From positions 480,001-544,000 of the forward strand of contig CAWFQL010000012.1 of NCBI GenBank assembly GCA_963817915.1: a stretch of 64,000 bases of DNA, written 5' to 3'. The translations under genes were made by a program, and so were the position numbers. This DNA is from an uncultured candidate division Zixibacteria bacterium. GTDB lineage: Bacteria > Zixibacteria > MSB-5A5 > UBA10806. Of the stretch, positions 1 to 64,000 are shown piece after piece. Under the pieces are notes generated by a model that was given only the letters and a program-made list of their open reading frames with translations, did not search any database and was not told where the DNA came from. Numbering within the stretch: the first letter of the stretch is position 1; every line of letters starts with the position of its first letter.

Positions 1-2
1 AG

Positions 3-683
3 TCGCAAAATAATATTTACGCATTAATGGGCAAGGAGCCGGTGGTCGGATCGATTAATTTGAAAGAACCGGAATTAACTTCATTGCCAAATGATGCAAG
101 CGATTGGATTAAGTCGGCGGGCGAGTCTTACCCTCCTTTGCGAAAGATGAAAAAGCAAAGCGATAGCTATAAATATTCGGCATCGGCCGCTCGAAGAATG
201 CGTTGGCCGATGCTCAATCTTTCGGCCGATTATGGATTCCGTTACCCCGACCCCATGGGTATGGCGCGGATGAATATGGTTAATATTCAAGCCACCTTAT
301 CTTTGCCGATATTCTCAGGCCGTCAGCAGGGAAAGATGGCGCTATCCATGTTCAACATGAAAGAGGGCGTCGATGCCGAATACAATCAAATGCTTCTCGA
401 TATCAAGGCCGATCTGCAATCGTTGCATACAAAGGCGAAACGGCTTACTCAGAGTCTGAATTTATATCGGGAGCGAATAATTCCGACGGATTACGACGCG
501 TATAAAAGCGCTATGGCAGGATATACTGCTGATAGAATTCAATTCATAAATCTACTGACATACGGGATTACGATATATCGCGATAAAATCGCTTCGAATC
601 AGATCGCTTTTGATTTATCACGAACTATCGCCGAGGCGGAAAAATATTATGTCAATCCTGATGATTATGGGCTAACAAGGTAA
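3..683 (+). CDS. TolC/CusC-family outer membrane efflux protein, 5' truncated by window edge
   Basis: Frame open from window start; OEP-like segments (WPMLNLSADYG, ATLSLPIF, AMAGYTAD); directly upstream of RND adaptor and pump. Confidence 0.85.
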   Translation, partial: SQNNIYALMGKEPVVGSINLKEPELTSLPNDASDWIKSAGESYPPLRKMKKQSDSYKYSASAARRMRWPMLNLSADYGFRYPDPMGMARMNMVNIQATLSLPIFSGRQQGKMALSMFNMKEGVDAEYNQMLLDIKADLQSLHTKAKRLTQSLNLYRERIIPTDYDAYKSAMAGYTADRIQFINLLTYGITIYRDKIASNQIAFDLSRTIAEAEKYYVNPDDYGLTR

Positions 684-706
684 AGCAACAATTTTTAAAG
701 GAGAAG

Positions 707-2704
707 ATGATGTCCAGCGAAGATAAACATTATCACCTCGATGACGAGCCGTTGCCTGAGGGCGAAGAGGCTCCTCCGCCATTGACTCATACAATGGCTA
801 TTATCAGATGGTGTCTTCTGATAGGGCTTTCGTTATTCGCCGTATTCATGATAGCTAATTATCTCGGTTTCGCGCCCTGGGAAGCCAGAGGGGAGAATAT
901 CACTCAATATCATTGCCCGATGCATCCTACATATATCAGCAATCAGCCGGGCGAATGCCCCATCTGCGGCATGTCGCTCGTTCCCATAAATAGCGATGGC
1001 AAGAACGCCGCAAAAACAGATACTTCACAAATAAAATCAATGCCCGCGATTCCGCCCGCTAAAAAGATTTCGGAAAAAGCCCAATATTACTGCCCCATGG
1101 ATACTGAAGTTGTTTCTGATAAGCCTGGCCGTTGCCCCAAATGCGGCATGGACCTTGTCCTGAAAGAGATATCATCAGATTCGTCGGCGATTAAATCAGA
1201 ATCCGAGAAAAGCCCATCCGATAGTGCGGCAGTAATACAGGCAAAATATACATGTCCTATGCATCCCGAAGTTATTTCGGATAAGCCCGGACGATGCCCT
1301 AAATGCGGCATGAATTTGGTAAAGATGGCCAATGAAGATAAAAAGATTCAAAAGCCGGGCGATTCAAAAGCAAAGAAAACAACCATTAAAAAGGAGTCCC
1401 CCAAAAAAGCTCAATATATATGCCCGATGGATACCGATGTAGTCTCCGATAAGCCGGGAAGATGCCCCAAATGCGGCATGGACCTGGTTCTCAAAACCGC
1501 AAAAGATGAATCTATGATTATGCCAGATGATCCCCCGCAAAATGCGTCAACAAGCAATACCGATCAGGGAATGGAAAATATGCCGGGGATGGGGGAAACC
1601 ACGACTACTTCCGCAGTCCCGGAGAGTTCATCTGTCCCCGGCCTAATGCCTGTGACAATCGAGCCTCAACGTCTGCAGTTGATTGGATTACGCACCGGAT
1701 TTGCCGAATTGAAGAATCCTGGCGGCAAAGTTCATATCGTGGGTTTCGTGACTCCCAATGAAACCAAAATGAAAAATATCCAGACCAGGGTCAGCGGATG
1801 GGTGCTGAATTTGGCGGTGGATAAGACCGGACAATATATCGAGGCCAATCAACCATTGATGACACTATATAGCCAGGATCTATATCAGGCAGAACAGGAT
1901 TTCATGGTGGCGCGCGATGCCGCTAAGACCGGTGTAGGCGATTCGGCTCTTGCCAAGATGCGTCTGCAATTAGTTGACGCTTCCAGGGAACGATTGCGCT
2001 TAATGGGTCTTTCGAATAATGAAATTTCCGAAATCGAAAAATCTGATCTGCCAAGCGCGCAGATGATTATTCGCAGCCCATTTTCTGGCTATGTGCTCGA
2101 GAAAGCGGTTTTGCCAGGGCAATTTATTTCACCCGACCAGAGCCTTTTCACTATTGCCGATTTGAATAATGTCTGGGTTATTGGGGATGTCTACGAGCAG
2201 GATCTGCCTTATATCCATACCGGACAGACAGCCTCTATGAAGCTTACATCTTATCCCGGCGAGAATTATGAAGGCACGATATCATATATCTATCCCTCGG
2301 TTTCTGAGCAGACCCGAACAATAAAAGTACGAATTGAATTCCATAATCCATCGCTGCATCTTCGCCCCGGAATGTATGCTGAGGTCGAAGTTGACCGCGG
2401 CGGAAATAAAGCCCTTGTGGTGCCTGCCGAAGCCGTAATCGATGGCGGCGAAGTACAGTATGTTTTTGTCGTTCGCAATGGCAAGCATTTCGAGCCGCGC
2501 AAAGTCACGATCGGCCGTTCATCGGATGACTGGATGGAGATATTAAGCGGCCTTTCCTCGGGCGAAGAAGTGGTTACCAGCGCGAATTTCTTAATAGATT
2601 CCGAGAGCCGTCTGAACGCGGCAATTACAGGCATGGGCGCCGCGCCAAGCATGCCCGATATGCCTGATATGCAAAAAACAACTTCTGAAAATGGAAACAG
2701 ATAA
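707..2704 (+). CDS. cusB: CusB-like RND periplasmic adaptor with four heavy-metal-binding (YxCPM) domains
   Basis: N-terminal TM helix, four YxCPM(H/D)..PGxCPxCGMxL repeats, MFP core (IRSPFSGYV, LRPGMYAEV, SANFLIDSESRL). Confidence 0.9.
   Translation: MMSSEDKHYHLDDEPLPEGEEAPPPLTHTMAIIRWCLLIGLSLFAVFMIANYLGFAPWEARGENITQYHCPMHPTYISNQPGECPICGMSLVPINSDGKNAAKTDTSQIKSMPAIPPAKKISEKAQYYCPMDTEVVSDKPGRCPKCGMDLVLKEISSDSSAIKSESEKSPSDSAAVIQAKYTCPMHPEVISDKPGRCPKCGMNLVKMANEDKKIQKPGDSKAKKTTIKKESPKKAQYICPMDTDVVSDKPGRCPKCGMDLVLKTAKDESMIMPDDPPQNASTSNTDQGMENMPGMGETTTTSAVPESSSVPGLMPVTIEPQRLQLIGLRTGFAELKNPGGKVHIVGFVTPNETKMKNIQTRVSGWVLNLAVDKTGQYIEANQPLMTLYSQDLYQAEQDFMVARDAAKTGVGDSALAKMRLQLVDASRERLRLMGLSNNEISEIEKSDLPSAQMIIRSPFSGYVLEKAVLPGQFISPDQSLFTIADLNNVWVIGDVYEQDLPYIHTGQTASMKLTSYPGENYEGTISYIYPSVSEQTRTIKVRIEFHNPSLHLRPGMYAEVEVDRGGNKALVVPAEAVIDGGEVQYVFVVRNGKHFEPRKVTIGRSSDDWMEILSGLSSGEEVVTSANFLIDSESRLNAAITGMGAAPSMPDMPDMQKTTSENGNR
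907..1490 (+). repeat. Four dispersed ~26-aa metal-binding repeats inside cusB (near 907, 1085, 1247, 1415)
   Basis: YHCPMHP, YYCPMDT, YTCPMHP, YICPMDT each followed by PG(E/R)CP(I/K)CGM; copies 2 and 4 share tgccccaaatgcggcatggacct. Confidence 0.9.
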
Positions 2705-2723
2705 TTATTAAAAGAGCTGTATA

Positions 2724-5700
2724 ATGATAAACGCAATAATAGATTACTGCGCCAGGAATAAAGCCATCGTCATAATTGGAACGCTGTTCGCGATTGCGGG
2801 CGCTTATTATGCTTTGAAAAATATCACTCTCGATGCTATTCCCGACTTATCCGATACTCAGGTCATAGTTTTTTCGGAATGGATGGGTCGCAGCCCTGAT
2901 CTTGTCGAGGATCAAGTTACCTATCCCATTGTAACCTCATTGCTTTCCGCGCCCCATGTCACCGCTGTGCGCGGTTATTCGATGTTTGGTATGTCATTTG
3001 TATATGTAATTTTTGAGGACGGCACCGATATGTACTGGGCGCGGAGCCGTGTGCTCGAATATATGAGCCAATTCCAGAGCAAATTGCCCCAGGGCGTGGC
3101 GCCTATAATAGGCCCGGATGCCACATCGATCGGATGGATATTCCAATACGCGCTGATAGATACCTCCGGAAAGAATGATCTCGCCGATATGCGAACATTC
3201 CAGGATTTCACATTACGATACGCGTTATCATCGGTGCCCGGAGTATCCGAGGTAGCCAGTATTGGAGGCTATCAAAAGCAATATCAGGTCGAAGTCGATC
3301 CCGATAAGCTTCATGCCTATAATCTCTCTATAGGCGATGTTACCCGGGCAATCCGCCAGAGTAATAATGATGTAGGCGGGCGTGTCATCGAATTAACCGG
3401 GCGCGAATATTTTATACGGGGTAAAGGGTATATTCGAGACCTGGAATCGTTGCGGCAAATCTCACTGGGAGTCGATGGCGATGGAACACCGATCCTATTG
3501 GGCAGTATTGCCAAGGTCGGATTTGGTTCCGATATCCGTCGAGGAGTCGGGGAATTTGACGGAGTCGGCGAGGCTGTCGGCGGTATCGTAATCATGCGCC
3601 ACGGCGAAAATGCGTTGGAAGTTATCAACCGGGTAAAGAGCAAAATTAATGATCTAAAATCGACACTGCCGCCCGGCGTCGAGCTTAAGGTTGTTTATGA
3701 TCGAAGTAACCTGATTAATAGAGCAATAGATACTCTCAAGCATAGCCTGCTCGAAGAAGGAATAGTCGTTGCTATCGTGATTTTTTTATTTCTCCTACAT
3801 TTTCGAAGCTCATTGGTGCCGATCATAACTTTGCCGATAGCGATCGGCCTGGCATTTATTCCGATGTATATTCTGAAGATCAACTCGAACATTATGAGCC
3901 TTGGAGGTATTGCCATCGCGATCGGAGCCATGGTCGATGCCAGCATTGTCCTTGTTGAGAATGCTCATAAGCGATTGGAAAAAGCCCCTCCCACTGCGGA
4001 TAAGAAGGAAGTCATCATTGCTGCCGCAAAAGAAGTCGGCCCTCCGATATTCTTCTCGCTCCTGATTATTACCGTGGCCTTCCTGCCGATTTTCGCGTTA
4101 ACAGGGCAAGGGGGAAGATTATTCAAGCCTTTGGCCTATACCAAGACATTCTCGATGTTCTTTGCGGCAATTTTGTCGGTTACTTTAGCTCCGGCCCTGA
4201 TGACAATACTTATTCGCGGGAAGATAAAGCATGAAGCCAATCACCCAGTCTCCAAATTATTAATCAGATTATATAAACCATTTGTATATGTCGCTCTGCG
4301 CAATCCAAAGACGACAATCGCGATCGGTTTGGCCGCGATTATAGCGTCGATACCTATGCTTCCCAAGATCGGGTCAGAATTCATGCCGGCTCTTAACGAG
4401 GGTGATATTCTTTATATGCCGACAACATTCCCGAATATTTCAGTCGAGCAGGCCAAGCAGTATATGCAATATCAAGACAGAATTATGAGATCATTCCCTG
4501 AAGTGATTTCCGTTTATGGTAAAGCCGGCCGCGCAGAGACTCCAACTGATCCCGCTCCGCTGAATATGCTAGAGACAGTTGTCCAGCTAAAGCCGCGCGA
4601 GCAATGGCGAACCGTGGAAGTCAAAAGATGGTACTCGAGCTGGGCTCCCGGTTTCGTGAAATCGATACTTCATCCTGTCTGGCCGGAAAAACGGACTATC
4701 ACCTGGCAGGAGCTGATCGACGAATTCGATAAAGCCATGAAATTCCCCGGTTGGACCAACGCCTGGACAATGCCAATTAAAACCAGAATCGATATGCTTT
4801 CTACCGGTATCAGAACTCCAATCGGGGTGAAAGTCTTTGGTAACAATCTCGATGAGATTGAGAAAATCGGCATGGAATTGGAGCAATCGCTCTCGAAGAT
4901 TCCCAGCACTCGAAGCGTTTTCTCCGACCGAAATACCGGTGGTTACTTTATCGATATTATTCCCGATAGATCTGCAATCGCTCGCTATGGATTATCAATG
5001 AAGGACGTTCAGGATGTCATCGAGGCGGCTATCGGCGGCATGCCGGTAGAGGTGACAATCGAAGGAAGAAATCGTTTCTCCATTAATGTTCGTTACCCGC
5101 GGGATATGAGGCAAAATATCCAAAGACTTAAAGACGTACTTGTTCCGATTCCGGATTAATTCTGGTCAGGGCGATGGTGGCGGCATGGGAATGCTGGATA
5201 CTGATAATATCGTCAATACCGAAAATCCGCCTATGCTTGTTAGTACAGATTTGAATGGAATTTATAATCCATGGGAAAATTCGAAAAAATTGCAATCAAT
5301 GAATAATATGGGCGGCGGAGGAAGCCAATCATCATCCATGCCTCAGGGAGGCAATGTCACTGGCGGATCAGGTTTCAAATCGCAGCTTCCGATGGGCGGA
5401 CAGGGATCCGCCTCAAAGTATAAGTTTTTCCCTGAAGGCGGACGGCATGTGCCATTGGGACAGATTGCCGAAATAAAGATCGTCACCGGTCCCCCTATGA
5501 TTAAAGATGAGGCCGGAATGCTGGTTGGATATGTATTTGTCGACATGGATCAATCGCAACGCGATATCGGCAGCTATGTAAACGAGGCCAAAAAAGTTGT
5601 CGCCAACGAAATCAAAATTCCGCCAGGATATTATCTCAAATGGACAGGCCAATACGAGCTTTTAGAACAAATGTCGAAGAGAATGAAAGTAGTTGTTCCT

Positions 5701-6225
5701 ATCACACTCATTCTTGTAGTCATCCTGCTCTATCTCAATTTTCGAAATATCACAGAGACGCTTATTGTATTGGCATCGGTGCCATTTGCCCTCGTGGGAA
5801 GTGTCTGGCTCATGTATTTTCTCGGATATAATTTCTCTACAGCTACTTGGGTTGGAATTATCGCGCTTGTGGGACTTGCGACCGAGACGGGGATTGTGAT
5901 GGTATTATATCTTGACCATGCCTATGAACGGCGCAAGGCCGCCGGCAAGATGCGCGATCTCAATGATATTATTTGGGCGCACATGGAAGGCACTGTTATG
6001 CGGGTCAGGCCCAAGCTGATGACAGTTGGAACGACGATGATAGGATTGGTGCCACTGCTTTGGGCGCAAGGCAGCGGAGCCGATGTCATGAAAAGAATAG
6101 CCGCTCCCATGGTCGGCGGTCTTATCAGTTCGACATTCCTAACTCTTGAGATTATCCCAGTGATTTATACATATTGGCGCTACTGGCAAATAAAGCATGA
6201 AAAGAAATCTCGAGCATCGGAATAG
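2724..6225 (+). CDS. cusA: CusA/CzcA-family heavy-metal RND pump; split by one frameshift near 5155 (ORFs 2724-5159 and 5140-6225)
   Basis: LDAIPDLSDTQV, GAMVDASIVLVEN, MPIKTRIDML, RVRPKLMT, IAAPMVGG motifs; removing one G in attccggattaat joins the two ORFs. Confidence 0.92.
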
Positions 6226-7872
6226 GGAGTTGCTATTTTAACGGACGGCAATATTGACCGCCCGGCGGCAGGATTTCCTGTTGGCTTGGCGGATTGGGCC
6301 GCGGGCGACCATTGGCCGATATGTTCGGAATAAATCTTGCATTTGCCGATCGATTCCCATTTCTCGCCTGAATTGTAATTCCAGTCGATAAATTCGCTTC
6401 CAGCGCCCGTCGTCGTGACAAGATAAGAATTGCCGACAAATCCGAATCTCTGCGCCTGTCCCTCAGGTGATGGAGTATCGCCACCCGAAGGATCGACAGG
6501 AAGCCAGCCATAATTCGGCAGATATATCTCGCACCAACGATGAAAGACTTCATCCTCCGATGCCAAATCCCCTCTGATGGTTATTGCGCCTGAATATCTC
6601 GCCGGAATTCCCGCCGCGCGACACATTGCTATATAGACAAAGCTGTATTCTGAACAACTCCCGTTGCCTCGTTCAATGACCGCGGGCGCGACATTCCAGC
6701 CGCCTGATAGCTCGTAAGTCAAATGATCGATGACCCAGCGATAAATTTTTCTGGCGATCCAATATGGATTGGATTCGTTGCCGATTGCGGCCTTGACCGA
6801 GTTTTGAATTATAGGATTCTTCAGGTCGAATTTGGTATCGTCGGATAGATACTTTTCGCTTATGTCTTTTGGAATCTGTTTTAATGAGCCTATCTTGCCG
6901 GGAGTGACAAAATATCGAGTCTCGTATAGATCGGCCGTAATTAGATAAGACGCCCTGGCGGAGCCGCCTGAAGGAATATTCTCAAAATGAAATGCCGCAA
7001 ATGGCTGTCCCCATTTGTCGGTCACATATCGCGGGCTGGAAGTCGAAAAATAGGCCGGCTCGCCAATAATTGTCTGATGCTCTGAATTGGATGGAATCGC
7101 CAGATAGATGTCGAGTGATTTCAGAGTATCCGGGACCATAGTTTCTGACTTCGTTATAGTAATTCATATTCTGTCGCTGGCATTTGGTCTTGGAATAGAG
7201 AACTCCGTCATCTGTCACAATGTTATAAAGTGAATCAGTTTGAAAATCGACGTTGAACAATTTATCATTTACAAATGCCAGACCCCAGGGAAAAGGCCCG
7301 GGGGATTCAATTATCTTTATGACATCGCCAGTCTCAGGATAAATCATATAAATTCTATTCTGCATTCTATCAGCGGCCCAGAGATAGTTACCATCAAATG
7401 CCAGCCCCGTTGTCGAGCCGGAAGGCGCGGGGAATGATTTTATAGTCGTGCCGTCATCCGCGGATATTTTATTGATGGTTGATTGGTCGGCCAACCAAAG
7501 AGTCTTGCCATCCCAGGCCATTCCTGTCGGCGAGGTCACCGGGGATGAGATGGTCTTAATATTGACACCAGACTTGATGTCTAACTGAATTATATTATTC
7601 TCTTCGGCGTCGACTACCCACATATAGGAACCATCCCACGCCAGCCCGTAAGGTCGAAATGTTGGCGCGGATATCGCGTTGATGGTATTGCCGGTAGTCG
7701 GGTCAAGCGCGTAAATAGAATCGCTTTTGAAATCCGCTATCCATAGATTGTGTCCATCGAATGCCATTCCGGATGGGCATGATGAAACTGGAAACGATTT
7801 CAAGATATCTCCCGGCGTTGTAATCAATGAACTGCCGGTTAAAAGGATACTCAATATTAAAGTATGTAGCAT
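6180..7872 (-). CDS. Secreted transglutaminase-like domain protein with N-terminal beta-propeller; frameshift near 7132
   Basis: Signal peptide; five GLA(W/F)DGxxLW-type repeats; catalytic triad motifs GSCSEYS, FHRWCE, VDPS; exact C-terminus uncertain (overlaps cusA end). Confidence 0.85.
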
Positions 7873-8122
7873 CGCGCCTCCCGCCTGATTTTGAAGGTTT
7901 CCAATTCTATTAAATTATACTCCGCATTTTGGCCGGACTCAAGATGATTTTAGACTGCAAAAATGCAGAATAGCCGCATAGAGTAAAATCTATATTTCTG
8001 ATTTTCGAAATTGCAGCTTTATAAAATGCTTGCTTTTCCGAGGAGCATTTCTCATTTTATTGTAGAGCTTTTTGAAAATGCTCTTTCTATTCGCGATCGG
8101 TTTTATAAAGCGGAGGATTCAA

Positions 8123-8927
8123 ATGATGGACATATATCAGGAAATTGTCAGATTGCCATGCTGAGGGGAGACCATTCGCGTTCGCGATGATCGTCAAGGC
8201 GATCGGCTCCGTTCCAAGGGATGTCGGCGCCAAGATGATTGTGTATTCCGATGGTTCGATCGCCGGGACAATCGGTGGCGGCAATCTCGAGAAATTGGTT
8301 ATCGATGAAAGTGTCGAATTGCTTAAAGGCGAGAAGGTTCATTTACTAAAAACCTATAGACTCGAAGAATCAGGGCCGGACTCTACCGGTATGTATTGCG
8401 GGGGAGAGGTCGAGGTCTTTATCGAAGTGAATCCCAGACCGGATAAATTGATTATCTTCGGAGGCGGACATATTGGCCGCGATCTTGCGAAAGTCGCCGC
8501 AGGACTGAATTTCAAAATTATTATTGTCGATGAACGGCCTGACATCTTGGCCCAATATCAAAAACCCATTGAGACATTTCTTACTGACGAGAGTTTCAGC
8601 ACCAATTATCCGACGATCGACAAGAACAGCTACATCGTTATAGTCACTCACGGCCATCGCTGCGATAAGCAGGCTCTTGCCAATGTTATCAATAAGGATT
8701 GGGCTTATGTCGGCATGATAGGATCAAGAAAAAAAATAACAAAAACCTTCGCTGAATTGGAAAGCTCGGGCATAAAAAAATCGTTATTGGAAAAAGTCCA
8801 TACTCCGATCGGACTCGATATCGCCGCAGAGGGTCCCTATGAAATCGCGGTAGCAATTGCCGCCGAGCTTATCGCGATTAAAAGAAAAAAAAATCATCCT
8901 GAGCGTCAATTCTCCAAAATTATTTAA
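8123..8927 (+). CDS. XdhC/CoxI molybdoenzyme maturation factor; true start ATG 8123 with a frameshift near 8156
   Basis: GGAGG RBS before ATGATGGACATATATCAG (MMDIYQEIVRL); GSVPR..GAKM, GTIGGG, MYCGG, YVGMIGSRKK, PIGLDI motifs. Confidence 0.9.
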
Positions 8928-10122
8928 TCAATGACCAGGGATAAAGCGCATAGAATGCGGCGCAACGAGATAAATCGTCGATTTCTACATATTCATTAGG
9001 CGCATGTGCCATTTTTTCCTGCCCCGGGCCGTACCCGAATGTAGGTATATCGAATATTCCCATTGTCGCTACACCGTTTGTCGAGAATGTCCATTTGCCG
9101 ATATTGACTTCGGAATTGAATAGCTGCTTATGGCATTTTGAAGCAAATTTCAAAAAAGGATGCTCTTCTCTCAAAGCCCAGGTCGGATATGTCTTAGGGG
9201 TTGGATATACTGTTCCCCGCCAACTTGGAACTTCGTATTGCGGAATCTGCACCTGCGCCCCGGCAGTTTTGACCTCGGCCAATGATTTCAATTGATCGAC
9301 TGCGCTTTCAGGAGTTTCGCCCCATGTCAAACGTCTATCAATATATATCGCGGCCATATCTGCCACCGCGCACAATGATGGCGAGTTCGAACGTATTTGC
9401 GACGCCGCCAATGTCCCTTTGCCAAGAAAATCGTCTGATATCAATTGGCCGTTGTATTTTTCCAACGCGGTAATTATCGGCGCCAATTTATAGATGGCAT
9501 TGACTCCTCGTTCGGGGGCGGAGCCGTGGCAGGAGATTCCATCGACTACAATCTCAATCTCCATTCGCCCTCGTTGCCCGCGATTGATATTGCCATCGGT
9601 TGGTTCGGTTAGGATCACAACATCCGGGCGGATTTTATCTTCTTTGATTATATATTGCCAGCATAGACCATCGCAATCTTCCTCCTGAACCGACCCGACA
9701 AACAAAACCGTAAATGGTAATTCGCTCTTTGATTCCGCCAATATTTTCAAAGCGGTTATCATCGATGCCATCCCGGCCTTCTGATCCGATGTGCCCCGAC
9801 CCCAGACCTTATTGCCTTTTATTTCGCCGGAAAATGGTTCTGAATTCCAAAGTTTTCGTTCGCCGATATCGACCGTATCGATATGAGCGTCGAAAGCTAT
9901 CAGCGGCCCTTTGTTTCCCAGACGCGCGATTATATTTCCCAGCTTGTCGATTTGAACATCATCCGCGCCATTCTGCCGAAACTCATTTTCGAGAAATCGA
10001 ATTATTTTCTCTTCTTTCCCTGAAAATGATGGAATCTGGATCAGTTTCGAAAGTAACTTAGCCGAGAAATCCTTTAACTCGTCGGCTCCCTTATTAATTA
10101 TTAACGGATCCCTCATTGTCAT
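8920..10122 (-). CDS. ygeY: YgeY-family M20 metallohydrolase
   Basis: FDAHIDTV, GRGTSDQK, VQEEDCDG, SPSLCAVAD, WTFSTNGV, AHAPNE; ATGA overlap with upstream gene at 10119-10122. Confidence 0.9.
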   Translation of the reverse strand: MTMRDPLIINKGADELKDFSAKLLSKLIQIPSFSGKEEKIIRFLENEFRQNGADDVQIDKLGNIIARLGNKGPLIAFDAHIDTVDIGERKLWNSEPFSGEIKGNKVWGRGTSDQKAGMASMITALKILAESKSELPFTVLFVGSVQEEDCDGLCWQYIIKEDKIRPDVVILTEPTDGNINRGQRGRMEIEIVVDGISCHGSAPERGVNAIYKLAPIITALEKYNGQLISDDFLGKGTLAASQIRSNSPSLCAVADMAAIYIDRRLTWGETPESAVDQLKSLAEVKTAGAQVQIPQYEVPSWRGTVYPTPKTYPTWALREEHPFLKFASKCHKQLFNSEVNIGKWTFSTNGVATMGIFDIPTFGYGPGQEKMAHAPNEYVEIDDLSRCAAFYALYPWSLIK

Positions 10123-11171
10123 TCGATTATTTCCCATGATGGTTGATATTTATCCAATTCCTCTTTTGTTCGCGGATCCATTGGATGCGGCCGATCGGGT
10201 ATCTCGACATCCTTTTCGACGCCGCACAATGGAGTCGAAAAATATCTCTGGCCGGTATCATTTATCATGGTGACAATCCGTTTCAATTCTGGATGTTTTT
10301 TCGCCAATTTGATCGCGGCCGCGATATTCGATCCCGATGAAATACCACAGAATATTCCCTCTTTCGATGCCATCATCCGCGCCATATCCAACGCCTCTTG
10401 GGTGGTTGTCGTAATTACGCCGGTCAGCATAGATACATCGAGATTGATCGGCACGAAACCGTCGCCTATACCTTCGATTCCATGCGGTCCCCATTTCCGT
10501 TTGGCAAGAAGTGGACACTCGGCAGGTTCGATAGCGTAAAGCTGTAATTTGGGTTTTTGCTTGCGTATAAATTTGCCTACCCCGGTAAGTGTACCACCAG
10601 TGCCTTGCGTGGCGATAAAAGCATCGAGCTTGCCGCCGGTCTGTTCCCAGATTTCAGGGCCGGTTGTCATAAAATGTGCCTTTATATTGTCTGGATTATC
10701 AAATTGCGCGGGCACCCAGTATCTTTTAGGGTCATTAGAGCGAATCTCTTCGAGTTTATTCAATGCCAGATCAACATCGCTTTCGCCGCCGGGCGTATAG
10801 ACCATTGTTGTGCCATAGGCGATATCGAGCATCTTGCGTTCTTCCGACATCCCTTCAGGCATCACGATAATACATGGATATCCCTTGACCGCCGCTACGA
10901 ATGAGCATCCGATTCCGGCGTTGCCGGTGGAGCATTCCAAAATCGTCATTCCGGGTTTTAGCTCGCCTCGCTTCTCAGCGAGATTGAACATATTCAGATA
11001 GATTCTATCTTTGAGACTTCCGGACGGGGAAAAATACTCAACCTTTGCCAAAACTTCGCAATCAATTCCATTCATCTTAGGAATTTTATTCAAACGTACC
11101 AACGGAGTTCTGCCTATCGCATCGAATATGCTTTTTGATATTTTTCTGTTGTTATCCCACTTAATTGCCAT
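10119..11171 (-). CDS. Cysteine synthase-family PLP enzyme (substrate uncertain)
   Basis: IGRTPLV, PSGSLKDR (PLP Lys), STGNAG, GTGGT, IEGIG, GISSG. Confidence 0.85.
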   Translation of the reverse strand: MAIKWDNNRKISKSIFDAIGRTPLVRLNKIPKMNGIDCEVLAKVEYFSPSGSLKDRIYLNMFNLAEKRGELKPGMTILECSTGNAGIGCSFVAAVKGYPCIIVMPEGMSEERKMLDIAYGTTMVYTPGGESDVDLALNKLEEIRSNDPKRYWVPAQFDNPDNIKAHFMTTGPEIWEQTGGKLDAFIATQGTGGTLTGVGKFIRKQKPKLQLYAIEPAECPLLAKRKWGPHGIEGIGDGFVPINLDVSMLTGVITTTTQEALDMARMMASKEGIFCGISSGSNIAAAIKLAKKHPELKRIVTMINDTGQRYFSTPLCGVEKDVEIPDRPHPMDPRTKEELDKYQPSWEIIE

Positions 11172-11188
11172 TTACTCTCCTCACAATT

Positions 11189-12430
11189 CTATTTCAACAA
11201 TTTACCTATTTCTTTTTCAATTACATCTATATCAGGTTTGATGGCTTCTTTCTCGAATTTGACATTCTTGAGGGCCGTATCTACATCCTTTAATCCATGC
11301 CCCGTAATAAGCAAGACTACTTCTTCTTGTTGCTTTAAATATTTCTTTTCTTTCAATTCAAGCATCCCCGCGAATGCCGCTGATGCCGCCGGTTCCGCGA
11401 AGACCCCACCCGATGATGCTAATATCTTTTGTGCTTTTAGAATCTTGGCATCGCTTACTGAGAAAAATCCGCCGTTAGAACCGTAAACCGCTCTTAAGGC
11501 CTTGATGCCATCCCGCGGATAGCCGACTGAAATCGAATCGGCGATAGTACTTGTACTTTCAAGCGGTTTAATTTTCTTATTCTTTTTAAAAGCCCTCACG
11601 AGCGGGTTAGCACCGTCGGCCTGGATACCATAAAGCTTAGGAATTTTATCTATCATATCCAACCGGCGTAAATCGCAAAATCCCTTGTATATCCCGCTAA
11701 TAATACATCCATCTCCAACAGGAACAATGACTGAATCCGGAGCGTGGCCAAGCTGGCAGGCTATCTCCAATGCCGCGCTCTTTTTGCCTTCGCCTGTAAA
11801 TGGGTTAACTGCCGTATTACGATTATACCATCCGAATCTTTCGCAGGCTGTCTGGCATAGATCAAACGCATGATCATAATCGCAATTCAATCTCAATACA
11901 TGGGCGCCATGCATTAAGATTTGCGCGAGCTTCGGCTTCGGCGCGTTCTTCGGTACGAATACTACTGTCTTCAATGATACCGATGATGACAATGTCGCCA
12001 GGGAAGAGGCCGCGTTGCCGGTAGATGCCGCCGCTATTACATCGGCCTTTGCCTCTCTCGCCATCGCAATTGCCACGGCCGACGCCCTGTCCTTGAACGA
12101 CGCCGATGGGTTTCTGCCATCGTCTTTAATCCAAAGATTTTCCAGGCCGGTTAATTTCGATAGATTGGGGGATTTAAATAAAGGGGTGCCGCCAATTACG
12201 AGAGAGGGCAGGCTTTCGATATTCTCGAACGGGAAAATATCGCTAAATGCTTCGAATACTGATTTGTTTCGCCGTAAATGAAATCCATCGCGATACTTTG
12301 ATTTCAGGTCATCTAAAGGATAGACAACATCGAGTGTTCCCTCGAATTGTCCGCAATGCGGGCATGTCAATGTTTTGGAGTCCGCTTGATATTCGGAATT
12401 ACAGGTTACGCATTTAAGGTGATATTTCAA
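11189..12430 (-). CDS. Threonine synthase-like PLP enzyme with N-terminal zinc ribbon (substrate uncertain)
   Basis: CxxC..CxxC, NPSASFKDR, ASTGNAA, PVGDG, EPASA, ITGHGLKD; likely TTG start at 12430 with GGAG RBS overlapping the ssnA stop (ORF track start 12442). Confidence 0.85.
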   Translation of the reverse strand: MKYHLKCVTCNSEYQADSKTLTCPHCGQFEGTLDVVYPLDDLKSKYRDGFHLRRNKSVFEAFSDIFPFENIESLPSLVIGGTPLFKSPNLSKLTGLENLWIKDDGRNPSASFKDRASAVAIAMAREAKADVIAAASTGNAASSLATLSSSVSLKTVVFVPKNAPKPKLAQILMHGAHVLRLNCDYDHAFDLCQTACERFGWYNRNTAVNPFTGEGKKSAALEIACQLGHAPDSVIVPVGDGCIISGIYKGFCDLRRLDMIDKIPKLYGIQADGANPLVRAFKKNKKIKPLESTSTIADSISVGYPRDGIKALRAVYGSNGGFFSVSDAKILKAQKILASSGGVFAEPAASAAFAGMLELKEKKYLKQQEEVVLLITGHGLKDVDTALKNVKFEKEAIKPDIDVIEKEIGKLLK

Positions 12431-13770
12431 ATTCGCTCCCACAGCCTTTTTGCTTGTTTGCGTGCTTGATCCAAAATATTCTTATAATCGAATGACGAAA
12501 ACTCTCCATCCTTCAATATCCGTTTGCCGTTCACCCAGACCGAGTCCGCTTTTTGATTGGCCAGTCCATATAAATAATGCCCATAGATATTTTGACTCGT
12601 TAATGGGGTCGGGGGATTGTAGGACCATAGCACTAAATCTGCGGAATATCCCGGGGCTATCTTCCCGATTTTCGCGCCGGTAATATTGTTGAAAATCTGC
12701 GGATTTCCGTCTATGAGCATTTTAGAGATTATATCAAATCCGTAATTTGAATCTTTCTTTAGATGATGAGTAAGATATAATAGCGATTTCGCCTCTTGCA
12801 TAATATCAGAGCCGATTCCATCAGTGCCTAACCCGATATTGACTCCTTCATATTTCCACCATTCGGCAATTCCGACAGCGTTATTCTGATTCGAACGAGG
12901 GCACAGGATCAAATTCGCGCCGGATGATTTTAGCAATTCTATTTCGTCTCTGTCGAGATGAACTCCGTGAATTGCGAGGCTCTTATTGTTCAATAAACCA
13001 TATTTTGCAAATCGTTGAGTAGCCCTGATACCATATTTCGCAATAGAATCGTCTTGATCGAATTTATCTTCGGCCAGATGGAAATGATATCCCGGCGAGA
13101 ATTGCCTTGTTGCTTCCGAGATATTTTTCAGACTTTCATCCGATAATGTCATTGAAGCGTGAAGTCCGACCATTGTATTCAAAAGGCCGTTATTTAGATT
13201 TTGAGCTCGCTTTTTCCAGGGCCAGTATAGTTTCATTCAAGGCCTTCGCTGAAATTTATTTTTGCCTTTTCTGTCAGATAATTCAAAACATATCGAACCT
13301 CGGAGCCCTATGGTCTCGAATGCTTCCGCAATTTTGCTCAGTGAGCCTTTGATATTGGTCTGGCTCGAATGATGATCCGCGACTGCTGTCACTCCCGATA
13401 ATACTGATTCGCAAAGACCAATCATGGCGGAATAATAGATATCATCAAGATTCAATGCTTCATCGAGCCGCCACCATATATTTTCAAGTATCTCTTTGAA
13501 ATTTGCCGAATGCTTTCCTGTGCCTGCCCAGCCGCGCGCGAATGATGAATATAAATGATGATGAAGATTTACCAGCCCGGGTGTCAACAATCCTGTATCG
13601 ATTTTTTCAACACCGGCATCGGGGTTGGCGGTTTTCAGTTGATTGAAATCGCCGACAGAAGCAATAATTCCATCTTCGACTAATATAGCCCCAGATTCTA
13701 TTACGCCAACCTCGGAATTCGTAAACAAATAAGGGGCTGATATAATATTCTTTTTCGATTTATTTGACAA
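12427..13770 (-). CDS. ssnA: SsnA-like amidohydrolase; interrupted by two compensating indels at about 13195-13255
   Basis: PGLVNLHHHLYS, WWRLDEAL, DHHSS, GLHAS, HLAED, IHGVH, SNQNNAVG, GTDG. Confidence 0.88.
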
Positions 13771-15505
13771 ATAGTCCTACCGGTTTGAATTGCTTAACAT
13801 CAATAAGCCCGTAGTCGGTAAGTTTTAGCTCTGGAATCACCGGAAGCGCGAGGAAGCTCAAAGTCATCATCGGCTCTTTGAGTTTCGAACCAAGTACATG
13901 AATTACATCAATCAGCTTTTCAACATCGTCGGCGACTTCCTGCAACGGCCTGTCCGACATCAAACCCGCTATCGGTAATTTTACATCGGCCAATACCTGA
14001 CCATCGGCGACCGCCGCTATTCCTCCGCCGATCTTATTGATATGAGTAACAGCCTTAAAGATATCGCCATCATCAACACCCGCGACAATTATATTGTGCG
14101 AATCATGCGCTATCGATGTTGCCACAGCTCCGCGCTTGATCCCGAATCCCTTGACCAGACCTTTTCCAATTCTGCCCGAGGCCGTGTGACGTTCCAATAC
14201 GAATAACTTCAGGATATCCCGTTTGGTATCAGATACAACTTCACGGCCATTAATTTTGGGATCAAAAAGTCTGTGTTTGGTGATAATCTGATCCGGAATA
14301 ATCTCGATAACCCTGACTTTGCCCTTCTTGGCAGGGATATGAAATTCATCGCCGTTAAGCCATTTAATATTGACCGTGCTTCTGATAATCGGCTTCGGGC
14401 GCGGAATATCTTCATATATGGCCTGCCCGTTTTTCCCGACCAGCACACCTTTTTTGAAAACCTCGGTGATATTCATCTTTTTGAAATTATCAAAGACAAC
14501 TAAATCTGCCACCAGTCCCGGCGCAATTGCTCCCAAATCCTTGAGGCCGAAATATTCGGCAGGATTCAGGGTGACTAGCTGAATAGCGGTGATCGGATCG
14601 AGTCCCAATTTGATCGCCTTTCTCACAACACCATCAGTATGCCCAGTTGCCAGGATATCGCCCGGATTATGATCATCGGTCACCAGCATGAAACGGTTCT
14701 TATTTGACGCATTTACCAGCGGCAACAGGTCTTTCAAATTTCTGGCCGCGGAACCCTCGCGAATCATCACATACATTCCCAAACGAAGCTTTTCCCGCGC
14801 CTCTTTCAACGTTGTTGATTCATGATCCGACGATATCCCCGCTGAAATATACCCCGCAAGGTTTTTACCACTCATGCCGGGCGCGTGACCCTCGACCCGC
14901 TTCTCCTCGGTAATCGCGATCTTTTCCATCAAATCCTCATCGCCGCCGAGAACGCCCGGATAATTCATGACTTCTCCCAAGCCGACCACCCATTTTTCCC
15001 TGAAAAATGGAAATATATCGAATGCCTTCATTGTCGAACCCGATGTTTCTAAATTGGTCGCTGGTACACACGATGGGAGAGTGATAAATACATTCAACGG
15101 ATTATACTTCGATGATTCCAGCATATAGCGAATACCATCATATCCTAAGACATTGGCGATCTCATGCGGATCCGCTACAATAGAAGTCGTCCCGCGAGGT
15201 ACGATCACTCTCGCCAGCTCGGGAATAGTCACCATCGATGATTCCACATGGAAATGGCCTTCGATAAATCCCGGCGCGACATATTTGCCGTTCATGTTTA
15301 TACGCTTAACCGATTTATATCTGGGACCGACTCCGGCGATTCTATCCTGATAAATAGCGATACTGCCTTCGATAATTTCATTGGAGAAGACATTGACGAT
15401 TCTGCAATTATCAAGGCTCAAATCGGCCATTCTCTGATCCGAGGCTACCTCGATTAGCTCCTTGATAGCCCTGACTGATCTTCGAGCAAATGGATTAGGC
15501 GACAT
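13760..15505 (-). CDS. ade: Adenine deaminase
   Basis: GHFHVESSM, DPHEIANV, EVMNYPGV, GHAPG, SDHE, REGSAA, AHDSHN, LSFLALPVIPELK. Confidence 0.95.
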   Translation of the reverse strand: MSPNPFARRSVRAIKELIEVASDQRMADLSLDNCRIVNVFSNEIIEGSIAIYQDRIAGVGPRYKSVKRINMNGKYVAPGFIEGHFHVESSMVTIPELARVIVPRGTTSIVADPHEIANVLGYDGIRYMLESSKYNPLNVFITLPSCVPATNLETSGSTMKAFDIFPFFREKWVVGLGEVMNYPGVLGGDEDLMEKIAITEEKRVEGHAPGMSGKNLAGYISAGISSDHESTTLKEAREKLRLGMYVMIREGSAARNLKDLLPLVNASNKNRFMLVTDDHNPGDILATGHTDGVVRKAIKLGLDPITAIQLVTLNPAEYFGLKDLGAIAPGLVADLVVFDNFKKMNITEVFKKGVLVGKNGQAIYEDIPRPKPIIRSTVNIKWLNGDEFHIPAKKGKVRVIEIIPDQIITKHRLFDPKINGREVVSDTKRDILKLFVLERHTASGRIGKGLVKGFGIKRGAVATSIAHDSHNIIVAGVDDGDIFKAVTHINKIGGGIAAVADGQVLADVKLPIAGLMSDRPLQEVADDVEKLIDVIHVLGSKLKEPMMTLSFLALPVIPELKLTDYGLIDVKQFKPVGLFVK

Positions 15506-15534
15506 AATATTTCCTCAATACCATTCTGATTTGA

Positions 15535-16743
15535 CTAATTAAATTGTTTTAATTCCAGACAGCTCTTGACCGGCTGGGTCAAAAGGCAAAGTCCGCAACC
15601 GACACATTTTTCAATTGAAATATTGGGCGTGCGATTTTCATGGTTCCATTCGATCGCTTCATGGCCGCCATCACGGCAGGCTATATAGCAATGACCGCAT
15701 CCGATACATTTTTCTTTCACTACCTGACTTCTAACTTTTATCCGCGGCAGATGATCATGATCGACTAAATTGGGCAGCGCTTGTCCGATAAGCTTGTCAA
15801 CCGATTCGATATTTTTCCTTAAAAGATAATTATCAAGCCCCGATGTCAGATCATTGATAATATCAAATCCATAGAGCATCACCGCTGTGCATATCTGGAT
15901 ATTGCGCGCGCCAACCGAAAGCAGTTCCACTGAGTCGCGCCAATCCGATATGCCGCCATTACCGGATATTACGAGCCCCTTCAGATTTCTGGCAATCTCC
16001 GCGACTGTTCTCAGCGTAATAGCCTTGATTACCGGCCCGGTTAATCCCGAATATGTCGATTTTCCGCTGACATTCGGCTCTGGAGTCAACGATTCGATAT
16101 CTATGCCCATTAACGCCGGAATCGAATTAGATGCCGTGATGCCATCGCACCCAGATCGTTGCACTGCCTTCGCAATTGCGACTATATCAGTAACCTGCGG
16201 AGTAATTTTTATCAACACTGGCAAATTGCCGGCGGCTTCCTTCACCCAGGTCGCGGCCCGTTCTGTGGCTGATTCGCTTTGTGCCAGCATTTTCCCCGGA
16301 TCTTCTCCGATATTTCCCTGCGGGCAGGAAAAACTGCATTCGATTAAATCGACTCCGGCATCCTTGAGCATCCTAACGAGCGTCTGCCAGCCTTCTTTCG
16401 ACCCCGACATTATCGATGCCGCTATCATCTTCGATGGGAATTCCTTTTTGAGAATTTTGACACGCCTTACTATCTCATCGATATGATAGCCGCTGATTAA
16501 ATCGATATTACCCATTCCGATTGCTCTATCATCATTTTTGATTGAGCTCATCATCGGATAAGCTAAATCGACTTTGGTTCCTTCAAGCGAAGTTGTCTTC
16601 AGCACTAACCCTGCCCAGCCGGCTTCGAGTCCTCGTCTGGCTATCGAAAGCTCATCGGTCGATGGCGCCGCTGATAATATGAATGGATTCTCTAACTCTA
16701 TGCCGAGAAAATTGGATTTCAGTCTGGTTGATGTTAGGGTCAT
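15535..16743 (-). CDS. preA: Dihydropyrimidine dehydrogenase PreA-like FMN/Fe-S subunit
   Basis: LENPFILS, GMGNIDLIS, FSCPQG, KITPQVTDI, QICTAVM, C-terminal ferredoxin CIGCGHCYIAC and CVGCGLC. Confidence 0.88.
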   Translation of the reverse strand: MTLTSTRLKSNFLGIELENPFILSAAPSTDELSIARRGLEAGWAGLVLKTTSLEGTKVDLAYPMMSSIKNDDRAIGMGNIDLISGYHIDEIVRRVKILKKEFPSKMIAASIMSGSKEGWQTLVRMLKDAGVDLIECSFSCPQGNIGEDPGKMLAQSESATERAATWVKEAAGNLPVLIKITPQVTDIVAIAKAVQRSGCDGITASNSIPALMGIDIESLTPEPNVSGKSTYSGLTGPVIKAITLRTVAEIARNLKGLVISGNGGISDWRDSVELLSVGARNIQICTAVMLYGFDIINDLTSGLDNYLLRKNIESVDKLIGQALPNLVDHDHLPRIKVRSQVVKEKCIGCGHCYIACRDGGHEAIEWNHENRTPNISIEKCVGCGLCLLTQPVKSCLELKQFN

Positions 16744-18002
16744 AGCTTCGTATCTTTCAAAAATGATAATATCTTCTGCGCCGCCGATTTCCCATCGCGC
16801 ACCGCTTCGACTATGGTACCTTCGCCTCTCGCGAAATCACCACCCGCGAAGATGCCTTTTATGGATGTTGTCAGATCGCCATTAATTTTGATTTTATCAG
16901 CATATCCGGAATATAGACCGACAGCAATTATGGCTAATTCCACAGGTAGTATAAATTCAGTGCCTGCCACATTTCCCGGTATTCGTCTGCCGCCGGAATC
17001 TAACTTGTCTGTTAAACTAGTTCTGACACATTTGATCGACGCAAGATTCCCGGCTTTGGAAATAAATTCTATTGGGGCGACCAGGTAGTCGATTATCACA
17101 CCCTGCCCTTGAGCCTCTTTGAGCTCCGACTCCCAAACTTTGATTTCTTTTGGCCCGCGTCGGTATAGAAGATGAATTTCCGATGCTCCAAGCCGCGCCG
17201 CTGTCGATGCCACGTCGAGTGAGACATTCCCACCGCCGATTACGACAACTCTCTTGCCTTTTAACGAAGGATATTTGGATTTCCGGGCTTGCTCCAAAAA
17301 CTGGAGAGCGTGGATTACCTGTGGGAGATTTTCGCCGGGGATATTCAACAATTTTCCCTCTGAAAGTCCGGCCGCGACAAAAACCGAATCATAACTGCCG
17401 AGTAACTTCGTGGGATCATCGATTGTAGAATTTAAATTGATTTCTATTCCAAGCGCGATAGCGTGCTGGATATCCTTCGCCAAAATTTCGTCAGTCAATC
17501 TAAATTCGGGGATGCTGCTTGACGGCACGCCGCCGATATGATCACCCCGTTCAAAGATTGTCACTGCGATTCCGACTTCGGCTAATTTGATTGCGCAACT
17601 TAGCCCGGCTGGGCCTGATCCTATGATCGCTACTTTATTTCCGGATTTCCTTACAGATATATTGCCGAAAGTTTCGGAGCTAGTAGCGTAACTATGAAGC
17701 TCCCTTATCATCAAGGGCCGATCTATCTTGGCTCTCGTGCATTGTGTTTGGCAAAATACTTCCTCCGGACAGACCGCTCCGCAGGTTGCGGCCATTGGGT
17801 TGGCATCTCGAATTAATTCGGCCGCGTATCGAATATTGCCTGATTTAATAGATCTGATAAAATTCGGAATTGGTATCGATGCCGGACATGCTTTTTGACA
17901 TGGCGGATCAAAACAACTCAGACATCTCAAGGCTTCGTCATTCAACCAGTCGCTCTGTAATTCAATATTTTTGGAATTTTCTGTCGAGGTTGTTTTATTC
18001 AT
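16740..18002 (-). CDS. preT: PreT/GltD-like FAD/NAD(P)H Fe-S subunit
   Basis: EALRCLSCFDPPCQKACP, CGAVCPEEVFCQTQC, GSGPAGL, GGGNVSLD, FAGGD; ATGA coupled to preA. Confidence 0.88.
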   Translation of the reverse strand: MNKTTSTENSKNIELQSDWLNDEALRCLSCFDPPCQKACPASIPIPNFIRSIKSGNIRYAAELIRDANPMAATCGAVCPEEVFCQTQCTRAKIDRPLMIRELHSYATSSETFGNISVRKSGNKVAIIGSGPAGLSCAIKLAEVGIAVTIFERGDHIGGVPSSSIPEFRLTDEILAKDIQHAIALGIEINLNSTIDDPTKLLGSYDSVFVAAGLSEGKLLNIPGENLPQVIHALQFLEQARKSKYPSLKGKRVVVIGGGNVSLDVASTAARLGASEIHLLYRRGPKEIKVWESELKEAQGQGVIIDYLVAPIEFISKAGNLASIKCVRTSLTDKLDSGGRRIPGNVAGTEFILPVELAIIAVGLYSGYADKIKINGDLTTSIKGIFAGGDFARGEGTIVEAVRDGKSAAQKILSFLKDTKL

Positions 18003-18118
18003 CGCTTGTTGTCATCCGATCATCATATTCTTTTATAAGGATAGAAAATAAACAATATTAATGAAAGCCCAAAAAGCCCTTATATACCGGAAGGTCCGGG
18101 GTCTTAATAAATTCATCC

Positions 18119-18670
18119 TCATTTGTTGCCGCCAGTAACCCTATGAGAAAAAGCTCCTAAATTCTCCTCAGTAATAATAGTCGCCGCCTTTTTCAACGCT
18201 TCGATTATTTGGATATATCCGGTGCAACGGCATAAATTTCCGGCAATAGCAGTCTTTATTTCAGCTTCATTCGGATTTTTGTTTTTGAGAAATAGGGCAA
18301 TTGACGACATCACCATTCCCGGCGAGCAAAATCCGCAATGAACTGCATCGTATTCCAAAAAGGCTTTTTGGATTGGATGAACCTCATTAGCCATTCGGGG
18401 AGTAACCCCTTCGATTGTCCAAATAACCGCGTTGTCAATCTGTGGCGCTAAAACCAGGCAGGCATTGACAGCTTCGCCGTTGAAAAGCACGGTGCATACT
18501 CCGCACTCGCCGATCTCGCATCCGCATTTGGTGCCATAGTATCCAAGCCCATCGCGGAGGAATCTAAGCAATGTCCAACTGATAGGGACTTCCTTTTCGT
18601 ATTCGATCCCATTGAGGCGGAATCTGACAATAACATCCTTTTGCGTGTCTATGTAATTAGCGTTTTTCAA
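18119..18670 (-). CDS. Xanthine dehydrogenase-family 2Fe-2S subunit (copy 2)
   Basis: GTKCGCEIGECGVCTV, HCGFCSPG, GNLCRCTGY. Confidence 0.93.
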   Translation of the reverse strand: MKNANYIDTQKDVIVRFRLNGIEYEKEVPISWTLLRFLRDGLGYYGTKCGCEIGECGVCTVLFNGEAVNACLVLAPQIDNAVIWTIEGVTPRMANEVHPIQKAFLEYDAVHCGFCSPGMVMSSIALFLKNKNPNEAEIKTAIAGNLCRCTGYIQIIEALKKAATIITEENLGAFSHRVTGGNK

Positions 18671-19527
18671 TTTGTATACCCATCGTAATTAAATGCTTCG
18701 TCCAGGGCCCTTTGCATCAGGCCGATTAAAACCGGCTTTTTGTAAGGTGTCGACCAGCGATATCCGCTGTCCTTAATCATCAGGTCAGCCGCTAAATTCG
18801 AGACTTCTTCAAATAATTTTGGCGAGCCGGATTGCCCGCGTAAGATGCGTTCAATTTCATTTATCCTAGATGGCACAGGGAAGACTGAGCCTGCGGAAAT
18901 CTGCGCGGATTTAATTATATTCTCTTTATCTTTTGCCAGAGAAACAGCCAGAGTCATCCTCGATATATTCACTGCCTGCCGTCTGCCCAGCTTTATATAT
19001 GAAATGCCATTTTTATCAGGCTTAGTTTTGCAGGTAATTGAATGCAATAATTCATTCGGCTGAATAACGGTCATGTATGGCATAGTAATGAAATCAGCCA
19101 ATTTTACTGATCGTTTCGCGCCCTTACTTATCAGAATAAGTTCGGCATCATATATCAATAATGCCGGCGCCGTATCCGCGCACGGCGAAGCGTTAACAAT
19201 ATTGCCACCAATTGTACCGCGATTTCTAATTTGTTGCGACCCCACCATGCTTGCCGCAATCGAAAGCAAAGGGAGATTGTTTATAATAATTGAATTTGTC
19301 GCAAGCGAATTGTGAGTCACTGCCGCGCCGACCTCGATAGAGTCACCATTTATCTTTATAAAATCCAATCCAATAGAAGCGACATCTATCAATTTCTTGG
19401 GCTCACCTCGGCGAAGTTGGGGGATAACATCCGTGCCGCCTGCTATCGGAGTGTAATCGCCCGAAGACATTATATTCAACGCTTCGTCTACTGTCCGCGG
19501 ACGAGCAAATTCATTCACGGCGATCAT
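18667..19527 (-). CDS. Xanthine dehydrogenase-family FAD subunit (copy 2)
   Basis: AGGTDV, QIRNRGTIGGNIVNASPCAD. Confidence 0.93.
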   Translation of the reverse strand: MIAVNEFARPRTVDEALNIMSSGDYTPIAGGTDVIPQLRRGEPKKLIDVASIGLDFIKINGDSIEVGAAVTHNSLATNSIIINNLPLLSIAASMVGSQQIRNRGTIGGNIVNASPCADTAPALLIYDAELILISKGAKRSVKLADFITMPYMTVIQPNELLHSITCKTKPDKNGISYIKLGRRQAVNISRMTLAVSLAKDKENIIKSAQISAGSVFPVPSRINEIERILRGQSGSPKLFEEVSNLAADLMIKDSGYRWSTPYKKPVLIGLMQRALDEAFNYDGYTN

Positions 19528-21872
19528 TCTATGATACTCCGGGCCTTCAATGAGCCTCGTTTACTGGCGCGCGATAATTGTTTTCCCAAAAGCACCCTTT
19601 CAAGGGTCAACGGCAGATTTCTGATTCTCATACCGGTAGCATTGGCGACAGCATTCGCAATTGCGGGGGCGGCAATCTCACAGGCAGGCTCACCTAGTGA
19701 TTTCGCGCCGAATGGCCCGACCGCGTCTGGATTTTCGACAAATACAATACTCATATCCGGGATATCGCAAGCGGTCGGAATTAGATATTCATCGAAATTT
19801 TCCAACATCGGTACGCTGTCCTCTTCGCCATATTCTTCCAAGAGCGCATATCCTAGACCCATGGCAACACCGCCATAGATCTGCCCCGAAGCCCCGTTAA
19901 GATTCAGCGCTCTGCCGAGATCATGCGAACTTATGAATTTGGTCACCTTTACCTGGCCGGTGACAGTATCAACCTCGACTTCAGCTAAATTCGCGGCATA
20001 GACAAATGTGAAATAGGCATCTCCCTGGCCGTCTTCTTCATTCCAGGTAGTCGATGGTGACTTATACCATCCGAATTCAAAAAGCGATATTCCCTTTTTA
20101 AAACCTGCCGCCGCTAATTCGGCAAATGTCAGGCGTTGTGAATATTCTGAGCTGTCCACTGTCGAGTGGATTTGATTGCTTTCAAATACCAGAGAGCTCT
20201 GCGGGCAATTCAATATTTCCGCCGCCAATGGTTTCAAACTATCCGTCAGCTTTTGGCAACCAATTCGAGCCGCGTTTCCCGCCATAATGCTGGTTCGCGA
20301 TGCCACCGTGGGACCCGAATCAGGCATTACCGAAGTATCTGCACTCAAAAATCTAATCTTATCAATTGTTATTCCAAGCTCTTCGGCAATCACCATAGAT
20401 ATAGTAGTAGCAGAGCCCTGTCCCATATCGACCAGCCCGCACGACGCCACAATCGAACCGTCGGTCTGAATTGAAATAGCGACCCCAGCAGCATCGGTAC
20501 CTTCAGCGCCAAGCGAGACTCCTCTATAACTACATGAAATCCCGATTCCCTTTTTTATTTTGTCATTGCTGCCCTGGTTGTCTTTCCATTTTGTTTTGAA
20601 ATTTCCCATATTGCCAACATTGGCCAGAGCATCACCGACACTTACCTTATGATTCAATTTCTGGCCGGTCGCCGTGATGGAGCCATCCCTAAGAGTATTC
20701 AATAGACGAAATTCCATAGGATCTTGGTTCAACTCTGCCGCAAGTTCATCCATCAATGATTCCACAGCGAAACAAATCTGTGGCGATCCGAACCCCCTCA
20801 TCGCGCCGGTGTAGCAATTATTGGTATATACAGCGTAAACATCGGTCTTCACATTCGGCACGATATATGGCCCGGTAGCCTGAACCACCGAACGCCACGT
20901 TACGAATGGTGACATGGCGGCGTACGCGCCGGCGTCGGCGTGAATAACTATCTCCATCGCCTGTAGCAGACCATCCTTGCGCGCGCCGACCTTATATTTC
21001 ATTTTATATGGATGGCGTTTATAAGATTCTCTCATTGAATTTTCACGGCTATTGACCATTTTTACAGGCCGTCCGGTAGCGATCGCCAGTAATGCTGCCC
21101 GGCAGCATAGCGCGCTCATAGCTTCATCCTTGCCGCCGAATGATCCGCCGAGAATCGCTTGTAAAATTCGAATTCTATTCAACGGCAAATTCAATACCGA
21201 TGATAAAACCCGCCTTATGCTATACAAATTCTGAACCGATCCGGTTATGGTTATGCCGCCATTTTCTCCCGGCTCGGCCAAGACCGCTTCAGGCTCCAGG
21301 TATGAATGCTCGATTTTTTGAGTGCTATATTCTCGTTCGATAACAATATCAGATTTAGCAAATCCATCGGTGATATCCCCACGTTTGACCTTGTGATGAT
21401 TGCAGAGATTGCCTTTTTCATGAACCAGGGGAGAGGCAGGTTTCAATGCTTCAATTGGATCGGTTACGGGCTCTAATGGTTCATATTTGACTTTAATTTG
21501 TTTGGCGGCTTCCTCTGCGATTTCAACAGTTTCGGCCGCGACTATCGCTACCACATCCCCAAAAAATCTCGCCTTATCCACGCATAAAACCATTTGATGC
21601 GGTTCTATCGCCCCGAATGATTTATTGCCGGGAATATCATTGTAGGTCAAGATCGCCCGCACACCTGCGATTTTTTTTGCCTTCTCAATATCAATCGAAA
21701 TTATCTTCGTGTGAGGAAAATCAGTATACTTTACCGCTCCATACAATTGCCCGCGTCGATTATAGTCTGCCCCGTACATGGCTCGACCCGTAACCTTATC
21801 GAGCCCGTCAACGCGAGGGACGCTCGTCCCGATTATCTTGAATGTTTTATCGTCCGGCTTAATATCAGGCAT
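19524..21872 (-). CDS. Xanthine dehydrogenase-family molybdopterin subunit (copy 2)
   Basis: GGSFGGK, AMRGFGSPQ, DMGQG, GPTVASR, AKSLGEP; likely ATG 21872 overlapping upstream stop. Confidence 0.93.
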   Translation of the reverse strand: MPDIKPDDKTFKIIGTSVPRVDGLDKVTGRAMYGADYNRRGQLYGAVKYTDFPHTKIISIDIEKAKKIAGVRAILTYNDIPGNKSFGAIEPHQMVLCVDKARFFGDVVAIVAAETVEIAEEAAKQIKVKYEPLEPVTDPIEALKPASPLVHEKGNLCNHHKVKRGDITDGFAKSDIVIEREYSTQKIEHSYLEPEAVLAEPGENGGITITGSVQNLYSIRRVLSSVLNLPLNRIRILQAILGGSFGGKDEAMSALCCRAALLAIATGRPVKMVNSRENSMRESYKRHPYKMKYKVGARKDGLLQAMEIVIHADAGAYAAMSPFVTWRSVVQATGPYIVPNVKTDVYAVYTNNCYTGAMRGFGSPQICFAVESLMDELAAELNQDPMEFRLLNTLRDGSITATGQKLNHKVSVGDALANVGNMGNFKTKWKDNQGSNDKIKKGIGISCSYRGVSLGAEGTDAAGVAISIQTDGSIVASCGLVDMGQGSATTISMVIAEELGITIDKIRFLSADTSVMPDSGPTVASRTSIMAGNAARIGCQKLTDSLKPLAAEILNCPQSSLVFESNQIHSTVDSSEYSQRLTFAELAAAGFKKGISLFEFGWYKSPSTTWNEEDGQGDAYFTFVYAANLAEVEVDTVTGQVKVTKFISSHDLGRALNLNGASGQIYGGVAMGLGYALLEEYGEEDSVPMLENFDEYLIPTACDIPDMSIVFVENPDAVGPFGAKSLGEPACEIAAPAIANAVANATGMRIRNLPLTLERVLLGKQLSRASKRGSLKARSIIE

Positions 21873-22723
21873 CCGAATCAATTCCCATCATTTGTCGCAG
21901 GCCTCGTTTCAATAAAACCGCTACCATCTCTTTTCTGTATATTGCGTCCGAACGAATATCATCGATCGGCCTGGCCTCACTTTTCGCCATTTCGCCGGCC
22001 TTTTCGATTATATCGCTATCGAGCGTTTTATCTTTCAGGAATTCTTCAGTCGCACTTGCCCTGATAACAGTCGGCGCAACAGCACCCAGCGCGATTTTTA
22101 TTTCGACGACCTTCCCCTTTTTTAATCGTTGCGCTCGAGGCTACGGAAACTTTGCTTATCGCCAGTGCTTTTCTTGTGGCCAGCCGAAGGAAGAAGCCGT
22201 GATTGATTATTTTTGTTAATTTTATGGATGTAATCAGTTCGTTTGGTTTCAATACGGTCATTCCGGGACCTTTGTAAAATTTCTCAATTGGAATCAATCG
22301 CTTACTTTTTATAGATGACAATTCCAGTATCGCACCTAAAACGTATAATGGAGGAATCAAGTCCCCCGCCGGGGAGCCGTTGGCGATATTTCCGCCTATT
22401 GTCGCGCGATTTCTAATTTGAACCGATCCGGCCAGAGAAGCCGCTTCCACTAATTGCGGCGCATGTTTCCTCAACAGCGCCGATTTTTCTATCTCCGCGA
22501 ATGTTACCAGCGGCCCGATGGAAACTGTATTCTTAACAAACGATATTTTATGAAGTGACGACACTTTCTCCAATACCAGCAATTTCGGCCAGGGCTTCGA
22601 TAACTGATCATGGAGCCTGACCAGTATATCAGTACCGCCGGCGACAGCGACCGTGTTTTTGCCGTTCTTAGCTTGTAATGCCGCCTTCAGATTGGCAGGA
22701 TTTATCGTCTCTATAACTTTCAT
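21865..22723 (-). CDS. Xanthine dehydrogenase-family FAD subunit (copy 1); frameshift in A/G run near 22115-22123
   Basis: AGGTD, QIRNRATIGGNIANGSPAGD; shifted frame continues IALGAVAPT..PIDDIRSDAIYR to TGA at 21865. Confidence 0.9.
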
Positions 22724-23199
22724 TTTTTCACTGCTGATGTCGTAATATTCTCAGCCGCCATCTCCACCGCCTCGATTATTTTACTATATCCGGTGCAGCG
22801 GCACAAATTGCCAGATAACGATCTTTTTATTTCCAAACGTGTCGGATTCGGATTTTTCTTCAATAGGGAAGAGGCCGATAGAATCATACCCGGTGAACAA
22901 AATCCGCATTGAACAGCACCGGTCTTTTTGAATGCTTCCTGTATTGGTCTGAAATGATCGTTATTCTCGATTCCTTCGATCGTGGTAATTTCCCTGCCGT
23001 CAATTTGGGATGATAAAATCAGACATGAACAGACCGGGTCGCCATCTAAAAGAACCGTGCAGGCTCCGCATTCGCCTTTGCCGCATCCTTCTTTTGTCCC
23101 GACAAGCTCAAATCTTTCGCGCAACAGATCGATTAATCGTTCTCCACCCGACGCTTCAATCGCAACCTGTTTTCCATTCAATTTAAATTTGAGCTTCAT
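22720..23199 (-). CDS. Xanthine dehydrogenase-family 2Fe-2S subunit (copy 1)
   Basis: GTKEGCGKGECGACTV, QCGFCSPG, GNLCRCTGY. Confidence 0.93.
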   Translation of the reverse strand: MKLKFKLNGKQVAIEASGGERLIDLLRERFELVGTKEGCGKGECGACTVLLDGDPVCSCLILSSQIDGREITTIEGIENNDHFRPIQEAFKKTGAVQCGFCSPGMILSASSLLKKNPNPTRLEIKRSLSGNLCRCTGYSKIIEAVEMAAENITTSAVKK

Positions 23200-25442
23200 T
23201 TATTGTGCATTCCCAGCCATATTTTTTCGGGGCTTATCGGCAATTCCTTTATTCGCACTCCAACCGCGTCATAAACAGCATTGGCAATCGCAGGGGCAAT
23301 CCCCATCAACGGCTGCTCGCCAAATCCCTTGGCGCCGAATGGTCCTTCCGGAAAGGGATGCTCGACAATTATTGGAATTATCTCAGGCTGATCTTCAGCG
23401 GTGGGAATTATATAAGTCGAAAATTCGGAATTCCTTATAGAACCCTTGGAGTCGGCAGTCATGTTTTCCGAAAGTGCGTAACCGATTCCCTGCAATGTAC
23501 CGCCTTCAATCTGCCCTTCCACTAATGCCGGATTAATTGCTTTGCCGACATCATGCGCGGCCCAGATTTTCAAAACAGTAACTTCGCCTGTTTCTTTGTC
23601 TACTTTGACTTTGGCCAAATTAGTAGCCCAGGCATAAACAACATAGGCATCGCCCTGGCCTGTCTCGTCATCGAAGCTGGTCGAATGAGTCACATACCAG
23701 CCTTCAGCCGCTAGACGTTTCTTTTTCATTACGCACGATTTAATGACATCAATTAGCGGGTGAGTATCATTGTTGATTATTACCCTACCATCATCGATTT
23801 TTATATTCGAGATTGGTTGATTATACTTAAGGCTCGCCTCTTCCAATAGAATGCTTTTTATTTTCAGACAGGCATCGATTAGCGCATTGCCTGACATTGT
23901 CGTCGATCTCGATGCCACGGTCGGCCCTGAATCTGGAACACGGCTGGTATCCGCGGGATTCATTATCACCCATTCTAATGGCGTTCCCAATTCTTCCGCC
24001 ACGATTTGCGAAAGCACGGTTCTCATTCCCTGGCCGATTTCAGTCGTTCCTACGGAAAACAGAACTGACCCATCGGCATGCAAGATGATATGCGCTCCTG
24101 TACGAGCCAGATATTTACCCCCGGCGCCGAGACCGACTCCATAATAGATCGTCGAAAGACCGTAGCCTATGCCATCGTCCTTTTTCGATTTTGGAGACCA
24201 CCCCGAAACCTGAAGAACCTTGTCGAGCGTCTCTTCCAGTCCGATGCTGTTATTCAGTTTTTGTCCGGTGACTGTCGTATCTCCGACTCTCAGCAAATTT
24301 CTTCTTCGAAATTCTACCGGATCCATGCCTATCTTTTCCGCTAATTGATCCATCTGCGATTCAACCGCGAATATAATTTGCGGCGAGCCAAAACCCCTGA
24401 ACGCGCCCGTCGGTACTTTATTGGTAGCGACCGCATAACTATCAATTTTGGCGTTTTCGCATCGATATGGGCCGACCGAATGAGCTGTCCCTCGAAATAA
24501 TACTACACCCGATAAAGTAGCATAGGCGCCGCCATCTATCACATATTCGGCTTCGACCGCTTTTAATGTCCCATTTTTATCAACGCCGGATTTATATCGT
24601 ACCCAGGCCGGATGACGTTTGGAGGTGCAGATCATGTCTTCTTTGCGATCATAAACCAATTTGACGGGACGTTTTAATTTCCATGCCGGCAATGCTACCT
24701 GACAAGCCAATAACGATGGCACATCTTCTTTTCCGCCAAATCCCCCGCCGGTCGCGCATTGAATGACCCTGACCTTATTCTCTGGCAGACCCAAAATTGT
24801 GGTAATGGCTTTTCTAATATAGAATGGGCATTGCATTGAGCCCCGGATTTCAATGCTGCCATCCGGATAGGGAATCGCTATCATCGCCTGTGGTTCTATA
24901 TATGCATGTTCCTGATACGGAGTTCGATATTCATTCTCGATTATAACTTCGCATTCTTTGAATGCCTGCTCCGGGTTGCCCCGTCTGATCTTTAGATGGC
25001 GGTATATATTATCATTTCCAAAAAGATGGATATCCTTGTGATTACGCGCCTCCAATGGATCAAGTAATGGCGCTAAATTTTTTATTTTCACTTCGATATT
25101 CTGAACAGCTGCCCGTGCGCTCTGACGGTCATCGGCAACCATAATCGCGATCGGTTCACCGATATAATTGACTGCGTTTTCCGCCAGAAATGGCTGATCG
25201 TCAATTACTATCGGTATGCAATTTTTTCCCGGAATATCTTTGAATGTGAAAATGCCCTTAACGCCATTATTTCCTATAATTTTGCCTGTATCCAATTTTT
25301 GAATGACGCCGCGGGCGATCGGGGAACGGACTATTGCAGCATGAAGCATTCCATGAATCTTGTAGTCATCGGTGAAAAGCCCGGCTCCGGTTACTCGTTC
25401 TGCGCTGTCTGAACGAATTACTCTTTTCCCTACAACACTCAC
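23196..25442 (-). CDS. Xanthine dehydrogenase-family molybdopterin subunit (copy 1)
   Basis: GGGFGGKED, AFRGFGSPQ, EIGQG, GPTVASR, AKGFGEQP. Confidence 0.93.
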   Translation of the reverse strand: MSVVGKRVIRSDSAERVTGAGLFTDDYKIHGMLHAAIVRSPIARGVIQKLDTGKIIGNNGVKGIFTFKDIPGKNCIPIVIDDQPFLAENAVNYIGEPIAIMVADDRQSARAAVQNIEVKIKNLAPLLDPLEARNHKDIHLFGNDNIYRHLKIRRGNPEQAFKECEVIIENEYRTPYQEHAYIEPQAMIAIPYPDGSIEIRGSMQCPFYIRKAITTILGLPENKVRVIQCATGGGFGGKEDVPSLLACQVALPAWKLKRPVKLVYDRKEDMICTSKRHPAWVRYKSGVDKNGTLKAVEAEYVIDGGAYATLSGVVLFRGTAHSVGPYRCENAKIDSYAVATNKVPTGAFRGFGSPQIIFAVESQMDQLAEKIGMDPVEFRRRNLLRVGDTTVTGQKLNNSIGLEETLDKVLQVSGWSPKSKKDDGIGYGLSTIYYGVGLGAGGKYLARTGAHIILHADGSVLFSVGTTEIGQGMRTVLSQIVAEELGTPLEWVIMNPADTSRVPDSGPTVASRSTTMSGNALIDACLKIKSILLEEASLKYNQPISNIKIDDGRVIINNDTHPLIDVIKSCVMKKKRLAAEGWYVTHSTSFDDETGQGDAYVVYAWATNLAKVKVDKETGEVTVLKIWAAHDVGKAINPALVEGQIEGGTLQGIGYALSENMTADSKGSIRNSEFSTYIIPTAEDQPEIIPIIVEHPFPEGPFGAKGFGEQPLMGIAPAIANAVYDAVGVRIKELPISPEKIWLGMHNK

Positions 25443-26047
25443 AATTTCCTGGCCTTATCGAAATCATCCTGCGTATCAATATCCTGCAATATGCCGGGAT
25501 CGTTGACCTTTAATCGGATAACCATTCGCTCGTGATTTTTTATAAGCTCCTTAAGATTGGCCTCTTCCGATGATTCCAATGATTCCCTGATGATATGCTG
25601 CGTAATAATAATGGGATGACCCCGACGATTATCGTAAACCGGAATTACTATCCTATTCGTAAATTTCTGCCAGGTATCGAGAAGGTGTTTATATGTTCCG
25701 GCCGCTACGAACGGATGATCGACCAGCGTTACTAGAGCTCCCCCAATTTCCGAATGCAAAACCGAAAGAGCGCTTTTCAGGCTGGAAAATTGTCCTTGTT
25801 CCCAATTTTTATTCAGTACAAATTTAATGCCCAGCCTGTTGGCTTCTAATCTGACTTCGCTCCATTCAGAACCGCCAACAACATATACATCAGAAAAATC
25901 AAGTTTCTTTAAATTTCCTGCAATTACTTCAAGGAAGCTCATGCCTTTTAATTTCAGAAGCGCTTTATTCTTGCCGATTCGCTGTCCTTCACCGGCAGCG
26001 AGGATAATGGCCGCTATTTCCTTTTTTTCTGAATTCATATTATTCAA
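25439..26047 (-). CDS. mocA: Molybdenum cofactor cytidylyltransferase (MocA-like)
   Basis: ILAAGEGQRIGKNKALL, GQFSSL, LVDHP, RGHP, DIDT; adjacent to Xdh-family genes. Confidence 0.85.
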   Translation of the reverse strand: MNNMNSEKKEIAAIILAAGEGQRIGKNKALLKLKGMSFLEVIAGNLKKLDFSDVYVVGGSEWSEVRLEANRLGIKFVLNKNWEQGQFSSLKSALSVLHSEIGGALVTLVDHPFVAAGTYKHLLDTWQKFTNRIVIPVYDNRRGHPIIITQHIIRESLESSEEANLKELIKNHERMVIRLKVNDPGILQDIDTQDDFDKARKL

Positions 26048-26050
26048 AAA

Positions 26051-27052
26051 TTATACTTCGATCTTTCCACCCATTGTCATCGCCATAACAGCCTTGCAGG
26101 TGTGTAAACGATTTTCCGCTTCGGGATATACCCATGATTGCTTGCCATCGATTACCGAATCCGTCACTTCATTGCCCCTGTCCGCGGGCAGGCAATGCAT
26201 ATAGATAGCGTCCTTTTTCGCTAATGACATCATATGATCGTCGCAAATCCAGTTTTTGTAATTCGCCGCCAATTTCAATGCCTCTTGCGGCTTTCCAAAA
26301 AGCTCCAATATCCCCCAGCTTTTGGGATACACTATGTCGGCATTTTCAAATGCCTCTTCCATTGAATCCGCTATCTCAAATTTCGCCCCATTTTGCGAGG
26401 CATTCTTTCCGGCTAAATCTATTTGGTCCGCCATCAATTTAAATTCCGGCGGATGTGCCAGAACAACATTCATTCCGTATCGTGTCATCAAAGTTATCAG
26501 ACCCTGGGGAACCGATAACGGCTTGGCATAGCTTGGAGCATACGCCCAACTTACAGCGATCTTTTTCCCCTTAAGATTATCGCCGAATTTCTCCTTTATT
26601 GTCATTAAATCCGCTAATGTCTGAAATGGATGATCTATATCGCACTGCATATTGAAAACCGGTACTGTAGCGTGTTTCGCTACTTCGCGCATGTAGCTAT
26701 TTCCTTCGCCAGGTACAAGGTCGTGCCTGATCGCGATGGCGTCCCCATACGATGAAAGGATTATTCCCATATCTTTGGGACTTTCTCCATGGGCCACTTG
26801 TGAAGTCGATGCCTCAATAAAATGAGCGTGCCCGCCTAACTGGGTTATCCCGGCTTCGAACGAATTTCGAGTCCTTGTGGATTTATCAAAAAAGAATAGA
26901 AAAACCGTTTTATCTTCTAAGAGCCTGTGGGGAATTCCATTATGCTTCTTGTTCTTTAAATCTTTTGCCACCTTCAACGCCAATTCTATTTCATCATTAG
27001 ACCATTCCTGCGTTGTGATATAATCTCGACCTGTCAGTTTTTTCGCGTTCAT
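26051..27052 (-). CDS. ygeW: YgeW-like (knotted-type) carbamoyltransferase
   Basis: STRT and HCLP motifs plus YgeW-type WAYAPSYAKPLSVPQG loop and HPFQTLAD. Confidence 0.8.
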   Translation of the reverse strand: MNAKKLTGRDYITTQEWSNDEIELALKVAKDLKNKKHNGIPHRLLEDKTVFLFFFDKSTRTRNSFEAGITQLGGHAHFIEASTSQVAHGESPKDMGIILSSYGDAIAIRHDLVPGEGNSYMREVAKHATVPVFNMQCDIDHPFQTLADLMTIKEKFGDNLKGKKIAVSWAYAPSYAKPLSVPQGLITLMTRYGMNVVLAHPPEFKLMADQIDLAGKNASQNGAKFEIADSMEEAFENADIVYPKSWGILELFGKPQEALKLAANYKNWICDDHMMSLAKKDAIYMHCLPADRGNEVTDSVIDGKQSWVYPEAENRLHTCKAVMAMTMGGKIEV

Positions 27053-27389
27053 TCTCTCGTTTTGCCTTTCACAAAATTAACCATTTCGACGCATTCAATA
27101 TGCGGCAAACAGACTATAAAAATGTTTTGCATTTGATAAGATACACTAAATCATTATGCGGTTGCAAGTTATTTCAATAGTTTAAGATGAGCTTTTATCC
27201 CCGCTGCTAAAACGCCGATAAATGTTCTTGACGAAAATATCTTATTAATTAGATTAAGTATAGACAGTAACTGGTTTTGATTTTTCGATAAATTCAATGG
27301 CTTGGAGTTTTTGCGCCTTCTGCGATAATTAGATGCTGTCGATTTTTCGGGAATTGATGTCCAAGTAAAATTTTGTCAGGAATTAGTTG

Positions 27390-29696
27390 ATGATGCCGCA
27401 GGAATTTGACAATTTATCAGCTGAATTAGATTCTCTACGCGAACAAATTACCAATCTTAATAATCACATAGAAAAGATTCAAAGAGAAAATGAATCGCTA
27501 ATTTCAACCGAACGCAAATTCCGGGATCTGATCGAATTGTTGCCCGAGACAGCATTCCAAATGAATACTGATCTTATTCTGACTTATGTAAACAAAGCGG
27601 GCCTGGAATTAATGGGATACACTCAAAACGATATAAACAACGGTTTAAATGCCCTTGAAACGATTATTCCTGAAGACCGCGAAAAAGCTATAGAAAATAC
27701 CGCCAGAGTTTTAAACGGCGGGAAAGCTGAACTTAAAAAATATACGGCATTAAGAAAGGACGGGACCACTTTTCCCGCAATCATCAAGGCTATCCCCATT
27801 ATTGAGAATAATATAATTACCGGGATGCGAGGGATTTTGGTTGATATATCAAGCCGGGAGGATTTTGACAGAATCCAGGCAGCTCTGGTTAAAATTTCCG
27901 AATCGCGAAATCTCCATGGTAAATTTGATGAAATGCTTGCCGAAATTCATAAAATTCTTGGCTCATTAATTGATACCACCGATTTTTATATAGCCCTTTA
28001 TAATAAAGCCGATGACACCTATGATTTTCCTTATTATGTAAGTACAAAATATAAATCAGCCTGGACATCAAGAAGTATCAAGAAGCATTTGACCGATTAT
28101 GTCCGAAAGACAGGCAAGCCTTTGCTTGCCAATCATGCCGTTTATGAAGAGCTCAGTGCTAAGGGGGAATTTGACATTGATAAAGATCTTCCATCAAGCT
28201 GGCTTGGCGTCCCGTTAAAAATTGCCGGGATTACCATAGGTGTGGTGGCCGTTAGAAGCTATGAGCCATCTCTCCAATATAATGAAAATGATCTTAAGAT
28301 TCTCGATATGGTTTCCGGAAATATTGCCATGTCTATAAAGCAAAAACGCGCCGAAGACGCCCTTCGGGAAAGCGAAGAAAAATATCGATCCTTCATAGAA
28401 AAGGCATCGGAACCGATCTTTTCTATTACCGAAACCGGCGAATTTCTCGTAGTCAATGTCGCCGCGGCAAAATATCTTGGAGGCATCCCGAAAGATTTTA
28501 TAAATAGGTCGATGTGGGACCTTTTCCCCAAGAAGATTGCCGATAAACAAATGAAATCGGTGCTAAAATCTATAAATACTCAAAAAGCTCTTACCATTGA
28601 AGCCCGAACAATATTAAACGGACAGGAGAGGTGGTTTAGTAATAAAATCGACCCTGTTCAGGACAGCAAGGGTTCCGTCAGAAGTGTCCAGATTATCGCG
28701 TCCGATATTACAGATAGAAAACGAAATGAGATAAGGGAAAAGGCCCGGCTTAAGCTTCTTAATCTTCTCAGAGACGCCAAGAATGTCGATGAGTGCCTTG
28801 AATATGGCTGCAATGCGATTTATGAATCGGAACTGTTCAAAAGAGCTGTTTTAACTCTTCATAGTGACAAGAGAGAAATAACCAATATTGGGTACATTGG
28901 ACTGGAAAAATCAGTCATCGCCGCCGCGTTGAAAGCGCCCGCTCCCGATCCGCGCATGTCGGCGCAGATTACACAGGAAAAATTCCGAATCAGCCATTCA
29001 TACTTTATCCCTAAAGAGGCGTATACGGGAATTCAGAATCTATCGCAATACATCAGCCAGCGAAAAGAAAAAGATGAAGAGAAAACATCGTGGAAGGCCG
29101 GCGATGATTTGTTCGTGCCTGTTTTCGGAGATAACTCCAAACACTGCGGCTGGCTTTCCGTGGATACCCCATTCAACAAATGCAGACCAACTACTGATGA
29201 AGTGATAATTCTCGAAGAAATCGTGGATATCGTCACCAAAAAAGTACGAGAAATCCAAAGCCTCGATGAGCTATCAAAGGAACGTAAAACGCTGCACGAA
29301 AAAAATATCGCTCTCAAGGAAATTCTTGATTCCATAGAAAACGAGAAAGATGAAATTAGAAGGCAGATATCATCTACAATCGACCAAACCATCCTGCCCG
29401 CCCTAAGCAAACTCATCAAGAGAGATGGAACAGTAAATAAAGCCTATTATAATGTTATAGCTCATGATTTGCAGCGGTTAGCGGCAATTACAGGCAAGGA
29501 TGATATCCTGGAGTCGTTATCTCCGAGGGAATTTGAAATCTGCACTCTGATAAAAAATGGAGCGTCCTCAAAAGACATAGCTGAGGCCCTTAACATCTCA
29601 GTCTCCACGGTGCAAAAGCACCGCGAAGTTATCAGAAAAAAACTTGGACTCATTAATCAAAATATCAACCTCACGACATACCTGCTTAAAAAATGA
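27390..29696 (+). CDS. PAS-GAF-PAS-sensor-LuxR HTH one-component regulator (paralog 1)
   Basis: PAS (YVNKAG, RKDGT), GAF (WLGVPL, YNENDL), second PAS, C-terminal LSPREFEI..STVQKHREVIRKKLGL. Confidence 0.9.
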   Translation: MMPQEFDNLSAELDSLREQITNLNNHIEKIQRENESLISTERKFRDLIELLPETAFQMNTDLILTYVNKAGLELMGYTQNDINNGLNALETIIPEDREKAIENTARVLNGGKAELKKYTALRKDGTTFPAIIKAIPIIENNIITGMRGILVDISSREDFDRIQAALVKISESRNLHGKFDEMLAEIHKILGSLIDTTDFYIALYNKADDTYDFPYYVSTKYKSAWTSRSIKKHLTDYVRKTGKPLLANHAVYEELSAKGEFDIDKDLPSSWLGVPLKIAGITIGVVAVRSYEPSLQYNENDLKILDMVSGNIAMSIKQKRAEDALRESEEKYRSFIEKASEPIFSITETGEFLVVNVAAAKYLGGIPKDFINRSMWDLFPKKIADKQMKSVLKSINTQKALTIEARTILNGQERWFSNKIDPVQDSKGSVRSVQIIASDITDRKRNEIREKARLKLLNLLRDAKNVDECLEYGCNAIYESELFKRAVLTLHSDKREITNIGYIGLEKSVIAAALKAPAPDPRMSAQITQEKFRISHSYFIPKEAYTGIQNLSQYISQRKEKDEEKTSWKAGDDLFVPVFGDNSKHCGWLSVDTPFNKCRPTTDEVIILEEIVDIVTKKVREIQSLDELSKERKTLHEKNIALKEILDSIENEKDEIRRQISSTIDQTILPALSKLIKRDGTVNKAYYNVIAHDLQRLAAITGKDDILESLSPREFEICTLIKNGASSKDIAEALNISVSTVQKHREVIRKKLGLINQNINLTTYLLKK

Positions 29697-29796
29697 CTTT
29701 CGATTATCCCACCCCGGGATCTGCTGCAAATCATTGCACTCGTAAAATTAGCAATTGGCGTCTGTCAACCCTTATATAAAGTCGACCTTACTTTAT

Positions 29797-29867
29797 TGCG
29801 TATCTGTTAATACGCATTTAGTGGGTAATCTATCCGTATTGACTATCACATGGATAAAACATACTTT
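29797..29867 (+). promoter_or_regulatory. Palindromic operator TGCGTAT-ctgtta-ATACGCA (29797-29816) plus sigma70-like promoter TTGACT(29839)-17-TACTTT
   Basis: Perfect 7-6-7 inverted repeat 22 bp upstream of the -35 box; same architecture twice more nearby. Confidence 0.7.
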
Positions 29868-30122
29868 AATCCGGTAAATAGACAATATATTTAAGTTGAT
29901 GCAAACAATTTAAAATTGAATTAGTCCTAATTTCTAATGCTTCCTGACGCTTCCCAAAATATTTCGCGACGAAAAAATGCGAAAAAGGAGTGTATCCATT
30001 GCTAAATCGTCTTAGTAGTACTCAGGTTTTTGCGCATCATATAAATTTCGCGTGCCTGCATGATTCAAGAGAAAATAATTTAACCATAAAAATGATGTTT
30101 ATTGGTGGATTGAGGTGAAAAG

Positions 30123-33100
30123 ATGAAAAGATTGTTATCATTTCTGATTGCTGTAATCATGGTAGCGGTTTGTTCCGCAATTTCGATTGCCGCTACAAAT
30201 GTGAGCCAACCTGTCTATATTACCAATAATGATAGCGAATACGATAGGAGCCCTTCGATTGTCTTTGATGGCTCATACTATTGGCTTTTTTATGTGAAAG
30301 GCGATGACGTCAACGGAGTGCGGGGCTTTAACGGCTACAATCCCGAAAATGATACTTATGTCGTCTATTACAAAAGGGCGACTTCTATAGCTAATCTGCC
30401 TTTGGACGACGAAACCCAGCTCTATCGATCGTCTTCCCAAAGACCTACTAATTTTGACCAATCAATGGTGTCCGCGGCTTACCTTAATAATAAGATATAT
30501 GTTTTTGTCTCCAGCGGTCTTTCGAGCGCTGATAGGGGACTATACTATTATATGTATAGCGGATCTGACTTGGTCAGGCCCGTTCAACCTTATCTCCAAT
30601 TCAATATCTCAGGGTAGCCATGTCAATATCGCCCGCGACAATAGCCACATATATATAGTATGGAGCTCATCCGATGGTAGTACCGATTGCTACACCTGGG
30701 ATGGAATTACACTCAGCTCCAAAATTGATGTAACTGACGATGGCTCGCCTGCAGTTGCCTTGGCGGGAGGCTCGCTTTATGTTGCAGGAACTGATAATAT
30801 CACCGGCGATATCGAGGTTTTTTCTGCTGCGGCCTCAGCAAATCCCGTATTTTCCCATCATTCAACCGCAATGACAGGCTTAATCAATTCCAATGCTGAG
30901 CTATTTAACAATGGTACTTCTCTTTGCCTTATCGCAGTGCCTTATGATAATGCTATCGAAAAGAAAAATCTTATCTATTCCGGATATATCGGTTCATCCT
31001 GGTCTCCGGCCAGAAGGATTAGCAGCGGCGGATATTCGGGCGCGAATTGGTGGGAATTCTCGCCGATCGGCTATAATGATGGTTTCGATTCTTACGTTAT
31101 CTTTTCCATGGAATCAGAAGGGACTACTTATTCTGATGCCGAAATCGCGTTCATAAAACTGAATTGGGATCTGGCCAATGATCACGATTTCCATATCCAA
31201 AATGCCATTAATCTTGCCGCCGATAATGACCAAATCAATGTGTCGGCAGGTGAATACTATGAAAATCAAATCGTGATAGACAAACCGGTTAATATTACCG
31301 GTGCCGGATTGGCCGCCACCATTATTGACGGAAGCAGTGTTACCGGATTACCTGGCTCAGGTCTAATCCGTATTATCGCTCCCGGTAATGTCACATTCAG
31401 CGGCTTCACTCTTCGCAAAGCCGGTAGTGTGAATGGCAGCGATAGATTTGGGATATACGCCAATTCAAGTGTACCCGGTTTCGAGTATAATATCAATAAC
31501 AATAGAATTATCGGCACCAATGATCCCAATGACGCCGGCGACTATGGTGTCTATGCCAGCAGTGGACATGAAAGCTTCAAATTCATTCAAAATGAAATCT
31601 CCGGTACAGGAGCAAATCCGATGCTGGTAGAGCTTCATGAAGGGCCTATCGAAATAAGCGAAAATTCGCTCGATGTCGGTGTGTGGGGGTGTGACGCTAT
31701 TTTTATAATGACCTATGGCGGTTTGGATATTTCGACATTGCAGAAAATCAGCGGTAATAGCATTAATGCCGGCACTGGAGGGCCATTCGACTATGATCAC
31801 AGGGCCTCCGGCATCACATTCGCGAGTGCCTATACAGGAACCCAGGGCAGGTTCTTGAATATCCAGATTACCGACAACACGGTTTATAATCTCAATTCAA
31901 ACCGGAGGGGAATAGGGCTTTGGAATAACGCTCCGGCTGGAAGTGGCAGTATCGGCGATATTGTAAATCCAGTCATTGCTCGTAATACCATAACCGGAGT
32001 GCCGGGTGCTGACCAGAGTCTTGGTATTAGACTGTTGGGACAAATCTCCAACGCCTCTATCATCAACAATTATATTGATGGTGCGGCAGTAGGCTTTAGA
32101 GGACAAATCTGGAATGGTCACATCGCGTTAAATTCAAATATCTACTCCAATAGTTTCACGAATAATACTCTCAATTTAGAATGGCAGGGAGCAGCTGCGA
32201 TTAATGCCTCCGACAACTGGTGGGGGATAAATACGCCATCCGGTGTGGCTTCCCTGGTCAGTCCATTAGTAGATTATACGCCCTGGCTTTATTCCGGCTT
32301 CGATACCGATCCCGGTACCAATGGATTCCAGGGCGACCTGGCAATATTATATGTCGATGACAACAGCTCTCAGACTGGCTCTATAAGCAGAATTCAAGAA
32401 GCAATCAATCAAGTTACCGGTACCAGCGTATTAATCGCTCCCGGCAATTACATCGAGCAGGTGGTGGTCACAAAACCAGGCTTAGTCTTAACAGGTGCTG
32501 GTTCGCACAGCGACCCATTGACAAACACCATAATTCAATCGCCAACTTCACTCACATATTATTTTAGAACAAGCTTGAATAATTATCCTATCATCGGTTT
32601 TGATGGTATTGCAAGTGGCAGCATTCAAAATTGCAGAATTGATGGCGCAGGCAGGGGCAACAGCAATTATCGCTTTGTTGGAATTGGATTCTGGAATGCA
32701 GGCGGCTCTGTGAGTAATTGCATTATTACCGGAATCCAGGATACTCCATTCAGCGGTTCCCAGCATGGAAATGGCATTTATACTTACAATAATACCGGCG
32801 GCCCTTATGTTATTAACGTGGACAATACCGGTATCTACGATTGCCAGAAGAACGGCATGACATTAAGCGGCAACGGCATGACGGCGAATGTGTCAAATTG
32901 TCTGGTTGTCGGTCACGGTCCGACTACCATCACTGCCCAAAATGGTATTCAGATCAGTAACGGTGCGATAGGGACAATAATTGACTCCGAAATTTCAGGC
33001 ATTAATTACACGGGTTCACAAAATGCTTCTGCATCCGGAGTATTGCTTTATTATCCTCCGGGAGCCGTTACCTTAAGCGGGAATAGTATTCATGATTGCC

Positions 33101-34797
33101 AGGGTGCACTCAATGCCTATTTCGCCAGCTCTCTTAACATCGTGGGCAATACCTTCAACCTAAACGGCTTTGCGTTTATATGGGGCGGAATCGGGACGAT
33201 CGTGAATGGCAACACGTTTACAAATAGCGATCAGGCATTGTATGTATCCGATGATACAAACGCGGTATTTAGCAATAATGTCCTTAATACCAACAACTAC
33301 GGAATCATCGCGGATGGCGCTTGCCTTAATCAGAATTATACCGGCAACACGATTACCGGAAATATGGCGACCGGTATTGTTGTTCAACCTTACGATATTT
33401 ACGAACCGGCAGGGATGTCATTCCGGGCTAACAATATCAGCGGGAATGCCTCAGGACTCGAAAATGCAACCTCGAATCTAATAGATGCCACCGGAAATTG
33501 GTGGGGGGATGTGCAGGGCCCGCTGGTATCTACCCTGCGCTCCGGGAATAACCTCAGAGTCAGACCAAATTGGATATCGCGGATGGATGGATCGCCCGAA
33601 GATAAGCCAAATCTCGCCGAAAGATCTCTTCTGCAGAGTGCGTCCGAATCGGGAATCTCGAAACAGAAAATATCAGCTTCAGCCTCCACTTCCCGCGGTG
33701 CTTCGGGCAACACCATAGCCTCGATTCTTACCAATGGCGACGGCATTTCAGGTCTTATTGATTATTCTCCCTGGTGGGGCGCCAATTACGTCGGAGATCC
33801 TCATTCATCACCATGGGGTTGGTGGATGAATCCTTCAAATGCATCCAATATCCAGGAGTCAATCAATTCAGCTTCATCTGGCGATAGCATTCTTGTTCTC
33901 CCCGAAACTTACTCGGGAACCGGCAATTTCAATATTGATTTCGGCGGAAAGAATCTGAGACTATTCGGCGCCGATAGTATCGAGAATGTGATAATAGACT
34001 GTCAACATGCTGGACGGGCCTTCCACTTCCATAGTGGCGAGAGCTCATCGGCAATGGTCAAAGGATTCACGATTAAGAACGGCTCCGCAACCGGAAACGG
34101 TGGAGCGATTCTAATCGAAAATTCAAGTTCCCCGCAAATTCTACATTCTTTGATAATTCAAAATCGGGCCAGCGGTAATGGGGGGGCAATTTGCATTTCA
34201 AATTCCAGCCCGTCTATTAGAAACAACACGATTCTATGGAATAGATCAACGGGCGATGGCGGAGGACTATATATCGCAAACTCCAGTCCCATCGTACTGC
34301 ACACCATTATCTGGCAGGATACCGGGTCTGTCGGAAATGAAATTGCGGCTTCAGGCGGTAGCCCATCGATCACTTACTCTGATATCGACGGCGGTTGGCC
34401 GGGCGAGGGCAATATCGATTGCGATCCCAATTTCTGCGACCCGGAAAACGGCAATTTCTATATTTCAGATCTCTCTTGCTGCCTTAATTCCGGCATAGGC
34501 GGAAATAATATCGGAGCGTTCGAGCTTGGATGCACCGGCGATTTCATCCCTGGCGATGCAAATGCCAGCGGTACTGTCAACGGCCTGGATGTTGTCTATA
34601 TGGTCAATTATTTCAAGGATACCGGGCCGCCTATTCCTGCCCCGATCTGGCGCGCCGATGCCAACGGGAATTGCATGGTGAATGGGTTAGACGTTGTTTA
34701 TATGGTTAATTTCTTTAAAGGCAGCGGCAATGGACCTATCGATGGAGATTGTTTTGGCAGTGGAGTAAGCTCAAGCTCTCAATCAGAGAGCCGTTAG
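30123..34797 (+). CDS. Large secreted protein (~1550 aa): propeller-like N-terminus, three right-handed beta-helix (pectin-lyase-like) regions, C-terminal dockerin; frameshift near 30566
   Basis: GAGGTG RBS and signal peptide; repeated IQ(N/E)(A/S)IN..G(E/N)Y starts and NWWG/DY(T/S)PW caps; GDANASGTVNGLDVVYMVNYFK duplicated at C-terminus. Confidence 0.85.
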
Positions 34798-34945
34798 AGC
34801 GATGACGAAATCAATAACAAGAGTTATTCCCGATAATAAAGGGAGGCAAAAGAGCTAAAAAATCCAGGTGACCGGTTGATGCGGTAAAGGATTTCGAATC
34901 TTGAACCCCGCCATTATTGTTGATCTGGGATAGCAATAAAAGCTG

Positions 34946-34977
34946 AGGGGGGCTGGCAAAGCCCCCCTATTTTATTT
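34946..34977 (+). terminator. Intrinsic terminator after the large secreted protein
   Basis: aggggggct-ggcaa-agcccccct followed by attttattt. Confidence 0.75.
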
Positions 34978-34994
34978 ACTCGATTTAAGCCATT

Positions 34995-35034
34995 AAAAAA
35001 ACCAACATTACCATTTAAGGTTGATAATGTTGGT
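34995..35034 (-). terminator. Intrinsic terminator on minus strand with no annotated gene upstream
   Basis: accaacatta...taatgttggt stem followed by a 7-T run on the minus strand. Confidence 0.7.
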
Positions 35035-35105
35035 GTCAGGGAATGTTCGGACAACATTGTGGAGGTGTGAGCCTCATGTTGCCAAATCCTGTTGCGCGTA
35101 CGTCC
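34995..35105 (-). ncRNA. Candidate ~110-nt small transcript B (sRNA or mini-ORF mRNA)
   Basis: Bounded by operator + TTGACA promoter (35140) and terminator; internal caacat/atgttg stem and CACCTCC anti-SD motif. Confidence 0.45.
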
Positions 35106-35111
35106 ACACGC

Positions 35112-35182
35112 AATAAAAGGCCAAATTACCCTTTTGTCAATACTACTAATATGCGCATATAATGCGTAGTGCTATATACGTA
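35112..35182 (-). promoter_or_regulatory. Operator copy (TGCGTAG-tgctat-ATACGTA, 35163-35182, two mismatches) plus TTGACA at 35140-35135
   Basis: 22-bp spacing to -35 identical to the other two copies; -10 element weak. Confidence 0.6.
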
Positions 35183-35308
35183 ATCGCTTTTTGCCCAGTT
35201 CTGGAATTCGCTTAAAGTGTTGTAAATAAGCGGATTAGCGTAATTTGCTGATTTTTGGCAAATTGGGCAGCTCTATAGGTATTTTTTTTGTCAGATTTCA
35301 TTCTTTTT

Positions 35309-35600
35309 GAAAAGAAAAATGCGGAAAGATTGTCTTTCGCTTCAAATGGGCACCCGGCCGGGTCATTTATTTTCAAAATGACCCAGCCTGCCCTTCCCCT
35401 TTTACCCTCCCCAGGACATTTAACCAAGATAAAAGAGGAGCGATTTCCCTGAAGGTTTAGGTTCCTGAATCCAACTATCAAAGATCATTAATCAGGATCC
35501 GTCCGTGAATGAGGACTTTGGCCGTTTTATTTTTCTTCCATGAAAATTGACCAGTATCAAATACCCTCTTAGCTGCAAATTCACGATAAAATAAAAATCT
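35309..35600 (-). ncRNA. Candidate ~290-nt structured RNA A
   Basis: Downstream of operator + TTGACA; several stems (tcctga/tcagga, tcctcttttatc/ggtaaaagggga, ggctgggtcattt/aaatgacccggcc); ends in hairpin plus U-rich tract; no convincing ORF. Confidence 0.45.
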
Positions 35601-35607
35601 AATGTGT

Positions 35608-35678
35608 TATTTAATCAACTTTATGGTTTATGTCAACACGAGTAAAATACGGATAGATTGCGTATACAATTATACGCA
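35608..35678 (-). promoter_or_regulatory. Operator copy TGCGTAT-acaatt-ATACGCA (35659-35678) plus TTGACA at 35636-35631
   Basis: Perfect palindrome abutting the stop codon of LuxR paralog 2, 22 bp from -35. Confidence 0.7.
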
Positions 35679-37505
35679 TTAATGGCTTTGCAGGAAGGTC
35701 GCCAGATTTATTTTTCTGTTCGTCAAACCCAATTTTTTTCGTATCACTTCACGATGCTTGTGAACTGTCGCGATTGAAATCCTAAAGGCGCGGGCGATAT
35801 CATGTGAATTGGCGCCTTCTTTGATCATATTGCATATTTCTGCTTCTCTGGAAGACAGCTTGGAGTACAAGTGCGCCGATCCGCCGCTGGAATCGGCAAT
35901 CTCTTCCAGCCCTTTCCTTAATAATTCATAATAAACGAGGCTGATCGAGCCATCCCTTTTCTTTACTTTATGAAGAGTGGGGAGAAGCTGGTTGTCGACC
36001 TTGTTTATTATCTGCTGCCTGATTGCATTTTTTTCGCCTTCTATATGTGCCATGACTTCTCGAAGCGCGATATTTTTTTCCTGCAGGGCGATTCTCTCTT
36101 TATCAAGTGTATCCAGACTCATAATTTCAAGTATCTTCTTGCAGGCTATATCAACGAGCTCTTCTAAGTAGGCCGCAATTTCGCTGTTTGGCCGATTCCC
36201 GTCGAACGGAGTATCGGCCGACAGCCAGCCGATGATTTTCCCAGAGCTATCAAAAAGCGGTACGAAAAATTCATCGTTAGTTTTCCATCTAAGCCCGGCG
36301 GCCCCCAAATCTTTGGAGGGCTTTATCTGTCGGCCAAAATCATCCGCGAAAATGCCGCTTTCGGCCGGTACAAAGTATGAATTGCTAATTCGAAACTCGT
36401 CCTGCGTCATCTTTCTCGATAGATCATCGTCCGGCGCCGGAGAGCTCCTGGCGGCCATTAAAGTTTTTGAATCCAACCCGTAATGCCCAATATGGAGAAT
36501 CTCTTTTCTATCACCATGAATTGTCATTACTGATCGCTCGAATAAAAGCGCGTCATAGATGGCGTGGCAAGCGTAAGAAAGGCAGTCATCTATCGAATAT
36601 GACGTCCTGATTTTGTTCAAAAGGTCTGAACGAGCCTTTTCGCGGGCGTTTAGCTTTCTTTGTTCCGTAATATCAGTCGCGATAATCTGGACACCTGAAA
36701 TTATCCCCTTGCTGTCTTCAATCGGCTGGACTACGGCATGTATCCATCTTATTTCTTCATTGATAATTGTTTCTACAACCTGATTCAGCGTCCGATTATT
36801 CGCAATTGCGTCATTTATGATCCCGATATGCTTGAGACCCTTGTCACCGGGAAATAAACTGGATATTGATTTGCCGAGAAAATCCTCTGGTTTACCTCCC
36901 AGGATTTGCGCGGCATTCTTATTCATTTGCAGGAAAATCATATCGTGCGAAATCCAGCATATAGCCTCGACAGCATTTTCCATGAGCATGCGAAACTTTT
37001 TTTCGCTATTAATTACCCCCTCGGTCGCTTTCTTCCTTTCGGTGATATCTATCATGGAGCCGAACGCGCCGATATATCGGCCCTTTTTGTCGAATCGAGG
37101 AGTTCCCGAAAGCATTACAGTTTTGTAATTGCCCTTGCCCGTGAGAATATCCAATTCATAGAGAGATGGCTGCCCCGACACGCGCTGCTCAAGCTGATTT
37201 TCGATAATTTTAAGTTGGTCATAAGGAATATAATTTAGAATACTTTGTCCCTTGACGCTCTCGAATGAATCTTCTTCAACAATCCGTAATAGCGCGGGAT
37301 TGCAATACTGAATATTATGGTTTTCATCTATTATACAAAGCCCTTCAAAAACAGAATTGAAGAGCTCATGGTAATGGACACCGAATTCTTCCAATGACTC
37401 AACTGATTTCGGATCATTTTCCGAATCCTGATTCTCAGAACGTTGATTCCTTAATGAATCAAGCTCTCTGATCAAATCTTCTTTTGATTTAGAATAATCG
37501 TCCAT
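35679..37505 (-). CDS. PAS-PAS-sensor-LuxR HTH one-component regulator (paralog 2)
   Basis: Two PAS domains, sensor domain homologous to paralog 1 (FRISNSYFVP, GWLSADTPF), LSSREAEI..ATVHKHREVIRKKLGL. Confidence 0.9.
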   Translation of the reverse strand: MDDYSKSKEDLIRELDSLRNQRSENQDSENDPKSVESLEEFGVHYHELFNSVFEGLCIIDENHNIQYCNPALLRIVEEDSFESVKGQSILNYIPYDQLKIIENQLEQRVSGQPSLYELDILTGKGNYKTVMLSGTPRFDKKGRYIGAFGSMIDITERKKATEGVINSEKKFRMLMENAVEAICWISHDMIFLQMNKNAAQILGGKPEDFLGKSISSLFPGDKGLKHIGIINDAIANNRTLNQVVETIINEEIRWIHAVVQPIEDSKGIISGVQIIATDITEQRKLNAREKARSDLLNKIRTSYSIDDCLSYACHAIYDALLFERSVMTIHGDRKEILHIGHYGLDSKTLMAARSSPAPDDDLSRKMTQDEFRISNSYFVPAESGIFADDFGRQIKPSKDLGAAGLRWKTNDEFFVPLFDSSGKIIGWLSADTPFDGNRPNSEIAAYLEELVDIACKKILEIMSLDTLDKERIALQEKNIALREVMAHIEGEKNAIRQQIINKVDNQLLPTLHKVKKRDGSISLVYYELLRKGLEEIADSSGGSAHLYSKLSSREAEICNMIKEGANSHDIARAFRISIATVHKHREVIRKKLGLTNRKINLATFLQSH

Positions 37506-37736
37506 TTTTCTATCAATAGTTTATTAAAAACCGTTCAAATATATAATGAATATGCGGTTATTCAAGCTATTTCTTAGTTCGACAGAGTTATATTGTCGGA
37601 TTCCAATCCCCAAATGACATTACGCCTATATAATATGTACCATTTTCCAATTTTAGATCAAAATAAACATCAATGCTTCCGATAATTATTGAAAAAATAG
37701 CCGATTAGACATATATAGGCAAAAAAAGGAGGATTT

Positions 37737-38334
37737 GTGAAAAAAGGTTTCGCTATTTTACTCATGTTGGGAATGCTGATGGCCTGCGGCTCATCGAGGC
37801 AGGTGACTCGAATGGATTCGAATTCGGTCACCGATTTGAGCGGCAAATGGAATGAAACCGATTCCCGGTTAGTTGCCGAGGAGATGGTGTCCGATTGCCT
37901 GCAAAAAGTATGGTTGACCGATTTTATTGTGCTCAAGGGGAAAAAGCCGGTCGTCACTGTAGGGACTATTAAGAAATTCCAGCAGTGAACATATCGACAC
38001 CGATGTCTTCTCTACCGATTTCGAACGGGAGCTGATCAATTCCGGCAAGGTTAGATTTGTAGCCAGCCGCGAGCAAAGGGGAGAAATCCGCGATGAAAGA
38101 ATGGACCAGCAGCAAAACTCGTCCGAAGAGACTATGAAGAAGTTCGGGAGAGAAGTAGGCGCTGATTTTATTCTGCTTGGCGGTGTTAAGAGCATCACCG
38201 ATCAAATTGAAGGCAAAAGCACTATTTTCTATCAAACCGATTTCGAGCTTATCAACCTCGAAACCAATGAAAAGGTCTGGATCGGCAGCAAGGAAATCAA
38301 AAAGGGTATCTCTCAAGGGAAAGTTAAATGGTAG
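37737..38334 (+). CDS. LpoB-family lipoprotein; frameshift near 37973
   Basis: GGAGG RBS, lipobox LMAC, DLSGKWNETD, shifted frame SEHIDT..LINSGKVRFV, GADFIL, TNEKVW. Confidence 0.8.
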
Positions 38335-38407
38335 AGTTCGTAAGAGTGCTTGTGTTTTGGTTTTCAATGTAAAATCATCGGCAGCTTGCTAACTGAGCTT
38401 TCATCTT

Positions 38408-39875
38408 ATGAAGGTTAATACAAATAATCAATGGGGCGTTTTCAAAAACGCCCTTTTGAAAATTCAATTGATTTCAATAAAACGGCAAGAAGCTCGTTAT
38501 TTACTCGCTGTTTCCTTAATTGCCTTGATTTTTTCGGGTTGTGGCGCGGTCGCTACTCGGATCAGTTTTTATAAGCCGATTACTGAGGAGCTTAAATCCG
38601 GGCAATTTAATAAAGCGATCGCAAGCTTTGATCAGGCGAGGAAAAAGGGCAAATTCGATAATAAGGACAGGTTTGTTTATCTCATAGATTCAGGTCTCTT
38701 AAATTATTACGCGACAAATTACGATTCCAGCAACCAAAAACTAAACCTGGCCGAGAGTACCGCTGAAGATCTTTACACCAAGAGCCTTTCCAGGGCCGCC
38801 GCTTCTATGGTTCTCAATGATAATATTCTGGAATACGCGGGCGAGGATTATGAGATTTTATATACCAACCTGATCAAGGCACTGAATTATGTCTCGTTGA
38901 ATAAATTTGAAGATGCGTTTGTTGAAATAAAACGCGCTAATCTGAAGTTAGAACTCCTCGATCAAAAATACGGTGAGGATTCCACAGAAATCCAAAAATA
39001 CGCTGAGAATGAAACTCCCGGCGCCCAAATCGATTATTCGGCCCTTAAAATCCGATTCAGTAATGACGCTTTCGCGCGTTATCTAAGCATGCATCTCTAT
39101 GCCGCCGATGGTAAATACGATGACGCCGCGATTGACATGAACCTGCTGATGAAAGCATTCGAGACACAGCCCAACGTATATAACTTCAATATTCCTGATG
39201 CCAATTATAGCTCTCCTGACGGCGCGATATTGTCGGTGATCGGATTGGCAGGCCTCGCTCCCACTAAAGAAGCCCTGAATCTTCGAATCAGAACCGATAA
39301 GCAGCTGGGTTTGGTGCAAATACTATATACCGATCCCTGGCGAAATGATAGCGAATACGGCCATTTAATATTGCCGGTAAAAGAAGATTATTATTTCAAA
39401 TTTGCCATACCGCAGCTGGTCGAACGGCCTTCAGTCATCAAGACTATTAAAGTATATGCCGACTCGAATTGCATCGGCGAATTGCAATTAATCGAAGATG
39501 TGGGAAAATTGGCCATAGAAACATTTGAAATCAAGAAAACCATGATTTATTTGCGTTCGGTTATCAGGTCTGTCGTCAAAGGTCTGGCGGCCAATAAGCT
39601 GAAAAAAAAGGCAGATACCGGCGGCTTGGAAGGATGGCTGAAAAAGGCGGCTATCGATGTCGGCACCGATATCTCTGAAAATGCGGATTTGCGTTGTTCT
39701 CGATTTTTGCCGGGCAGAATTTTTATTGGAGATTTTGATCTAATGCCGGGGACATATAATCTGTCTATAGAATTTTTGGATGAATATGATGTTATTGTTA
39801 AACGACAGGCTTTTTCCGGGCTTTCAGGTTAGAAAAGACGGCCTGAATTTAATCAGCGCCTTTTCACCTCAATAG
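38408..39875 (+). CDS. COG3014-like lipoprotein; probable frameshift near 39817, start uncertain
   Basis: Lipobox IFSGC, YAGEDYE, NADLR motifs; usual neighbour of LpoB-like genes. Confidence 0.7.
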
Positions 39876-39887
39876 AATATAATCCTA

Positions 39888-40379
39888 TTATACTTTTCCT
39901 CTGATATTAACCTGTGACTGCAGGTAATCAATAATCTCATTATTGGAATCGAATTTAGTTACCTCGATTTTAGCAAGTTCAGCGAGCTTCATGGTAGCGT
40001 TTTTAGACGCTTCCCAATTTTCTCCCGAAAGCTCATTGAGATAAACTACTTTCTTTATACCGGTTTGCACTACCGCTTTCATACATTCTGAACAGGGGAA
40101 CACTGTGACATAAAGGCTGCAATCCGTTAGGTCTCGCAGCGCATGCAAGATTGCGTTGAGCTCGGCATGGACTACATAAAGATATTTTTCCGGTCTTTCC
40201 TGCGGAATCTGATTGTCATCGAGATTTCTCGGAAAGCCATTATAACCTGAACTTATAACCTTCCTGGTCTTTTTATCAATAATGACCGCACCTACCTGAG
40301 TGCTGGGGTCCTTTGATTTCAAAGAGGCCACAATTGCCAGAGTCATGAAATATTCTTCCCAGCTTAATGGCTTCTTCAT
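39888..40379 (-). CDS. dCMP deaminase family protein
   Basis: SKDPSTQVGA, GYNG, HAELNAI, PCSEC. Confidence 0.92.
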   Translation of the reverse strand: MKKPLSWEEYFMTLAIVASLKSKDPSTQVGAVIIDKKTRKVISSGYNGFPRNLDDNQIPQERPEKYLYVVHAELNAILHALRDLTDCSLYVTVFPCSECMKAVVQTGIKKVVYLNELSGENWEASKNATMKLAELAKIEVTKFDSNNEIIDYLQSQVNIRGKV

Positions 40380-40580
40380 TTTATACTCTTCCTTGGATTT
40401 GCCTCTGCTTAGCCTTTACGATAACCAGCTACATAATTTCAGGCCCAAATATAAACTTGCCTAACGATGATGACAATAGAATAAAAGACGCAATTCATCA
40501 TCTTTGATTAATGATATCTATAATCCATTTCAAATACAAAGTATCATTTATCGCTTAAATCGATGATAATTACGCAAGTA

Positions 40581-40598
40581 TTGTGAAATTATTAACAA
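40581..40598. promoter_or_regulatory. Rex/CRP-like palindrome TTGTGAA-atta-TTAACAA upstream of gdhA
   Basis: One mismatch to TTGTGAA-N4-TTCACAA. Confidence 0.45.
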
Positions 40599-40678
40599 TC
40601 TCGGGGTTATTATTATTTATATAAAATATTAGCTGCAAAAGAGTTAGCCTATATTGAGAAATCAAGCTTGTATTGCTC

Positions 40679-40707
40679 TTGACATTTTATTGCTGTTTTT
40701 ATATTCT
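40679..40707 (+). promoter_or_regulatory. sigma70-like promoter for gdhA
   Basis: TTGACA-17bp-TATTCT. Confidence 0.6.
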
Positions 40708-40884
40708 GAGCTCAGTTGTTAGAAGAGAATTAACCGCGGAAATGTAATGAGGTGATTAGGCTCTTTAGATAACCCAAAATCCTTAAGAATGCGAAAAACT
40801 AAATCGGAATATTTCGATTTTTTTTCGTGAATAACGGGTTATCCTATTTCTGCATTTTACAAATTGTGTGAAGGGAGATAATAA

Positions 40885-42171
40885 ATGACTGGTAAGGCTT
40901 TTAACCCCTTTGTCATGGCTCAGACGCAATTCGATAACGCAGCCGATATTCTCGATCTCGATGCGGGGACTCGAGAGCTTCTTCGCAATCCGATGCGCGA
41001 ATACCATTTCAGTATTCCGGTGCGAATGGACGATGGCAAAACTAAAATCTTTCGCGGATTCAGAGTCCAGCACAATGATGCCCGCGGCCCGGGAAAAGGC
41101 GGCATCCGTTTCCACCCGCACGAGACTATCGACACCGTGCGCGCCCTATCCATGTGGATGACTTGGAAATGCTCGGTCGTGGATATTCCACTTGGCGGAA
41201 GCAAGGGCGGTGTTATATGCGACCCACATAATCTAAGCATGAAAGAACAAGAGCAGATCTGTCGCGGATGGGTTCGCTCCATGGCAAGAAATGTCGGGCC
41301 ATTAACCGACGTGCCCGCTCCCGATGTCATGACCAATGCCCAGCATATGCTCTGGATGTTAGATGAATTAGAAGCTATTCACGGTCAGAAATTGCCCGGA
41401 TTTATTACCGGCAAGCCGGTAGGGATGGGAGGCTCTCTTGGAAGAACCGAAGCCACGGGATACGGCGTAATATATACGCTCAGAGAAGCCCTCAAAGACA
41501 TGGGAATCAAACCCGAAAATACATTGGCAAGCGTACAGGGATTCGGCAATGTCGCCCAGTACGCGATTAATCTATACCAGCAGCTTGGCGGCAAAGTTAT
41601 CTGTGTTTCTTGCTGGGATCAGAATGACCAAAAATCTTATTCATTCAAGAAAAAAGATGGAGTCAATACCGAAGTCCTGCTCGGCATCACTGATCGTTTC
41701 GGTGGAATCGACAAGAATAAGGCCAAAGACCTTGGCTACGAGATTCTTCCCGGAGAGGCCTGGATCGAACAAGAGGTTGATATCCTGATTCCAGCCGCTA
41801 TCGAAAACCAGATAACAGCCGAAACTGTGACCAAAATAAAAAAGACTGTAAAAGTAATCGCCGAGGGCGCGAACGGTCCGACTACTCCTGATGCCGATAA
41901 AGTTATTCAGGATCGCAGAATATTCGTGATTCCAGATTTTCTCGCCAATGCCGGCGGAGTAACCTGCAGCTATTTTGAGCAGGTTCAGAGCAATATGAAT
42001 TATTACTGGGAAAAAGATGAAGTGCTTGGCAAATTAGATATCAAGATGACATCCGCTTTTATCGCGGTCAGCGAGTTGGCAAAAAAGAGGAAGCTCTATA
42101 TGCGCGATGCCGCTTATCTTATCGCGATAAATAGAGTCGCTCAAGCCTGCAAAGATCGTGGGTGGGTATAA
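40885..42171 (+). CDS. gdhA: Glutamate dehydrogenase (Glu/Leu/Phe/Val family)
   Basis: GPGKGGIRF, GGSKGG, DVPAPD, RTEATGYG, QGFGNV, EGANGP, PDFLANAGGV. Confidence 0.93.
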   Translation: MTGKAFNPFVMAQTQFDNAADILDLDAGTRELLRNPMREYHFSIPVRMDDGKTKIFRGFRVQHNDARGPGKGGIRFHPHETIDTVRALSMWMTWKCSVVDIPLGGSKGGVICDPHNLSMKEQEQICRGWVRSMARNVGPLTDVPAPDVMTNAQHMLWMLDELEAIHGQKLPGFITGKPVGMGGSLGRTEATGYGVIYTLREALKDMGIKPENTLASVQGFGNVAQYAINLYQQLGGKVICVSCWDQNDQKSYSFKKKDGVNTEVLLGITDRFGGIDKNKAKDLGYEILPGEAWIEQEVDILIPAAIENQITAETVTKIKKTVKVIAEGANGPTTPDADKVIQDRRIFVIPDFLANAGGVTCSYFEQVQSNMNYYWEKDEVLGKLDIKMTSAFIAVSELAKKRKLYMRDAAYLIAINRVAQACKDRGWV

Positions 42172-42259
42172 TAGATTTGAAATCGACGCATCCCTGGTGA
42201 TTTTTAGGGGTTTGCCGATGGCAATAATCTAAGTCTGATACAACTTCGTTACCGAAACT

Positions 42260-42309
42260 AAAGAGATAAGGATCAAGGCTTGACTTAGGCGATCCTTATC
42301 TCTTTCTTA
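42260..42309 (+). terminator. 15-bp stem-loop between gdhA and dikinase gene (terminator or mRNA-stability hairpin)
   Basis: aaagagataaggatc ... gatccttatctcttt then ctta. Confidence 0.65.
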
Positions 42310-42351
42310 TATATAAGATTGAATGGCCACTTTGACTCAAGGAGTCGTTTC

Positions 42352-44109
42352 GTGGACAAAAATGCTGATTATTCTTCGCTTGATAATTTAGCTCCATTTG
42401 AGCGCAAGTTTTTTGATTCAGCGGAAAATTTTACATATATCGGTTCAGGCTCTATCGGAGGGAAAGCTCAGGGGCTCTCATTTATAAAGGATTCGCTTAT
42501 ATCCCGAATTGAACCTGACTCATTTCCGGGCATTACTGTTGATATTCCTCGATTGACTGTTTTAGCCACAAGTATCTTCGAAAAATTCATGAAAAGAAAT
42601 AATCTATATGAGATTGCTCTTTCGGATTCGCGCGACGACCAAATCGCGCACGCGTTTATCAAGGCAAATTTGCCGACAGAAATAGTAGGTGATCTCCGAT
42701 CACTAAGCGACAAAATCCATTCTCCGCTGGCTATCAGGTCATCGAGCCTTTTCGAGGATGCCATGCACGAACCATTCGCGGGGGTATACTGCACGAAGAT
42801 GATTCCCAATAATCAATTCGATGCTGATACGAGATTCAGGATTTTGGCGGAGTCGATAAAATTCGTTTTTGCTTCAACATTTTTCAAAGAAGCCAAAGAA
42901 TATATTTCTACCACCGGCCAGTCTCCGGCTGATGAGAAGATGGCTGTGATTATTCAGGAAGTAGTAGGGCAAAGGCATGGCATTCGTTATTATCCCCACA
43001 TTTCAGGTGTCGCCAGATCGTACAATTTTTATCGCACCGGACACGCCCGGCCCGAGGACGGAGTGGTCGATCTTGCCTTGGGACTTGGCAAGACTGTAGT
43101 CGATGGCGGTAAATCGTGGAGCTATTCGCCTGCCTATCCGATGGCCAATCCGCCATATAAAAATATCAGAGATATGCTCAATCAGACACAAACCGATTTT
43201 TGGGCTGTTAATATGGGGAAGCCTCCTGCTTATGATCCTGTAAAAGAAACAGAGTATATGGTTCAGGCAAATTTAACCGACGCTGAGTCCGACGGTACAT
43301 TGGATTATCTTGTTTCAACTTATCAGCCCAACAATGATCGTTTGACTATGGGACTAGGCTACGATGGTCCCAGAGTCATTAATTTTGCCCCCATTCTCAA
43401 ACTCGATGAAATCCCGCTAAATAAATTAGTGCGCTTTCTCCTAAAGCTCGGCGAGGAAGTATTGGGCAATGAAGTCGAGATTGAATTTGCCATGACCATA
43501 AGTCCAAAGGCCGACGTGCCGGCAAGGTTCGGATTCTTGCAGGTGAGGCCAATGTTTGTTTCTCACGCGCGGGTTAATATCCCAATTGATGAAATGGACT
43601 CTCCAAATCTGTTGGCCGCCTCCAATAACGTGCTCGGTAATGGCATGATAAATAACATTCGAGATATTGTTTGTTTAAAAAAAGGAGGATTTACCGAACG
43701 TGAATCCCATATAATAGCCAGCGAGTTGGAAAGGATTAATCACCGATTGATCGCCGAAGGATTGCCATTTCTTCTTATAGTGTTCGGACGATTGGGGACT
43801 ACAGATCCGCCGTTTGGCATACCCGTCAGCTGGTGGCAAATATCCGGCGCGAAGGTTATTATTGAGACTACGTCGAATGAAATGAATCTGGAATTATCCC
43901 AGGGTTCGCATTTTTTCCACAATGTCCTTAGCTCACAGGTTGGTTATTTTTCGGTGACACAATCGGGTGTTGATTCGATACGTTGGGAGTGGTTGATTAA
44001 TCAACCGCAAGCTGATGAATCTGAATATATCCGGCATGTGAAACTCGCATCGCCGCTTAAAGTAAAAATAGATGGGACCAATGGTCGTGGTGTGATTTAT
44101 TATGGATGA
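42352..44109 (+). CDS. PEP-synthase/PPDK N-terminal (ATP-grasp) domain protein lacking the pyruvate-binding barrel
   Basis: AGGAG RBS + GTG; IGGKAQGL, AIRSSSLFED, FAGVY, GLGKTVVDG, EIEFA, LQVRP, SQGSHFF. Confidence 0.88.
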   Translation: MDKNADYSSLDNLAPFERKFFDSAENFTYIGSGSIGGKAQGLSFIKDSLISRIEPDSFPGITVDIPRLTVLATSIFEKFMKRNNLYEIALSDSRDDQIAHAFIKANLPTEIVGDLRSLSDKIHSPLAIRSSSLFEDAMHEPFAGVYCTKMIPNNQFDADTRFRILAESIKFVFASTFFKEAKEYISTTGQSPADEKMAVIIQEVVGQRHGIRYYPHISGVARSYNFYRTGHARPEDGVVDLALGLGKTVVDGGKSWSYSPAYPMANPPYKNIRDMLNQTQTDFWAVNMGKPPAYDPVKETEYMVQANLTDAESDGTLDYLVSTYQPNNDRLTMGLGYDGPRVINFAPILKLDEIPLNKLVRFLLKLGEEVLGNEVEIEFAMTISPKADVPARFGFLQVRPMFVSHARVNIPIDEMDSPNLLAASNNVLGNGMINNIRDIVCLKKGGFTERESHIIASELERINHRLIAEGLPFLLIVFGRLGTTDPPFGIPVSWWQISGAKVIIETTSNEMNLELSQGSHFFHNVLSSQVGYFSVTQSGVDSIRWEWLINQPQADESEYIRHVKLASPLKVKIDGTNGRGVIYYG

Positions 44110-47100
44110 ACAAAAAAAATCGACAGATAAGCTCGTTTGGTTCCTGAAGGAAAGAGCTAAAGAGCTCAATTGTCTTTATAAGATCGAAGAGCATCTCAAC
44201 GATCCCGACAAAGATATAGGCGAAATTTGCAAGGGAATCATTGATGTCATTCCTCCCGGATGGCAATATCCCGATATTTGTCAGGCAAAAATAACTCTGA
44301 ATGGCGTTACGTATAAATCCTCGAATTTCAGAGAGACTGAATGGGTTCAGATGGCGAACATAATTGTCCTCGATGATGTCATCGGGACACTGTGGGTTTA
44401 TTATATCATGGAAATGCCGGCTGCCGATTTCGGCCCGTTCCTGAAGGAAGAAACCAAATTGATCGGCACGATCGCTGAACGTCTTGGTAATTTTATCGCT
44501 CATCAGAAGATGAGACGCGTTTTCGATGAGTATAAGAATGCGGCGCAGGACCTCATTGATAAGTCAAAACCTGAATGGCGTATTATCCTGGATTTATTAA
44601 GGGAAACAGATAGGAGTCTTTTCCTCAGGATATCTCACAAGATGCTTAATCATCTGTGCTGGAACGGCATCGAGGATGCCAAGGGTCTGATGCGGTATTA
44701 TAGCCCTGATGCCCGTCCCGGCGAAGAGGGTCAATCGTCCCAGGAGAATAAACCTTTCCAAAAGAAGGTACTGATTTCATCGAATGATTTTCTAAGCGAT
44801 GAAACATTCAAAATTGCTACGGATAATCTGCCATCGGAAGAGATACTGGGATATATACAGAAATGGATTCAACAGGATAAACTCAATTTCCTGGTTAAAT
44901 CGCTTGTCAATCTTAATGCCTCGATGTCGGAAGTCGCGGACGCCGTTCGTCGTTACCAGAGAATGACTCCAGAGGGCATTGATATTCCTAATCCAATTAG
45001 AGAGGGCGTGCTGGTATCTCTTATTCGCCGCTTCTTTTCCGACCAGCTCGATTTTATTAATGTCGCCAAAAACTATGTTGGGATAGGCGATTTTTACAAT
45101 TTGATACAAAATGTTATCTATACAGATGATAGCCACGGCAAGCTCGGCGGAAAGAGTGCAGGCCTATTTATTGCCATGCAAATACTTAGGAAATGCGGCG
45201 ATCCCGGGATGCTGGCAAATTTGAAAACTCCCAAGACCTGGTATATCTCATCAGACCTACTTATTTATTTCATGCATCATAATAATTTCGAAGAAGTGAT
45301 AGAACAAAAATACAAAGATATTAACCAGGTAAGAGTGGAATATCCGCATATAGTTCAGACATTCAAAAATGCCCACTTTCCCCCGGAATTTGTTAAGGGC
45401 GTTTCGATGGCGCTGGATGATTTCAAAGACAATCCATTGATTGTTCGCAGCTCCAGTCTTCTTGAAGATAGAACTGGCGCCGCGTTTTCGGGAAAATATA
45501 AAAGTCTCTTTATTGCCAATCAGGGAAGCAAGGAGGAACGGCTCGAAGCGGTATTGGACGCCATCTCCGAAGTCTATGCGTCGACATTCGGGCCCGACCC
45601 AATTGGATATCGTATCGAACGGGGCCTGCTTGATTTTCATGAGGAGATGGGAATAATGATTCAGGAGGTCGTCGGAACAAAGGCCGGAAAGTATTTTCTA
45701 CCCGCTTACGCGGGAGTAGCTTTTAGTAAGAATGATTTTCGCTGGTCTCCGAGGATCAAAAGGGATGACGGTCTAGTTCGGCTTGTCCCGGGGCTGGGAA
45801 CACGCGCTGTGGATCGCCTGAGCGATGATTACCCGGTATTGATGTCGCCCGGACAGCCGGGACTTAGAGTCAATGTTACCCCGGAAGAATCGATTAGATA
45901 TTCACCGAGGAAGATTGACGTTATCAACCTCGAAACGAATACTTTCGAAACAATCGATATAGGCGTTCTGCTAAAAAACTGCGAAGACGAGTACCCGGCT
46001 CTTAAACAGATATTCTCCATCAACCAGGACAGGCATATCTCGGAAATCTCCGGACTGGCCCTGGATTTCGTTCACACCGAATTTATCGCCACCTTCAATG
46101 GCCTCATTGCCAAAACCTATTTCGTAAACACGATTCAATCGATCCTGAAAATTCTCGAAGAAAAAATGGGCGTCCCTGTTGATATAGAATTCGCTTCAGA
46201 TGGTCGCGATTTTTACCTTTTGCAATGTCGGCCCCAAAGCCATTCCGAAGAAAGTATCGGCGCCGCAATACCCAATGACGTTCCCGAGGATCGAATGATT
46301 TTCACTGCCCGAAAATTTGTATCGAACGGGCGAGTCCCTGAAATTACCCATATCGTCTATATCGATGATCAAAAATATTCCGAGATTGGTGATCGGGGAA
46401 CTTTGCTCGAGGTCGGTAGGGCTGTCGGGCGATTGAATATGCTTTTGCCCAAACGGCAATTTATCTTGATAGGCCCCGGTCGATGGGGAAGCAGGGGTGA
46501 TATTAAATTGGGAGTCAATGTCACCTATTCCGACATCAACAATACCGCTGTTCTTATCGAAGTAGCGCGCAAGCGGGGCAATTATGTTCCTGATCTATCC
46601 TTCGGAACCCATTTCTTTCAAGACTTGGTTGAGGCGCGCATCAGATATTTGCCATTGTATCCCGATGACGCCGGAATAGTTTTTAATGAACGATTCCTGA
46701 AAAATACTCCTAACGTCCTGACTGAAATCTTGCCGCAGTATGGTTATCTTTCCGACACTATACGGGTGATAGATGTGCCCAGATCGTCAAATGGCAGAAT
46801 TTTGCAAATCTTAATGAATGCTGATTTGGATGAAGCGGTCGCGTTGCTTGTCCAGCCTGATTTGGGAATTGCAGCTCCCATCCAATTGAAAAATAATGTC
46901 GAGCATTCGGCCGACCATCATTGGCGCTGGCGAATGAGAATGATCGAGCATATCGCGTCGCAGATTGACCCGGCACGCTTCGGTGTTAAGGGCTTTTACG
47001 TATTTGGCAGCACCAAAAATGGCACTGCGGGCCCCGGAAGCGATATCGATATTTTAGTGCATTTCAAGGGAACGAAGAAACAGCAAGAGTCGCTAAGTCT

Positions 47101-47293
47101 CTGGCTCGAAGGCTGGAGCCTCTGCCTCGGCGAATTGAATTATTTACAAACAGGTTATAAGTCGGATGGACTGCTGGATATTCATATTATAACCGATGAC
47201 GATATCGCCCACAGAAATAGCTACGCGATTAAAATCGGGGCTGTTACCGATGCTGCCAGGTCGCTTCCACTAATGAAGAAAGATAAAAGCTAA
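44102..47293 (+). CDS. Multidomain protein: N-terminal sensor-like region, PPDK_N ATP-grasp domain, C-terminal minimal nucleotidyltransferase
   Basis: LKERAKELNCLY; LGGKSAGL, VRSSSLLED, FSGKY, DIEFA, LQCRP, SFGTHFF; YVFGSTKNGTAGPGSDIDILV (GS..DxD). Confidence 0.88.
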   Translation: MDEQKKSTDKLVWFLKERAKELNCLYKIEEHLNDPDKDIGEICKGIIDVIPPGWQYPDICQAKITLNGVTYKSSNFRETEWVQMANIIVLDDVIGTLWVYYIMEMPAADFGPFLKEETKLIGTIAERLGNFIAHQKMRRVFDEYKNAAQDLIDKSKPEWRIILDLLRETDRSLFLRISHKMLNHLCWNGIEDAKGLMRYYSPDARPGEEGQSSQENKPFQKKVLISSNDFLSDETFKIATDNLPSEEILGYIQKWIQQDKLNFLVKSLVNLNASMSEVADAVRRYQRMTPEGIDIPNPIREGVLVSLIRRFFSDQLDFINVAKNYVGIGDFYNLIQNVIYTDDSHGKLGGKSAGLFIAMQILRKCGDPGMLANLKTPKTWYISSDLLIYFMHHNNFEEVIEQKYKDINQVRVEYPHIVQTFKNAHFPPEFVKGVSMALDDFKDNPLIVRSSSLLEDRTGAAFSGKYKSLFIANQGSKEERLEAVLDAISEVYASTFGPDPIGYRIERGLLDFHEEMGIMIQEVVGTKAGKYFLPAYAGVAFSKNDFRWSPRIKRDDGLVRLVPGLGTRAVDRLSDDYPVLMSPGQPGLRVNVTPEESIRYSPRKIDVINLETNTFETIDIGVLLKNCEDEYPALKQIFSINQDRHISEISGLALDFVHTEFIATFNGLIAKTYFVNTIQSILKILEEKMGVPVDIEFASDGRDFYLLQCRPQSHSEESIGAAIPNDVPEDRMIFTARKFVSNGRVPEITHIVYIDDQKYSEIGDRGTLLEVGRAVGRLNMLLPKRQFILIGPGRWGSRGDIKLGVNVTYSDINNTAVLIEVARKRGNYVPDLSFGTHFFQDLVEARIRYLPLYPDDAGIVFNERFLKNTPNVLTEILPQYGYLSDTIRVIDVPRSSNGRILQILMNADLDEAVALLVQPDLGIAAPIQLKNNVEHSADHHWRWRMRMIEHIASQIDPARFGVKGFYVFGSTKNGTAGPGSDIDILVHFKGTKKQQESLSLWLEGWSLCLGELNYLQTGYKSDGLLDIHIITDDDIAHRNSYAIKIGAVTDAARSLPLMKKDKS

Positions 47294-48150
47294 ATTATTT
47301 TCCTGATTGCATCGCCTGGATTTTCAGGATCGAATATAACCAGCGAAAGCTCTTGGCCGTCATGGGCGGCTGAAAACATATTCGTTTTTCCAATCACATC
47401 CTTCCATGAGCCGGTTATCCTCGCCGATTCATGAATATGACCATGCAATGTTATCAGTGGCTGTTTCGATTCGATTAATTTCCTAATGGCGATACTACCG
47501 ACATGCGGATCCAACGGTACATGGTCAACCATTTTGCCATCCGATGCTATCCTGTCGAGTTTTGTATCATGCGGCGGCGCGTGAAATAAAAATATCGAAT
47601 TTGTAAGATCATTATTTTCTATAAGCCGATTCAAGTCATTTTTGATAGTGCCATATCGAAAATCATGCTCCGGTACCGGCACACTTCGATAGCCTTCCTC
47701 CGGCGACACATCTCCGGGGTCGATATATCGCGAGACATCATATTTTTCCCAATCCTTCAAGAGGAATGGCGTCGGCGGCACATAAGAATAACCATAAACA
47801 GTATATTGTCCGAATTCTACTTTGCGTTCGTTAATATATTCCCAAATACCCTTGCCGCTGGCTTCTATTATTGCCGGCTCTTCGATTTTCCAGTCGTCAT
47901 TGCCGAGAATAATGAATATTCGAGGATAGCTTTCATTTAATGACACCTTCAACTCCGACAATCTTGATATTAGAAAGCCGTTGATGAAGTCAGCATGATA
48001 AGCGCCCTTCGTTGCCATCGATGCCAACCCCGATGGCAGAATATCGCCACCGATAAATACCGCGGCCGGTTTTATCTCCTTGATTGAGGCAAAAAGCTTT
48101 TCATATCGATCAATCTTGCCATGTAGATCGGATACGAAAAAGCAAGTCAT
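47290..48150 (-). CDS. Calcineurin-like metallophosphoesterase
   Basis: SDLHG, GGD, GNDD, HAPP, HGHIHE; stop overlaps that of the NTase fusion. Confidence 0.9.
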   Translation of the reverse strand: MTCFFVSDLHGKIDRYEKLFASIKEIKPAAVFIGGDILPSGLASMATKGAYHADFINGFLISRLSELKVSLNESYPRIFIILGNDDWKIEEPAIIEASGKGIWEYINERKVEFGQYTVYGYSYVPPTPFLLKDWEKYDVSRYIDPGDVSPEEGYRSVPVPEHDFRYGTIKNDLNRLIENNDLTNSIFLFHAPPHDTKLDRIASDGKMVDHVPLDPHVGSIAIRKLIESKQPLITLHGHIHESARITGSWKDVIGKTNMFSAAHDGQELSLVIFDPENPGDAIRKII

Positions 48151-48167
48151 TACTTGTCCGCCTTTGA

Positions 48168-48884
48168 CTATGGAAATATTATTTTATCTTTTGAATGGCC
48201 CTGGGCGATTAGATTTTTTCTTAGCTCTATCTGCATCATAGGAGGGCCGCAAACAAATATCGCGGTATCAACCGATGGTTCCGGCAAATGCTGTTTCATC
48301 AAATCGGGAGTGATTCGTCCTTTGCCCATGCTCCAATCCTCTGGCGGAGTGTCTAGAATATAGAAGCGCATGAAGCTTGGATAATTTTCGGCGTAATCGT
48401 CGAATTCATCCCGCAAAATTATATCATCTGCCGTTTTGTTTGCGAATAATAATGAGACCGAGACATCAAGCTTATTGGTAATAATATATCGGATGATTGA
48501 AATCATGGGCGTTATTCCAGTACCGCCCGCCACGAGTCCGATATTTTTTGCCATATCGTCTTTAAAATGCCCTCCGACATGGGGGCCGCTCATCCATATA
48601 TCGTCGCCGACATTGTGGTCATGCATGAATTTCGAGACCATCCCATCCAGGTAACGTTTGATTATCAGCTCAAAATATCCGGCCGAGCCGGATATCGTAG
48701 TCGGTGTATACGGGCGAAATTCGACCGGATCAGTTCGGTCGGGATATATTTTCATATGGTCGCCCGGCAGATAATCTATCTGCGCTCCGGGGGGAATTGA
48801 AAATCGAAATTGCTTCGTATCATGCGTGATATGATCGATATCTATTATGCGATACGGTGTCATTAAGATATTTTTTTCACCCAT
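48168..48884 (-). CDS. Cytochrome-b5-reductase/FNR-like FAD/NAD oxidoreductase
   Basis: RPYTP, GMVS, AGGTGITPM, CGPPMM. Confidence 0.9.
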   Translation of the reverse strand: MGEKNILMTPYRIIDIDHITHDTKQFRFSIPPGAQIDYLPGDHMKIYPDRTDPVEFRPYTPTTISGSAGYFELIIKRYLDGMVSKFMHDHNVGDDIWMSGPHVGGHFKDDMAKNIGLVAGGTGITPMISIIRYIITNKLDVSVSLLFANKTADDIILRDEFDDYAENYPSFMRFYILDTPPEDWSMGKGRITPDLMKQHLPEPSVDTAIFVCGPPMMQIELRKNLIAQGHSKDKIIFP

Positions 48885-48900
48885 GCCGCCCCTCCCGATT

Positions 48901-49660
48901 TTAATTACGCTTGAATGGTTTATATCCTATCAAAACAGGGTATTGCTCTTCGGGGGATTTCTCTGAGAAAGTAAAATGGCCATTCTGCGGCTCGAATCCA
49001 ACATCCCTCAAAAGCCCTTCCCATGTATCCAATGAAAATATTCCGCAAATATGCTGGTCGAGTTCGACTCTCAAATCTCCATTCTGGCGAATCAAATAAA
49101 CGAATAATAAGTCATAGATAGTATCATTTGGATTGGGGTCGTAATAATGTTCAAAATAGGTGATTTCGAGCCCGTTATTCGAATGAGTCTGAACCCTTGT
49201 TCTGAATTGCCTGAATTTTTCGGGAGTTTCTTCAGCAACAGTCAATATCATTCCGCCCTGCTTCAAATGGGCAAATGCCGTCTCGAATACGAGCCGCAAA
49301 TCATTTTCAGTAGTCATATACGCGATTGAATCATATATCAACACTATATCGAATTGCTCATTCAGGCGGATATTCCTCATATCGCCCTGAAAGTATTTCG
49401 ATTCCGGGTTTAGATTTCGCGCGATAGATAGCATTTCTTCGCTCAAGATCGATTCCGGTAATATCAAAATGCTGTTTGAATGTCTTATCTATATGACCGC
49501 CTCCGCATCCCAAATGCAGAAGCGTTTTGGGCTGAATTTTGCTGTTTGATACAGCTATATTCGAAAAAAACTCGCCCTCTTCAATATAGTCTTCCGGCGG
49601 GCTCATGACTGGCCAAATCCAGGCCATATCCTTGTATAATCGCTCTTTTTTCCTGTCCAT
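48901..49660 (-). CDS. Class I SAM-dependent methyltransferase; frameshift near 49446
   Basis: LHLGCGGG, GID then shifted LSEEML, QGDMR, HLKQGG. Confidence 0.85.
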
Positions 49661-49714
49661 AATTGGTATAAACGCTCAATAAAGCATTAATGTGTCTATA
49701 AATGGTCTTGGCTT

Positions 49715-50902
49715 TTATCTATCGCAAACCTGTTTAAATACACGCATGAAGTTGCCGCCCAGAATCTTTTTAATATCAACTTCATTGTACCCGCGCTTGA
49801 CTAATTCTTTCGTAATATTGGGCATCATTGAACAGTCGGAAAGACCGTCTGGAAGTCCATGGACACCGTCAAAATCCGAACCCAGTCCGACATAGTCAGG
49901 GCCGACCAATTTTACTATATAATCAATATGATCAACTACAGTGCCGACATCGATCTTGAGCGAATCTGTCATCTTTCTCATTTCGGAATATATCGGCTCC
50001 ATCGCCTTGTGACGCTGGCCGAAATCATCTTTGTATAACGCTTCGATGGAATCGATTTCTGCCTTATGCGCAGTCTCAATTGAATCTCTTATGGTGTTCC
50101 ATCTGGCCGAAAGATATCCGCGATAAAAATTGATCCCGATTACTCCGCCATTTTTCGCGATAGCCTTAATCTGGTCATCGGTAAGATTTCTATCGTGCGG
50201 GCAGATATTATATACACATGAATGCGAGGCAATGATCGGGTCTTTTGTAATTTTCAAGACCTCTTCAACTGTGGCGGGCGAGGCATGAGAGACATCGACA
50301 ATCATCCCCAATTCGTTCATTTTCCTGACTACTTCACGACCGAAATCGGTTAATCCATGGAATGCCGGCTTAGTATCGGCCGATGATATGCACCAATCGC
50401 TGGAGCCGGTATGAGTCAATGTCATATACCTGACTCCGCGATCGTAATAATGCTTCAGATTGTCAAGGCTATCCGCAATCGCGACACCGTTCTCGATCCC
50501 TATAAAGGCCGCAATTCTGCCGCTCTTGATGATACTTTCTGCTTGAGCCGAGGTTTTGCAGACCGCAATTTTATCGGGATAACGGCTTATTTGCACTTCC
50601 AGCGAATCGATCATTTCATCGGCCAATGGTCGGCATTTGGCCTTAGGCGTATTGGAATCAAGCCAGCAGGCAAATACCTGGAGCTTTATTCCGCCCTCCT
50701 GCAGCCTCGGTATATCCATGTGCCCCGTGGAATCCCTTTTCCCAAAATCGAATCCGCCTTTCATCATTCGCAGTACGGTATCGCTATGCAAATCCGCCAC
50801 CAAAGCGTCATGATGAATTCTTATCGGATCGTTTATCTTGCTGGATCCGGCCAGAATACCTCCTAAGAGAATTAAAACAATTAAAGAAAATCTCTTCATC
50901 AT
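49715..50902 (-). CDS. Secreted membrane dipeptidase (M19)
   Basis: Signal peptide, DLHSD, GIENG, TLTH, DVSH, ASHS, RNLTD, GLGSDFDG. Confidence 0.93.
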   Translation of the reverse strand: MMKRFSLIVLILLGGILAGSSKINDPIRIHHDALVADLHSDTVLRMMKGGFDFGKRDSTGHMDIPRLQEGGIKLQVFACWLDSNTPKAKCRPLADEMIDSLEVQISRYPDKIAVCKTSAQAESIIKSGRIAAFIGIENGVAIADSLDNLKHYYDRGVRYMTLTHTGSSDWCISSADTKPAFHGLTDFGREVVRKMNELGMIVDVSHASPATVEEVLKITKDPIIASHSCVYNICPHDRNLTDDQIKAIAKNGGVIGINFYRGYLSARWNTIRDSIETAHKAEIDSIEALYKDDFGQRHKAMEPIYSEMRKMTDSLKIDVGTVVDHIDYIVKLVGPDYVGLGSDFDGVHGLPDGLSDCSMMPNITKELVKRGYNEVDIKKILGGNFMRVFKQVCDR

Positions 50903-51245
50903 GTTTTTATACAAATCTAGTCATAAAAATCAAGAGATAAAAACCATTGTTACTGATTGCTACCAACTTCATGCTTCCGAGGCATTTATGATTTATAAAA
51001 ATTGCTCAAAATACTTGCTTATCCATAATATTGTGCTATTATTAATGCAGATTCACTTCCTTGATCTGCACCAGGGGTGGGCGGCCCCGCAACCGCTTAT
51101 ATTTTAGAACTTCATATTTTAATTTTGGCGCTAAACTGATAAGATGATTTTAATTTGGCAGAGGAGGAATGAGACAATAGAGAAATCTGCAATTTGGTGT
51201 TTGTAGTATTTTGGGCCGATTGAAATGAAAGAGGAGAGTTGTCTT

Positions 51246-52919
51246 ATGAAAAAATCCAATGTTACTGTCATGATTATGGCAATTTCAATTGCTGTAATTG
51301 GAATATTTACCGCCAATGCCGCGCCGCCGCTAATCAGTTATCAAGCCAAATTATGCGATAGCAGCGGGAATCCTGTCCCCGATGGCAATTATCAAATGAT
51401 CTTTAGCATCTATGGCGATTCCGTTGGTGGGACACCATTGTGGACAGAGGTCCGTCCCGCAGTTTCAACTTCAAGCGGCTATTTCCACCTTAACCTGGGA
51501 AGCACCGAGCCATGGGATGAACGGAATATGCTGGGGCCATCAACACGATATCTGCAAATTCAGATCGGTAGTATGCCTCCGATGTCACCTCGCACGAAAC
51601 TTACCTCAGTCCCTCAATCCGTATTTACTCAAAGGGTGTCCGGGGATATCGAGACATCCGATAGCAGCCTTACGCTTCAGCGGGGAACACAGGCGGTTCG
51701 ATTGCTAAATGGTCCCGAGACAATAGGACTCGTTATAGAGGATAGGCCAACTGATCTTGTAAACGGTAGGGTCTTCCGTGCCGGTATGGATTCCACCGGT
51801 GTCAATTTCGGATTGGATGGTCCTAATGGCAGCAAGATGATCGAAGCCACTGCTCAGTCCGGCGTTGCCGGCAGGGCTAGTTGGGTGATGTTCAATCCCC
51901 AGCCCGAACCGCCCGGTCATGATCCTTTCAGGCTTTTCGAAGTGAGCACAAATGGTCTTGGCCAGGCCAGCTGGGTGATGTTCAACCCTCAGCCGGAACC
52001 GCCTGGCTCTGATCCGTTCAGGTTGTTTGAAGTCAGTACCGGTGTTGGTGGCGAGGCCAGCATGGTCATGTTTAACCCTCAGCCGGAACCGCCCGGTAGC
52101 GATCCGTTTCTTACATTAAGAACAAATGTCAGTGGCGCAAATTTCTCTATGAACGCACCCCAGGCGAGAGGTGCTGCCTTAGTTAATAATCACCCTCAGA
52201 TAAATATCAGGTGCGATAGCACGGCCAGCAGATTGCTTTTGCAGAGGGGGCGCACTATGGTTGGCGGCCCTTCAGATAGCACCGGATTTTCCATGTATGC
52301 CGATTCTGTCAGCAGCGAAATGAGGTTTTTCAATAACAGTAATCTGCAACTGAAAATTACCTCCAACGCAACCGGGGCGACACTGGGTTTTATTGATGAT
52401 GGCAGCGAGTATATGGGTGTAGAACCGGCCCCGTGGCATGCGGGCGGCGAACTCACAATGAGCGATGCTGCAGGCGGTCCGACGCTGGTGTTATCATCAG
52501 ACGGCATGGCCAGTATTGGAACAGGGAATCATACGAATATTCTAACAATAGCTCAATACTCCTCAACCGATCCTATCGCCGATGCCTGGACTACATACAG
52601 CTCACGCAGATGGAAAACCAACATCGAGCCGTTGAAAAATCCATTATCGAAAGTTATGTCTCTGCGGGGCGTATCATTTGATTGGAAAGAGAATGGCAAG
52701 CACGATATCGGTTTCATCGCTGAAGAAGTCGGCGAAATTGTGCCGGAAGTTGTCGCCTACGAAAAGAATGGAATTGATGCGCAATCAGTCGATTATGCTC
52801 GTCTGACTTCCTTGCTCGTTGAAGCGGTGAAAGAACAGCAGAAAATGATAGACGATCTCAAAGCCGAATTAGTTGATTTGAAAGCGGAAATTAACAAAAA
52901 AGCCGATTTGGGCAAATAA
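51246..52919 (+). CDS. Secreted fibre-like protein 1: conserved YQ-domain, FNPQPEPP repeats, C-terminal peptidase S74 intramolecular chaperone
   Basis: Signal peptide; ISYQAKLCDSSGNPV; YSSRRWKTNI..GFIAEEV..VDYARL..LVEAVKEQ coiled coil. Confidence 0.85.
   Translation: MKKSNVTVMIMAISIAVIGIFTANAAPPLISYQAKLCDSSGNPVPDGNYQMIFSIYGDSVGGTPLWTEVRPAVSTSSGYFHLNLGSTEPWDERNMLGPSTRYLQIQIGSMPPMSPRTKLTSVPQSVFTQRVSGDIETSDSSLTLQRGTQAVRLLNGPETIGLVIEDRPTDLVNGRVFRAGMDSTGVNFGLDGPNGSKMIEATAQSGVAGRASWVMFNPQPEPPGHDPFRLFEVSTNGLGQASWVMFNPQPEPPGSDPFRLFEVSTGVGGEASMVMFNPQPEPPGSDPFLTLRTNVSGANFSMNAPQARGAALVNNHPQINIRCDSTASRLLLQRGRTMVGGPSDSTGFSMYADSVSSEMRFFNNSNLQLKITSNATGATLGFIDDGSEYMGVEPAPWHAGGELTMSDAAGGPTLVLSSDGMASIGTGNHTNILTIAQYSSTDPIADAWTTYSSRRWKTNIEPLKNPLSKVMSLRGVSFDWKENGKHDIGFIAEEVGEIVPEVVAYEKNGIDAQSVDYARLTSLLVEAVKEQQKMIDDLKAELVDLKAEINKKADLGK
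51876..52110 (+). repeat. 90-bp tandem repeat (about 2.6 copies) encoding AS(W/M)VMFNPQPEPPG(H/S)DPF
   Basis: Units start at 51876, 51966, 52056. Confidence 0.95.
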
Positions 52920-52933
52920 GGGGGTTGCTAATC

Positions 52934-53479
52934 ATGAAAAAGTATTATGTCTTAATGATAATCCTGTTATTTGCATCATTCGCCAGAGCTCAGACTTATC
53001 GCATAGATTGGTATGTAATCGGTTCTGGCGGCGGTCATTCGCAATCATCTGGATATCAAATTGACGCCACTATAGGGCAGCCGATCGTCGGTTCATCGTC
53101 ATCAGCATCATACATTATCGATGGTGGCTTCTGGGCCGGCGGCGCTCAGGGCGGCGCATGCTCCTATGTCGTCGGCGATGCCAATAACAGCGCCACATTC
53201 AACGGCCTCGATGTTACCTATAGTGTCAACTATTTTCGGGGCGGGGCCGCGCCGCCATATTCCTGCGAATGCACCCCTGGTAACATCTGGTTTGTAGCTG
53301 GCGATGTCAACAACAGTTGTAGTTTCAATGGTCTCGATGTTACCTACATGGTGAATTACTTCAAGGGAGGTTTAAGCCCCAGACCATGCGCGCAATGTCC
53401 GCCGGCGAGGTTTGCCCCAGCTGTATTGCCGATTGTGGAGCCGATACAGAAAACAATCATTAGTGGCTCGAGTGATTAA
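52934..53479 (+). CDS. Small secreted protein 1: IDWYVIGSGGG domain plus dockerin
   Basis: Signal peptide; QTYRIDWYVIGSGGGHSQS..TIGQP..GFW; duplicated GD(A/V)NNS..FNGLDVTY.VNYF. Confidence 0.85.
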   Translation: MKKYYVLMIILLFASFARAQTYRIDWYVIGSGGGHSQSSGYQIDATIGQPIVGSSSSASYIIDGGFWAGGAQGGACSYVVGDANNSATFNGLDVTYSVNYFRGGAAPPYSCECTPGNIWFVAGDVNNSCSFNGLDVTYMVNYFKGGLSPRPCAQCPPARFAPAVLPIVEPIQKTIISGSSD

Positions 53480-53508
53480 TAAATGTAAAATTTGACATCT
53501 ATTTTGAT

Positions 53509-53536
53509 AAGGCGGCCTGCCTTGGCCGCCTTTTTT
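53509..53536 (+). terminator. Intrinsic terminator
   Basis: aaggcggcc-tgcctt-ggccgcctt then tttt. Confidence 0.85.
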
Positions 53537-53540
53537 ATAC

Positions 53541-53588
53541 ATAATGATAATTGTTCTTACTTGACATAAAACTATATAATAGTATATT
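53541..53588 (+). promoter_or_regulatory. Promoter of fibre 2 with abutting Fur-box-like element
   Basis: ataatgataattgttcttac directly before TTGACA(53561)-16bp-TATATT. Confidence 0.5.
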
Positions 53589-53816
53589 TAACCTATATTC
53601 TTCTGACGGACCCCAGCCGTTGAAGATAATTGTTTTTACAAATTAATATCCATTTTTTGAGGGATATCTTCATCCTGAAAATGAATGAAACAATTTTGCA
53701 AATTATGATCCCAAGCATTATGGCGAATAATCTAATTTTAATACAATCATAAGAAATAAGCGCAAAATATGAATATTTTCAATTTGAAAAAAACCAATTT
53801 TAACGGGAGAGACGCA

Positions 53817-56807
53817 ATGAAAATCGCGAAAACAATTTTACTGACAGTATGTGCATTAGTGGCAATGTACACATTCATTTTTGCCGCTGACGCGGGTAAG
53901 ATCGGTTCTTCGGGTAAGCCGGGAGACGCAATCACCTCGGTGCCGCGCACTTTAACTTATCAGGGAATTCTCAAAAACAATACCGGCCAGCCGGTTGCCA
54001 ATGACACGCTCATGGTCACGTTTAGGATTTTCGACCAATTGGCCGGCGGGACTATCTTCTGGAATCGCGATATCAGCGTTCACACTGATGCCCAGGGGAT
54101 GTTCACCGCATTGCTTCCTGAAATGAACCTGTCATTCGGTAACGACTACTATCTTGAGATGCAGATCGATGTAGCGGGCCCCATGACTCCGCGCCAGATG
54201 CTGACCATGTCTCCTTATGCCGCTCGTTCAGATACTGCGGATTTTGCGGCTAACGCTTCCTCCAACTGGACTGTGAGCAATTCTGTTATTCAGACCAGCA
54301 ACTATTGGGGAATAGCCCGCGGCAATGCTGGCAATGTGTTATTAGGTGATAGCGCTCGTACGATGGTGAATCTCGGCGTCGCCTGTACCACGGGAACCAT
54401 CAGCTATAGTCCATCTTTTTCTACAGTTGGCGGTGGTTTGGGAAATTCTGCCGGCGGCGAATTTGCAAATGTTAGCAGTGGGCATAATAATACAGCCGGG
54501 GGCTCGTCAGCTTCTATCGGAGGCGGTAGTGGCAATAATGCCAGCGGCGGGGCATCCGTGATCGCCGGAGGGTACAGCAATACTGCCGGCGGCCCGAATT
54601 CTACGGTCGCAGGGGGGAATAGCAACACCGCCCCTGGTCAGAACGCTACCGTAGGCGGCGGCGGTAACAATTTTGCTAATGGCAACAACTCCACCGTTGG
54701 CGGGGGATGGTATAACATTACCAACGGCGATTCGAGCTTCGTAGGCGGCGGTCTTCACAATAGTATCCACGGCGTTGGTGGCACAATTGGCGGCGGAAGG
54801 GCAAATACTGTTTCAATGGAATATAGTGCCATTACTGGCGGAGAATTAAACAACGCCAATAGCTATAATGACTTTATCGGTGGCGGTTATGGGAATACCG
54901 TCAATGGTGGCCATAGTGTCATAGGTGGCGGAGGTAATAATATCGTAAATGGCTCCCAAAGCGTGATAGTCGGAGGAAGCCAAAATATCGCTGATTCTTC
55001 AAATTCATTTATTGGCGGCGGAGCATATAATCATGCGTCCGGACACTATAGTACAATCGCAGGAGGGGGGGCTAATAGCGCCTTGGGATCGAGGAGCACC
55101 ATTGGCGGCGGAAGATATAATTCCGCTGGAGATACAGCTTTTGTCGGAGGGGGATCTTATAATAACGCGTCGGGGATAAGTAGTACTATCGGGGGTGGTT
55201 CATCAAATACCGCAAGCGGCCCCAATGCTACCATTAGCGGCGGCCAGAGCAACGCTGCAACCGGGCCGTACGGTACCGTTGGTGGAGGCATACGGTAATA
55301 TAGCCAATGCAAGGTCCGCCATTGCTGGAGGAACTGGCAATATGGCTCTTGAGCAGGAGGTCTCTATTGGTGGAGGGGCTAACAACACAGCCAATGGTTT
55401 TAGAAGCACAATTGCCGGCGGTGCTATTAATACGGCCTCGGGCAATTACAGTATTGTGAGCGGAGGACTCCAGAATAACGTCGGCGGAGCTTTCGCGGGC
55501 GTAGCTTCAGGATGGCAAAACACTGCAGGAGATGCCGCAAGTGATACAGGCGCATTCGTTGGTGGGGGTCGATCCAATTCCGCAACAGGAATGTACAGCA
55601 CAATCTGCGGAGGCAGTGGCAATCTATGCAGTTGGGCAATAGTAGCCGACAGTGGCAGGGGGAGGATAGTAATTACGTAGCAAGATTCCAGTTTGCAATA
55701 TCGGTGGGGGTAGCTATAATCGCGCAACCGGTGATTCGAGTTTCGTAGGCGGCGGCGGCCACAACATTGCCGGCGGAAATAGCAGCACGGTGAGTGGCGG
55801 CCGAAACAATAGCGCAAGCGGCGACGCGAGCACTATCGGCGGTGGTGAAATTAATACTGCGAGTAGCGCAGGCGCTGCAATAGGCGGTGGGGGCGGTAAT
55901 ACTGCAAGCGCTATGTATAGCTATATTGGCGGCGGCGCTGCCAATTACGCCCCAGGTAAATTTGCCGCGGTTAGCGGCGGATGTACCAATTCGGCCACCG
56001 GTGACTCGAGTTTCGTGGGTGGCGGTAGTAATAATACTGCCAGCGGAGTTGGCAGCTACTGTCGGAGGAGGTCCAACACCAGATGCAATGCTAGCGGCGG
56101 ACAATAGGCGCTACAATCGAGCGGTGGCGTAAACAATGCTGCCAGCCTGGATTATGCAACGGTAAGCGGTGGTGTCATACAATAACTGCCAACGGCCAAT
56201 ATTCTGTGATAGGTGGCGGAACCAACAATACGGCCAGTGGCACAGCACTCTACTGTATGTGGGGGAGACGGCAATGTTGTCAGCGGGCGGCTGTAAGTAT
56301 GGCTTTTGGGAGTGTGTTCATCTACTAACATTCACTTGCGGTTGGCTTATTCGAATCCAGCGAATTCAGGTCGTCTTGGGCGTAAATCGCGATGACAATG
56401 ATGGTGGAATAAATTACCCAATTCACGTTGGCACGAGTACTTCCAACGGCAATGGCGCTTATCTGACAGCAGGCGGTGTTTGGACTAATGGCTCCTCGCG
56501 CACCTTCAAAGAGAATTTCACTCCATTTAATGGCTCTGAATTGCTCTCCAAAATTTCGAATTTATCGATTACCACATACAATTACAAAAATAGCGCTGAG
56601 AAGCATGTCGGCCCCGTGGCTGAAGATTTTGTGGGTGCGTTCGATACTGGCGTGATCCGCGAATCCGACAGCAAACGCGATGACATGTATCTGTCCTCCG
56701 GAGACGTAGCAGGTGTAGCATTGGCCGGAGTGCAGGAATTGATAAAGAAGATTGAGCAGTTAGAAAAAGAAATAGCGGAACTGAAAGCCCAGCAGGGAAA
56801 GAGGTAA
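53817..56807 (+). CDS. Secreted fibre-like protein 2: YQ-domain, long 15-aa Gly-rich repeat stalk, S74 chaperone; several frameshifts at about 55290-56370
   Basis: GGGAG RBS, signal peptide, LTYQGILKN; STxGGGxxNxA repeats; NGSSRTFKENF..HVGPVAEDF..ALAGVQEL. Confidence 0.8.
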
Positions 56808-56811
56808 TTTT

Positions 56812-57369
56812 ATGATCAATAAAATTTTGATTTTGATAGCAATTTGTTCTCCCCTATGCTTGGCCCAGAACTATCAGATTGACTGGTATGTCATCGGATC
56901 TGGCGGAGGCCATAGTCAATCATCTAATTATCAAATTGACGGCACCATTGGCCAGCCGATTGTGGGACAATCTTCTTCGGCAAATTATCAAGTCGACGCC
57001 GGTTTTTGGGTAGGCGGCGCTCAGGGCGGCGGATGCTCGTATGTTGTCGGCGACGCCAATAATAGCGCCACATTCAATGGTCTCGATGTCACTTACAGTG
57101 TAAATTATTTCAAGGGCGGGGCCGCGCCGCCATATTCCTGCGAATGCACTCCTGGTAACACCTGGTTTGTCGCTGGCGATGTCAACAATAGCTGCAGCTT
57201 CAATGGCCTTGATGTTACCTATATGGTCAATTACTTCAAAGGTGGAGCCGGGCCGATAGCATGCGCGCAATGTCCGCCGGGTGGAATTGCAGCATCTCCG
57301 GCAGTAATAACGCCGTCTGGTACACAGGCCAATGATAAGCCGAATATGGAACAGGGCTCCAGTAAATAG
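56812..57369 (+). CDS. Small secreted protein 2: IDWYVIGSGGG domain plus dockerin
   Basis: Same architecture as 52934-53479; starts 4 nt after fibre stop. Confidence 0.87.
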   Translation: MINKILILIAICSPLCLAQNYQIDWYVIGSGGGHSQSSNYQIDGTIGQPIVGQSSSANYQVDAGFWVGGAQGGGCSYVVGDANNSATFNGLDVTYSVNYFKGGAAPPYSCECTPGNTWFVAGDVNNSCSFNGLDVTYMVNYFKGGAGPIACAQCPPGGIAASPAVITPSGTQANDKPNMEQGSSK

Positions 57370-57393
57370 AATTATATAATCAAATTTACAATC

Positions 57394-57434
57394 AGGCCGG
57401 GATCATTAGAATATGGTTTCGGCCTTATTTTATT
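57394..57434 (+). terminator. Probable intrinsic terminator
   Basis: aggccgggatcat/atggtttcggcct stem then tattttatt. Confidence 0.65.
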
Positions 57435-57594
57435 CAAATGTAATACAATTCTATAAAAGCTGTTTTGACATTACTAATTTATTAAAAGATAACAAAAAAT
57501 ACTTGACAATATAGAGGCCATTGCCTACATAAAGGTGTCCGACATTATAAGTATTAGTAAAATAGTTGAAATCTTAATATCCGGAGGCCTCACC

Positions 57595-59001
57595 ATGTTA
57601 AAGAAAGCCGTTGTTATTTGGTTGATGTGCTTAGCGTCCTTTGCATTCGGACAGCAAATTTTGTTTATCCCCGCTGGTAGTTATGAAGTGGGTATCCAAC
57701 CCTATGCGGTATTTTCTGCTGACCTTGACGGAAATGGGAATGATGACTTAGCAATAGCAAATTATGGTTCAAATAGCGTAACTATCCTCAAGAACAATGG
57801 CGATGGAGCTTTTCAGCAACCTGTAAATTATCCAGTGGGAAGTGAACCTATATCAGTACTTGCGGCCGATCTTAATGGGGACGGAGATAACGACCTTGCC
57901 GTGTCTTATCTTAATTCCAATTGCGTTTCCATACTTATGAATAACGGTGACGGGATTTTTCAGGATACCATCAATTATGTCGCCGGAAATTCAGAATTTC
58001 CATTAATTGCGGCCGATTTTGATGGGGACGGGAATAAGGATTTAGCTATCACAAAAGCCGGTGCACACGGCATTAGCATTTTGTATAATGGCGGAAATGG
58101 TATTTTTCAGAATGCTGTCAATGTTGAGATAGGGGAACGGGCAACCTGTGGTTTTGCCGCTGATCTCGATGGAGATAGTGATATGGACATTGCGGTGGGA
58201 TGTCAAGATTCTCATAGAGTTTCAATTCTGCGTAACAGCGGGAACAGAACTTTCGAACCACCGATTTTTTTCGCAGCAGGAGATTATCCCGTTTCTATCT
58301 TCGCCGCGGATTTTGACGGTAATGGAACTAATGACCTTGCAATCGGAAATGCATACTCAAGCGATATTTCCATTCTGCTTAATAACGGGGATGCGACATT
58401 TAATACACCCATCAATTATGGCGGGGGAAATGGTCCATATACATTGTTTGCGGCCGATTTTGACGGTGACGGAGATTATGATTTGGCAACAGCATGGCAG
58501 CAAGCAGTTTCGGTATTAAGGAATTACGGTAACGGCACTTTCCAAGAAAGAACCACCTTTGGAACTGGTGGGTGGCCGTTTTCTGTCTATGCTGCCGATT
58601 TCAATGGAGATGGGGTAAAGGATCTAGCTTATACAGACTACGACTATAATACCGTCTCTATCAGATTTGGCAGTGGTAGTATTGGTTGTTTGTACACGGT
58701 CGGCGATGCCAACGGAAGCGGCATCTTCAATGGTCTCGATGTAACCTACAGCGTCAATTATTTCCGAGGCACTGGCAATTTGCCCCCTAATTTCTGCGAA
58801 TGCCATCCTCTTAACGGTCTGTTTGTATCGGGCGATGTCAACAACAGCTGTAGCTTCAATGGCCTGGACGTAACCTACATGGTGAATTATTTCAAGGGCG
58901 GGGCGGCGCCTATGCCTTGTGCGAGTTGTTCGCCGGCGGGAGCAATACCGCCTTTAAAAGTGCCGGGTGAGAAAGCCATCGAGAGTGGCGTAAGTGATTG
59001 A
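57595..59001 (+). CDS. Secreted FG-GAP/VCBS beta-propeller protein with C-terminal dockerin
   Basis: GGAGG RBS, signal peptide, seven AD(L/F)(D/N)G(D/N)..D(L/I)A repeats, GDANGSGIFNGLDVTYSVNYF. Confidence 0.9.
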   Translation: MLKKAVVIWLMCLASFAFGQQILFIPAGSYEVGIQPYAVFSADLDGNGNDDLAIANYGSNSVTILKNNGDGAFQQPVNYPVGSEPISVLAADLNGDGDNDLAVSYLNSNCVSILMNNGDGIFQDTINYVAGNSEFPLIAADFDGDGNKDLAITKAGAHGISILYNGGNGIFQNAVNVEIGERATCGFAADLDGDSDMDIAVGCQDSHRVSILRNSGNRTFEPPIFFAAGDYPVSIFAADFDGNGTNDLAIGNAYSSDISILLNNGDATFNTPINYGGGNGPYTLFAADFDGDGDYDLATAWQQAVSVLRNYGNGTFQERTTFGTGGWPFSVYAADFNGDGVKDLAYTDYDYNTVSIRFGSGSIGCLYTVGDANGSGIFNGLDVTYSVNYFRGTGNLPPNFCECHPLNGLFVSGDVNNSCSFNGLDVTYMVNYFKGGAAPMPCASCSPAGAIPPLKVPGEKAIESGVSD

Positions 59002-59034
59002 ATACTAAAGAGATAATAATTGTTTTTACACAGG

Positions 59035-59058
59035 GCGGTCCTTGGGGCCGCTTTTTTT
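59035..59058 (+). terminator. Intrinsic terminator
   Basis: gcggtcc-ttg-gggccgc then 7 T. Confidence 0.8.
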
Positions 59059-59070
59059 AATCTTTATTCC

Positions 59071-59118
59071 TTATTGATAGTTATTCCTACTTGACAAAAA
59101 ACGAATCTTATATATTTT
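59071..59118 (+). promoter_or_regulatory. Promoter of fibre 3, homologous to fibre 2 promoter
   Basis: ttattgatagttattcctac directly before TTGACA(59091)-16bp-TATTTT. Confidence 0.5.
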
Positions 59119-59356
59119 AAAAGCATATTCCTCAGCAGGTTCATTGGCCTGCGCTCTTGAACATTTTGAAAATGTAACGACCATGATTTTAAGGCATATC
59201 TGTATTGATATCACAAGGATTTTATCTGTGTATCGATTCAAAGAACCTGATGGCGTATTTTTCAGTTTAGTAACGAGCATATGGAATATCAATGTCGACT
59301 AATCTGCCAAAATGAAATTTAATATCCTTCATGAGTTGCAACAAGGGAGAAAGAAA

Positions 59357-61525
59357 ATGAAGATTTCGAAACTGTTCTCGATTTTTATTTTTGCCACCAT
59401 TATTTTCGCTGATAATTCACTACTAGCTGGAAATCTTGGCAAAAATAAATTTGACGAATCATTCATAAACACTATTACCAATTTTGCAATACAGCGCATC
59501 TTGACTTATCAGGGTATCTTGAAGGACAATTTGGGAAATCCAGTTCCCGATGCCTCATATAATATTGTATTCAGAATTTACAGTACTTCAGTAGGCGGTT
59601 CGGCACTTTGGGGCAGCCCGTCAGTACAGGTAACAACGAATCACGGGCTATTCTCAACCTCAATTGGTCCGATATCACTGCCGTTCGATACCCCGTACTA
59701 CTTGTCTCTGCAGGTCGGTGCGGATCCCGAAATGGCGCAAAGACAGACATTGACCATGACTCCATACTCCGCCAGTGCGGATTCAGCCAATCACTCTATT
59801 TCATCTGATACCAGTACAACAGCTCGCAACGTTCTGGATAATAGCATCACCAGCGCGAAAATAGTTAATGGCACGATCCTATTTACAGATATCGCTCAAA
59901 ATGGAGCGATCAAGCGGTCAGGTGATGAAATGGAACGGTGCGTCTTGGGTGGCCAGTAACGATTCCATCGGCGGCGGAAGCGGCAATACAGGCTGGGTAG
60001 ATGCAGGGACGATAGTATCTTTATCAAGCCTGGGCGATTCGGTTGGCATCGGCACTTCGGCTCCCACAGCCAAGCTTCAAATTGAAGGAACACTAAAAGT
60101 CGCAGACAAGGCCAATATCGGGCCGTCTAATACAAACGCAGGATTGAACGCCTTCGTAGCCGGATCGCAAAATATTGCCAGCGCAAATTATAGTACTGTC
60201 GGAGGAGGGCAAAATAACTCGGCTCAGGCGATATATGGCTCCATAAACGGCGGGAATAGTAACAATGTTGGCGGAAGCTACGGCACGGTAAGCGGTGGGC
60301 TTGGTAATAATGCCGCAAATAATTATAGCGCAATCGGCGGCGGTTTCGAGAATTCGGGAGACGGAGAATATAGCTCTATAAGCGGGGGATACCAGAATAC
60401 CAGCGCAGGTTTAGTGGGGGCCATATCAGGAGGACAGGGTAACACTACCAACGCTTATGCCGATTTTATCGGCGGCGGAGCCTTTAATTCTGTTTATGGC
60501 CTTACCGGTACTATTTGCGGAGGTCAGCAGAATCTTGTCAGCAATGACCATGGCACGATCGGCGGCGGAATGGCGGATACGGTCATGGGGGTCTTCGGCG
60601 GAGTAGCTTCGGGATATTCCAATCTTGCCGGTGATGCGGCGACAGATTCGGGAGCATTTGTGGGTGGCGGTTACAATAATTCGGCGATGGCGTTTAATTC
60701 AATTGTCGTAGGCGGATACAATAATACGGCCGCCGGTGATAATTCAATTGTCAGCGGAGGTTATAATAATTCCGCGACAGGAGCCAATTCGACCGTAGCG
60801 GGCGGAAATTCTAATTCAGCTACAGGCGGCACTTCTGCTATTGGCGGCGGAACTAATAATGTCGCGAGCATCGATTGCGCTGTTGTCACGGGGGGGTGCT
60901 TCAATACGGTTTTGGGGAGCAGTTCCGCAATTTGCGGCGGTGTTCAAAACTATGTCAGCGGAACTGCCAGCGTTATTACCGGCGGAGCCTTTAATCATAT
61001 ACTTGCTGATTACGTAATGGCCTTTGGCGGCAATGTCCGCATTACCAACCCATATCGGATCGGCTTTTTTAATTCGATTTCGCCGGGGCGTCTCGGGCTA
61101 AATCGGGATGATAATGACGGCGGCATAAATTATCCGATTACTGTGGGCACGAATACTTTCAATGGCAACGGAGCCTATCTGACTGCGGGCGGCGTCTGGA
61201 CCAATGGCTCTTCGCGGACATTCAAAGAGAATTTTACGCCATTCAATGGCTCATGAATTGCTTTCCAAAATATCAAATCTATCGATTACTACATACAATT
61301 ACAAAAATACACCGAGAAGCACATCGGCCCTGATGGCCGAGGATTTTGTCGGGGCATTCGATACCGGCGTCATCCGCGAATCCGACGGCAAGCGCGATGA
61401 TATGTACTCTATCGTCCGGAGACGTGGCAGGCGTTGCATTGGCCGGAGTGCAGGAATTGATAAAGAAGATTGAGCAGTTGGAAAAAGAAATAGCGGAGCT
61501 GAAAGCTCAGCAGGGAAAGAGGTAA
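59357..61525 (+). CDS. Secreted fibre-like protein 3: YQ-domain, 15-aa Gly-rich repeats, S74 chaperone; frameshifts near 59910 and 61250-61415
   Basis: GGGAG RBS, signal peptide, LTYQGILKD, GQVMKWNG, GIGT..P..KL, NGSSRTFKENF; 3' end nearly identical to fibre 2. Confidence 0.8.
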
Positions 61526-61529
61526 TTTT

Positions 61530-62090
61530 ATGATTAAGAAAATTTTGCTTTATATACTTATTAACGCTCCGCTCTGCCTGGCCCAGAACTATCGTATCGA
61601 CTGGTATGTCATCGGATCTGGCGGAGGCCATAGTCAATCATATAATTATCAGATTGACGGCACCATCGGCCAGCCAATAGTAGGACAATCATCTTCAGCA
61701 AACTATCAAGTCGATGCAGGTTTTTGGGTTGGGTTTGCCAGCCCGCATGGCGGCTGCGTTTATGTTGTAGGGGATGCTAACAATAGTGCCACATTCAACG
61801 GTCTCGACGTTACCTACAGCGTCAATTATTTCAAGGGCGGCGCCGCGCCTCCATACAGCTGCGAATGCACACCGGGCAATACATGGTTCGTCTCCGGCGA
61901 TGTCAACAACAGCTGCAGCTTCAATGGCCTTGATGTCACTTACATGGTAAATTATTTCAAGGGTGGAGCAGGCCCTATGCCTTGCGCCGATTGTCCCCCG
62001 GCGGGAATTGCAGTATCTGCAGGCTCAACATTACCAACTGATGCACAAATACCAATTAAGCCAAATATTACACTGAGCCCCAGCAAGTAA
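61530..62090 (+). CDS. Small secreted protein 3: IDWYVIGSGGG domain plus dockerin
   Basis: Same architecture as copies 1 and 2; starts 4 nt after fibre stop. Confidence 0.87.
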   Translation: MIKKILLYILINAPLCLAQNYRIDWYVIGSGGGHSQSYNYQIDGTIGQPIVGQSSSANYQVDAGFWVGFASPHGGCVYVVGDANNSATFNGLDVTYSVNYFKGGAAPPYSCECTPGNTWFVSGDVNNSCSFNGLDVTYMVNYFKGGAGPMPCADCPPAGIAVSAGSTLPTDAQIPIKPNITLSPSK

Positions 62091-62112
62091 AAATTGATAT
62101 TAGTTTATATTC

Positions 62113-62148
62113 GGGCCGGAATCATCCTAAGGCGATTCCGGCCTTTTC
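62113..62148 (+). terminator. Intrinsic terminator
   Basis: ggccggaatc ... gattccggcc then tttt. Confidence 0.8.
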
Positions 62149-62321
62149 ATATTTAAAACATGCATATTGGATACCATATTTATCCAATAAAACCAAGATA
62201 TGTGTTGACAGATTGCAGCATAGGTTATATTTTATAATGCGAACATAATTCTAATGCCTTCTTGGCCTCTTTGAATGAACCTAAAAAAAATAAAACAAAA
62301 AAACAAAATTGTGGAGACCTT

Positions 62322-63569
62322 ATGAAGAGGATAGCTTCAAATTTGGGAAAGTTTGTGCTTCTGATTTTTGCCGGTGTCTTATTAATACCGGTTTTTTTAT
62401 CCGCTCAAAATCTTGAATTTATGTCAAGTTACGCATTGCCAGATGGTGCGTATGGGATCACTTTGGTCAATAATCTTGCGTATATCGCCAATGATATCAA
62501 TGGTATTCAGATACTGGATATTACCGACCCTTACAATCCCTCTGGAGTAGGCAGCTATGACACGCCGGGGTTTACTAGAAACTTGGTTGTTTCCGCAAAT
62601 TATGCCTATGTGGCCGATGGTGAAGGCATTGTGATTCTCGATATTTCCAATCCCGCGGCTCCAGGCTTTGTGGGCTCGAGAGCCCTGGGCGGCACAGCGC
62701 TCACTGTTGCTCTTTCGGGTAATTACCTCTATGTGGCCAATGGATACAACGGCATGATGGTTATTGACGTTTCCAATCCTGCTGATCCGACTACTGCCGG
62801 TTTTTACAGTTCTTTTGGATATCTCATGGGAGTTTGCGTGCAGGGCAATTATGCATTCGTCACGGCGAATTATACCGAGCCCGATTATGGCCAGCTCATA
62901 GTATTAGATATTAGCAATCCGGCCAATCCCACCTGGATGGGGGATGTTAATATTAATTATGCGGGCGCCTACGGAGTCAGCATTTCGGGCGATTATGCTT
63001 TTGTGGGAGCATTTACCTATGGCATGCGAATATTTGATATTTCCTACCCGCCTTCACCCGCAATTTCCAGCGCGTATGATACGCCAGGCTCCTGCAAGCA
63101 TATATTCTCAGTTGGCAATTATGCCTTTGCAGCCGATGGTCTCTCAGGCATTGAAATGTTCGATATCACCGATCGAAACTACCCAATATTGCTTGATAGT
63201 GTCGATACGCCCGGCAATGCTTACGATGTCATTGCTGCAGGCGAATATGTTTATATAGCAGATGAATCATCCATGGAAATCTACAAAATCACGCAGGCCC
63301 AGCCGCCAACATGCAGCTATGTCACTGGTGATATTAATGGAAGCAATACCCTAAATGGGCTGGATGTAACCTACGGCGTTAACTATTTTAGGGGCGGCGC
63401 TGAGCCTCCATATACATGTGAATGTACTCCCGGCAATATCTGGTTTGTAGCAGGCGATGTCAACGCTAGCTGTTCCTTCAACGGCCTCGATATTACCTGG
63501 ATGGTAAATTACTTTAGGGGCGCTGAGCCTCCGATGTCATGTCCAGATTGCCCGTCAGCGCGCCGCTGA
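62322..63569 (+). CDS. Secreted LVIVD-repeat beta-propeller protein with C-terminal dockerin
   Basis: GGAG RBS, signal peptide, repeated YAYVA..G..I(L/F)DIS(N)P..P..VGSYDTPG, GDINGSNTLNGLDVTYGVNYF. Confidence 0.9.
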   Translation: MKRIASNLGKFVLLIFAGVLLIPVFLSAQNLEFMSSYALPDGAYGITLVNNLAYIANDINGIQILDITDPYNPSGVGSYDTPGFTRNLVVSANYAYVADGEGIVILDISNPAAPGFVGSRALGGTALTVALSGNYLYVANGYNGMMVIDVSNPADPTTAGFYSSFGYLMGVCVQGNYAFVTANYTEPDYGQLIVLDISNPANPTWMGDVNINYAGAYGVSISGDYAFVGAFTYGMRIFDISYPPSPAISSAYDTPGSCKHIFSVGNYAFAADGLSGIEMFDITDRNYPILLDSVDTPGNAYDVIAAGEYVYIADESSMEIYKITQAQPPTCSYVTGDINGSNTLNGLDVTYGVNYFRGGAEPPYTCECTPGNIWFVAGDVNASCSFNGLDITWMVNYFRGAEPPMSCPDCPSARR

Positions 63570-63610
63570 TAAGCCTCAATCCAAAGTAATTGGTTTTCTT
63601 TAAATAACTA

Positions 63611-63655
63611 TCCGGCTTCGACTCTGGGAACCACCAGTGCCGAAGCCGGATTTAT
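63611..63655 (+). terminator. Probable terminator hairpin
   Basis: tccggcttcg ... cgaagccgga then tttat. Confidence 0.65.
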
Positions 63656-63747
63656 AATTTTATAAGAATTTTCGGCTGATAATTTTGCTTGACCGAAAGC
63701 ATCAAACGAAGGAAAATATCGCAACAAATAAAAAAAAGGGGTTGGGA

Positions 63748-64000
63748 ATGAAATTTATCTCATCGATTCGAAAAGGGGAATATGTCGACGCCGGTCTTTT
63801 GATTCTGAGATTAGGTCTGGGCGCAATGTTTCTATATCACGGTCTGCCGAAGATTTTTGGCGGCCCGACAATGTGGTCGCAGATCGGCATGGCAATGGGT
63901 AATTACGGCGTCACTTTTGCGCCGTTATTCTGGGGCTTGATGGCCGCGCTGGCCGAGGGGTTGGGCGGCCTGTTGCTTTTGCTCGGGCTATTTTCTCGAG
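63748..64000 (+). CDS. DoxX-family membrane protein, 3' truncated by window edge
   Basis: Manual translation: GLLILRLGLGAMFLYHGLPKIFGGP..WGLMAALAEGLGGLLLLLGLFSR. Confidence 0.88.
   Translation, partial: MKFISSIRKGEYVDAGLLILRLGLGAMFLYHGLPKIFGGPTMWSQIGMAMGNYGVTFAPLFWGLMAALAEGLGGLLLLLGLFSR

Follow-up and report, generated by a model that had tools for sequence, protein, structure and literature searches.

Why should a gene for glutamate dehydrogenase (GDH) be followed by two genes for dikinase-like proteins that have no domain for a substrate? The question is raised by a locus within a 64,000-nt stretch (the window) of contig CAWFQL010000012.1 from an uncultured candidate division Zixibacteria bacterium, where we found all four genes of interest (Table 1), in keeping with an earlier note, made from the sequence, that gdhA precedes two overlapping dikinase-like genes, on the second of which a metallophosphoesterase (MPE) gene converges. 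The start of the long gene overlaps the stop of the short gene by 8 nt (ATGGATGA), and the convergent MPE and long genes share 4 nt. For the short gene the longest ORF runs from TTG 42319; GTG 42352, which lies behind an AGGAG, yields a protein of 585 aa, the form present in a public protein collection (P0273). A promoter consensus scan returned 16 sites compared with 16.7 in shuffled sequences, i.e. none in excess, and the site upstream of gdhA is therefore listed in Table 1 as a weak candidate.

Table 1. Features of the locus, numbered from the first letter of the window.
Feature	Position	Strand	Basis and remarks
Candidate sigma-70-like promoter upstream of gdhA	40679-40707	+	TTGACA-17-TATTCT, 10/12 consensus matches (weak)
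gdhA	40885-42171	+	Pfam ELFV_dehydrog E 1.9e-70, ELFV_dehydrog_N E 4.4e-53; 428-aa hexameric-type glutamate dehydrogenase
Terminator- or attenuator-like hairpin, two 15-nt arms and U-rich tail	42260-42305	+	Sequence, RNA fold
Short paralog, PPDK_N ATP-grasp and C-terminal His domain	42352-44109	+	PPDK_N E 1.7e-35; neither sensor nor nucleotidyltransferase
Conserved His codon of short	43909-43911	+	H531 from TTG = H520 in 585-aa form; motif SQGSHFF
Long protein, 1063 aa	44102-47293	+	GAF fold, helical linker, PPDK_N ATP-grasp, His domain, MNT-type nucleotidyltransferase
GAF-fold sensor domain of long	44129-44536	+	Residues about 10-145, structure match
ATP-grasp (PPDK_N, PF01326) of long	45140-46282	+	Residues 347-727, Pfam E 6e-60
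His domain of long	46283-46876	+	Residues 728-925; His837 at 46610-46612, motif SFGTHFF
Minimal (MNT/Pol-beta type) nucleotidyltransferase domain of long	46910-47290	+	Residues 937-1063
Calcineurin-like metallophosphoesterase (MPE)	47290-48150	-	Pfam Metallophos (PF00149) E 5.2e-9

Both dikinase-like proteins consist at their core of an ATP-grasp and, directly after it, a domain with a conserved histidine (boundary 727/728 in the long protein, about 405/413 in the short). Of 95 sequences, 90-93 retain K351, R449, S451, E514, Q521 and E696 of the long ATP-grasp, and 84-93 retain the K, RSS, E, Q, E set. The two histidine motifs read by the earlier note, SQGSHFF and SFGTHFF, are both present. 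The short-protein histidine is invariant (39/39 short-type and related sequences, alignment A2), and its long-type counterpart is replaced in eight of the 77 sequences that have a residue in that column (69 keep it) and in 2 of the 18 full-length long-type sequences. AF2 models of the short (pLDDT 86.7, pTM 0.85) and long (pLDDT 90.5, pTM 0.78) proteins place this histidine at the N-terminus of a helix, residues 519-527 in the former. The short model aligns as a whole with PEP synthase (2ols residues 8-466, Z 25.4, 365 aligned), PPDK (1dik residues 17-510, Z 18.1) and rifampin phosphotransferase (RPH, Z 25.5). For the long model the corresponding matches are PEP synthase, over the ATP-grasp and His domain (Z 26.1), PPDK 1dik (Z 18.6, 354 aligned, model 308-920 against chain 12-514) and RPH 5hv3 (Z 27.0, 401 aligned, model 262-916), the last alignment taking in the RPH swivel domain. 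The proteins share the PPDK_N family with PEP synthase and PPDK and align with them across the nucleotide-binding domain and the central His domain. The two-domain form of these alignments bears out the earlier description of a dikinase-like pair without a substrate domain.

They differ from PEP synthase and PPDK in having neither the PEP/pyruvate TIM barrel, which is absent from both by Pfam (in the short protein nothing comes after the His domain, and in the long one the nucleotidyltransferase, or NTase, does), nor a PF00391 domain recognizable by sequence. When isolated, the His domains matched no Pfam family, PF00391 included, even at E<=10; a PF00391 search of the genome matched other genes and neither of these two; and hhalign related the His domains to PEP-utilizers with probabilities of 0.6% (long) and 0.1%, and to each other with a probability of 100%. 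Taken alone, the short C-terminal domain matched the PPDK phosphoryl-carrier domain 2fm4 at Z 7.1 (116/128 residues) and the C-terminal domain of pyruvate kinase (2e28) at Z 6.8; the tool calls a Z of about 7 'middling'. In its predicted fold the His domain appears to resemble a swivel phospho-His carrier, an assignment that rests on predicted structures. A separate, canonical 948-aa PPDK-type gene lies on another contig of the genome.

A synteny survey of gdhA, a check suggested with the earlier note, found the linkage to be conserved. Of 59 evaluable loci, drawn from many labelled phyla, 51 have GDH immediately upstream in the same orientation and eight have none upstream on that strand; an MPE gene is convergent and adjacent in 23 of the 59, and 23 loci have neither the short gene nor the MPE gene. 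The window's GDH belongs to a cassette-specific clade (>=68% identity), which among 41 relatives occurs in 18/18 genomes with the long gene and 0/23 without it. Across 151 genomes of the phylum, counted with E-value cut-offs set after the result for the 41 relatives had been seen, the clade is present in 85/85 long-carriers versus 1/66 others, and no genome has the long gene only; related genomes are not independent. The GDH clade occurs in genome G046 although the long gene is unmatched there at E<=1e-150 and the 16 kb surrounding the GDH contain no gene of the module. The 85 long-carrying genomes comprise 53 with both short and MPE genes, 27 with neither, two with short only and three with MPE only, so that the MPE tracks the short paralog and not the NTase. 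Long proteins that lack the NTase adjoin GDH in 8/8 loci checked, with no NTase, short or MPE match within the 8.3-11.5 kb around them. When 98 loci were clustered, GDH, short/long and MPE genes recurred, the remainder being antisense ORFs and lineage-specific genes. We conclude that the genes are genuinely linked to GDH, that this linkage is conserved and nearly exclusive, and that the minimal unit is GDH plus a protein with GAF, ATP-grasp and His domains.

The N-terminal region of the long protein, previously described as sensor-like, adopts a GAF fold by structure match, with no Pfam match by sequence. Its best counterpart was the GAF domain of 3cit (VIA; Z 12.7-13.1, rmsd 2.3-2.4, 123-126 aligned), followed by those of NifA (8jrc, Z 11.3) and PtsP (3trc, Z 11.0; 3ci6, Z 10.4), with more than 30 further GAF entries among the best 50 matches listed. 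The GAF-type module of the long protein also heads GDH-adjacent histidine kinases, one of which it matches over residues 212-336 (38% identity, E 2e-25). These GAF-HisKA-HATPase kinases are paired with a sigma54 response regulator in 8/8 fetched loci and, in 7 of 18 carriers, have a member of the GDH family <=10 kb away. A third paralog of the dikinase-like proteins, in which a receiver (REC) domain stands in place of the GAF domain, likewise occurs beside GDH-family genes. The family thus combines its core with a GAF domain, a REC domain or no input domain, as signalling proteins do.

We tentatively favor, at a little under even confidence, the reading that the cassette is a sensor-controlled phospho-His regulator of the dikinase type dedicated to its GDH. 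What the analysis shows is the architecture, the folds, the conserved catalytic residues and the patterns of synteny and co-occurrence, whereas we infer autophosphorylation, the ligand, GDH as the target and the sign of the regulation. The GAF domain of the long protein would read a metabolite, candidates being glutamine, glutamate and 2-oxoglutarate, and would control the PEP-synthase-type ATP-grasp, by which His837 on the swivel-like carrier domain would be phosphorylated through dikinase chemistry (ATP -> AMP + Pi + His~P). With no substrate domain in either protein, a protein partner would receive the phosphoryl group, or the phosphorylation state. Among the genes, GDH alone is always there, which makes it the likely target. 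The C-terminal NTase would be an accessory second output, and the short paralog and MPE would together be an accessory sub-module, in which they may act as a kinase subunit without sensor and as its reset enzyme. The short paralog probably pairs physically with the long protein, short-long fusions being found in P0053, P0058, P0124, P0128 and P0130. If this reading holds, ATP-using sensor proteins switch a central enzyme of nitrogen and carbon metabolism on and off. No description of a GDH-linked dikinase cassette was found in the literature searched.

Two known systems resemble the proposed regulator in part. A precedent is VadK (Rv1127c) of Mycobacterium tuberculosis, a truncated PPDK and regulatory His kinase that is reported to undergo autophosphorylation on His422 and to bind metabolic enzymes (PMC13400623). 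It shares with the cassette proteins an ATP-binding and a phospho-His domain and the lack of a PEP/pyruvate domain. VadK, however, is a recent PPDK truncation linked to methylcitrate-cycle enzymes, whereas the linked enzyme here is GDH and the His domain shows no relation to PEP-utilizers at the level of sequence; the cassette family also includes GAF or REC input domains and an NTase, and occurs as pairs of paralogs together with an MPE. In EI-Ntr (PtsP) of the nitrogen PTS, a swivel His domain autophosphorylates under the control of an N-terminal GAF domain and hands the phosphoryl group on to proteins; glutamine bound to the GAF domain inhibits that autophosphorylation (PMC4848567). The long protein has the same GAF-first layout, and PtsP GAF structures are among its fold matches, but it uses an ATP-grasp and ATP where EI-Ntr has a PEP-binding barrel, its His domain is not homologous by sequence, and the cassette contains no HPr/NPr-like carrier gene.

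Against the regulatory reading, the ATP-grasp has its nearest structural kin in RPH (Z 26-27) and HpeI (Z 18.7-18.9), which are kinases of small molecules, and the swivel assignment relies on predicted folds for a domain with no detectable sequence relation to PEP-utilizers. The replaced histidines of long-type sequences, the loci without an upstream GDH and genome G046 count against it as well. The short and long proteins might instead form a two-component small-molecule dikinase like HpeHI or RPH, which would phosphorylate a metabolite or make a signal molecule, phosphorylated or nucleotidylated, for the MPE to degrade, with the linkage to GDH reflecting a shared pathway or regulon. Small-molecule dikinases split over two proteins exist, HpeHI being one (PMC12167813), an MPE could hydrolyze a small phosphoester, and MPE and short genes do co-occur. 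In HpeHI, though, HpeI and HpeH divide between them the ATP-grasp and His domain that the short and long proteins each possess. Neither cassette protein has an RPH/HpeH-like substrate-binding domain in its model, the His domain following directly on the ATP-grasp; the single-domain ATP-grasp match to 5hv1 covers only RPH residues 1-317 or 1-362, and the two-domain 5hv3 matches (chain 5-866, 344-401 aligned) pass over most of the chain that separates the ATP-grasp from the C-terminal swivel domain. The sensor domains, inputs that vary from GAF to REC to none, and a minimal cassette of GDH plus one such protein also set the family apart, and we consider a small-molecule dikinase unlikely.

Somewhat less likely still is a module that senses the same signals as GDH and acts on another, unlinked target, the linkage being a product of co-regulation or co-transfer. 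This reading gains from three of the 18 long-carrying relatives (G019, G022 and G034), in which GDH is on another contig than the module, and from the hairpin between gdhA and the short gene, a feature absent from the earlier note. The 159-nt spacer RNA folds at -46.6 kcal/mol (z -4.0), a stability equaled by 0/200 shuffles, and a hairpin with a U-rich tail occurs 3' of gdh in 34 of 50 related spacers compared with 22.2 +/- 2.7 (max 27) in 20 shuffles. Judged from sequence, the hairpin suggests that gdhA and the module may be partly separately transcribed; a terminator-like hairpin after gdh also fits an abundant enzyme with low-level regulators. An unlinked target is disfavored by the absence of any other conserved neighbor in the 98 clustered loci and by the co-occurrence of the GDH clade with all 85 long-carriers among the 151 genomes.

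The earlier note had proposed a writer/eraser system, of which one form, improbable in our view, is that the NTase nucleotidylates GDH, as GlnE does glutamine synthetase, while the MPE erases the mark and the dikinase parts are auxiliary. MNT-type NTases do AMPylate proteins (MntA-HepT). The predicted GS..DxD enzyme is indeed there: NTP_transf_2 (PF01909) matches residues 959-996 at E 5e-11 and Polbeta at E 3.6e-7, G969, S970, D981 and D983 of the GS...DxD motif are kept in 18/18 full-length relatives and the third Asp, D1026, in 17/18, and the nearest folds by Foldseek are of the MNT type (2rff, E 0.016; HEPN-MNT 8xeh_E, E 0.021). Likewise the MPE, adjacent in the 23 loci counted above, has the DxH, GD, GN(D/H), H and GHxH metal-binding motifs, with D8, H10, D36, N84, H190, H236 and H238 kept in >=97% of 34 orthologs. 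The likeness to GlnE/GlnD that the note drew, a Pol-beta superfamily NTase next to a nitrogen-assimilation enzyme, does not extend further, as the NTase of the long protein is of the minimal MNT type, dispensable for GDH linkage, and no GlnE or GlnD family is among the Pfam/NCBIfam matches of the long protein. The eight GDH-adjacent loci with neither NTase, short nor MPE match, the covariation of the MPE with the short paralog instead of the NTase and the 27 long-carriers devoid of short and MPE argue against nucleotidylation. The writer/eraser proposal is thus partly supported: the GDH linkage, the dikinase cores, the sensor and the intact NTase and MPE motifs stand, whereas a core mechanism built on NTase and MPE is not supported.

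In PEP synthase chemistry the substrate is a 2-oxo acid, and GDH might in principle be the missing substrate domain of a split dikinase, His~P phosphorylating a GDH-bound 2-oxo acid or imine/intermediate so that ATP drives amination. That the module co-occurs one-to-one, and almost exclusively, with a special GDH clade that has an insertion beside the coenzyme site would agree with this, but sensor inputs, an NTase and a terminator-like hairpin between gdh and its partners would be expected of regulators more than of stoichiometric subunits, and we regard it as very improbable. If true, it would amount to an unrecognized high-affinity ammonium route parallel to GS-GOGAT, with the GAF, REC and NTase domains serving only for tuning.

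The insertion in question comprises six residues (243-248, CWDQND) just past the second strand of the coenzyme domain and is common to the cassette GDH clade. Both ELFV domains are detected in the window's GDH by Pfam, and 1euz is its nearest solved structure (E 3.8e-122); against NCBIfam GdhA_Arch it scores 467 bits, under the cut-off of 750, and the NCBIfam equivalog cut-offs are missed. K107, the GGxKGG lysine, is nearly invariant in 48 cassette GDHs. Some relatives have a second cassette-clade GDH copy without the GG(S/A)KGG lysine. The GDH of Thermus thermophilus is a hetero-oligomer with a catalytically inactive regulatory paralog, which we take to be the enzyme of PDB entry 3aoe, with its two different chains; we know of no dikinase-like partner in that system. 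The lysine-less second copies recall such a regulatory pseudo-subunit, whereas the window's own GDH keeps the lysine in an intact GGSKGG motif.

All four genes that an earlier note had assigned to this cassette were found by the window gene calls exactly where it had placed them, with the metallophosphoesterase (MPE) gene converging on the gene for the long protein, as described, over a 4-nt overlap. The nearest solved structures to the gdhA product are ~420-aa hexameric glutamate dehydrogenases (GDHs; 1euz, E 3.8e-122; also 1gtm, 2tmg and RocG 3k92). A 159-nt spacer separates gdhA from the gene for the 'short' protein (ATP-grasp and His domain), which is followed by that for the 1063-aa 'long' protein (GAF fold, ATP-grasp, His domain and MNT-type nucleotidyltransferase, NTase). 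The 585-aa form of short starts at GTG 42352 with AGGAG just 5' of it, and the stop of short overlaps the ATG of long within ATGGATGA. The spacer RNA folds at -46.6 kcal/mol (z -4.0), a stability equalled by 0 of 200 shuffles, and of 50 related post-gdh spacers, 34 have a hairpin with a U-rich tail by lenient criteria, versus 22.2 +/- 2.7 (maximum 27) in 20 dinucleotide shuffles. A hairpin at this place is in keeping with strong expression of the enzyme and weaker expression of the regulators encoded downstream. Rfam, run on the whole 64-kb window at gathering scores, returned 0 matches and no known riboswitch or leader.

Positions of the cassette genes, of nearby features in the window and of related genes in other loci (L numbers)
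Feature	Position	Strand	Description
gdhA	40885-42171	+	both ELFV dehydrogenase domains
Hairpin in gdhA-short spacer	42260-42305	+	two 15-nt arms, U-rich tail
short gene	longest ORF from TTG 42319	+	public form P0273, 585 aa
long gene	44102-47293	+	Pfam PPDK_N, NTP_transf_2/Polbeta
MPE gene	47290-48150	-	metallophosphoesterase
REC-class paralogue	L191:6456-9434	+	992-993 aa, beside 475-aa GDH-family gene and REC-GerE regulator
REC-class paralogue	L193:2238-5219	+	992-993 aa, beside 475-aa GDH-family gene and REC-GerE regulator
Lysine-less GDH copy	L179:7824-9095	-	
Lysine-less GDH copy	L180:2522-3772	-	
Lysine-less GDH copy	L191:2343-3650	-	
Split cassette GDH	L029:13155-14439	-	overlapping frames, residues 1-266 and 265-428
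474-aa ORF upstream of cassette	38408-39832	+	no Pfam or NCBIfam family
Homologue of 474-aa ORF	L057:2617-3792	-	56% identical
Deaminase	39888-40379	-	small, dCMP/ComEB-type
Overlapping ORF pair	48901-49660	-	48901-49467 (188 aa) and 49358-49660 (100 aa)
564-aa ORF	51225-52919	+	C-terminal Peptidase_S74 domain

The short protein has PPDK_N as its sole Pfam match (E 1.7e-35), and long matches PPDK_N over residues 347-727 (E 6e-60) and NTP_transf_2/Polbeta over residues 959-1004. The ATP-grasp, which had been read as intact, does keep K351, R449, S451, E514, Q521 and E696 in 90-93 of 95 sequences. Confident AlphaFold2 models were obtained for long (pLDDT 90.5, pTM 0.78; 95 aligned sequences) and short (pLDDT 86.7, pTM 0.85; 39 sequences), and their ATP-grasp parts lie closest to rifampin phosphotransferase (RPH) 5hv1 (Z 26.4 for long, 25.8 for short), with HpeI 9goj (Z 18.9 and 18.7), PEP synthase (PEPS) and PPDK also near. 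The long model aligned with RPH 5hv3 (Z 27.0, 401 aligned, model 262-916), PEPS 2ols (Z 26.1, model 308-908 on chain 13-500) and PPDK 1dik (Z 18.6, 354 aligned, model 308-920 on chain 12-514), and the short model with PEPS 2ols (Z 25.4, 365 aligned, model 25-585 on chain 8-466), RPH 5hv3 (Z 25.5) and PPDK 1dik (Z 18.1). As predicted structures, both proteins match dikinases over two consecutive domains, ATP-grasp and phospho-His carrier, and in neither is there space for a substrate-binding domain or for a PEP/pyruvate barrel, in agreement with their earlier description as substrate-less dikinases. PDB sequence searches gave only marginal PEPS/RPH matches for long (E ~0.005) and no match for short.

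The conserved His stands at a helix start in both models (H837 in long, H520 in the 585-aa short), within the motif S-x-G-S/T-H-F-F that the earlier note had picked out and that is common to both proteins. It is invariant (39/39) in an alignment of mixed short-type and long-core-type sequences. In the 95-sequence alignment it is present in 69 of the 77 members with a residue in that column, and among full-length proteins in 16 of 18. Judged by sequence, the domain that carries it is not a PEP-utilizers domain: Pfam gave no match to the isolated domain at E<=10, searching the genome with PF00391 recovered a 518-aa ORF and, on a different contig from the cassette, a canonical PPDK-type gene of 948 aa but neither short nor long, and profile-profile comparison with 25 PEP-utilizers domains of relatives gave probabilities of 0.6% and 0.1% versus 100% for the long and short His domains against each other. 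The C-terminal domain of the short model, taken alone, matched the PPDK phosphoryl-carrier NMR structure 2fm4 (Z 7.1, rmsd 3.9, 116 of 128 residues, model 413-585) and 2e28, the PEP-utilizer-like domain at the C-terminus of Geobacillus pyruvate kinase (Z 6.8); because Z ~7 is rated middling by the tool, these single-domain carrier matches count as support and not as proof. In the ESM Atlas the His domain scored 0.88 at best, in clusters either unnamed or called 'putative PEP synthase'.

The 145 N-terminal residues of long, which had been called sensor-like, are predicted to adopt a GAF fold resembling 3cit (Z 12.7-13.1, rmsd 2.3-2.4, 123-126 aligned), the NifA GAF 8jrc (Z 11.3) and the PtsP GAF 3trc (Z 11.0), and are detected by none of the Pfam GAF models. 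The GS..DxD nucleotidyltransferase seen at the other end of the protein is a minimal MNT-type domain, with G969, S970, D981 and D983 in 18/18 sequences and D1026 in 17/18, and Foldseek places this domain nearest to 2rff and to the MNT protein in a HEPN-MNT complex (E ~0.02). All metal-binding motifs of MPE are kept in 34 orthologues, and 2yvt (E 0.26) was its only match in the PDB sequence search. A defence-system reading was set aside, the PADLOC matches being weak and partial (NTase PDC-S09, E 3e-8 over ~37 residues; MPE PDC-S10).

Linkage to GDH is strongly conserved. The family accounts for at least 7934 of 7999 candidates scored, with 1079 matches among cluster representatives (E<=1e-30) and at least 805 confirmed stretches in species-representative genomes (805 of 810 pattern-matched). 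Its carriers are labelled Zixibacteria, Ignavibacteria/Melioribacter, Calditrichota, Acidobacteria/Aminicenantes, Planctomycetota, Krumholzibacteriales and others, and include Melioribacter sp. Ez-97 (RefSeq) and Melioribacter roseus (MAG); the latter species is cultured, which makes the hypothesis testable. A synteny survey, proposed earlier as a check, covered the best 80 of the at least 805 stretches, searched with the window's proteins, and placed a co-directional GDH (>=65% identity) upstream in 51 of the 59 loci with >=3.4 kb of sequence on that side, the other eight being L077, L078, L079 (GDH on the opposite strand), L084, L102, L108, L111 and L118. All-ORF clustering of 98 loci returned GDH (72 loci), the short/long family and MPE (34 loci), and no other recurrent neighbour beyond antisense ORFs and lineage-specific genes. 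Among 41 related genomes, a GDH >=68% identical was present in 18/18 that bear long versus 0/23 that lack it (best there <=56%); in three of the 18 (G019, G022, G034) this GDH lies on a different contig from long, so that co-occurrence holds without visible adjacency. In an even sample of 151 genomes of the phylum, which are related and not independent, cut-offs set after the 41-genome result had been seen (long, E<=1e-150; GDH clade, E<=1e-160) gave long in 85 and the GDH clade in 86; 85 genomes have the two together, 1 has GDH alone and none has long alone. In the single exception, G046, the GDH of the cassette clade (79% identity) has neither long nor short nor MPE in the 16 kb examined around it (L182, C2:1133000-1149000), and the genome gives no long match at E<=1e-150. 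In genome G008 the cassette GDH is split (87% identity), through a frameshift or an assembly error.

Our leading reading, held tentatively and at a little under an even chance, is that the cassette encodes a sensor-controlled phospho-His regulator of the dikinase type, dedicated to its GDH. A ligand of the GAF domain would set how fast His837 is phosphorylated by the ATP-grasp, and the phospho-His domain, without a substrate domain, would act on GDH by phosphotransfer or state-dependent binding; the NTase would provide a second output in most lineages, short a sensor-less subunit, and MPE a hydrolase, perhaps for resetting the system. The known kinds of system that the cassette resembles are dikinase-derived regulatory His kinases and nitrogen-enzyme switches. 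Two precedents support the mechanism by likeness: VadK, a dikinase-derived regulatory His kinase and truncated PPDK, autophosphorylates His422 and binds methylcitrate-cycle enzymes (PMC13400623), and autophosphorylation of EI-Ntr is under GAF control, being inhibited when the GAF binds glutamine (PMC4848567). A dikinase that acts on a small molecule or makes a signal is an unlikely alternative, in whose favour RPH and HpeHI (PMC12167813) are the nearest structures; that the module acts on a target unlinked to it we consider rather improbable.

The distribution of the accessory parts bears on the writer-eraser model of the earlier note, taken here as one in which the NTase would mark GDH and MPE would remove the mark. 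Short and MPE co-occur: of the loci that could be scored on both flanks, 20 have both genes, 23 neither, 4 short only and 3 MPE only, the counts for 85 long-carrying genomes are 53, 27, 2 and 3, and in the Aminicenantes loci L070 and L098 the two genes sit side by side on the opposite strand. Long proteins that lack the NTase (residues 1 to ~920) adjoin a cassette-clade GDH in 8/8 loci fetched for them, and tblastn (E<=1e-4) over 8.3-11.5 kb around their genes found no NTase, short or MPE match. Both patterns identify GDH and the GAF/ATP-grasp/His-domain protein as the invariant pair, the NTase being one add-on and short with MPE another. The linkage and the dikinase cores of the earlier proposal stand, but the NTase is dispensable for GDH linkage and MPE follows short, and writing and erasing as the core function has in our view a slim chance. 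Fusions of short and long in that order (P0053, P0058, P0124, P0128 and P0130; 1523-1654 aa) are an argument for physical cooperation between these paralogues.

The window's genome encodes two more GDH paralogues outside the cassette (43% and 35% identity), so that the cassette GDH is an extra, specialised copy. Comparison of 48 cassette GDHs with 20 unlinked GDHs of relatives yielded 31 clade-specific positions, including Y252, H115 and H154, none of which was named as a modification site, and two insertions in the cassette GDHs, at residues 243-248 (CWDQxD, then Y252) and 280-283; as the unlinked GDHs form another subfamily, these differences may be plain phylogeny. The first insertion directly follows a coenzyme-domain strand ending in VS (alignment to 1euz), occurs in all cassette-clade copies examined and is absent from kinase-linked GDHs. 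Some relatives have a second, more divergent cassette-clade copy (60-69% identity) in which N, S or M replaces K107, the lysine of GG(S/A)KGG; on the evidence of this motif such copies may be regulatory subunits without catalytic activity. In the window's GDH the lysine is intact. Complex prediction for GDH with long residues 728-1063 scored 0.00 with controls not run, which is evidence neither way. ATP-coupled catalysis by GDH is highly improbable.

The regulator reading also draws on the paralogues. Over residues 15-139 the GAF module of long shares 38% identity (E 2e-25) with positions 212-336 of a GAF-HisKA-HATPase_c histidine kinase 570 aa in length, and such kinases are followed by a sigma54-type response regulator (REC, Sigma54_activat, HTH_8) in 8/8 fetched loci. 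A co-directional GDH paralogue comes next in 6/8 of these loci, of which 6/8 had been picked for a same-contig GDH match; the unbiased count, over 18 carriers of kinase-type ORFs (560-610 aa), is 7 with a GDH-family gene within 10 kb. Operon-like sets of the kinase, the sigma54 regulator and one to three GDH paralogues were observed in L183, L184, L185, L186, L187 and L188. In a third class of paralogue, of ~990-1030 aa and absent from the window's genome, REC replaces GAF ahead of PPDK_N and the His domain. With GAF, REC or no input, and sited around GDH genes, the module resembles an interchangeable-input unit of the kind seen in signalling transmitters.

GDH occupies a junction of carbon and nitrogen metabolism, and we know of no dedicated post-translational switch established for the bacterial enzyme that is comparable to GS adenylylation. 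Full-text searches outside subscription journals returned no paper that describes the cassette. If the regulator reading is true, the ATP-grasp and swivel His domain, with GAF/REC inputs, would constitute a second kind of His-phosphotransfer transmitter parallel to HisKA/HATPase, and would offer a direct handle on how anaerobic amino-acid/protein degraders gate glutamate oxidation or ammonium assimilation. A 1996 title by Baggio and Morrison reportedly announces trans-acting genes downstream of gdhA. The Bacteroides thetaiotaomicron genes BT1971/BT1972 were considered as cassette genes and rejected, BT1971 being a catalase.

Around the cassette, the homologue of the upstream 474-aa ORF lies just downstream of long on one Zixibacteria contig (1 of the best 80 loci). 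The deaminase scores 91.5 bits against the anti-phage dCTP deaminase NCBIfam (cut-off 400) and matches part of the PADLOC dCTPase profile (E 1.7e-29); it is probably an ordinary deaminase. The overlapping ORF pair may be one frameshifted methyltransferase gene, its 188-aa member aligning with SAM-methyltransferase profiles over their C-terminal two thirds only. In the 564-aa protein the Peptidase_S74 domain is of the intramolecular chaperone type, and the N-terminus weakly matches a Bdellovibrio 'mosaic adhesive trimer' fibre. G+C reaches 0.53 at 54001-56000 and 0.50 at 60001-62000 versus ~0.45 elsewhere in the window.

What the first reader, a model, noticed from the sequence alone, without database searches (positions are those of the whole stretch)
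51246..62090. Thrice-repeated two-gene cassette: anchorless S74 trimeric fibre plus small dockerin adaptor
Seen: three fibre genes each have a signal peptide, a conserved ~110-aa N-terminal domain (YQ.(K/I)L....G.PV....F.I(Y/F)....GG...W....G.F......YL..Q.....M..R..LT..P), a variable middle and a C-terminal S74 chaperone (SSRRWK / SSRTFK). Each is followed within 4-14 nt by a ~180-aa gene with a near-invariant IDWYVIGSGGGHSQS..TIGQP..GFW domain and a dockerin. Neighbouring propeller proteins carry their own dockerin, but the fibres do not. Established: S74 domains drive trimer folding and cleave themselves off, so a C-terminal anchor would be lost. Inference: the small protein binds the fibre N-domain and docks phage-tail-like fibres onto a cohesin scaffold, a modular surface-display system I do not know to have been described. 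No phage structural genes are present.
Basis: partly seen in the sequence, partly recalled or inferred. Interest (0 to 1): 0.85.

Follow-up and report, generated by a model that had tools for sequence, protein, structure and literature searches.

The report
Three-armed adaptor docks trimeric surface fibres
This uncultured bacterium pairs phage-tail-like surface fibres that have no anchor of their own with a small protein whose 50-residue, three-repeat module is predicted to clamp the base of the three-chain fibre and tie it to the cell, and the same module on other anchors travels with such fibres in many bacteria and some archaea.

Summary
The three fibre + small-gene cassettes are real. Fibres 2 and 3 are frameshifted here, probably assembly errors. 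A fourth pair lies elsewhere in this Zixibacteria-like genome. The fibres are distant relatives of Bdellovibrio MAT fibres, whose surface anchor was unidentified in 2024.

The partner's 50-residue module has three 19-residue repeats and no confident fold alone. In a model with three fibre base domains it scored 0.89 (best control 0.19; mark reached by 116 of 157 solved and 2 of 215 mismatched pairs), one repeat pairing with each protomer.

The two domains co-occur: both in 74 of 121 Xanthomonadales genomes (neither in 41) and in 14 of 101 Chloroflexota (neither in 85). The module's tail swaps among dockerin, T9SS-type and membrane anchors. It also matches the N-terminus of the CPR pilus-tip protein PamT, a link I did not see in earlier notes.

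The genome has cohesins with T9SS-type tails, SprA and PorV. S74 is not essential (61 of 81 paired fibres show none), many fibres lack an adjacent adaptor, and Bdellovibrio was not testable. The scan noted this gene pair before on other genomes. Binding is predicted, not shown.

The parts
51246..52919 (+). Fibre F1, intact (557 aa): signal peptide, MAT-like base domain, variable middle, S74 chaperone
51321..51617 (+). F1 base (N) domain: Ig-like beta-sandwich; edge strand YQAKL is the predicted adaptor-binding strand
52599..52919 (+). F1 S74 domain (SSRRWK: Ser and Lys of the SDxxxK motif kept, Asp replaced by Ser)
52934..53479 (+). Adaptor A1: signal peptide, 50-aa three-repeat module, dockerin-like tail
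52991..53140 (+). A1 fibre-capture module (19-aa period); matches PamT model positions 30-77
53159..53398 (+). A1 Cys-rich duplicated dockerin-like domain
53509..53532 (+). terminator-like hairpin closing cassette 1
53817..56807 (+). Fibre F2: base domain 53940-54257, long Gly-rich repeat shaft, S74 from 56493; frameshifted several times in this assembly
56812..57369 (+). Adaptor A2
57394..57425 (+). terminator-like hairpin closing cassette 2
57595..59001 (+). FG-GAP repeat protein with its own dockerin (neighbour in the same display system, not part of the pair)
59357..61525 (+). Fibre F3: base domain 59489-59806, Gly-rich shaft, S74 from 61209; frameshifted in this assembly
61530..62090 (+). 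Adaptor A3
62129..62145 (+). terminator-like hairpin closing cassette 3
62322..63569 (+). LVIVD repeat protein with dockerin-like tail (neighbour)

Best explanation
A two-part surface-display system for trimeric adhesive fibres.
1. Fibre and adaptor cross the inner membrane by Sec (inferred from leaders).
2. The fibre trimerises. Where an S74 domain is present it assists and cuts itself off (shown for Bdellovibrio Bd3182, inferred here).
3. One adaptor chain, poorly folded alone, folds onto the base of one trimer. Each of its three 19-residue repeats adds a beta-strand to the conserved YQGxL edge strand of a different protomer, a 1:3 pseudo-threefold clamp (predicted).
4. The adaptor's C-terminal part supplies the address. 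Here it is a dockerin, which would plug into cohesins on T9SS-tailed scaffold proteins, so a tag-less fibre is exported or retained by piggy-backing (inferred). Other lineages use a T9SS-type tail, a Chloroflexota YLP tail or a membrane helix.
Fibre tips vary freely, and one adaptor type serves many fibres. The likely job is adhesion to surfaces, polymers or other cells.
For: Model: complex score 0.89 in runs 0.89/0.87/0.89 against best control 0.19; runs share >=91% of contacts; partner pLDDT >=86; mark reached by 116 of 157 solved and 2 of 215 mismatched pairs. Strand 7-12 of copies 1, 2 and 3 pairs with adaptor 23-28, 42-44 and 9-10, as I had predicted in note 1. No sequence relative of either domain in the PDB (best E 0.14 and 0.53). 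19-aa period: z 4.1, p 0.0012.

This genome: 4 of 4 base-domain genes are followed by an adaptor.

Genome co-occurrence: Zixibacteria-phylum sample, base domain in 148 of 151, adaptor in 143 of 151, all adaptor-positive genomes base-positive. Xanthomonadales: both 74, base only 5, adaptor only 1, neither 41 of 121. Chloroflexota: both 14, one each alone, neither 85 of 101.

Adjacency: fibre gene within 700 nt on the same strand for 35 of 47 genome loci (23 of the 27 with >=3.5 kb upstream) and 39 of 80 metagenome loci (12 of 13 with enough flank).

Anchors: 0 of 194 base-domain ORFs carry a dockerin or the CTD motif. The genome has SprA and 11 or more PorV-family loci over cut-off, 64 dockerin ORFs, 89 CTD-motif ORFs, none with both, and 7 cohesin-like ORFs, 5 ending in a CTD-type tail.
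Against: - Binding is a prediction from one job with my own alignments; its layout (3+1 chains) is unlike the calibration.
- Only 24 of 60 Zixibacteria regions cut around base-domain hits hold an adaptor.
- Pseudomonadota sample: 7 of 9 base-positive genomes had no adaptor hit. Divergent adaptors turned up on inspection in one (G486), none near the fibre in the other six.
- Halobacteriota sample: 3 of 5 base-positive genomes had no adaptor hit.
- Three adaptor loci with long flanks have no fibre nearby (L045, L070, L082).
- Base and adaptor sequence distances are not correlated beyond shuffles (r 0.13).
- Dockerin scores of A1-A3 are under the Pfam cut-off.
- Two of three fibres are frameshifted as assembled.
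Confidence: 0.72

Rival explanations
1. The module binds the fibre base but only as a folding or export escort (chaperone or secretion ticket). It is released afterwards or leaves with the fibre, and the fibre is held by something else or is free.
For: The module is unstructured alone (pLDDT 46). Adaptor matches are much rarer than fibre matches in many genomes (e.g. G081 18 against 1, G121 25 against 5), which suits a reusable escort. Some tails are secretion signals.
Against: Many tails are retention devices (dockerin 29 of 150, membrane helices). All 52 module residues lie in the predicted interface, which looks permanent. Gene count does not fix protein stoichiometry.
Confidence: 0.15
2. 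The two genes are co-regulated parts of one surface structure but do not touch, or the adaptor works as its own homo-oligomer (3:3 or a lattice) and the 1:3 model is a modelling artefact.
For: Orphan fibres and some orphan adaptors exist. 5 of 150 adaptor proteins have three tandem modules. The 3:3 layout was not tested.
Against: Score 0.89 against controls 0.19, 0.00 and 0.10; the repeat-to-protomer register matches the independently measured 19-aa period. Two-module proteins (16 of 150) outnumber three-module ones, which fits independent units.
Confidence: 0.1
3. The cassettes are phage, tailocin or gene-transfer-agent tail-fibre genes, or decaying remnants.
For: F1's tail hits 42 PHROG families, mostly tail fibres. 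F2 and F3 are frameshifted. Earlier unchecked notes report a capsid gene set elsewhere in this genome.
Against: The PHROG hits shown fall on the C-terminal part with the S74 domain. One of 84 base domains has a weak PHROG hit. No base-domain match in 50,697 phage records (single-sequence search) or IMG/VR. Signal peptides are present, flanks are metabolic, and substitutions between paralogues are mostly synonymous.
Confidence: 0.03

Closest known systems
MAT (mosaic adhesive trimer) fibres of Bdellovibrio bacteriovorus, S74 and non-S74 subgroups (Caulton et al. 2024, PMC10769870; NCBIfam NF053851)
   Same: Signal peptide, conserved beta-rich base domain, variable shaft and tip, optional self-cleaving S74 domain, multi-copy, chromosomal. 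Base domains match NF053851 weakly.
   Different: Scores far below the family cut-off (27 against 60 bits); motif SSxxxK, not SDxxxK; host not known to be predatory. A partner gene is attached here. The paper says the surface element that binds the base domain awaits identification. Whether Bdellovibrio has this adaptor was not testable.
PamT, tip subunit of the CPR Pam pilus (Troman et al. 2026 preprint, PMC13278184; NCBIfam NF058579)
   Same: The adaptor module matches PamT model positions 30-77 (54 of 84 module-only sequences at E<=0.001, best 1e-8, no other family hit). The preprint reports a tail fibre-like gene that co-localises with pam operons.
   Different: PamT is described as a single truncated Ig domain, and the text I read gives this N-terminal stretch no role. 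The proteins here lack the rest of PamT, and no pilus family was hit in the window.
Cohesin-dockerin display of cellulosomes (Pfam PF00404/PF00963; recalled)
   Same: Duplicated calcium-loop dockerin at the C-terminus of many secreted proteins (63 of 64 within 60 aa of the end), with few cohesin scaffolds.
   Different: Diderm host, scaffolds with T9SS-type tails, Cys-rich dockerin, and a cargo that attaches through a separate adaptor.
Donor-strand complementation in chaperone-usher and Pam pili; trimeric autotransporter adhesins (recalled, except the Pam text)
   Same: A strand given in trans extends a partner's beta-sheet; a trimeric adhesin is held at its base.
   Different: One chain gives three strands to three protomers, not one to one. 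The anchor is a separate, exchangeable gene at the N-terminal end, not a fused C-terminal barrel.

Membership tests
MAT fibres | Signal peptide followed by conserved ~130-aa beta-rich N-domain | tested here: met
   leaders by eye; beta-sandwich at pLDDT 88; 53 of 84 relatives hit NF053851 at E<=0.001
MAT fibres | NF053851 score over curated cut-off (60 bits) | tested here: not met
   14.5-28.3 bits, covering only model positions ~2-77 of 162
MAT fibres, S74 subgroup | C-terminal S74 domain with SDxxxK motif | tested here: inconclusive
   PF13884 over cut-off; Ser and Lys present but Asp is Ser; cleavage not testable
MAT fibres | Trimeric fibre | tested here: inconclusive
   three base domains assemble around the adaptor with pLDDT 86-87; three copies were imposed and the full fibre was not folded
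MAT fibres | Surface location and ligand binding by the tip | not testable with these tools
   needs cells or purified protein
PamT | Full-length match to NF058579 (240 bits) with truncated Ig domain | tested here: not met
   25-27 bits, model positions 17-78 of 241 only
PamT | Shared N-terminal module | tested here: met
   54 of 84 and 81 of 126; the Gly-rich F2 and F3 shafts do not hit the model
Type I dockerin | Two duplicated Ca-binding loop-helix motifs | tested here: met
   duplicated GD.N...FNGLDVTY motif
Type I dockerin | PF00404 over cut-off | tested here: not met
   18.3-18.7 against 22.9 bits for A1-A3; many phylum relatives carry PF00404
Type I dockerin | Binds a cohesin | not tested
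   cohesin domains present; the single complex job went to the fibre-adaptor pair
T9SS-type export | SprA translocon and PorV shuttle | tested here: met
T9SS-type export | PorK/L/M/N motor and ring, PorU sortase | not tested
   not searched
Prophage or tailocin | Tail tube, sheath, baseplate or lysis genes beside the fibres | tested here: not met

The most novel reading that the evidence does not exclude
The 50-residue module is a general prokaryotic fibre clamp: a pseudo-threefold peptide that converts any single-chain sorting signal into an anchor for any MAT-type trimer. In Zixibacteria it makes cellulosome-like fibre arrays that ride the T9SS without a tag. In CPR bacteria it sits on PamT, so Pam pili would be tipped by the neighbouring tail-fibre-like trimer, the real host-recognition adhesin. 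A diverged version would be the missing Bdellovibrio MAT anchor.
Probability: 0.4. Interest if true: 0.92.

Novelty: new variant of a known kind. Interest (0 to 1): 0.8.

Why it matters
It gives a concrete, testable answer to a question left open in print: what holds MAT-type fibres on the cell. The base domain is near-universal in this phylum (148 of 151 genomes, up to 30 matches each) and is common in Xanthomonadales, Chloroflexota and a few archaea, so the display route would be widespread and unstudied. The PamT match predicts how CPR episymbionts could arm their pili. A 50-residue tag that captures a trimer 1:3 would also be a useful protein-engineering part.

Tried and rejected
- Read check of the frameshifts: no sequencing run was listed; no evidence either way.
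- ESM Atlas: only weak unnamed hits (best 0.85).
- Fold search of the base domain: best Z 6.9, generic beta-sandwiches; inconclusive.
- Natural fusion of base domain and module: none in 270 proteins or the locus ORFs.
- Mirror-tree signal between paired domains: none.
- Attempts to reach CPR PamT or Bdellovibrio sequences with context failed: (one partial viral hit). The PamT link rests on HMM matches only.
- Literature: no description of the adaptor or of Zixibacteria dockerins (open-access library only). Supplement file 1 of PMC10769870 gave no hit for my terms and file 2 is unreadable pictures. The Pam preprint's supplements were not seen and may bear on PamT's N-terminus and the identity of the tail fibre-like gene.
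- Rejected: S74 cleavage as the reason for the adaptor; strict one-to-one pairing; prophage origin.
- The tail classes come from rough patterns (at least one FlgD-type tail, P0211, was misfiled).
- Alignment A7 held a wrong-strand row and was not used.
Full report
OBSERVATION. The window holds three cassettes of a fibre gene followed after 14, 4 and 4 nt by a small gene, each closed by a terminator-like hairpin. The fibres share a ~105-residue domain after the leader (27-35% identical) and end in S74 motifs. The small proteins share a 50-residue module (78-93% identical) and a duplicated dockerin-like tail that scores under the Pfam cut-off. Only F1 is open; F2 and F3 are frameshifted several times. 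Their tails differ at 47 synonymous and 6 non-synonymous codons and housekeeping genes in the window are split as well, so I read the breaks as assembly errors. This is an inference; no reads were listed. A fourth pair lies at C4:24-2224; its fibre has no S74 hit. The closest named relatives of the adaptor are mostly Zixibacteria.

WHAT THE FIBRES ARE. The base domain has no Pfam family but hits NCBIfam Bdello_MAT_N weakly. 53 of 84 relatives do so at E<=0.001, and no other family is hit. It folds as an Ig-like sandwich (pLDDT 88) with only generic structural matches (best Z 6.9). Caulton et al. 2024 (PMC10769870; passages and the whole Discussion read) define MAT fibres by a signal peptide, such a domain and an optional S74 with SDxxxK. 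They write that the domain presumably binds a surface element whose identification awaits study. The passages I saw of a 2026 review (PMC13689555) name no anchor. The fibres work like MATs and are distant relatives, but they fail the curated cut-off. A phage origin is unlikely: the base domain was not found in 50,697 phage records or IMG/VR, and flanking proteins have no PHROG hits.

DO THE TWO DOMAINS TRAVEL TOGETHER? In 151 genomes of the window's phylum (own genome included) the base domain was found in 148 and the module in 143; the three base-less genomes also lack the module. Samples where presence is patchy, each including its seed genome, are more telling. Xanthomonadales: both 74, base only 5, module only 1 (weak), neither 41 of 121. 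Chloroflexota: both 14, one each alone, neither 85 of 101. Kin are not independent, so I give no p-value. Adaptor genes have a fibre gene within 700 nt on the same strand in 35 of 47 genome loci (23 of 27 with at least 3.5 kb upstream) and 39 of 80 metagenome loci (12 of 13 with enough flank).

The link is asymmetric. Only 24 of 60 Zixibacteria regions cut around base-domain hits hold an adaptor, and one run of about a dozen fibre genes ends in a single adaptor (L114 and L249). Against the model: 7 of 9 base-positive genomes in a 251-genome Pseudomonadota sample and 3 of 5 in a 151-genome Halobacteriota sample gave no module hit. On inspection G486 had two divergent modules that the search missed, one head-to-head with a fibre. 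The other six Pseudomonadota showed none near the fibre. Of 81 neighbouring pairs, 20 fibres have S74 and 61 do not, so S74 is incidental.

ANCHOR SWAPPING. The module is nearly always N-terminal (first copy within 110 residues in 147 of 150); 3962 representatives score E<=0.001. By rough patterns, the tails among the best 150 are about 74 Chloroflexota-type YLP tails, 29 dockerins, a few T9SS/FlgD-type domains and membrane helices, and 32 other or truncated (the tail labels are partly recalled). An archaeal fibre is followed directly by an adaptor with a membrane helix and basic tail (L224/L233). None of 194 base-domain ORFs carries a dockerin or CTD motif itself. In this genome 64 ORFs have a dockerin and 89 the CTD motif, none both. 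Seven ORFs are cohesin-like, five of them with CTD-type ends (three by pattern, two by eye). SprA and the PorV family are present over cut-off.

HOW THEY FIT. The module has a 19-residue period (Tyr at 3, 22, 41; z 4.1; p 0.0012 against column shuffles) and no confident fold alone (pLDDT 46, AlphaFold2). I noted beforehand that three repeats might bind three protomers. I folded three F1 base domains with one A1 module, using alignments of neighbouring pairs. The result was 0.89 (0.89, 0.87, 0.89) against controls 0.19, 0.00 and 0.10; runs share at least 91% of contacts; partner pLDDT was at least 86 (a different program). The mark was reached by 116 of 157 solved and 2 of 215 mismatched pairs, counts that hold only roughly for this layout. 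Residues 7-12 of copies 1, 2 and 3 pair with module residues 23-28, 42-44 and 9-10, one repeat per protomer. Ten of the 17 best-conserved base positions lie in the interface. Neither domain has a sequence relative in the PDB, which makes recall of a solved complex less likely. The model supports binding; it does not show it. A 3:3 arrangement was not tested.

THE PamT LINK. The module matches positions 30-77 of the NCBIfam model of PamT, the proposed tip subunit of the CPR Pam pilus: 54 of 84 module-only sequences at E<=0.001, no other family. Troman et al. (PMC13278184; abstract, introduction, results and discussion read; supplements not seen) describe PamT as a single truncated Ig domain. 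They also report a tail fibre-like gene that consistently co-localises with pam operons. The prediction is that one PamT captures one fibre trimer at the pilus tip, which matches 1:3. I could not obtain a PamT sequence or locus, so this is a lead at HMM level. A look-up of earlier notes for PamT with fibre, pilus and tip gave 96 findings; the 8 shown concern giant adhesins or anchors, not this module.

WHAT IS NEW. I found no description of the adaptor in eight literature searches. The scan has noted the gene pair on other genomes (7 of the 8 notes), with binding unproven; a word search for a complex prediction returned nothing. New here are the controlled 1:3 model, the repeat structure that explains it, presence/absence counts in five samples, and the PamT match.

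VERDICT. A real and widespread two-gene module: MAT-like fibre plus an unnamed clamp on exchangeable anchors. Physical binding is likely (about 0.8); the full dockerin-cohesin-T9SS display route is less certain. New variant of a known kind, interest 0.8.

Noticed in passing
window 51880-52115: F1's middle has three tandem ~20-aa repeats centred on FNPQPEPPG, unlike the Gly-rich shafts of F2 and F3.
   Followed up: no
window 2724-6225, 6180-7872, 12427-13770, 30123-34797, 48901-49660: Several ordinary genes appear split by frameshifts (AcrB, transglutaminase-like, amidohydrolase, beta-helix dockerin protein, methyltransferase); the assembly probably has many indel errors.
   Followed up: partly
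window 30123-34797: ~1570-aa beta-helix protein with C-terminal dockerin over the Pfam cut-off; another client of the cohesin system.
   Followed up: no
window 8145-27052: Large purine/pyrimidine catabolism-like cluster (XdhC, two xanthine dehydrogenase-type sets, adenine deaminase, dihydropyrimidine dehydrogenase-like pair, carbamoyltransferase).
   Followed up: no
G000:C18:8205-12176 and 24957-32397; C7:22161-27767; C11:106800-107348: Cohesin-like proteins, most with T9SS-type tails; one with cohesin plus dockerin, one stand-alone cohesin.
   Followed up: partly
G000:C12:120329-125974: 1984-aa SprA homologue and 11 or more PorV-family loci in a Zixibacteria-like genome.
   Followed up: partly
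L114 and L249 (G100:C1:188900-205600): Tandem array of about a dozen base-domain fibre genes ending in one adaptor-dockerin gene.
   Followed up: partly
L228 (G393:C90:1-1983): Archaeal FG-GAP protein with a base-like domain at its C-terminus, followed by a small secreted Ser/Gly/Tyr-rich protein with a membrane tail; possibly a very diverged adaptor.
   Followed up: no
L238:102-3860 (-) and L239:4418-6499 (+): Large proteins in G486 with a diverged module at the N-terminus, one ending in a dockerin-like motif and lying head-to-head with a fibre gene.
   Followed up: partly
P0121, P0142, P0152, P0160, P0186: Adaptor proteins with three tandem modules (16 others of 150 have two); would display several fibres on one anchor.
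   Followed up: no
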